Shown here one piece after another: positions 1-23,038 of a DNA stretch of 23,038 bases. Location of the stretch: contig JADJFN010000037.1 of assembly GCA_016708565.1 (NCBI GenBank), positions 128,001 through 151,038 of the forward strand. Direction: 5' to 3'. The notes beneath the pieces are model-generated. The model was not told the DNA's origin and ran no database searches. It worked only from the letters and a program-made list of their open reading frames with translations. This DNA comes from Myxococcales bacterium. GTDB lineage: Bacteria > Myxococcota_A > Polyangia > Haliangiales > Haliangiaceae. How positions within the stretch are numbered: the first letter of the stretch is position 1; each line of letters begins with the position of its first letter. The translations under genes and the position numbers were made by a program.

Positions 1-1
1 T

Positions 2-796
2 GACGGCGTCCGGCTGAGCGACGCGCGACCGTTGCTGATCACGCACGTGCAGCCGCGCGACCTCGACCGACTGGTCGCGGCGATCACCTACGACGTCCCA
101 GGGACGACGAAGCTCCTGGCGGTCACGCAGGTCGACCCCGGCTCGTGGCAGCCGCAGCCCGGTGATGACCCGGACGATCCGTGCGTCGACACCGCGGAGG
201 ACTTGACCGAGGGCTTCGTGCTCGTCGTCGAGACGCGGCCGCGCGGGACGCCGATCCGCGCGATCGGTCCCGGCCCGGCGCCGCGGGCCGTCGCGGTCGG
301 TGCCGGCCTGTTGCAGACGGTCGCGGCCAGCGTCGAGCGCGGCGTGTTCCTCGAGGGGATCCGCCCCGAGACCGTCTACGCGGATGGTCACGCCTACGCG
401 GGCTGCCATGCCCGCCTGTGGCGCATCGAGATGAGCCCGTCGCGCCAGGGCGAGTTCGGTGGTGCCTTCGAGCCCGGCGGCTTCTTCGCGCCGGAGATCC
501 TGTGGTCGGATCCTCCGACGGCGACCAGCGACGCCTTCGCGGCGGCGGCGGTGCTGTGGTGGTTCGCGACCGGCGGCGATCCTTTCGGCGGACCTGACTT
601 CCATCAGCGCACGATCGACGGCCAGCTCGAGTCGTTCCCTGGCCCGCCCGAGCTGGGCGAGATCCTGGCGCCGATGCTGGCCCGCGACCCCGCGGCCCGG
701 CCGACGGCGGCGGAGTCGGCCGATCGGCTCGCGGCGCTGGCCCGCCGCTGGGACATCCCGGTGGCGCCGTTCCCGCCGCCGGGGCTCGACGAGTAG
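2..796 (+). CDS. Protein-kinase-like domain protein, 3' fragment (gene starts upstream of the window). Probable pseudokinase: 'GVFLEGIRPETVY' stands where the HRD catalytic loop would be, and no DFG is visible.
   Basis: Frame open from the window edge. The Hanks kinase C-lobe pattern is recognisable (APE-like 'FFAPEILW', then a helix resembling alphaF/G, 'DAFAAAAVLWWFATGGDPF'). The catalytic Asp and DFG appear to be substituted. GC3 is high. Confidence 0.55.
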   Translation, partial: DGVRLSDARPLLITHVQPRDLDRLVAAITYDVPGTTKLLAVTQVDPGSWQPQPGDDPDDPCVDTAEDLTEGFVLVVETRPRGTPIRAIGPGPAPRAVAVGAGLLQTVAASVERGVFLEGIRPETVYADGHAYAGCHARLWRIEMSPSRQGEFGGAFEPGGFFAPEILWSDPPTATSDAFAAAAVLWWFATGGDPFGGPDFHQRTIDGQLESFPGPPELGEILAPMLARDPAARPTAAESADRLAALARRWDIPVAPFPPPGLDE

Positions 797-850
797 CCCC
801 GCGGCCTCCGTTGAACCTGCCGGCGGCGGCGGGCATGATCGCCGGCGACC

Positions 851-2848
851 ATGCGCCCCTACACCGACGCGAGCGAGCACCTCGCGGATCAGCTGGCGGC
901 GGTGCGGGTGGCGCTGCGGCTGGCGGCGCGGCGGCGGAGTGGTGCGGACGCGGCGGAGCTGGCGCGGCTGGCGGAGCGCCGGGCCCGGATCGAGGGCGAG
1001 AGCGCGGCGCGGGCGGCGGTGTCGGAGCTGGCGCTGGTGCCGCTGGAGCGGGTGCGGCGCACGTTCCGGCTGTCGCCGACCGAGGTCGGCGTGCTGGTGC
1101 TGCTGACCGCGATCGAGGTCGACGTGCGGCTGCACGGGCTGGCGGTCGCGCTGATGAAGGACGCGGCCCGCGGCCACGTCGACGTCGGGTTCCTCGGCGA
1201 GGTGCTGTACGCCGACGCGCGGCAGCGGCTGCCGTTCGAGCTGGGCGCCGACGGCGCGCTGGTGCGGTTCGGGCTGGTGCAGCTGGACGGCGGCGCGCCG
1301 GTGTTCACGCTGGGGCGGCCGCGGGTCGCGGCGCGGGTGGTCGATCTGCTGCACGGGCGCGATCGCCTGGAGCGCGGGCTGGCGCGCGTCGTCGAGCCGA
1401 TCGCGCCGCTGCCGGCGGAGGCGCTGGTGGTCACCGAGGGCCAGCTGGTCGAGCTGGCCGGGCTGGTCGGCGCGGCGATCGAGCGGCCCGGGCACCCGGT
1501 GCTGGTGATGAGCGGCCCCGACGGCGCCGGGCGCAAGGCGCTGGTCGCGACGCTAGCGGCGACGGCCGGCGTGGCGACGCTGCGGGTGCGGGTGGCGGCG
1601 TTGCCGCGATCGGCGGGTGAGCTGGCCGCGGTCGGTGCGGCGCTGATGCGCGAGGCGATGCTGGCGCGCGCGGTGCTGGTGCTCGAGGGCGTCGATCAGG
1701 CGCCGCCCGGCGTCGGCCCGCTCGACGACGCGCTGTGCCCGGCGTATCCGGGGCCGATCGTCGCCACCGCTGGTCGCATCACCGGCCGACCGCCGGCGAT
1801 GGCCCGCGGCGTGGTGATCATCGAGCTGGGCGTGCCGGCCGAGACCGAGCGCGAGGCGCTGTGGCTGCGCGCGCTGCGCCCAGCGCCGGCGGCGCTGGCG
1901 CGCTGGGCCGGCGAGCGCTACGCGGTGACGCCGGGCGTGATCGCGCAGGCCGGCGCGTCGGCGGTGGCGCGCGCCGCGGCCCGCGCCGGCGACGACGCCG
2001 TGACCACCGCCGACGTCCACGCCGGCCTGCGCGGCGTGCTCGACGCCAAGCTGGCGACGCTGGGCACGCGGATCGCCTGGCGCCAGGGCTGGGACGAGCT
2101 GGTGCTGCCCGACGACGCGGCCGCCGAGATCCGCGAGTTCATCGCGCGCATCAAGCACCGCCGGCAGGTGTACGAGCACTGGGGCTTCGGCCGGAAGGTC
2201 GCCAAGGGCATGGGCCTGTCGGCGCTGTTCGCCGGGCCGCCTGGCACCGGCAAGACGATGGTCGCCGGCATCATCGCCGACGAGCTGGGCCTCGACCTCT
2301 ACCAGATCGACCTGTCGAAGGTGGTGAGCAAGTGGGTCGGCGAGACCGAGAAGAACCTCGGCGAGCTGTTCGACGCCGCCGAGGCCGGCCACGCGATCTT
2401 GCTGTTCGACGAGGCCGACGCGCTGTTCGCCAAGCGCACGCAGGTGCAGACCAGCAACGATCGCTACGCCAACCTCGAGGTGAACTACCTGCTGCAGCGG
2501 ATGGAGGCGTTCGCCGGCATCGTGATCCTGACGACCAACCACGAGACCGCGATCGACGAGGCGTTCCGGCGTCGGCTGTCGCTCAAGGTCGACTTCCCGG
2601 TGCCCGAGGCCGACGAGCGCGCCCGGCTGTGGCGCGCGCTGTTGCCGGCCGAGGCCGAGGTCGCCGCCGACATCGACGTCGACGCGCTGGCGCGGCGCTT
2701 CGAGATGACCGGCGGCTACATCAAGAACGCGACCGTGCGCGCGGCGTTCCTGGCCGCCGACGAGGGCGGGCCGATCGCGATGCGGCACCTGGTCCGCGCG
2801 GCCCGCGCCGAGTACCAGGCGATGGGCAAGGTCGTCTCGCACCTCTAA
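851..2848 (+). CDS. Two-domain AAA+ ATPase. The N-terminal AAA-like domain has a degenerate Walker A (GPDGAGRKA). The C-terminal domain is a canonical classic-clade AAA ([24 protein letters not shown], second region of homology).
   Basis: 665-aa uninterrupted ORF with very high GC3. Walker A 'GPPGTGKTM', Walker B '[10 protein letters not shown]', a sensor-1 'TTN' and Arg-finger-like 'FRRR' are all present. Confidence 0.85.
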
Positions 2849-2914
2849 CGGTTGGCGCGGAGGCGCTTGACGGCCGGCGGGGCCCGTGGCGCGATCGCGC
2901 GCGAGGTGACGATC

Positions 2915-3379
2915 ATGGAGATGCCGAAGGTCGGTCGCGAGATGCAACGGTTGACGGAGCTGTTCGTGGGCTCGTGGCGCGGCGACGAGCGGCTGTTCCC
3001 GTCGGCGTGGGACCCGGTCGGCGGGCCCGCCGTCGGGACCTGGACGGTGCGGTCGGTCGCGGGCGGCTTCGCGCTGGCGTTGGAGTACATCGAGGAGCGC
3101 GACGGCCGGGTGACGTACCAGGGCCACGGCGTGCACGCCCAGGACGCCCACACCGGGCAGCTGGCCGCGTTCTGGTTCGACAGCATCGGCGTGGTGCCGA
3201 AGGCCGGCGTGCCGGCGACCCTCGAAGGCGATCGCTACACGTACACCGAGCGCACGCCGACCGGGCAGTCGCGGTTCACCTACGCGTGGCAGGGCGGCGT
3301 GTTCACGTTCGCGATCGATCGCTCGCCCGACGGCGTGACCTGGGCGCCGATGCACGCGGGCACGTACCGCCGGACGTGA
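2915..3379 (+). CDS. Small DUF1579-like hypothetical protein (predicted beta-rich fold).
   Basis: ATG at 2915 is preceded by GAGGTGA at a spacing of about 5 nt. High GC3. Starts 67 nt after the AAA gene stop on the same strand. The family assignment is from memory and is tentative. Confidence 0.55.
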   Translation: MEMPKVGREMQRLTELFVGSWRGDERLFPSAWDPVGGPAVGTWTVRSVAGGFALALEYIEERDGRVTYQGHGVHAQDAHTGQLAAFWFDSIGVVPKAGVPATLEGDRYTYTERTPTGQSRFTYAWQGGVFTFAIDRSPDGVTWAPMHAGTYRRT

Positions 3380-4096
3380 TCAGACGAACGTCGTGTCGGG
3401 CGGCCACGGCTGCTCGTCGACCGGCGGCAACGGCTTGGCGCGCGCGCCGGGCTTGGGCTCGGGGCCGAGCGGCAGGCGGCGCCCAGGCCAGTCGCGCATG
3501 AGCTCCCACGCGATCCGCGGCAGATCGAGCGCGCGGCCGCGATCGCCGCCGCGGCCGGTGGCCTGCCACACGCCGGCGATGCGCTCGAGGCCGACCGGCT
3601 CGGCGCTGTCGGGGAAGAACGCGGTGTCATGGACCACGTCGAACGCGGCCTTCTTGCCCTCGCTGACGCGCCAGCGCACGACGCCGGGGCTGAAGTACGT
3701 GGTCGGGATGCGATCGGGCGTCGTGACCCGGCCGGCGCGGAGGCGGGCGTCGACGACCAGCTGCGCGCGCAACAGCGGCGTGAGCCCGGCGGCGTCGCGG
3801 ACGATCGGCACGGCGGTGAACGCGAAGCGGGCCGGCGTCGACGCGGGCGGTGCGGGCGGCGGTGCGGGCGCCTCGACCTTGCGCTCGGCTGGCAGCTTGG
3901 TCGACGCGCGGCGCGGCGCAACGACGACCGGCTTGGCCGGCGGCGCGGGCTTGGCCTTGGCGGCGGGCTTGGCCTTGGCGGCGGGCTTGGCCTTGGCGGC
4001 GGGCTTGGCCTTGGCGGCGGGCTTGGCCTTGGCGGCGGGCTTGGCCTTGGCGGCCTTGGGAGCTGCCTGCTTCTTCTTCGCGACCGGACGCGCCAT
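3380..4096 (-). CDS. Histone H1 / AlgP-like DNA-binding protein. The N-terminus carries (AKPAAK)x7 Lys/Ala repeats, followed by a ~170-aa uncharacterised C-terminal globular domain.
   Basis: ATG (revcomp) at about 4094-4096; protein begins 'MARPVAKKKQAAPKAAKAKPAAKAKPAAK...'. Encoded partly by perfect 18-bp tandem DNA repeats. High GC3. Last gene of the minus-strand operon. Confidence 0.7.
   Translation of the reverse strand: MARPVAKKKQAAPKAAKAKPAAKAKPAAKAKPAAKAKPAAKAKPAAKAKPAPPAKPVVVAPRRASTKLPAERKVEAPAPPPAPPASTPARFAFTAVPIVRDAAGLTPLLRAQLVVDARLRAGRVTTPDRIPTTYFSPGVVRWRVSEGKKAAFDVVHDTAFFPDSAEPVGLERIAGVWQATGRGGDRGRALDLPRIAWELMRDWPGRRLPLGPEPKPGARAKPLPPVDEQPWPPDTTFV
3929..4060. repeat. Tandem array of an 18-bp unit (gggcttggccttggcggc): 6 perfect copies plus 1 degenerate copy, encoding AKPAAK repeats on the minus strand.
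   Basis: Read directly: six perfect units occupy 3947-4054, with a 15/18 copy at 3929-3946. Confidence 0.9.
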
Positions 4097-4152
4097 GGCG
4101 GCGATCGTCCCGGATCTACGTCGGGCGCGCAATTTCTCGCGGGCGCGAACGG

Positions 4153-5166
4153 CTAGAACGGCACCGGATCGCCGTCGACCAGCTCGCGCGCCAGCTCGAC
4201 GATCGAGCGCGGCGACGAGCCTTCGGCCTTGTTGTTGACGATCACCGTCGCAGGCACCCCGCGGGCCAGCGCGCCGCGCAGCAGGTCGACGATGGCGCGG
4301 CGGCTGCGCGGATCGGGATCGACCAGGCGATCGAACGGTTGGTACGCCGCCAGCGCGCTCTCGTAGTCGTGGTGGGCGGCCAGCATCCAGCGGATCACCA
4401 GCGCCGCCGCCTCGTGGGCGCGGGTGAGCTTGGCCTGCACGTCGAGCGGCGGCAGGCCCGGCAACAGCGCCAGGCCGGGCACCGCGTCGACGGCGCGCAG
4501 CGCGGCGGCGTAGTCGGGGGTCAGCAGCTCGGCGGTGCGCACCTCGACGGCGTAGCGCGGGCCGCGCGGCAGCTCGCGCAAGAAGCGGTACAGGCGCTCG
4601 GCGAACCGGCGCGGCGCCGACTTGCCGCCGGGGCCGGCCAGCAGCTCGGCGGGCTGCGGCGCGAACTGGAACAACAGCACGCCGCCGCGCGGCCCGAGGC
4701 CATCGACGAACGGCGCGATCACCGCGTCCGTGGCGTAGGCCGGATCGAGGTACTGCGGGCTGGCCTGGCCGCGCAGCGCGCCGTAGCGGGCGTGGGCCGG
4801 GAAGCGCGCCAGGGTCAGCGCCTCGTGGGCCTTGACCAGGAAGCGGAACGTCGCCGGCACCGCCGCGGCGTAGGCGGCCAGCGTGTCGACGCCGACCGGC
4901 GCGTAGAACGTGCGATCGACGCCGACCGCGCCGAGGAGCGGGTGCGCGGCGTACGCGCCCAGGCCGCCCTTGGCCAGCGCCGCCTCGGTGGCGACGTCGC
5001 GGTAGACCGCGCCGGCCCACCCGGGGAACGACCACGACGACGTGCCCAGCCGCACCGTCGTCGGCACGGCCGCGCCCAGCCGCCGGGTGTCATCGTCGAC
5101 GGCGGCTGGCTCGATCGCCCCGCGCTTCGGCGCCGGGGGCGCGCCGAACATGTCGAGCTGGGTCAT
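4153..5166 (-). CDS. DUF72 (UPF0759, YecE-like) TIM-barrel protein.
   Basis: 337-aa ORF. Its motifs align with E. coli YecE ('GTSSWSFPGW' ~ 'GLPQWSHPKW'; 'FRFLVKAHEALT' ~ 'FRFCFKFPATIS'). The start ATG overlaps the upstream methyltransferase stop (ATGA). Confidence 0.8.
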   Translation of the reverse strand: MTQLDMFGAPPAPKRGAIEPAAVDDDTRRLGAAVPTTVRLGTSSWSFPGWAGAVYRDVATEAALAKGGLGAYAAHPLLGAVGVDRTFYAPVGVDTLAAYAAAVPATFRFLVKAHEALTLARFPAHARYGALRGQASPQYLDPAYATDAVIAPFVDGLGPRGGVLLFQFAPQPAELLAGPGGKSAPRRFAERLYRFLRELPRGPRYAVEVRTAELLTPDYAAALRAVDAVPGLALLPGLPPLDVQAKLTRAHEAAALVIRWMLAAHHDYESALAAYQPFDRLVDPDPRSRRAIVDLLRGALARGVPATVIVNNKAEGSSPRSIVELARELVDGDPVPF

Positions 5167-6530
5167 GGCCGCGGATCGGGGCGGCGCTCCACCACGATCA
5201 CGTGCTCGCGCTTGCCGCGCTCACCGAACGCGGTGCGCTCGAGCGCGCCGAGGATCGGCCGCTGCTGCGACGCCCACGCCACCACCGCCAGGCGATCGTC
5301 GAGCGCCGCGCGCAGATCGTCGTCGGCGTACATCGGCCGCACGCCGGCCATCGAGTCGCCGATCACGAACGCCGCCCACGCGCCCGGCACCATCACGCCG
5401 GCCAGCGCGTCGAGCCACGCGATCTGGCTCTCCTTCCAGCGCCGGGCCGCCTCGAGCGAGTTCGACGCGAAGCCGCGCCGCGTGCCCAGCTCGCCCTCGT
5501 CGAAGGCGCGGTGGCGGATGCCGAGGAAGTCGAAGCGCAGCCGGTGCTGATCGGCGTAGTCGTAGGTGCCGGGGTAGGGCGGCGAGGTGACGACCGCGCC
5601 GATCCGCGGCAGGCCCAGCGCGCCGAGCGTGCGGGCGTCGGCCTCGTGCACCACCGTCGGCGGCATCCGGCCCACCGCGAGGTCCTGGATGCCGGCCACG
5701 ATCATCGACACGCGCTCGCCGAACCAGCGGGCGGCCGCGCCGCGCGGCACGTGGCGCTCGACCCAGGTCGGGTCGGTGTCGCTCTTGCGGCTCGACACCT
5801 TGTACAGCACCGCCGACAGCGCGATCGTCAGCAGCTCGGCGACCTCGGGGTCGTCGTGGCGCACGTCGTCGATCGCGGTGGCGATGGCCTCGAGCTCGCG
5901 GCGCACGTGCGGCGCGAACCACTTGCCGATCCGCCGCTGGCGCGCGTTGGGATCGAAGCCCTCGGGCGCGCGCATCGGCGCCGCCGAGAACCCGGCGCGC
6001 CGCGCCTCCTTGCCCGACATCAGCACCTCGGCGGCGATGCGCAGGCCGGCGTCCTTGGCGTTGCGGCGGCGGGGCACCGGCGGGGTCCAGGTCTTGACCC
6101 GCGCCAGCCGCACCGCCAGCGGGTTGAGATCGACGCCGACCGCGACCACGCCCAGCGCGCGGGCCTCGACCAGCGTGGTGCCCGAGCCGCAGAACGGATC
6201 GAGCAGCGCGGTGCCGTCGGGCATGCGCTCGCTGACCACCTCGACCAGCGCGCGCGCGGTGGCGGGGTGGAGGCGCGCCGGGTAGGTGTGGACCGGGTGG
6301 GTCAGGCTGTCGGCGACGACGTCGTCGTGGGCGGCCGCGAGCAGCGCCTCGGCCAGCGCCTCGCTGATCGCGCGATCGCCGCCGATGTCGATGCGACCGG
6401 GGGCGCGCGGCATCGACAGGCCGCGGCGGGGGCCACCGGGCGCGCGCGGGCCGGGCGGCGGTCCGCTCGGGCGGGGGCGCGGGCGCGCGGGGCGTGGGCC
6501 GCGGCGCGGCGGTGGCGTACGTCCTGCCAT
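5163..6530 (-). CDS. SAM-dependent methyltransferase, N6-adenine/N4-cytosine DNA (or RNA m2G) methylase-like. Motif I is DPFCGSGTT and motif IV is TSPPY. It has an N-terminal Pro/Arg-rich basic extension.
   Basis: 455-aa ORF with high GC3. Motif I 'LLDPFCGSGTTLVEA' precedes motif IV 'VVTSPPYPGTYDY' by about 210 aa. An alternative start at internal Met-40 (about 6413) is possible, since the first 40 aa are low-complexity P/R/G. Confidence 0.72.
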   Translation of the reverse strand: MAGRTPPPRRGPRPARPRPRPSGPPPGPRAPGGPRRGLSMPRAPGRIDIGGDRAISEALAEALLAAAHDDVVADSLTHPVHTYPARLHPATARALVEVVSERMPDGTALLDPFCGSGTTLVEARALGVVAVGVDLNPLAVRLARVKTWTPPVPRRRNAKDAGLRIAAEVLMSGKEARRAGFSAAPMRAPEGFDPNARQRRIGKWFAPHVRRELEAIATAIDDVRHDDPEVAELLTIALSAVLYKVSSRKSDTDPTWVERHVPRGAAARWFGERVSMIVAGIQDLAVGRMPPTVVHEADARTLGALGLPRIGAVVTSPPYPGTYDYADQHRLRFDFLGIRHRAFDEGELGTRRGFASNSLEAARRWKESQIAWLDALAGVMVPGAWAAFVIGDSMAGVRPMYADDDLRAALDDRLAVVAWASQQRPILGALERTAFGERGKREHVIVVERRPDPRP

Positions 6531-6550
6531 CCGCGCACCCTACCATCGAC

Positions 6551-7267
6551 TCACGCCGCGTGCGCCGCCAGCTCGTCGAGGAACGCCGCGCCCGCCGCGC
6601 CGTCGACGCCGGCCGCGGCCAGGCCCGGCAGCAGCACCTCGCGCATCGCCGCCAGGAACGCCGCCCGGCGCTGGGCGATCGGCGACGAGCCGTGGCGCGC
6701 CATCGCCGCCTCGTCACCGACGATCGCGTGCGGTCGGAACAGGTCGATGCGCACCGCGCCGCGCAGCATCGCCGGCAGGTGCGCCGCGATCGCCTGGGCG
6801 TGGGCGGCGTCGAGCGGGTGGGTGGCGAGGAACTGCCAGCCCAGCCGGCTGTGCTGGACCTCGTCGGCGAGGATCCGCCGCGCGGCGCGCTCGATCGCGC
6901 GGTCGTCGATCGCGGGCAGGCCGTCGGCGACCAGCGCGGTGTTCGAGGTCTCGGTGACGCAGCAGAACGCGATCACCTCGTACAGCACGCGGGCGTGCGG
7001 CGACCAGCTCGGCGGCGCGACCTCGGGGGCGGGATCGTCGTCCGCCTGCCACGCCGCGCCGAACCGCGCCGCCAGGCCCGCGCACAGCTCGACGTGGGCG
7101 TGCTCCTGGCGCGCCGCCTCGCGGGCGGCGGCGATCAGCGCCGGCGCGCAGCCAGCCGCGGCCATGCGCTCGGCGAGTCGGGCGAAGCGGTGGGCCGCGC
7201 CCCACTCGACCGACGCGCGGTAGGCCCAGCGGCGGCCGAGCTCGGCGGTGGTGATCGCGTCGAGCAC
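6551..7267 (-). CDS. Ferritin-like diiron-carboxylate four-helix-bundle protein, a putative oxidase/hydroxylase.
   Basis: Two ExxH motifs ('QEHAH', 'DEVQH') plus two further helix glutamates ('VEW'/'AER', 'TETSN') fit the E/ExxH/E/ExxH diiron ligand set. GTG start. One-nt gap to the upstream lipoprotein gene. Confidence 0.65.
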   Translation of the reverse strand: MLDAITTAELGRRWAYRASVEWGAAHRFARLAERMAAAGCAPALIAAAREAARQEHAHVELCAGLAARFGAAWQADDDPAPEVAPPSWSPHARVLYEVIAFCCVTETSNTALVADGLPAIDDRAIERAARRILADEVQHSRLGWQFLATHPLDAAHAQAIAAHLPAMLRGAVRIDLFRPHAIVGDEAAMARHGSSPIAQRRAAFLAAMREVLLPGLAAAGVDGAAGAAFLDELAAHAA

Positions 7268-7268
7268 G

Positions 7269-7550
7269 TCAGCCTCCGAACCAGCCGCGCACGCCGCCGG
7301 CCGCGGGGTCGGGCGTCGCGGGGGCCGGGGCCGCCGCCGGGGCCGGGGCCGGCTTCGTCGGGGCGGCGTGCGCGGTCGACGGCGCCGCGGCCGCGGGAGC
7401 GTCGGGCGCTGCGGCGGTCGGGGCCGGCGCCGCCTGCGCGTCGGGGCTGGGCGTGGTCGGCTGCCGCTGCGCGGGGCGATCGCAGGCGGCGGCCGTCAGC
7501 GCGCCGCCGATGACCAGGACGTTGTAGAGCTTCTTGATCGTGTCGTTCAC
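7269..7550 (-). CDS. Small Pro/Ala-rich lipoprotein.
   Basis: GTG start preceded by AAGGAGACCCCC. The N-terminus 'MNDTIKKLYNVLVIGGALTAAAC' is a lipoprotein-like signal with Cys. The first codons are locally AT-richer, typical of real starts in this genome. The stop sits 1 nt from the next gene's start. Confidence 0.6.
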   Translation of the reverse strand: MNDTIKKLYNVLVIGGALTAAACDRPAQRQPTTPSPDAQAAPAPTAAAPDAPAAAAPSTAHAAPTKPAPAPAAAPAPATPDPAAGGVRGWFGG

Positions 7551-7612
7551 GGGGGTCTCCTTGGTGAGTCACCCGAGCAACGGCGGCCGGCGGCGACCGG
7601 CGCATGGAATCG

Positions 7613-9619
7613 TCACGGATCGAGCGTGAGCGTGCCGAACCCGCTGGGCGCGTGGAAGTTGGGCTTGGCGGTGCGACCCGGGAACGCCATCAGGTAGCGG
7701 CGCGGCTTGCCGCCCTCCATGCGGTCGAGGCCGAGCGGCAGCACCGCGCCGGCGGTCAGCGCCGCGATCAGCTCGGGGGCGGCGATCGTGAACTCGATCG
7801 TGGCGGTGCCGGCGGCGGCGTCGCGGGTGGTGCCGATCGTCAGCGCGCCGGACCACGCGGTGTCCTCCTTCTTGACGCCGGGGCGGCCGCTGCGATCGAC
7901 CGCGATGTCGAACCAGTGGCCGAACGGGCCCACCTCGATCTCGAAGTAGCGCCGCGGCACCGCGGGATCGGGCGCGATGAACACCTCGACGCAGTCCTCC
8001 TGGTACAGGCCCACGCGCTCGACGTCGGTGGGGCGGCTGGTGTCGACCTTGAGCCCGGTGCCCTCGACCTGCCACAGCACGTGCAGGCCGCGGCTCGACC
8101 ACAGGAAGCGCACCGTCGACGCGTGCGGCGTCTTGGCGCCCATCCAGTCGGTGGCGAAGCGGTGGGCCGGGGCGCGATCCCAGATCGGCTCGATCGCGCC
8201 GTCCATCGCCGGCACCTCGGCGTCGTCGACGCGGGCGGCGTGGACCTGGCGATCCTCGGCGGCGGCGACGTCGTCGACGACGAAGTCGCCCATCGCGTAC
8301 AGCCGCGCCGGTCGCCGCTGCGCCAGCAAGCCCGCGCCGTCGCCGGTGACCGGCGGATCGGCGAGGTCGATCCCGAACCGCGCGGCCGCGACCTCGAGCA
8401 GCGGCGAGGTGCGATGGCCGCCCAGCTCGGCGGCGAGGCCGGCGTGATCCCACAGCCCCAGGAGCTGCGCGCCGACGCGATCGACCAGCACCGGGTTGGT
8501 GCCGCCGACGGCCATCGCCTCGGCCGACGGGAACAGCACCTGGAAGCCGTCGCCGCTCATCGCCGGCGCGCCCTCGGCGAGGATCACGTGCGGGGTCTCG
8601 ACCTCGAACACGTCGACCATGCGCTCGGCGAACTTCTCGAGCGCGGCGACGTAGACCTTGCGCGCGCGGGGGTCGCCCTTCTTCACCAGGTCGATCGCGG
8701 CGCCGACCTCCTTGTGGGTGCGCCACTTCTGGCGGTAGGCCGGCGCGGCGTCGCTGTACATCGCGGCGCCCTGCAGCGACTTGATCGCGATCGAGAACAC
8801 CGCGAACCGGTGCGCCTTGAGCTTGGGCAGCGAGATGAACAGGCCGTGATCGAGGTGCGCGGCGACGATCTTCGGGATCAGCAGCGTGGGCACGTGGGTG
8901 CCCGCCATGCCCGACAGCCCCAGCGGCTTGCCCGGCTGATCGCCCTCGACGTCGAACGTGCCGTCGTCGTCGAGCGCCACCAGCGGCACGCCCTCGTCGG
9001 CGCACATCTTGGCGTAGCCCGAGACGTCGATCAGCCGGTCCCAGTCCTTGGGCTGGCCGCCGAAGCCGTCGGCGACGGTGATCGCGGTGTGGCCGCGGGC
9101 CTTGAGGCAGCGGATCACGCCGCGCACGAACTCGGGATCGGTGGTGCGGCCGGCGACGCCGTTGTCGCCGCCGTTGCTCTTGGGGTTCTTGAACCAGTCG
9201 AAGCCGCTCATGTTGGGCTTGAGCAAGACCGGCGTGGCGGGCGGCCGCTTGGGCACGACCGCCTCGCACAGCCGCTGGCCCAGCTCGCGCGCGGTGCCGC
9301 CCTGCAGGATCGTCACCGGCGAGCGATCGGCGGCCAGCCGCGCGCGGTTGGCCTCGCGCAGCGCCGCGCCGTCGACGGTGTCGCCGACGACCACCGGCGG
9401 CCCGGCCTGCCACGCCGGCGACGCGCCGGTCGTGGTGTCGACCGCTGGCACCGCGGCCACCGCGGCGTCGGCGCTGGCCGTCGGGCGCGCGTCGAGCGGC
9501 GGCGCCACCGCGAGCGCGGCGTCGGCGTTGGCCGGCGGCGCGGTGGGCTTCGGCGCGTCGCCCTTGCCGCAGGCGGCGGTGGCGATCGTCGCGAGGGCGA
9601 GGCGGGTCCACGGGCGCAT
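7613..9619 (-). CDS. Lipoprotein with an N-terminal DUF362 domain and a C-terminal carbohydrate-binding-module-family-9-like (CBM9/DOMON-like) domain.
   Basis: The real start is the internal ATG at about 9617-9619 ('MRPWTRLALATIATAACGKG', a lipoprotein signal). The ORF-track N-terminal 170 aa overlap hpf on the opposite strand and are spurious. A DUF362-type block ('LLKPNMSGFDWFKNP...TAITVADGFGG') is followed by a CBM9-like block ('VRFLWSSRGLHVLWQVEG...YFEIEVGPFGHWFDIAV'). Confidence 0.65.
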   Translation of the reverse strand: MRPWTRLALATIATAACGKGDAPKPTAPPANADAALAVAPPLDARPTASADAAVAAVPAVDTTTGASPAWQAGPPVVVGDTVDGAALREANRARLAADRSPVTILQGGTARELGQRLCEAVVPKRPPATPVLLKPNMSGFDWFKNPKSNGGDNGVAGRTTDPEFVRGVIRCLKARGHTAITVADGFGGQPKDWDRLIDVSGYAKMCADEGVPLVALDDDGTFDVEGDQPGKPLGLSGMAGTHVPTLLIPKIVAAHLDHGLFISLPKLKAHRFAVFSIAIKSLQGAAMYSDAAPAYRQKWRTHKEVGAAIDLVKKGDPRARKVYVAALEKFAERMVDVFEVETPHVILAEGAPAMSGDGFQVLFPSAEAMAVGGTNPVLVDRVGAQLLGLWDHAGLAAELGGHRTSPLLEVAAARFGIDLADPPVTGDGAGLLAQRRPARLYAMGDFVVDDVAAAEDRQVHAARVDDAEVPAMDGAIEPIWDRAPAHRFATDWMGAKTPHASTVRFLWSSRGLHVLWQVEGTGLKVDTSRPTDVERVGLYQEDCVEVFIAPDPAVPRRYFEIEVGPFGHWFDIAVDRSGRPGVKKEDTAWSGALTIGTTRDAAAGTATIEFTIAAPELIAALTAGAVLPLGLDRMEGGKPRRYLMAFPGRTAKPNFHAPSGFGTLTLDP

Positions 9620-9793
9620 GGTGCGAGCTTCGACGGCGCGCGTCCGCGAGGCAAGGCGCGCGCGCGTGCCGATCTGGCACTGGCCGCGCCGCTTTGGCGC
9701 TCCGCGGCTCGAGACGGGGGACTGCCCGATCGCCGCGCGGTATCGCGATGTTCGGCCCTTGCGGGTGGGATGGCACGGCCCCACGGTGGAGGC

Positions 9794-10150
9794 ATGCCAA
9801 TCGAGGTCACGTTCCGTGGAATGGAGCCCTCCGAGTTCGTCGCTGCCCGCGCCCGTGAGTCCGCGGAGCAGCTCCTGGCCGGCGCGCCGGAGAGCGTCGG
9901 TTGCCGCGTCGTGATCGAGACCCCGCCCGGGCACCACAGCCACGGCCAACCGTTCCACGTCCGTGTCCACCTGATGGTGCCCGGTGACGACATCATCGTC
10001 GATCGCGATCCCGGCCGCGGCCCGCAGGCGCACGACGACGTCTACGTCGCACTCGCCGACGCGTTCCAGGTCGCGCGGCGCCGCGCCGATGAGCTCGGCC
10101 GCAAGCGCCGAGAGGCGCGCCGCCGCCACGACGTCGCTGCGTCGGAGTAG
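9794..10150 (+). CDS. hpf: Ribosome hibernation-promoting factor, short form (HPF/RaiA/YfiA, ribosomal S30AE family).
   Basis: 'MPIEVTFRGMEPSEFVAARARESAEQL...VRVHLMVPG...HDDVYVALADAFQVARRRADELGRKR' matches the S30AE beta-alpha-beta-beta-beta-alpha pattern, including the C-terminal 'DMYAAID..KLERQL' helix. GGAGG sits just upstream of the ATG. An alternative start at 9770 is possible. Confidence 0.72.
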   Translation: MPIEVTFRGMEPSEFVAARARESAEQLLAGAPESVGCRVVIETPPGHHSHGQPFHVRVHLMVPGDDIIVDRDPGRGPQAHDDVYVALADAFQVARRRADELGRKRREARRRHDVAASE

Positions 10151-10168
10151 CGTGGGCGCCCCGCGCTA
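10148..10168. terminator. Near-perfect 21-nt palindrome (tagcgtgggcgccccgcgcta) spanning both the hpf stop and the convergent minus-gene stop. Candidate bidirectional terminator hairpin.
   Basis: 9-bp stem (one G-T wobble) with a 3-nt loop, read directly. No U-tract, as is common in high-GC genomes. Confidence 0.4.
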
Positions 10169-10942
10169 GCGGCGATCCGCGGTGAAGCCGGTCGTGAACT
10201 TGATGCTGGCGCTGGCCACCAGCGCCTCGAGCTGGCCGTCCATGTTCGGGTCGCCGGCCCACAGGCAGCCGCCGGCGTAGCCGATCGTCACCAGGCCGGC
10301 GTCCATCGCGACCGCGCTCCAGTCGCCGGCGTCGGCCGTGCCCTCGGTGCGCAGCGACGCGTCGGCCACCGACCAGCCGAGCACGGCGCAGTTGAAGCCG
10401 TTGGTCGCGATGCCGGCGCCGAGGTACAGCCGGAACGTCTCGCCGGTCTCGCCGATCACGCCGAAGGTCTCGCGGTTCTCGGTGACGACGTCGCCGGTGC
10501 ACACGTCCTGGCAGTCCGGGTTGTTGGTGCCGGCGCCGCAGGTGCCGGCGGCCGGCCGCTCGAGCGCGCCGGTGCAGCGCTGGGTCGGCAGCGTCACGTA
10601 CATGCGATGCTCGAAGCCCGCGTCGCGCTGCTCGGCCAGCACCGACGCCGGCCACGCCTCGCTCGGGCACAGCACCTCGGGGCGGCCGCAGTCGAGGTTG
10701 AAGCGGAACGGCCGGCCCTCGTGCGTGATGTCGATGACCCCGCCCTGCGCGCCGAGCTCACGCGTGTACACCGCCGCGCCGATCTTCACCTCCACCCCGA
10801 TCGTGTCGTCGTACGTCACGTCCCACCAGCCGTTCACGTCCGGCGCCGGCGACTTCGAGTTCGCCGCGCACCCGTCGCCCTTCGCGCCGCCGAGCAGAGG
10901 GAGAGCCAGGACCAGGATCGCCGAGAGCTGGATGTTGCGCAT
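10166..10942 (-). CDS. Secreted Cys-rich hypothetical protein.
   Basis: Likely start at 'MRNIQLSAILVLALPLLGGAKG', a Sec signal. It has 12 or more Cys in the mature part and high GC3. A GGGGTGGGGC SD-like element lies upstream. Confidence 0.62.
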   Translation of the reverse strand: MRNIQLSAILVLALPLLGGAKGDGCAANSKSPAPDVNGWWDVTYDDTIGVEVKIGAAVYTRELGAQGGVIDITHEGRPFRFNLDCGRPEVLCPSEAWPASVLAEQRDAGFEHRMYVTLPTQRCTGALERPAAGTCGAGTNNPDCQDVCTGDVVTENRETFGVIGETGETFRLYLGAGIATNGFNCAVLGWSVADASLRTEGTADAGDWSAVAMDAGLVTIGYAGGCLWAGDPNMDGQLEALVASASIKFTTGFTADRR

Positions 10943-11033
10943 GCCCCACCCCATCGCAACCCGCGTTCCACCCCCGATCGCCAACGCCCGTTCACGCTTC
11001 ACATGGGGACAGGATCTACCCATCTACGCTGTT

Positions 11034-11045
11034 GATATTGTGGGA
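11034..11045 (+). promoter_or_regulatory. Direct repeat copy 1, GATATTGTGGGA. Candidate operator or promoter element upstream of the 10942 minus-strand gene.
   Basis: Exact 12-mer repeated 79 bp away (11113-11124). Lies in an AT-rich (~50% GC) intergenic island. Confidence 0.4.
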
Positions 11046-11112
11046 CTTCTTAGCCCTCTTGCGTCGCAAAAGGGGACACCTTCTACGGGGGCAAGGATTT
11101 GAAATCGCTTAG

Positions 11113-11124
11113 GATATTGTGGGA
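11113..11124 (+). promoter_or_regulatory. Direct repeat copy 2, GATATTGTGGGA.
   Basis: Identical 12-mer. The flanks also share CGCT...ACT. Confidence 0.4.
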
Positions 11125-11257
11125 ACTCGACTTGAGGCGAAACCCGACAGCGTCTCAAATGTCGTCAGCGAGGCGATTCCACAAGCGATTCTAACGGCTT
11201 ACGACCCAGGAATGTGTCCCTTTCTGCGACACACGAGCCCGGAAAACCGTTTAGATA

Positions 11258-11626
11258 TCAGTGATCTGGATGGGGGGATCCTGTCCCCAGCCAGCGGTCG
11301 AGGCAGTGCTCGGCGGCCTCGAGGAGCGCCTGGGCGGCGGCCTGCTCGGCGGGGGTGGGCGTGGCGGCGCGGACGACGTCGGGGTGGTCGAGGCCCCACT
11401 GGACGGCGAGGGCGGCGGCCTCGTCGGCGCACGCGGCGTCGGTGCAGGCGCAGGCCTGGTCGCGCTGGGCGGCGAGGGCGGCGAGGAGGGCGGCGGTGGC
11501 GGGATCGGGCGGCGGCGCGTCGACGGCGGCGTCGATGGGCGGCGGCGGCGGGACCGGGCGATCGGCGGGAGGTGGGGCGCCGCAGGCGGCCAGGCAGAGC
11601 AGGGCCAGCGCGGCGCGGGCGATCAC
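11258..11626 (-). CDS. Small Cys-rich lipoprotein, translationally coupled to frr.
   Basis: GTG start overlapping the frr TGA (GTGA). 'VIARAALALLCLAACGAPP' is a lipobox LAAC. Six Cys in 'QACACTDAACADE...EHCLDRW'. GGAG lies 10 nt upstream. Confidence 0.6.
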   Translation of the reverse strand: MIARAALALLCLAACGAPPPADRPVPPPPPIDAAVDAPPPDPATAALLAALAAQRDQACACTDAACADEAAALAVQWGLDHPDVVRAATPTPAEQAAAQALLEAAEHCLDRWLGTGSPHPDH

Positions 11627-12180
11627 AGCTCGGTGATCTCCTTCTCCTTGCCCTTCTCGAGCTCGTCGATCGAGGCGACGTAGCGATCGGTGAGGTCCTG
11701 GACCTTCTTCTCGCCGTTCTTCTTCTCGTCCTCGGTGATCGCCTTGTCCTTCTCGGCGTCCTTGAGCATGTCCATCGCGTCGCGGCGCGCCGCGCGCACG
11801 GCCACCTTGGCGTCCTCGGAGGTCTTCTTGATGCCCTTGACCAGGTCGCGGCGGCGCTCGGCGGTGAGCGGCGGGATCGGCACGCGCACCAGGTCGTTGT
11901 CGGCCACCGGGTTGAGGCCCAGGTCGGCGGCGCGGATCGCCTTGTCGATCGCCGGGACCATCGACTTCTCCCACGGCTTCACCGACAGCATGCGGGCGTC
12001 GACCACGGTCACCGTCGACACCTGGTTCACCGGCGTCGGCGTGCCGTAGTAGTCGACGCGCACGCCGTCGAGCATCGCCGGCGACGCGCGCCCGGTGCGC
12101 ACCTTGGCCAGCTCGCGCTTGAAGGCCTCGACGGCCTTCTTCATCCCGTCTTCCGCTTCGGTCGTGATGTCGTTCAGCAT
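11623..12180 (-). CDS. frr: Ribosome recycling factor.
   Basis: 185 aa, a clear RRF (e.g. 'DGVRVDYYGTPTPVNQVSTVTV...RVPIPPLTAERRRDLVK'). An AAGAGGAA SD lies upstream. Confidence 0.95.
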   Translation of the reverse strand: MLNDITTEAEDGMKKAVEAFKRELAKVRTGRASPAMLDGVRVDYYGTPTPVNQVSTVTVVDARMLSVKPWEKSMVPAIDKAIRAADLGLNPVADNDLVRVPIPPLTAERRRDLVKGIKKTSEDAKVAVRAARRDAMDMLKDAEKDKAITEDEKKNGEKKVQDLTDRYVASIDELEKGKEKEITEL

Positions 12181-12195
12181 GGTTCCTCTTGGACT

Positions 12196-12945
12196 CTACG
12201 CGAAACGCGAGCCTTCGTTGTCCTTGACGATGCGGGTGCCCACGTCCTCGCCGCACACCACCCGCTGGATGTTCCCGGCCTTGGTCATGTCGAACACGTT
12301 CATCGGCAGCTCGTTGTCGCGGCACAGCGCGAACGCGGTGGCGTCCATGACGCCGAGGTCCTGCTTGAGCGCGTCGGTGAACGTCACCTGCGCGTAGCGC
12401 CGCGCGTCGGCGTGCTTGCGCGGGTCCTTGTCGTAGACGCCGTCGACCTTGGTCGCCTTGAGCAAGATCTCGGCGCCGATCTCCATCGCCCGCAGCGCCG
12501 CGGCGGTGTCGGTGGTGAAGAACGGGTTGCCGGTGCCGGCGCCGAAGATCACGACGCGGCCCTTCTCGAGGTGGCGCATCGCGCGCCGCCGGATGTACGG
12601 CTCGGCCAGCTGCGACATCGGGATCGCCGACTGCACCCGCGTGGTCACGCCGGCGCGCTCGATCGCGTCCTGCAGCGACACCGCGTTCATCACCGTCGCC
12701 AGCATGCCGACGTAGTCGGCCGACGCCCGGTCCATGCCCTTGCTCGACTCGGTGAGCCCGCGGAAGATGTTGCCGCCGCCGACCACGACCGCCAGCTCGA
12801 CGCCGAGCTTCGCGGTCTCGGCGACCTCGGACGCGATGGTGCGGATGGTCTCGGGCGAGATCCCGTAGCCCTGGTTGCCCATCAGCGCCTCGCCCGACAG
12901 CTTGAGGAGCACCCGTTTGTACGCTGGTCGCGGCGCGGCGGTCAT
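12196..12945 (-). CDS. pyrH: UMP kinase.
   Basis: '[13 protein letters not shown]...[11 protein letters not shown]...[19 protein letters not shown]' is canonical PyrH. The true start is the internal ATG at 12943-12945, which aligns with the E. coli PyrH N-terminus. The ORF-track upstream extension is spurious. Confidence 0.95.
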
Positions 12946-13018
12946 GTGCGCGGGAACGTACAGGCGCGCCGGGCGTTTGGCCAGGGCTCGCCGGGCACCC
13001 GGTGGTACGCTGGCTTGG

Positions 13019-13405
13019 ATGCAGGAACCCCGCGACACGATCGTCGATCCCCAGATCCGGCGTGAGGTCGAGCCGCCGCGCCCCGACGCGCGGCGCCCCG
13101 TGCTGTTGATCGCGATCGTCGTGACCGCGGCCCTCGCGGGCGCGGCGGCCATGGCCCTGATCCGCGGTCCCCGGGCCGCGCCGCCGCCGCCGCCGCGCGC
13201 GGTGGCCCCGCCGGCCGCGGTCGCCCCCGTCGCCCCGGTCGCGCCGGTGCCGCCGGCGCCGGCTCCTGTGGTCGCGCCGGTCGCGCCGGTCGCGCCGACC
13301 GCGCTGCCCACCTCCCACGCGGGGGGGCCCTGCGTCGACTACCACCAGAAGGGCCTCAGCGAGGATCAGCCGCGCCGCGTCGACTGCCTCGACGGCCCGC
13401 GCTAG
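13019..13405 (+). CDS. Single-pass membrane-anchored protein with an (APV)n Pro/Ala/Val-rich linker and a small C-terminal Cys-pair module.
   Basis: ATG at 13019. Very high GC3. TM segment '[22 protein letters not shown]'. The C-terminus is '[19 protein letters not shown]'. Divergent from pyrH. Confidence 0.55.
13271..13297. repeat. 3 x 9-bp tandem repeat (gtcgcgccg) encoding VAP repeats, flanked by degenerate copies.
   Basis: Read directly in the sequence. Confidence 0.7.
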
Positions 13406-13436
13406 CCGCGCGAGCATCCCGGGCGACGCGCTCCGG

Positions 13437-14708
13437 TCAGCGCGCGACCCGCGCGGTCAGCGCCACCAGCACCTGGCCGCCGACCGCGGCTCGCGGGGCG
13501 CGATCGCCGTCGAGCCGCGCGTACGGCGACAGCCCGAACTCGCCGTAGACGTCGGCGCGCACGACGTCGGACAGCGGGTGGCCGAACGACGCGGACACGC
13601 CCACCGCGCGGTCGGCGTAGGTGCCGGCGTCGCGGGTCCAGGTGCGGGTGCGGGTGGCGAACGGCGCCAGCGCGAAGCTGCCGGCACCGAGCGTGCCGTC
13701 GAAGCGCGCGCTCACGCGGTCCTCGGCGGCGACGTTGCCGTCGAACGTCGGGAAGACGCTGCGCGCGACCGCGGCGCTGGCCCACAACTCCCCGGTGCGC
13801 ACGCCGACCGCCAGCCCGCCGACCGGGATCGTCAGCTCGGGCAGGCCTTCGCCGTCGATGGTCTCGGTCCACTCGTCGACCACCTCGCCGTCGACCGTGG
13901 TCTGGCTCGACGCGGTCATCTGGCCGCCGGTGAAGCCCCAGCCGCCGTGCGCCGCGGCGTACCAGCCGTCGCGATCGATCCGCGCGCGCAGCGGCAGCAG
14001 CGTGAACGCGGTGCCGCCGCGGTCGTCGTCGCCGACCTTGAGCCCGGCGCCCTCGATGACCAGCGCCTCGACCTTGGCGTCGGTGGCGCGGCCGGCGTAG
14101 TGGTACCAGTAGGTCGACATGTCGATCTCGAGCTGCGCGCTCCGGCCGTCGCCGGTGTCGTCGTGCTGCGTGACCACGCCGTGGCCGATCGTCATCATGA
14201 CGAACGCGTGGCGGTGCGGGGTGTCGCCCTTCCACAGCTCGCCGCCGCCGACCGTGACCCGCTCGGTCGAGCCGTCGTAGCGCCGCCGCCACAGCGACCG
14301 CCGACCGTCGAGCGCCGGCGCGACGCCGAGCTCGTGGACGCCGGTGATCTCGAACGTCAGCCCGACCCGCGACAGGCAGAAGCTCCACTGCGCGCTGCCG
14401 ACCGCGCGCTGCGCCGCCAGCGGCCGCAGCCGACCTTGCACCGCGCCGCTGACGATGTCGCAGCCGATGCCCGACACCGCCGCCGCGGCGCCGACGCCGA
14501 CGTCGGGGCCGCTCCCGGTGCCGGCGGTGACCTGGGCGAAGGCCGCGCCGTGCCAGTAAGGGCCAGTGGCCTCGTCCGACAGCAGGTCGCGCCGCGGCGC
14601 CAGGTCGAGCTGCGCCGCGCCGACCGCCAGATCGGCTGGCTGGGCGTTCGCCACGCCGGTCAGCAGGGCGAGGATCCCGAGCGCGACGAGGCGGTCCATG
14701 TCCGCCAC
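13437..14708 (-). CDS. Secreted hypothetical protein with a Sec signal peptide. Gly/Thr/Asp-rich and beta-rich, possibly outer-membrane or surface.
   Basis: 'MADMDRLVALGILALLTGVANAQP' is a signal peptide. 423 aa, high GC3. The start is ATG 14708 or 14699. Confidence 0.62.
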   Translation of the reverse strand: MADMDRLVALGILALLTGVANAQPADLAVGAAQLDLAPRRDLLSDEATGPYWHGAAFAQVTAGTGSGPDVGVGAAAAVSGIGCDIVSGAVQGRLRPLAAQRAVGSAQWSFCLSRVGLTFEITGVHELGVAPALDGRRSLWRRRYDGSTERVTVGGGELWKGDTPHRHAFVMMTIGHGVVTQHDDTGDGRSAQLEIDMSTYWYHYAGRATDAKVEALVIEGAGLKVGDDDRGGTAFTLLPLRARIDRDGWYAAAHGGWGFTGGQMTASSQTTVDGEVVDEWTETIDGEGLPELTIPVGGLAVGVRTGELWASAAVARSVFPTFDGNVAAEDRVSARFDGTLGAGSFALAPFATRTRTWTRDAGTYADRAVGVSASFGHPLSDVVRADVYGEFGLSPYARLDGDRAPRAAVGGQVLVALTARVAR

Positions 14709-14885
14709 TGGTGCAACGGTCGGTCCAGTGCGCAGGATGTCGAGATGGTTGAGGTTGGTGGCGGGATCCGTCCAGGATCGAACGGTGGTCGACCAGCCGA
14801 TCCGTCAGGTTGAGGACGGGTGCCGCGTCTGGGACGCCGTGCGGGGCCTGGGCTTGGTGGCCTCGGCCTTGCTGTACCAGCGGGC

Positions 14886-16240
14886 ATGAAGCGCCTCCTG
14901 GTGATCGCTGGGTTCGTGGTCGCGGCCGGCACCTCCACGGCCACCGCACAGCCGTGCGATCCCGGGGGCGAGCTGGTCGAGGTGACCGAGTACAGCGGCC
15001 GACAGCACTACCACCTCGCGCTGGCCGCCGGCGCGGGCGAGGCGCTGGTGGGCTGGGCGCCCGAGGGGCCCAACGGTGACGTGCCGCGCGAGTTCACGAT
15101 GAGCCGGGTGGCCGCGGACGGATCGACGTCGTCGATCCGCGTGCCGTTCCTCGGCCACGCTGCGATCGTCGGGACCCCGCCGATGACCAGCAGCGGCACC
15201 ACCGCGATGCACACGTGGGGCGTGGGGGCGTCGGCGTGATGCTGCGCGAGCCCGACGGCGCGGAGCGCGCCCCGATCCACCTCGACGACTACCGCAGCTA
15301 CGGCGACAGCGTCGTCCGCGCGCGCTTCGACGGCACGCACTTCGTCGTGACCTGGGTCGCCGGCCCGCCCGAGGCCAGCGTCCTCAAGGCGGTGCGCTTC
15401 GACCCCGACGGCGTCCAGCTCGACGCCACGCCGCTCGTGCTCGGCCCGGCGTTCGCGTACAAGCCGTGGGCCGCGTCGACGCGCATCGGCGACGTCACCT
15501 GGGTGATGTGGTCGACGTTCACGTCGTCGGACGCCGAGTTCGTCAGCGGCACGAACCCCGATCTGGTCGGCGTCCGCATCGCCGACGACGGCCGGCTCCT
15601 CGACGCGACGCCGGTAGTGCTGGTCCCGGGCGCGCGCGGCGTCGCGCTGGCCGCCAACGGCGACACCGCGCTGCTGCTGGTGATGGCCCCGGACGGCGGC
15701 TTCGACATGTCGACGATCGATCGCGACGGTGTCGTCACGCCGGGCGGCCACCTGGCGCTCGCCGACGATGAGTTCTTGCTCGAGCTGCTGGCGGCCCCGG
15801 GCGGCGACGGCTTCACGGCGTGGACCACGCACCCCGTTAACACCGGCACGCCGATCCACGCCGAGGACGAGGTCGCGGCCCGCACGATCAGCCGGACCGG
15901 CGTGGCCGCCGCGGCGCCGAGCCTGACGCTGGCCGGCCAGGCGTGGGCGATCTCCACCGACGGCCGCGACTACCTGCTGCTCGCCGTCGAGGAGACCGTC
16001 GCCGGGGCCACCGGCGAGGAGCGCCTGACCCTCCGGCGGTTCCGCGGCGGGACGTTCACGCCGGTCACCGTCGGGACGACGCTCGTCGCCGCGCCGCTCA
16101 CGCTCACCACCACGCAGTTCTGCAGCGGGCCCTACGAGCCGAACGACGGCTGCCAGGCGGGCGGCCCCGCGGGCGCGGGGACGATGGGGCTGATCGGGCT
16201 GGGCCTGCTCGCGCTCTGCCGCCGCCCGCGGCGCCGCTAG
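14886..16240 (+). CDS. Secreted repeat (beta-propeller-like) protein with an N-terminal signal peptide and a C-terminal MYXO-CTERM sorting tail. It is interrupted by an apparent +/-1 frameshift at about 15190-15236 (G4/G5 runs).
   Basis: Signal 'MKRLLVIAGFVVAAGTSTATAQP' in frame 0, stop at 15239. The frame-2 ORF from 15215 continues the same repeat pattern and ends in 'CQAGGPAGAGTMGLIGLGLLALCRRPRRR' (MYXO-CTERM-like). Both segments have high GC3. The second segment has no signal peptide of its own. Confidence 0.6.
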
Positions 16241-16256
16241 CCGCCCCGAAACGACG

Positions 16257-16282
16257 ACGGGCCCGCCTCGCGGCGAGCCCGT
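16257..16282. terminator. GC-rich hairpin (11-bp stem with 1 mismatch, 4-nt loop) between the convergent MYXO-CTERM gene and tsf. Candidate bidirectional terminator.
   Basis: acgggcccgcc-tcgc-ggcgagcccgt, read directly. It lies 17 nt after the plus-gene stop and 24 nt after the tsf stop. Confidence 0.45.
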
Positions 16283-16305
16283 GCGTCACGCGACGTGGAC
16301 CTGGA

Positions 16306-16962
16306 TCAGGCCATGCCGGCGGCCTTCGCCACCTCGGTCGCGAAGTCGTCCTTCTTCTTCTCGAGGCCCTCGCCCAGCTCGAAGCGGGCGAAGCGGCGGA
16401 CCTTGATGTTCTCGCCGATCTTCGCGATCAGCTCCTGCTGGAGCTGCTCGATGGTCTTGTCGGGGTTCTTCACGAACGGCTGGTCGAGCAGGCAGATGTC
16501 CTTGAGCCACTTGCTGAGCTGGCCCTCGACCATCTTCTGCGCGATCGCCTCGGGCTTGCCGCTCTCGACGGCCTTGGCCACCAGCACGGCGCGCTCGCGG
16601 GCGATGACGTCCTCGGCGACCTCCTCGCGGCGGACGAACTGCGGGCCCATCGCGGCGATCTGCATCGCGACGTCCTTCGTGAAGCCGACGAAGTCCTCGT
16701 TGCGGGCGACGAAGTCGGTCTCGCAGTTGATCTCGACGAGGACGCCGATGCGGCCGCCGCCGTGGATGTACGAGACGACGGCGCCCTCGGTGGCCTCGCG
16801 GCCGGCCTTCTTGGCGGCCTTGGCCAGGCCCTTGGCGCGGAGGAAGTCGATCGACTTCTCCATGTCGCCGTCGCACTCGACCAGCGCCTTCTTGCAGTCG
16901 GCCATGCCGGCGCCGGTGCGCTCGCGCAGATCCTTGATCATCGTGGCGGTCACTTCAGCCAT
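16306..16962 (-). CDS. tsf: Elongation factor Ts (short form).
   Basis: 'MAEVTATMIKDLRERTGAGMADCKKAL' closely matches the EF-Ts N-terminus. Confidence 0.95.
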   Translation of the reverse strand: MAEVTATMIKDLRERTGAGMADCKKALVECDGDMEKSIDFLRAKGLAKAAKKAGREATEGAVVSYIHGGGRIGVLVEINCETDFVARNEDFVGFTKDVAMQIAAMGPQFVRREEVAEDVIARERAVLVAKAVESGKPEAIAQKMVEGQLSKWLKDICLLDQPFVKNPDKTIEQLQQELIAKIGENIKVRRFARFELGEGLEKKKDDFATEVAKAAGMA

Positions 16963-17042
16963 GGGAGTCTCCTGATGCTCGATGCGAGAAAGCCGCGGAC
17001 CTGGCCGCGGCGCGTTCAGTCAGTGGGAACGGGGCGCGGGAT

Positions 17043-17921
<879 letters not shown>

Positions 17922-18011
17922 GGTCGTAGCTCGCTTTCTTCCGTTGGGCCTCCGGCGCGTCGTCGGACCCCTGACACCCGCTAGGCGGGCACGGACGAGG
18001 TCCTCGGCAAC

Positions 18012-18027
18012 CGTGGGAGTTGTGGGA
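18012..18027 (+). promoter_or_regulatory. Tandem GTGGGAG-TTGTGGGAG motif about 98 nt upstream of the rpsB start. It shares the TTGTGGGA core with the 11034 and 11113 repeats.
   Basis: Read directly. Same orientation relative to the downstream minus-strand gene and at a similar distance as the repeats upstream of the 10942 gene. Confidence 0.3.
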
Positions 18028-18158
18028 GCGCGCGATCTAGCACGCCCGAGCGGCGCGAGGCAAGGTCCTGGATCGACGGTGTTTCCTCAGTGATCGCGTA
18101 GTGTTGGCGCAGCGCAGGTGGCACCGGCGCTGGCGGTGGTGCGGCCCCTTGGTCGGCC

Positions 18159-18650
18159 CTAGCGGATCGCGGCGATGACGGCGGGCAGGGCGGCGTAGTC
18201 GGAGGCGCGGGGCTCGTCGAGGCGCAGCCGGACCCGGCCGGCGGCGTCGACGATCAGCACGGTGGGCAGCTGGTGGACGCCGAGCGGCGGGCCCTCGACG
18301 GTCTGGGTGCGATCGCGGCCGATCGGGAAGCGGGCGGGGACCTCGGCGAGGAACGCGTCGACTGCGGCGTCGTCCTCGTCGACCGACAGCCCGAGCACCG
18401 CGACGGTGGGATCGGCGGCCAGGTCGTTGAGGTGCGGGAACGAGTGCTTGCAGGGCAGGCAGTAGCTGGCCCACACGTCGATCACGACGACCTTGCCGGC
18501 CAGCTCGGCGCTGGCCCAGGTGCCGCCGCCGCGCAGCGGGTAGCTCAGCGCGGGGAGCGGCGCCGCCTGCTCGGCGGGCACCGCGGTCGGCGGCGGCGGC
18601 GCGCTGGCGCACGCGGCGGCGAGGAGGGACGACAGCAGCAGCGAGCGCAT
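18159..18650 (-). CDS. TlpA/ResA-like thiol:disulfide oxidoreductase (thioredoxin fold, CxxC), lipoprotein.
   Basis: Lipoprotein signal 'MRSLLLSSLLAAACASAPP'. Active site 'WASYCLPCKHSFP'. 163 aa. Confidence 0.85.
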   Translation of the reverse strand: MRSLLLSSLLAAACASAPPPPTAVPAEQAAPLPALSYPLRGGGTWASAELAGKVVVIDVWASYCLPCKHSFPHLNDLAADPTVAVLGLSVDEDDAAVDAFLAEVPARFPIGRDRTQTVEGPPLGVHQLPTVLIVDAAGRVRLRLDEPRASDYAALPAVIAAIR

Positions 18651-18706
18651 CGCCGCACCATAGCCCGCGCGGTTGCGCGCGCCACGCGATCGGCCAAGCT
18701 GCCGCG

Positions 18707-19424
18707 ATGCGCATCCGGGTCGCGGTCGCCGCCGCGCTGATCATGCTCCCCGCCACCCCGCGGCTGGCCGAGGCTTGAGGCATCGGTGCGCCCGTCGGTC
18801 CGACGGGCTGTGAGGGGGAACGCGCCGCCGACGACCACGTACTTCGTGAGCGTCGCGGCCGCGGCGGCGTCGACCCGGCTGGTGTTCGACGGCGATCGCG
18901 ACGTCGAGCTCGACCAGCAGGCGATCACCGTGAGCGTCGGCCAGGTGCGGCCGTCGCGGTGGAGCGTGCGCGCGTCGCTGGGCGCGGTGCTCGACGGCGC
19001 GCTGGCCGGCGAGGGCCGGCGCTACCAGCTCGACCCTGGCGTGGTCGGCGCGATCGCGATCGCGCGGCCGTGGACCTGGGGGCCGTGGTTCGTGCACGGC
19101 ACGGCGTCGCTGGGCGCGTCGCGGGTCACGACCACCGAGCGGGTGGCCGGCGCGCCGACCGAGGGCCTGGTGGCGATCGACGCGCGGATCGGCGCGACCG
19201 CCGGCCGCCAGCTGGGCCCGGTCATGCCCTACGCGCTGGCCCGCGCGTTCGGCGGGCCGGTGCTGTGGACGATCGACGGCGCCGGCGTGACCGGCACCGA
19301 CGCCTACCACGTGCAGCTCGGCGCCGGCGCGACGCTGTCGATCGGCGACGCCTGGTCGGTGATGATCGACGTCGCCGCGCTGGGCGAGCGCGCCGCGTCG
19401 GTCGGCGTGAGCTGGCGGCGGTAG
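18707..19424 (+). CDS. Secreted beta-rich hypothetical protein. The signal-peptide exon ('MRIRVAVAAALIMLPATPRLAEA', frame 2) is separated from the mature-domain frame (from 18786, frame 0) by an apparent 1-nt frameshift near C4 runs at about 18745-18790.
   Basis: Both frames show high GC3, and the GC3 signal switches frame around 18760-18786. The frame-2 reading is a canonical signal peptide ending AEA followed by TGA. Confidence 0.5.
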
Positions 19425-19442
19425 CGCGGCCGCGGCGCGACG

Positions 19443-19782
19443 CTAGCGTGGGGGCGTGGGCGTGAACGCGGCGCGGATGTAGGCCAGCACCTGGCGCTGC
19501 TGCTCGGCGCTGAGGATCGCCCGCCACGCGGGCATCGCGCCGATGCGCCCGACCGTGCCGTCCGCGATGCTGCGCAGGAGCGCGTCGTCGGGGCGCGCCA
19601 GCGCGCGCGTCGCCGACGAAGTCGGCGGCCAGCTTCCCATCGAGGCCGCGGCCGTCGGCCTGGTGGCAGGCCTGGCAGTGCGTCGCGTAGATCGCGCGCC
19701 CCGGCAGGTCGCTGGCGGGGGCGGCGGTCGTGGGCAGGCCGACGCCGCGGGCCAACAGCGCGGCGCAGGCGACGGCGATCAC
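19443..19782 (-). CDS. Small class-I c-type cytochrome (CQACH haem motif), with an apparent 1-nt frameshift in a (GC)n tract at about 19598-19615.
   Basis: The N-terminal part ('...AIYATHCQACHQADGRGLDGKLAADFVGD') is in one frame and the C-terminal part ('RALARPDDALLRSIADGTVGRIGAMPAWRAILSAEQQRQVLAYIRAAF') in another. Together they form a typical cytochrome c fold signature. The GTG start overlaps the upstream gene stop (GTGA). Confidence 0.68.
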
Positions 19783-20179
19783 CAGGCAGGGAGCTGCAGC
19801 ACCGCGCAGCGCGACATCCGGGCAAACTGGCCCGGGCGCGGCTCGATCGGCCGCTTGCGCGCGTGGCGGAAGTGCCACGGCAGCACCACGTACTGCGGGT
19901 AGACCTCGAGCCCGACCATCGCGGCGATCGCACCCAGCTTCACCCAGAACACCGGGTTGGCGCTGTAGAAGGCCAGCGGCTTTCGAGCTGCCCGAACAGC
20001 CGCCACAGCCCGCCGCCGAACAGCAGCAGCGCGGCGATGCCGTTGCCGTTGTCGGCGAAGCGGGTGGCGGCGACGTCCTGCCGTCGCAGCGCGACCAGCC
20101 GCAGCGCGCCGAACGCGGCGGCGAGCGCGAAGCCGCCCACATGGACGATCGAGGCGATGGCCGCGGTGAGGCCGGGCAT
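19779..20179 (-). CDS. DUF2214-like small polytopic membrane protein, with an apparent 1-nt frameshift at an A/T run at about 19978-19990.
   Basis: N-terminal frame 'MPGLTAAIASIVHVGGFALAAAFGALRLVALRR...LLLFGGGLWRLFGQLE'. C-terminal frame 'KPLAFYSANPVFWVKLGAIAAMVGLEVYPQYVVLPWHFRHARKRPIEP'. Restoring one A gives a continuous ~130-aa protein. The family assignment is from memory. Confidence 0.5.
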
Positions 20180-20210
20180 CGCGGCGATGGTAGCGAGCGA
20201 TCGCCGCGCG

Positions 20211-21679
20211 CTACCAGGCGTCGCCGACGGTCGCGGTCGGCAGGGCGTCGTGGATGGCGCGGGCGAGGGCGGCGCGGCGGCCAGCGGGGACGCGCAGCCA
20301 GACCGCGACGACGCGGCGGCGATCGCGGTGGACGATCGCGCTGGGCCCGCTGTGCGCGGTGACGGTCACGAGGTCGCGCAGCGGGACCGCGCCGACGCGC
20401 GGCGAGGTGACGGTCAGGTCGAGGTGCGGCTCCTCGCCGGGCGGCCAGGCGATCCGGACCTCGAGCTCGTCGGGCCCGTCGACGACGTGGCTGAGCGGTG
20501 CGTCGCCCAGCGAGACCCGCAGCGCGTCGGCGACCGCGACCACCGGGACGCCGAGGTCGGCGGCGCGGGCGCGATCGATCGTGATCTCGCGGCTGACGGC
20601 CCGGCGCGGATCGACGAGCGGCGGGTAGCTGGCGGCGGTGAGCGGGCGACGGCGCGCTCGCCGGTGGTCAGCGCGACGTCGAGGTCGGCGGCCGGCAGCA
20701 GCGCCTCGAGCGCGACCACGCCGCGCCCGGCCCAGCGGACCGCGCCGAGGCCGCGGCGCGCGACGATCCCGTCGATCGCGGCCAGCGCGCGCTCGTCGAC
20801 GCCGGCCGCGACCAGCACCTCGAGCGCGGGCGGCTCGCGGCGCACGCGCACGGCGGCGCGCCGGCTCGCAGCAGCTCGCCGGCGATCGCGTCGACGTCGG
20901 CGTCGGCGTCGGGCAGCGCGACCAGCCCGACCACGGTCTGCGGCGGCAGCACCTCGGCCCCGCCGTCGCGCAGCGCCGCGGCCACCGCCCGTGCCGTCGC
21001 TGGCGACCGGACCTCGATCGCGACGATCAGCCCGGGCCCGGCCGGCGTGTGACCGACGCACGACGCCACGGCGGCGCGCTCGAGGACCGCGACGTCGCGC
21101 AGCCGCACGCCGTCGCGCAGCGGCAGGCCTTCGAGGTCGGCGAGCCCGGCGCCGGTGGTGCGGATCGTCGTGGCGACGCCGGTGGCGTCGATGCGCCCGG
21201 CCGGCAGCGCGGTGTTGGCGCGCAGCGCCGCCAGCAGGTCCGTGGCGGTCAGCCCATACGCGGCCAGCCGCGCCGGATCGAGCCGCACCTGCAGCTGGTC
21301 GTCGACGAGGCCGCACACGTCGACCGCGGTCACGCCTTCCAGCACCTCGGTGCGCCGCTGCAGCTCGCGGCCGCGGTCGGTGGCGCGGCGCGGATCGTCG
21401 GTCGCCGGCAGCGGCACGATGGCGAGCACCGTCGGCGTGCGCCACGCGCGGGTGATCATCGGCGGCCGGGCGTCCGGCCGGCAGTCGGGGCAGGGCGGGT
21501 GATCGCGTCGCGGGCCGCCGCGGCGAGCCGCTCGACGGCGGCCGGCGACCGCGCGGCCAGCTCGATGACGGCGACGTCTCGACCGCGCGGCCGTCGACGC
21601 GCGCCACGCCCGGCAAGCCGGCGTCGCCGCAGCCGATGAACGCGGCGAGCGCGGCGAGCGCGAGGGTGCGGCGACGCAT
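20211..21679 (-). pseudogene. RND-transporter (AcrB/CzcA-type) periplasmic porter-domain-like gene with a lipoprotein signal ('MRRRTLALAALAAFIGCGD'). It is fragmented over three frames and lacks the transmembrane domains. Probable relic.
   Basis: Frame segments 'DVCGLVDDQLQVRLDPARLAAYGLTATDLLAALRANTALPAGRID...VRLRDVAVLE...IVAIEVRSP...LRDGGAEVLPPQTVVGLVALPDADA' and 'VPLRDLVTVTAHSGPSAIVHRDRRRVVAVWLRVPAG...LPTATVGDAW' resemble the repeated AcrB porter subdomains. There are several frame switches, and about 1.5 kb is too short for a full RND pump. Confidence 0.4.
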
Positions 21680-21704
21680 GCGCGATCAGGTACCACACGC
21701 GCGA

Positions 21705-22057
21705 TCACTCCGCGGTGATGCCCCCGAACACCTGGTACTGGCCGGGCTGCACCTCGACCCGATCGAGCGTCAGCGTCCACAGGCCCGAGACGTTGTCGCT
21801 GCCGAGCTCGAAGGTGTCGAACAGCGCGCCGTCGACGCGGACCTCCAGCGCGCCGTTGGCGACGTCCCGGGGCGCGGTGAGCGTGGCCGCGGGGACGCTG
21901 CCGTAGTCGGTCGCGCCGACCTCGACCCGCAGCGTGACGTCGGCCTGGTTGTCGACCTGGATCTGCTTCTCGCCGGCGCCGTCGTCATCGGTGCAGGCGC
22001 CGGCGAGCGCGAGGCTGAGGGGAGGAGCGCGGCGAGGCGGAGCGGGGAGGCGGGCAT
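21705..22057 (-). CDS. Small lipoprotein, with an apparent 1-nt frameshift in a C4/G4 run at about 22015-22025 inside the signal peptide.
   Basis: ATG at 22055-22057 gives 'MPASPLRLAALL'. After the shift it reads 'PLSLALAGACTDDDGAGEKQIQVDNQADVTLRVEVGATDYG...' through to the stop at 21705. Lipobox LAGAC. Confidence 0.5.
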
Positions 22058-22180
22058 GGCCGCGACCACAGCAACCCGCGGGCCAGCGGTCGCGACCGCG
22101 ACCGGCGCCCGCCTGGCCCGCCGTCATGACCGCGCGTTCACGGCGCGTGCGTCGCCGGATGGTCGCGGTAGCCTCGACGT

Positions 22181-22579
22181 GTGATCGTCACCCCGGTGCG
22201 CTGCGAGACCCAGCCGCCGCCGCGCGTGGCCCCGCCGGTCGCGCGCGCGCCGGACGACGAGGACGCCGACGCGCCGGCCGGCGACCTGGTGTGCGCGACG
22301 TGCGGGCGGCGGGTCACCCACGACGACCACCGCGTCGCGGTCAACGGCGCGCACGAGCACACGTTCGTCAACCCCGGCGGCTTCGTCCACGTCGTCGGCT
22401 GCTTCGCGCTGGCCACCGGCCTGGCCTACGTCGGTGATCCGCAGTCGGCGTTCTCGTGGTTCCCCGGCTTCCGCTGGCAGATCGCCGCGTGCGGCGGCTG
22501 CGTGCACCTCGGCTGGATCTTCCGCGCCGCCGGCGATCAGTTTCACGGCCTGTTGCCGGCGCAGCTACGGCGCGGCTGA
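22181..22579 (+). CDS. Bacterial cereblon-like CULT-domain protein (thalidomide-binding-domain homolog, Yippee/MsrB-like beta-tent zinc fold).
   Basis: 'LVCATCGRRV...HEHTFVNPGGFVHVVGCFALATGLAYVGDPQSAFSWFPGFRWQIAACGGCVHLGWIF' aligns motif-for-motif with the human CRBN thalidomide-binding domain ('[26 protein letters not shown]'). Both CxxC pairs and the three cage Trp are present. GTG start. Confidence 0.8.
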   Translation: MIVTPVRCETQPPPRVAPPVARAPDDEDADAPAGDLVCATCGRRVTHDDHRVAVNGAHEHTFVNPGGFVHVVGCFALATGLAYVGDPQSAFSWFPGFRWQIAACGGCVHLGWIFRAAGDQFHGLLPAQLRRG

Positions 22580-22600
22580 CGCAGCTACGGCGCGGCTGAC
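22561..22600. repeat. Perfect 20-bp tandem duplication (gcagctacggcgcggctgac x2). The first copy contains the stop codon of the CULT gene.
   Basis: Read directly. Confidence 0.85.
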
Positions 22601-23038
22601 GCGCGCAGCACGCCGACCCGGCTGCCGCGCGGCACGCCGTCGGTGAGCATCGCCGCGGCCGCGTCGGCGTAGGGCACCGTCATCGCGCCGAGCTGCGCCA
22701 GGAAGCGCGGCAACAGCAACGCCGCCGGCAGCGGCGGCCCCGCCATCGGCAGGCGATCGATCGCCAGCCGCGCGCGCTGGCCCGAGCGCGGGCCCTCGAG
22801 CATCGGCCCCGGGGCACAAGAGCCGCCAGTCGATCGTCGACGCTCGCAGCCGGCGCAGGTTGGCGCCGTGCGGCCAGAACAGCGCGCGCACGCCGGGCAG
22901 GTCCATGCCGGTGCGGTCGCTGTCACCGAGCTCCGAGCAGGCCGGCGCCGGCGGTGAACCACGCCGCCGGGCGCGCGTCCGGCGGCAGCGCCTCGAGCGC
23001 GGTCACGAGCCGATCGACCAGCGCGACGAAGCGATCGC
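22585..23038 (-). pseudogene. NAD(P)H-binding (NmrA/atypical-SDR-like) protein, C-terminal part. The gene continues beyond the window and is spread over three frames.
   Basis: Frame pieces 'DRFVALVDRLVTALEALPPDARPAAWFTAGAGLLGA', 'DLPGVRALFWPHGANLRRLRASTIDWRLLCPG' and 'AIDRLPMAGPP...LAQLGAMTVPYADAAAAMLTDGVPRGSRVGVL' each have high GC3 and resemble the C-terminal half of NAD(P)H-binding domain proteins. At least two frame switches. Confidence 0.35.

Follow-up and report, generated by a model that had tools for sequence, protein, structure and literature searches.

Gene content and comparison set

The right-hand part of the window (the whole stretch of 23,038 nt analysed here) carries a series of genes whose sequences depart from those of the same genes in other assemblies. 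The leftmost, on the plus strand (14886..16240), encodes a secreted protein of 451 aa when intact, which starts with a signal peptide, ends in a Cys/Gly-rich hydrophobic RRPRRR tail, and has no family match in Pfam or NCBIfam. On the same strand follows a candidate selenoprotein gene for a predicted outer-membrane β-barrel (18707..19424). The minus-strand gene beside it (19443..20179) encodes a protein, 246 aa in its intact form, that fuses a DUF2214 membrane domain to a c-type cytochrome domain; the intact protein of assembly L092 matches Pfam DUF2214 (2.9e-25) and Cytochrome_CBB3 (1.1e-10). A 30-nt spacer (20179 to 20211) separates it from a minus-strand lipoprotein gene (20211..21679, 527 aa intact) with AcrB/RND porter-domain homology (ACR_tran, 1.3e-33), in whose product no strongly hydrophobic 19-residue segment was found. 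Then come two genes that belong to no family, one for a lipoprotein of 117 aa when intact (21705..22057, minus strand) and one for a CxxC...CGGC protein of 133 aa (22181..22579, plus strand). The last gene is the 3′ part of an NAD(P)-binding gene (22585..23038, minus strand), which continues past the window end; L092 and L094 have the intact gene (234 aa; NAD_binding_10, 6.9e-13).

The window stems from an uncultured Myxococcota population of roughly 75% GC that has been assembled repeatedly from other samples. We compared it with at least 17 independent metagenome assemblies of this population (99.2–99.9% identical), and used a 97% identical outgroup contig (L111) for the polarity of indels. 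Frame breaks were located with a GC3 frame plot and a frame HMM, and indels were placed by base-by-base alignment of the window to intact same-species assemblies. The number of assemblies covering a site was 9 at 15224, 10–11 at 18814–20193, 7–8 at 20644–20858, and 3–5 to the right of 20858. The reference open reading frames are full-length and have the same length in every assembly (451, 192, 246, 527, 117, 133 and 234 aa).

Frame breaks in the affected genes

The original prediction described a cluster of frameshifts in this region, and the breaks are present in the window by the GC3 plot, the frame HMM, and the alignment: the coding signal changes frame at ~15225, 19602, 19789, 19982, 20643, 20867, and at more points to the right. 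In the secreted-protein gene, the proposed break in the G run at 15211–15229 is a 1-nt deletion, with G5 at 15224–15228 where nine of nine other assemblies have G6 (1355 nt in the window vs 1356 nt in L001). What had been taken for an indel at C4 runs (18745–18790) in the β-barrel gene is an in-frame TGA (18776–18778) found in every assembly, together with a private +1 G in the run at 18814–18818, missing from 11 assemblies, that shifts the frame. The DUF2214-cytochrome c gene loses 2 nt at the edge of a GCGCGCG tract (19601/2), which accounts for the break suspected in a (GC)n tract at ~19598–19615, and a single C at 19982 (TTCT to TTT), which accounts for that at ~19978–19990. A third indel in this gene, −1 at 19787/8, had escaped notice; none of the three occurs in 9–10 assemblies or in the outgroup. 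Equally overlooked was a private +1 G at non-coding position 20193, in the 30-nt spacer, missing from 10 assemblies and the outgroup.

The several breaks proposed for the RND-like gene resolve into five small indels (−1 at 20644, −1 at 20857/8, +1 at 21474/5, −2 at 21497-9, and −1 at 21576/7), to which we add the loss of 111 nt at 21624, bordered by GGCG/GCGTC microhomology. The gene measures 1469 nt in the window and 1584 nt in the references. The break expected at ~22015–22025 is a 1-nt deletion in the 117-aa lipoprotein gene (G4 at 22018–22022 vs G5 in four assemblies), which disrupts its signal peptide. In the CxxC...CGGC gene, a frame-preserving 3-nt (GCG) deletion at 22499–22502, also absent from the original list, leaves 399 nt, compared with 402 nt in the references; four assemblies have the extra GCG. 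The terminal NAD(P)-binding gene is broken, as had been claimed, by −2 at 22771/2, −1 at 22792-5, +1 at 22811-4, and +1 at 22933/4, and contains substitutions at 22778, 22844, 22845, and 22917 that are private relative to three assemblies. The conserved genes of the window (rpsB, tsf, pyrH, frr, hpf, AAA, MTase, DUF72, and TlpA) are indeed intact, with reference lengths and zero indels.

Private indels at one end of the window

Each indel between 15224 and 22934 is contradicted by all assemblies that cover it (3–11 of 3–11), and these share one other allele. The outgroup carries the intact allele at 18814, 19601, 19787, 19982, 20193, and 20644; over a 2 kb alignment it differs by 42 substitutions, with other indels only in the intergenic stretch 19424–19434. 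None of the window's inactivating indels was found in the at least 17 assemblies or in the single JGI metagenome match, and a database search found no record of the products of the broken open reading frames.

Indels and substitutions are strongly out of proportion in window positions 18814–23038 (4.3 kb), here called the noisy block, as opposed to the clean part to its left. The block holds 16–17 small private indels (by type, 12 deletions and 5 insertions) and the 111-nt deletion vs 7 private substitutions, and the left part (1–18700) holds one private indel (15224–15228) and two private substitutions (12.4 kb scorable). Within the block, the window differs from L092 by 17 substitutions and 17 gap openings (~1:1), whereas the references differ from each other by 56 substitutions and two indel events, both at the 3′ junction of one gene (17:17 vs 56:2, Fisher p=1.7e-7). 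Counting private events only, there are 18 indels vs 7 substitutions (~2.5:1; binomial p 3e-8 against an assumed indel share of 20%, a figure that comes from mutation-accumulation studies in general and not from measurements in this organism). Background strain divergence is equal in the block and to its left, at 2–3 substitutions per kb; relative to the left part, the block rises in indels, less so in private substitutions, and in nothing else. In sum, the indels are private and derived, they keep to one region, and there are far more of them than the substitutions would lead one to expect. Low-coverage short-read contigs of the same population (L106 and L009, stated 1.5–2x) are without such indels. 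Some other assemblies have private indel noise of their own, at 15810–15927 in L007 and in a C run at 13209 in L001.

The claim that all breaks lie at homopolymers or simple repeats does not hold: five of the 17 small indels fall within runs of at least three bases and 12 outside them, and those without any repeat include 19601, 19982, 20193, 20644, 21497-9, and 22771. Conversely, the clean part has 610 runs of at least three bases and a single private indel. Position, not sequence context, governs the indels. Non-coding sites in the block are affected as well (the spacer at 20193 and the junction 22583–22609 downstream of a gene), while to the left of it zero private indels fall in ~2.4 kb of non-coding sequence. 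Private differences are densest in the last 268 nt, with eight (~30 per kb), including an adjacent TC/CT swap at 22844-5.

The same positional pattern bears on the statement that only accessory genes are hit. Window 1–15167 is 99.85–99.88% identical to L101/L102, with no frameshifting indel across at least 10 hypothetical or accessory genes, and to the left of 14800 many accessory genes show no damage. The apparent skew towards accessory genes arises because damage follows position, concentrated in the last 4.3 kb regardless of gene type, and once position is considered the skew is gone, and with it the support it had been thought to lend to pseudogenisation.

Origin of the frame breaks

We consider it very probable, from sequence comparison, that the frame-break cluster is a consensus error toward the contig end, made on an indel-prone platform, because up to 11 independent assemblies of the same bacterium hold all the genes intact. 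From ~18.8 kb to the right end, the consensus would carry ~4 small indels per kb, mostly deletions of 1–2 nt; along the same stretch (~18.8–23.0 kb) there would be a few substitution errors and one 111-nt deletion, with a maximal density in the last 270 nt, and the G6 run at 15224–15228 would be a further, isolated miscount. Six to seven genes would be broken as a result, all of which the real population has intact. Read support may have fallen, or polishing may have failed, near the contig end on a long-read type platform, and low read support or failed polishing is likely the cause of the quality drop, which may begin at the strain-variable junction 18097–18150. Long-read assemblies are known for indels that fragment genes, as described in the reports on Kastor (PMC12007338) and on Nanopore R10.4 (PMC9262707); there, too, errors are small indels, mostly deletions, some of them in homopolymers, which create false pseudogenes. 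Like those of the window, they vanish on comparison with a close reference; unlike them, the window errors are confined to a 4.3-kb end and one G6 run and lie mostly outside homopolymers. Assigning the window to long reads is our inference. Some observations run against a consensus error: degradation would affect just one end if the window is the whole contig, since its left end is clean; a 111-nt deletion with microhomology and the loss of 3 nt (GCG) in a GCGGCG repeat also arise naturally; and contig L100 has a 266-nt deletion of its own in the DUF2214 region, pointing to real structural variation of these genes in the population.

The original prediction had offered two alternatives, assembly indel errors or real decay of accessory genes, and mildly favoured the latter. 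Our comparison sides with the former; the classic homopolymer signature invoked for it is only partly right, since most indels lie elsewhere. Genuine recent pseudogenisation, in which a contiguous accessory block (the β-barrel, DUF2214-cytochrome c, RND-like lipoprotein, 117-aa lipoprotein, and NAD(P)-binding genes) decays by small indels in the window's strain, is improbable. It would fit breaks that are truly in the sequence, with no affected gene regaining its frame (net −4, −115, −1, and −1), a deletion bias of 12:5 as in natural decay, and one larger deletion with microhomology at its edges; loss of the affected genes would moreover be tolerable, because they are accessory at the species level and had no counterparts among the loci retrieved from related Myxococcales MAGs. 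Bacterial pseudogene decay during reductive evolution or niche change likewise yields many frameshifts in non-essential genes, deletion bias, and larger deletions. However, substitutions there accumulate at or above the indel rate, the lesions are usually common to related isolates, and they are not tied to a coordinate boundary spanning intergenic DNA. In the window, by contrast, no indel is shared with any of up to 11 assemblies or with the outgroup, the spacer at 20193 is affected and spacers to the left are spared, and the density of differences rises to 30 per kb over the final 270 nt. A clock set by the flank predicts ~1–2 substitutions and less than one indel in 4.3 kb, against 7 and 17–18 observed, and the indel:substitution ratio (~2.5:1) greatly exceeds that of natural variation in these genes (2:56). 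With a mutator background, private substitutions should also be more frequent across the 18.7 kb to the left, where no such rise is seen. The check suggested at the outset, to compare orthologous loci and restore bases towards full-length proteins, was apt and points to error.

A mixture, in which most indels are errors and a few (15224–15228, 22499–22502, and 21624) are real polymorphisms, is unlikely, if less so than wholesale decay. The G run at 15224 lies 3.6 kb from the noisy block in a homopolymer prone to natural slippage, the 3-nt deletion takes one unit out of a GCGGCG repeat without shifting the frame, the net loss of 111 nt is a multiple of three with microhomology at its edges, and in-frame length polymorphism does exist in the population (e.g. 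6 nt at 7345). But the noisy block contains both the 3-nt and the 111-nt deletion, each private relative to four assemblies and with further errors directly beside it. As for 15224–15228, G5/G6 could act as an on/off switch of the secreted protein, yet G6 is short for a contingency locus, and undercalling of G6 is a typical systematic platform error according to PMC9262707. Repeat length there is constant (G6 in nine of nine other assemblies), which speaks against a phase-variable locus at this site. Programmed ribosomal frameshifting or transcriptional slippage that would still give full-length proteins has next to no probability: some sites are short G or C runs, but every other assembly of the population encodes the genes without any frameshift, several would need 3–6 successive shifts, no motif is common to the sites, and Rfam at its gathering threshold gave zero matches.

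At face value, the window would lead six or seven genes of an uncultured Myxococcota genome to be wrongly annotated as pseudogenes, mimicking accessory-gene decay. Such cases can be decided without reads, by setting a sequence against other assemblies from its own population, and an apparent accessory-gene bias can be a positional effect of local assembly quality.

A candidate selenoprotein gene

Only the UGA at 18776–18778 looks like true recoding, and this would be stop-codon redefinition rather than frameshifting. In the candidate gene (18707..19424), a signal peptide (18707–18775) is followed by the in-frame UGA, a SECIS-like hairpin (18790–18808), and the mature barrel up to 19424; the private +1 G of the window lies just past the hairpin. 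In every same-species assembly, the TGA continues the reading frame of the signal peptide, and the same layout recurs in six further sequences (L111, L112, L113, L114, L116, and L117), with proteins 31–40% identical and a codon that is TGA and never TAA or TAG. Three homologues (P0034, P0037, and P0048) have Cys in the UGA column, reading A-x-A-C-G-V-S-x6-S-C, and their C-x10-C spacing equals the U-x10-C spacing of the protein encoded here; L118 has a TGT codon at this position and is without the hairpin. Judged by these sequence features, the UGA probably encodes selenocysteine.

The hairpin has an 8-bp stem (+15 to +33) and a GUC loop with G +23 and U +24, and starts after an 11-nt spacer behind the UGA, features that match the E. 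coli SECIS element by the criteria of distance and apical-loop G and U given in PMC8659212. An in-frame UGA, an 11-nt spacer, a 17–19-nt hairpin, and G +23/U +24 in the apical loop are shared with fdhF-type SECIS genes, in which, too, some homologues have Cys for Sec and gene callers truncate at the UGA. Unlike in those genes, the bulged U17 is missing from the hairpin, and the protein is a small predicted barrel with Sec right after an AxA signal-peptide cleavage motif; the barrel assignment of the mature protein rests on a model. Across seven sequences, 96% of the cells in the stem are paired, vs 23–55% with the partner slid. Substitutions in the stem change one pair from CG to GC and to GU and another from UA to UG, in an alignment of only seven sequences whose score is reached by 30 of 500 shuffles; the folding-energy z-score is −0.5. 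Searches of Pfam and NCBIfam gave no match for the protein, Rfam gave no SECIS match at the locus, and no selA, selB, selC, or selD was found within ~30 kb around it. Recent reviews include one outer-membrane barrel selenoprotein, the much larger MtrB/PioB-type GSU2204 family (NF041027; PMC13188914, PMC9312934), whose model does not match the protein.

We think it likely that these proteins form an uncurated selenoprotein family of small predicted outer-membrane β-barrels, with Sec as the first mature residue, a U-x10-C motif, and an fdhF-like SECIS. The family comprises at least 59 proteins, mostly from Myxococcota, whose database entries are N-terminally truncated. Although a by-product of the analysis, the candidate is biologically weightier than the frameshift cluster: if true, it would be a selenoprotein family missing from every curated library, its members systematically cut short by gene callers. 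An fdhF-like hairpin would also fix the peptide motif (A/P)PVGPTG.

Frame breaks at the right-hand end of the window

With a GC content of ~75%, the window yields open reading frame (ORF) lists that are uninformative. Plotted as GC3 by frame and run through a simple hidden Markov model (HMM) of frame, the strong coding signal shifts frame at ~15225, changes frame six times on the minus strand between 19452 and 21501, and does so again further right. In translations of the segments, a signal peptide and a separate RRPRRR C-terminus, hydrophobic and Cys/Gly-rich, lie around ~15225; a CxxCH haem motif and the MPAW motif downstream of it stand in different frames, and both DUF2214-like helices and AcrB-like sequence are spread over three frames each. 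The basic observation of the original prediction is real: at many places the coding signal carries on in another frame.

Exact look-up of the window's Tsf, 192-aa and DUF72 proteins (NCBI, ENA, JGI, Logan) returned the same locus in at least 17 different assemblies, with 99.2–99.9% identity to the window. Comparison with orthologous loci had been proposed as a check; in all of these same-population assemblies, every gene broken in the window is a full-length, single ORF of constant length. The genes encode a secreted protein of 451 aa, a barrel protein (192 aa as called), a DUF2214 and cytochrome c protein (window 19443–20179, minus strand; 246 aa at 1480–2220 of the intact reference contig L092), an ACR_tran-like protein (window 20211–21679, minus strand; 527 aa at L092 2251–3834), a lipoprotein of 117 aa, a CxxC protein of 133 aa (window 22181–22579, plus strand), and a NAD_binding_10 protein of 234 aa. 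Pfam upheld the domain calls on the intact versions. Three broken-ORF products were absent by exact look-up, a weak negative, as the gene caller's start codon may differ. More distant relatives, found by a Tsf search of genome contigs, had at most 81% Tsf identity among the matches listed and were all Myxococcales MAGs; as the intact proteins from the right-hand block (18701–23038) had no tblastn match in the fetched loci of such MAGs, these offer no synteny test.

Base-by-base comparison with the other assemblies gave the window-specific changes. Single bases are missing from the G runs at 15224–15228 and 22018–22022 and at 19787/8, 19982, 20644, 20857/8, 21576/7 and 22792–5, and single bases are added in the G run at 18814–18818 and at 20193 (intergenic), 21474/5, 22811–4 and 22933/4. 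Two bases are lost at 19601/2, 21497–9 and 22771/2, three at 22499–22502 and 111 at 21624. The 3-nt deletion takes out the Gly after the second Cys pair of the 133-aa CxxC protein. At every site, the covering assemblies (9, then 10–11, down to 3–4 at the far right) are unanimous against the window. A scan of JGI metagenome contigs, with a pattern matching either allele at 19787/8, returned a single contig, L111. This outgroup is 97% identical, with 42 substitutions over a 2 kb alignment across the block; it carries the intact allele at 6/6 covered sites, and its other indels lie in an intergenic stretch only. Given the unanimous assemblies and the intact outgroup alleles, the window alleles are derived and private to it. 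Frame-restoring pairs of indels were considered and discarded, as no gene has a net change divisible by 3 and none regains its frame.

Assembly error versus gene decay

The original prediction left two alternatives, decay of accessory genes and assembly error, and leaned mildly toward decay because of a skew of the damage toward accessory genes. This skew does not hold: window 1–15167, which includes at least 10 hypothetical or accessory genes, is 99.85–99.88% identical to the same-population contigs L101 and L102 without a single frameshifting indel. Private indel events number 1 in 1–18700 versus 17–18 in 18701–23038 (binomial p ~1e-12). Non-coding sites within the block are affected as well (the spacer at 20193 and the junction at 22583–22609), and ~2.4 kb of non-coding DNA to its left has no private indels. 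Damage follows position, which is the first ground for preferring error over decay.

The second ground is the mutation spectrum, which is wrong for evolution. Strain divergence is equal in the block and elsewhere (2–3 substitutions per kb), and neutral decay running on the clock of the flank cannot give 17–18 indels. Within the block, the references differ among themselves by 56 substitutions and 2 indel events, both at the 3′ junction of one gene, compared with 17 substitutions and 17 gap openings between the window and L092 (Fisher p=1.7e-7). Window-private substitutions amount to 2 in the scorable left part (6.3–18.7 kb) and 7 in the block; with near zero in the left part, a mutator or mismatch-repair-deficient strain is out. 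The last 268 nt hold 8 private differences, among them an adjacent TC/CT swap, and have the look of a consensus running out of read support.

Sequence context gives a different picture from the one first drawn. The breaks had all been placed at homopolymers or simple repeats, but only 5/17 small indels fall in runs of at least 3 bases, which removes homopolymers as the main cause; the clean part has 610 such runs with 1 private indel. GC content fails as a cause too, with window 500–2000 and 6000–7500 equally GC-rich (0.77–0.80) yet clean. The original list of breaks thus survives in part: the breaks are real, but one was misread, several were missed, and the context claim was wrong.

Real decay of the block genes in the window's strain would have to produce this spectrum, and we consider it very improbable. 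Some weight stays with it since the window is clean at its left end, deletions of natural type occur, and the same-population contig L100 has lost 266 nt of the DUF2214 part in a deletion of its own. Short microhomology flanks the 111-nt deletion, whose net length is divisible by 3, and the 3-nt deletion drops a GCG from a GCGGCG repeat; changes of both types also arise naturally. For the same reasons there is a small, somewhat larger chance that the three natural-looking changes (15224, 22499, 21624) include at least one true polymorphism. Taken together, privacy, position, spectrum and context bear out the assembly-error alternative, and these sequence comparisons support the frameshift cluster being an assembly artefact and not a biological feature. 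An indel-prone platform, with falling depth or failed polishing toward a contig end, may have produced it. PMC12007338 and PMC9262707 document gene-fragmenting indels in long-read assemblies, and such indels are absent from short-read contigs of this population at very low coverage (L106 and L009). A strain-variable insertion site at 18097–18150, just left of the noisy stretch, could mark a change in coverage.

This site is a presence/absence polymorphism. Five contigs (L004, L006, L096, L098, L111) have ~794 nt extra (L004 2832–3626), holding a 253-aa ORF with no Pfam match between rpsB and a TlpA-like gene; the corresponding stretch is 53 nt in the window, L001, L005 and L094, and several contigs break there.

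A candidate selenoprotein gene at 18707–19424

One break placed by the original prediction at C4 runs (~18745–18790), dividing a signal peptide from its mature domain, proved to contain no indel. Instead, in every assembly the ORF MRIRVAVAAALIMLPATPRLAEA shares its frame with GIGAPVGPTGCEGN... and the remainder of the 192-aa protein, and the sole separator of the two parts is a TGA at window 18776–18778; in the window there is also the private +1 G at 18814–18818. Unlike the frameshift cluster, this plus-strand gene is worth passing on.

A protein search returned 59 relatives without Pfam annotation, of which the few named ones come from MAGs of Myxococcales or Kofleriaceae. A signal peptide is missing from most, and 8/59 are called with a start at M-x-(A/P)PVGP(T/A)G. 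In the DNA of five of these eight (31–40% identical proteins), the order in four is signal peptide, TGA, motif; the fifth contig starts at the TGA, with no sequence upstream of it. Three other relatives (P0034, P0037, P0048) have a contiguous signal peptide and a Cys at the TGA column (A-x-A-C-GVS...-C), and their C-x10-C spacing equals the U-x10-C spacing of the window gene.

An 8-bp hairpin, GCCCGUCG-GUC-CGACGGGC (window 18790–18808), lies 11 nucleotides past the UGA, with G at +23 and U at +24 in the loop. Spacing and loop residues are those of the E. coli fdhF SECIS (PMC8659212), although the bulged U17 of that element is missing. The layout of signal peptide (where the contig reaches that far), UGA and hairpin is kept in L111 and in five loci of distant homologues (L112, L113, L114, L116, L117); the Cys form L118 has a TGT codon and no hairpin. 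In a small sample of seven sequences, 96% of hairpin cells are paired versus 23–55% with a slid partner, and the pair changes are CG>GC, CG>GU and UA>UG. The z-score of the folding energy was not significant, being unremarkable for such GC, and Rfam had no match in the whole window at the gathering threshold or around the UGA at E<=10.

AlphaFold models a Cys-form member as a beta-barrel (pLDDT 90), with best PDB matches to outer-membrane barrels (OmpT/Pla, FapF and autotransporter translocators; TM ~0.5), and the product is accordingly a predicted outer-membrane beta-barrel, without a Pfam or NCBIfam model match. A selenoprotein among outer-membrane barrels seemed unprecedented, a claim we dropped because reviews already cover one such case, the large MtrB/PioB-type GSU2204 family (PMC13188914, PMC9312934), to which our protein is unrelated by these searches. 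We consider this candidate, uncurated family to be probably a true selenoprotein family, whose database entries would then be N-terminally truncated.

Neighboring genes and length variation

The 527-aa protein combines a lipoprotein-type signal (…AAFIGCG) with AcrB/RND porter-domain homology, matching ACR_tran profile positions ~41–300 plus a second stretch. It has no strongly hydrophobic 19-residue segment and resembles an RND periplasmic domain on its own, with the transmembrane pump missing. In the 246-aa single ORF, a weakly CopD-like DUF2214 membrane domain is fused to a mono-haem cytochrome c domain at the C-terminus (CQACH ... MPAW). In L100 (ERZ27280347), ~266 nt of the DUF2214 part are missing (L100 1542–1555, window 19815–20081) with a 14-nt junction overlap, leaving a 140-aa cytochrome-only ORF; either a misassembly or a genuine deletion variant could explain this. 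The 133-aa protein, without a match in Pfam or NCBIfam, has two Cys pairs (CATCG ... CGGCG-VHLGW).

Private indels occur in other assemblies too. L007 (JGI 3300038404) has 18 gap events in ~120 nt (L007 ~1914–3026, window 15810–15927), splitting the 420-aa and 451-aa genes. L001, from a 476-kb contig, reads C5 near 13813 (window 13209) versus C4 in all others, and the extra C lengthens its pyrH call to 318 aa. Real indel variation in the population is pictured by two polymorphisms common to several assemblies: at window 7345 a 93/95-aa ORF varies in frame by a 6-nt CCGCCG repeat unit, and at 10162 an intergenic spacer has a C4/C5 run. Left of the window start, L102 encodes at 10426–13533 a 1035-aa protein with a Pfam eCIS_core match, and its gene adjoins the 294-aa gene that matches the window start.

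What the first reader, a model, noticed from the sequence alone, without database searches (positions are those of the whole stretch)
22181..22579. Bacterial cereblon-like CULT-domain protein
The domain aligns strongly with the thalidomide-binding domain of human cereblon. Both CxxC zinc pairs and the aromatic-cage tryptophans ('FSWFPGFRWQIAACGGCVHLGW') are conserved. Single-domain bacterial homologs are rare and their ligands are unknown, but uridine-like or cyclic-imide ligands have been proposed. It is flanked here by damaged lipoprotein and oxidoreductase genes.
Basis: partly seen in the sequence, partly recalled or inferred. Interest (0 to 1): 0.5.

Follow-up and report, generated by a model that had tools for sequence, protein, structure and literature searches.

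The report
Bacterial cereblon-like (CULT) protein, one-residue deletion
This is a real gene for a small bacterial relative of the thalidomide-binding domain of human cereblon, a protein family already known and common in its bacterial group, but this copy lacks one residue that every other relative examined has and sits in a stretch of frameshift-ridden DNA.

Summary
The ORF at 22181-22579 (+) is real and encodes a 132-aa single-domain CULT (cereblon thalidomide-binding domain) protein. It matches the Magnetospirillum homologue MsCI4 at E=1.5e-22 and human cereblon at about 1e-11. The AlphaFold model superposes on MsCI4 crystal structures (TM 0.82-0.88, rmsd 1.6-2.0 A). Both CxxC zinc pairs, the NPxG loop and the three cage tryptophans are present. 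There is no MsrB or Yippee assignment.

The family is known: Lupas et al. 2015 described bacterial CULT proteins, mainly from delta-proteobacteria including Haliangium. It is not small in absolute terms, with 1,096 50%-identity clusters at E<=1e-10 and 135 matches among species-representative genomes, mostly Kofleriaceae/Myxococcota MAGs. Orthologues at 89-96% identity are already public.

This copy has a 3-nt deletion that removes the residue after the second CxxC, a spacing invariant in 268 of 268 homologous domains. The flanking 3.6 kb carries at least ten window-specific frameshifts in genes that are intact in close relatives. The deletion is either a local assembly error or real decay.

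No universal operon partner was found. One related clade places the CULT gene upstream of an RNase II-type exoribonuclease. Verdict: an ordinary new member of a known family, of low interest.

The parts
22181..22579 (+). CULT-domain gene (132 aa plus stop). Residues 1-34 are a disordered, poorly conserved N-terminal tail; residues 35-132 are the beta-tent CULT core.
22292..22303 (+). First zinc knuckle CATC (C38, C41), equivalent to MsCI4 C24/C27
22370..22381 (+). NPGG hairpin tip ('sensor loop'; N64 = MsCI4 N50 = human N351). N64, P65 and G67 are invariant and G66 nearly invariant in the alignment.
22457..22477 (+). W93...W99, the first two tryptophans of the aromatic cage (MsCI4 W79, W85)
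22490..22501 (+). Second zinc knuckle CGGC (C104, C107), equivalent to MsCI4 C90/C93
22499..22504 (+). Site of the window-specific 3-nt deletion (relatives GGCTGCGGCGTG, window GGCTGCGTG). It removes the Gly that follows the second CxxC.
22514..22522 (+). W112-I113-F114: the third cage tryptophan (MsCI4 W99) and the Phe equivalent to MsCI4 Y101 / human F402
22560..22599 (.). Perfect 2 x 20-bp tandem duplication CGCAGCTACGGCGCGGCTGA. Copy 1 ends the CULT gene (…QLRRG*). Copy 2 ends the convergent NAD(P)H-binding gene (…SAAP*).
21705..22069 (-). Small (117 aa in relatives) lipoprotein gene, divergent from the CULT gene. It is broken by a -1 frameshift (G5 to G4) near 22018, within its signal peptide.
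22585..23038 (-). 3' two-thirds of an NAD(P)H-binding (NAD_binding_10/NmrA-like) gene, convergent with the CULT gene. It has four window-specific frameshifting indels (about 22775, 22792, 22811 and 22933) and is cut by the window end.
20206..21679 (-). AcrB-like gene with a lipoprotein-type signal peptide (528 aa and intact in relatives). In the window it has five frameshifts and a 108-bp deletion.

Best explanation
The gene encodes a stand-alone, probably cytoplasmic CULT-domain protein, the bacterial single-domain counterpart of cereblon's thalidomide-binding domain. It comes from a Kofleriaceae-like myxobacterium.

Shown here:
- A beta-tent fold.
- Four cysteines (C38, C41, C104, C107) placed to bind one structural zinc.
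- A cage of three tryptophans (W93, W99, W112) plus F114, with the NPGG loop beside it.

[quoted passage not shown] The protein would therefore act as a small-molecule or protein-end 'reader', not as an enzyme. It lacks cereblon's Lon-like and DDB1-binding parts, so it cannot be a ubiquitin-ligase receptor. Its cellular partner is unknown.

This particular copy lacks the residue that follows the second CxxC, which every other family member examined has. As sequenced, it may fold or bind less well. The deletion may instead be an assembly error in a low-quality contig end.
For: - Sequence: E=1.5e-22 to MsCI4 over residues 35-131 and about 1e-11 to human cereblon TBD.
- Fold: AF2 mean pLDDT 81.6, with the core (residues 31-132) at 82-96 by ten-residue blocks. 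Foldseek top 50 hits are all cereblon/MsCI4, with target TM 0.82-0.88 and rmsd 1.6-2.0 A at about 40% identity.
- Residues: three of the four zinc cysteines (C38, C104, C107), all three cage tryptophans, and N64, P65 and G67 are invariant in a 32-sequence alignment; C41 and G66 are nearly invariant.
- Coding and selection: coding-type GC3. dN/dS of 0.06-0.3 among close orthologues, with nearly all changes in the N-terminal tail.
- Architecture: no hydrophobic signal sequence; 132 aa with no other domain.
- Ligands: uridine and thalidomide binding by MsCI4 (PMC4449219). C-terminal cyclic imides as physiological cereblon ligands (bioRxiv 10.64898/2026.08.28.747849).
Against: - The CxxC-x3-GW spacing is unique. 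All 268 homologous domains retrieved have x4, as do MsCI4 and human cereblon.
- The window protein is the only one of 32 aligned members that loses even the weak PF03226 match. Re-inserting Gly restores it.
- pLDDT of the block 101-110 drops from 98 in orthologue P0001 to 92.
- The allele was not found in JGI metagenomes, while the undeleted allele was.
- Neighbouring genes are frameshifted, so the copy may be decaying.
- No binding was measured. No bacterial function is known. No conserved partner gene was found across phyla.
Confidence: 0.85

Rival explanations
1. The one-residue deletion and the surrounding frameshifts are assembly or sequencing errors at a poorly supported contig end. On this reading the real gene has the Gly and is an ordinary functional CULT gene.
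For: - All indels are specific to the window when polarised against two to three relatives.
- Several lie in homopolymers or short GC repeats: G5 to G4, TT to T, GGGCCCC, CCCCGGG.
- They start abruptly at about 19.44 kb. The preceding 19.4 kb shows long, unbroken coding frames.
- The window ends 230 bp short of the start of the NAD gene.
- CULT substitutions still look selected (dN/dS 0.12-0.28).
- The deletion allele is absent from metagenome contigs while the undeleted allele is present.
Against: - A clean -3 in a GGC/TGC trinucleotide context is also typical of real replication slippage.
- The other changes in this stretch (a 108-bp deletion, a 740-bp window-only segment, the 20-bp duplication that L006 shares in a 24-bp form) look like real structural variation.
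- No reads are available to check.
Confidence: 0.4
2. The deletion is real, and the CULT gene is an impaired copy inside a multi-gene segment that is decaying in this lineage. In effect it is an incipient pseudogene.
For: - At least ten window-specific frameshifts occur in three flanking genes that are intact in L006, L002 and L086.
- In the AcrB-like gene, window-specific substitutions are spread 18:10:23 over codon positions. Their ratio to indels is about 0.1, as expected for neutral drift.
- At that indel density about two hits are expected in 399 bp. One hit and an intact frame is therefore not significant evidence of protection (my estimate: P about 0.12 for no frameshift).
- The deletion hits a position of invariant length next to a zinc ligand.
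Against: - The only indel in the CULT gene is in-frame, whereas 10 of 11 in the neighbours are not.
- The CULT core differs from orthologues by only three conservative substitutions.
- AF2 still builds the fold with high confidence.
- The codon-position test is not decisive, because the AcrB-like gene evolves fast in all lineages.
Confidence: 0.3
3. It is an MsrB (methionine sulfoxide reductase B) or a Yippee/Mis18-type protein rather than a CULT protein.
For: These families share the beta-tent fold and the two CxxC pairs (PMC4287342). PF03226 gives weak hits to 31 of 32 relatives and SelR to 3 of 32.
Against: - All those hits are below Pfam's thresholds (16 bits against 26.6), and there is none for the window protein.
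- The protein has no catalytic Cys after the second CxxC.
- The three cage tryptophans specific to CULT are present.
- Every significant PDB sequence match is cereblon, and so are all 50 Foldseek matches listed.
Confidence: 0.02
4. It is a chance ORF in very GC-rich DNA.
For: At 75% GC, long ORFs occur in all six frames. A 140-aa antisense ORF overlaps it.
Against: The GC3/GC2 pattern, hundreds of homologues, purifying selection and a confident fold all argue against this.
Confidence: 0.01

Closest known systems
MsCI4 (MGR_0879), the single-domain cereblon homologue of Magnetospirillum gryphiswaldense; PDB 4V2Y and more than 50 further entries
   Same: Same single-domain architecture, about 40% identity and the same fold (TM 0.82-0.88). 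The Zn(Cys)4 site, the tri-Trp cage and the NPxG loop are all shared.
   Different: The window protein has Phe (as in human F402) where MsCI4 has Y101. It has a longer disordered N-terminal tail. It has one residue fewer between the second CxxC and the third Trp.
Bacterial CULT group of Lupas et al. 2015 (PMC4287342), e.g. Haliangium ochraceum WP_012831591; NCBI 'cereblon family protein' of Kofleriaceae MAGs
   Same: Same family and same taxonomic neighbourhood (Myxococcota). Orthologues at 89-96% identity are public (P0001, P0002; L006 = JAEUJY010000031, Myxococcales MAG-81).
   Different: Only the delta-Gly allele and the local gene order differ.
Human cereblon (CRBN) thalidomide-binding domain
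   Same: Pocket residues and zinc site are the same. E is about 1e-11, with about 30% identity in the structural alignment.
   Different: There is no Lon-like domain, no DDB1-binding region and no ubiquitin system. The downstream consequence of ligand binding must therefore differ.
Yippee/Mis18 (PF03226) and MsrB (PF01641)
   Same: Beta-tent fold with two CxxC pairs.
   Different: These families have no tri-Trp cage. The window protein has no MsrB catalytic Cys. Profile matches are sub-threshold or absent.

Membership tests
CULT domain (Lupas et al. 2015) | Two CxxC motifs that bind one structural zinc | tested here: met
   C38-x2-C41 and C104-x2-C107 align to MsCI4 C24/C27/C90/C93. Zinc binding itself was not measured.
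CULT domain (Lupas et al. 2015) | Three invariant tryptophans forming the aromatic cage | tested here: met
   W93, W99 and W112 align to MsCI4 W79, W85 and W99. They are invariant in 32 of 32 sequences.
CULT domain (Lupas et al. 2015) | [quoted passage not shown] | tested here: met
   The window has V63-N64-P65-G66-G67. N64, P65 and G67 are invariant and G66 nearly invariant.
CULT domain (Lupas et al. 2015) | Beta-tent fold superposable on solved CULT domains | tested here: met
   AF2 model, core pLDDT 82-96 by ten-residue blocks. Foldseek TM 0.82-0.88 and rmsd 1.6-2.0 A to MsCI4. This is a prediction, not an experiment.
CULT domain (Lupas et al. 2015) | Fixed spacing W-x5-W-x4-CxxC-x4-GW (empirically invariant, not part of the formal definition) | tested here: not met
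   The window has CxxC-x3-GW. All 268 homologous domains have x4, as do MsCI4 and human CRBN.
CULT domain (Lupas et al. 2015) | Binding of glutarimide- or uracil-type ligands in the cage | not testable with these tools
   Shown for MsCI4 (PMC4449219). Only inferred here.
Bacterial single-domain CULT group | The protein consists entirely of the CULT domain, with no signal peptide | tested here: met
   132 aa with no other Pfam or NCBIfam domain. The N-terminal 34 residues are disordered and non-hydrophobic.
Cereblon proper (CRL4 substrate receptor) | N-terminal Lon-like domain and DDB1-binding region | tested here: not met
   PDB matches cover only the C-terminal TBD of cereblon chains (e.g. 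residues 311-369 of 406). The query has no sequence for the rest.
MsrB (SelR, PF01641) | Significant SelR profile match and a catalytic Cys C-terminal to the second CxxC | tested here: not met
   No SelR hit at E<=10 for the window protein. There is no Cys after C107.
Yippee/Mis18 (PF03226) | Profile match above the gathering score | tested here: not met
   No hit for the window protein.

The most novel reading that the evidence does not exclude
Bacterial single-domain CULT proteins may be uridine/uracil (or cyclic-imide) sensors that work with RNA decay. In 18 of about 83 loci examined, all from a Kofleriaceae-type clade, the CULT gene lies upstream on the same strand of an RNase II-type RNB exoribonuclease. 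In eight of them the two genes are adjacent or nearly so. If that link is functional, the ancestral job of the cereblon pocket would be nucleoside recognition. The window's clade would then have lost the linkage, and its delta-Gly allele would be either a tolerated pocket variant or a sign of loss.
Probability: 0.1. Interest if true: 0.55.

Novelty: new member of a known kind. Interest (0 to 1): 0.2.

Why it matters
The physiological role of bacterial cereblon homologues is still unknown, although one of them (MsCI4) is a standard tool for degrader-drug discovery. This locus adds little to that question. The gene is monocistronic between unrelated, broken genes. Near-identical orthologues are already public, and the family was described in 2015.

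Two minor practical points follow. First, Kofleriaceae-type myxobacteria hold many diverse CULT proteins with a human-like Phe at the Y101 position, which could serve as alternative model proteins. Second, the invariant CxxC-x4-GW spacing can be used as a quality check for such sequences. The CULT-RNB synteny seen in a sister clade is a cheap lead for anyone studying the native ligand.

Tried and rejected
- Direct Pfam and NCBIfam scans of the protein gave only noise. Identification therefore rests on PDB sequence and fold matches.
- An exact-sequence look-up of the protein in the assembly index found nothing.
- Neighbourhood clustering of ORFs within 4 kb of the CULT gene in 83 loci found no partner shared across phyla, only clade-level synteny.
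- A codon-position test of window-specific substitutions, meant to separate pseudogene decay from sequencing error, was not decisive.
- An exact search for the deletion allele in metagenome contigs found none. The control pattern found two contigs with the undeleted allele.
- Comparing AF2 models with and without the Gly showed only a 6-point pLDDT drop in one block. This is too small to judge function.
- P0123 ('22 stretches') and P0178 looked like multi-CULT proteins. They are Lon-domain-bearing cereblon-type sequences with repeated segments, probably eukaryotic with assembly artefacts.
- Promoter and terminator consensus scans, Rfam and tRNA scans of the window found nothing relevant.
- Literature searches found no study of the native function of bacterial CULT proteins.

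Full report
**The observation.** The window has about 75% GC, so ORFs occur in all six frames. The ORF at 22181..22579 (+) has the composition of a real gene: GC at codon positions 1/2/3 is 0.76/0.56/0.94. Its translation contains the quoted FSWFPGFRWQIAACGGCVHLGW. An in-frame stop lies three codons upstream of the GTG at 22181. The close relatives begin at the same GTG, so the start is reasonably fixed. The overlapping 140-aa antisense ORF is a shadow ORF.

**What it is.**
- Pfam and NCBIfam give only noise for the protein.
- phmmer against all PDB chains gives E=1.5e-22 to 'cereblon isoform 4' of Magnetospirillum gryphiswaldense (MsCI4) over residues 35-131. It gives 5e-12 to 4e-10 to human and mouse cereblon. 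Nothing else is significant.
- From that alignment, C38/C41/C104/C107 correspond to the zinc ligands C24/C27/C90/C93. N64 corresponds to N50. W93/W99/W112 correspond to the cage residues W79/W85/W99. F114 corresponds to Y101 (Phe in human, F402).
- An AlphaFold2 model built on 32 homologues has mean pLDDT 81.6, with the core at 82-96 by ten-residue blocks and a disordered tail at residues 1-34.
- Foldseek against the PDB returns only MsCI4 and cereblon among the 50 matches listed. Target-normalised TM is 0.82-0.88 and rmsd 1.6-2.0 A.
SelR gives nothing for the window protein and three weak hits among 32 homologues. Yippee-Mis18 is sub-threshold in relatives (16 bits against 26.6). There is no cysteine after C107.

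**How common and how new.**
- A word-indexed search found 328 homologues. The best are 96% (P0001) and 90% (P0002) identical in the alignment, and several carry the NCBI name 'cereblon family protein [Kofleriaceae bacterium]'.
- An exhaustive HMMER search of 1.84 billion cluster representatives found 1,967 at E<=1e-3 and 1,096 at E<=1e-10. The top 150 are almost all 100-225 aa, which I take to be single-domain proteins.
- Two peptide patterns alone recovered 135 matches among 185,579 species-representative genomes. Most are Kofleriaceae, Haliangiales or Myxococcales MAGs. Scattered hits come from Acidobacteriota, Desulfobacterota, Magnetococcales, Chloroflexota and others.
- The closest match is 93% identical: JAEUJY010000031, 'Myxococcales bacterium MAG-81' (L006).
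- Lupas et al. 2015 (PMC4287342) already defined this bacterial group as 'primarily in delta-proteobacteria', including Haliangium ochraceum.
- The protein is therefore a new member of a known family. It is rare as a fraction of species but not in absolute numbers.

- In the alignment, the window protein is the only sequence lacking the residue after the second CxxC. It reads ACGGC-VHLGW where relatives read ACGGCGVHLGW.
- A motif count over all 267 retrieved homologues shows CxxC-x4-GW in 268 of 268 matching domains, against x3 only in the window. The two proteins that do not match the motif are truncated or chimeric.
- At the DNA level it is a clean 3-nt loss: relatives GGCTGCGGCGTG, window GGCTGCGTG.
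- The window protein is the only one of 32 that loses the weak PF03226 match. Re-inserting Gly restores it exactly to the level of P0001.
- AF2 tolerates the deletion. Block 101-110 drops only from pLDDT 98 in P0001 to 92.
- An exact search of JGI metagenome contigs found no copy of the deletion allele. A control pattern allowing 0-3 extra bases found two contigs, both with the 3 extra bases.

**Surroundings.**
- The window is chromosomal. It carries frr (11623-12177), pyrH (12196-13308), tsf (16306-17019) and rpsB (17043-18086), followed by a thioredoxin-like gene.
- In the relatives L002, L006 and L086-L090, the CULT gene is preceded on the opposite strand by a 117-aa lipoprotein gene and a 528-aa AcrB-like gene. 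It is followed convergently either by a 231-aa NAD_binding_10/NmrA-like gene (L006, L086, L088) or directly by an SNF2 helicase (L002). The gene is therefore monocistronic, and its neighbours vary even among close relatives.
- In the window these neighbours are broken:
  - The AcrB-like gene has five frameshifts and a 108-bp deletion.
  - The lipoprotein gene has a G5 to G4 frameshift in its signal peptide.
  - The NAD(P)H-binding gene has -2, -1, +1 and +1 indels.
- Each of these indels is window-specific when polarised against two or three relatives.
- A 740-bp segment (19442-20182) has no counterpart in L002 or L006. It contains pieces of a cytochrome c gene (CQACH) and of a possible membrane protein (hydrophobic stretches, not tested), in several frames.
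- A GC3 frame plot shows long coherent frames up to about 19.4 kb and frame switches every 200-450 bp after that.
It is part of a wider 3.6-kb block of indel damage.

**Error or decay?**
- For error: several indels sit in homopolymers or short repeats; the onset is abrupt; the damaged block runs to the end of the window; and the CULT substitutions still look selected (dN/dS 0.12-0.28 against relatives).
- For real decay: a -3 in a GGC/TGC repeat is classic slippage; larger structural changes occur in the same stretch; and window-specific substitutions in the AcrB-like gene are spread 18:10:23 over codon positions.
- With about ten frameshifts in about 1.9 kb of flanking genes, roughly two would be expected in the 399-bp CULT gene. 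Its intact frame is only weak evidence of protection (my estimate: P about 0.12).
- I cannot decide without the reads. I rate error at 0.4, real and harmful at 0.3, and real but tolerated as the remainder.

**Mechanism.**
- Shown by sequence and model: a Zn(Cys)4-pinned beta-tent with a tri-Trp pocket.
- Inferred from MsCI4 and human structures and binding data (PMC4449219; bioRxiv 10.64898/2026.08.28.747849): the pocket binds cyclic imide or lactam rings such as glutarimide, aspartimide or uracil.
- The protein has no catalytic residues, no signal peptide and no further domain. The likeliest role is a cytoplasmic reader of a uracil- or cyclic-imide-type group that hands the signal to an unknown partner.
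- It cannot work as cereblon does, because it has no Lon-like or DDB1-binding part and the host has no ubiquitin system.

**Context across the family.** Clustering of ORFs within 4 kb of the CULT gene in 83 loci found no partner conserved across phyla. Two clade-level patterns appeared, neither of them in the window's own clade:
- In 18 loci, all Kofleriaceae, Haliangiales or unclassified myxobacterial MAGs, an RNB-domain exoribonuclease lies downstream. It matches PF00773 at E=4.5e-73 and carries an RNase II C-terminal S1 domain. It is on the same strand in 17 of the 18, and within about 70 bp in eight.
- In 13 loci a DUF4259 gene sits divergently upstream.

Because MsCI4 binds uridine, the RNB linkage is a lead worth a test. 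It may, however, be inherited synteny only.

**Verdict.** The finding is an ordinary new member of a known family. The copy may be damaged or mis-sequenced, and the locus offers no special handle on the open question of bacterial CULT function. Interest is 0.2.

Noticed in passing
window 22560-22599: There is a perfect 2 x 20-bp tandem duplication (CGCAGCTACGGCGCGGCTGA) at the CULT stop codon. In L086 and L088 the sequence is single-copy, and the convergent CULT and NAD(P)H-binding genes overlap by 15 nt. In the window, and as a 24-bp imperfect version in L006, the duplication gives each gene its own 3' end.
   Followed up: partly
window 19442-23038 versus 1-19441: Frameshifting indels are confined to the last 3.6 kb. 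At least ten are window-specific, and there is also a 108-bp deletion. The first 19.4 kb shows long unbroken coding frames. This is either a low-quality contig end or a decaying multi-gene segment.
   Followed up: partly
window 19442-20182: A 740-bp segment has no counterpart in L006, where the flanking genes abut. In L002 an ADP-ribosylglycohydrolase gene occupies the same slot. The window segment holds fragments of a c-type cytochrome (CQACH … MPAW) and of a possible membrane protein (hydrophobic stretches, not tested), in several frames. This looks like a hot spot of gene-content variation among close strains.
   Followed up: partly
L018-L021, L025, L028, L029, L036-L038, L040, L043, L046, L049, L051, L052, L055, L083 (e.g. 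L029:6355-7788): In 18 Kofleriaceae-type loci an RNase II-type RNB exoribonuclease with a C-terminal S1 domain lies downstream of the CULT gene. It is on the same strand in 17 of the 18 and directly adjacent in eight. This may be a functional link to uridine or RNA. It is absent from the window's clade.
   Followed up: partly
L022, L028, L029, L036-L038, L043, L046, L049, L051, L055, L062, L083 (e.g. L029:5537-5935): A DUF4259 gene lies immediately upstream of the CULT gene, divergently oriented, in 13 loci.
   Followed up: no
window 20206-21679 (-); intact in L006:3921-5504 and L002:2213-3790: This is a 528-aa protein with a lipoprotein-type signal peptide (MRRRTLALAALAAFIGC). The intact L006 copy matches AcrB profile positions 41-299, and window fragments match positions 161-300 and 734-834. 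It is far shorter than the 1021-position AcrB profile, so it appears to be a truncated, AcrB-like stand-alone protein.
   Followed up: no
window 11623-18086: The conserved rpsB-tsf … pyrH-frr cluster is interrupted between tsf and pyrH by about 3 kb (13437-16240). That stretch holds two ORFs with no Pfam match.
   Followed up: no
P0034 (ENA contig of 1009 nt): A 203-aa predicted protein joins the first 84 residues of a close CULT orthologue to a sequence with a PF01339 match. It is probably a chimeric short contig rather than a real fusion.
   Followed up: no
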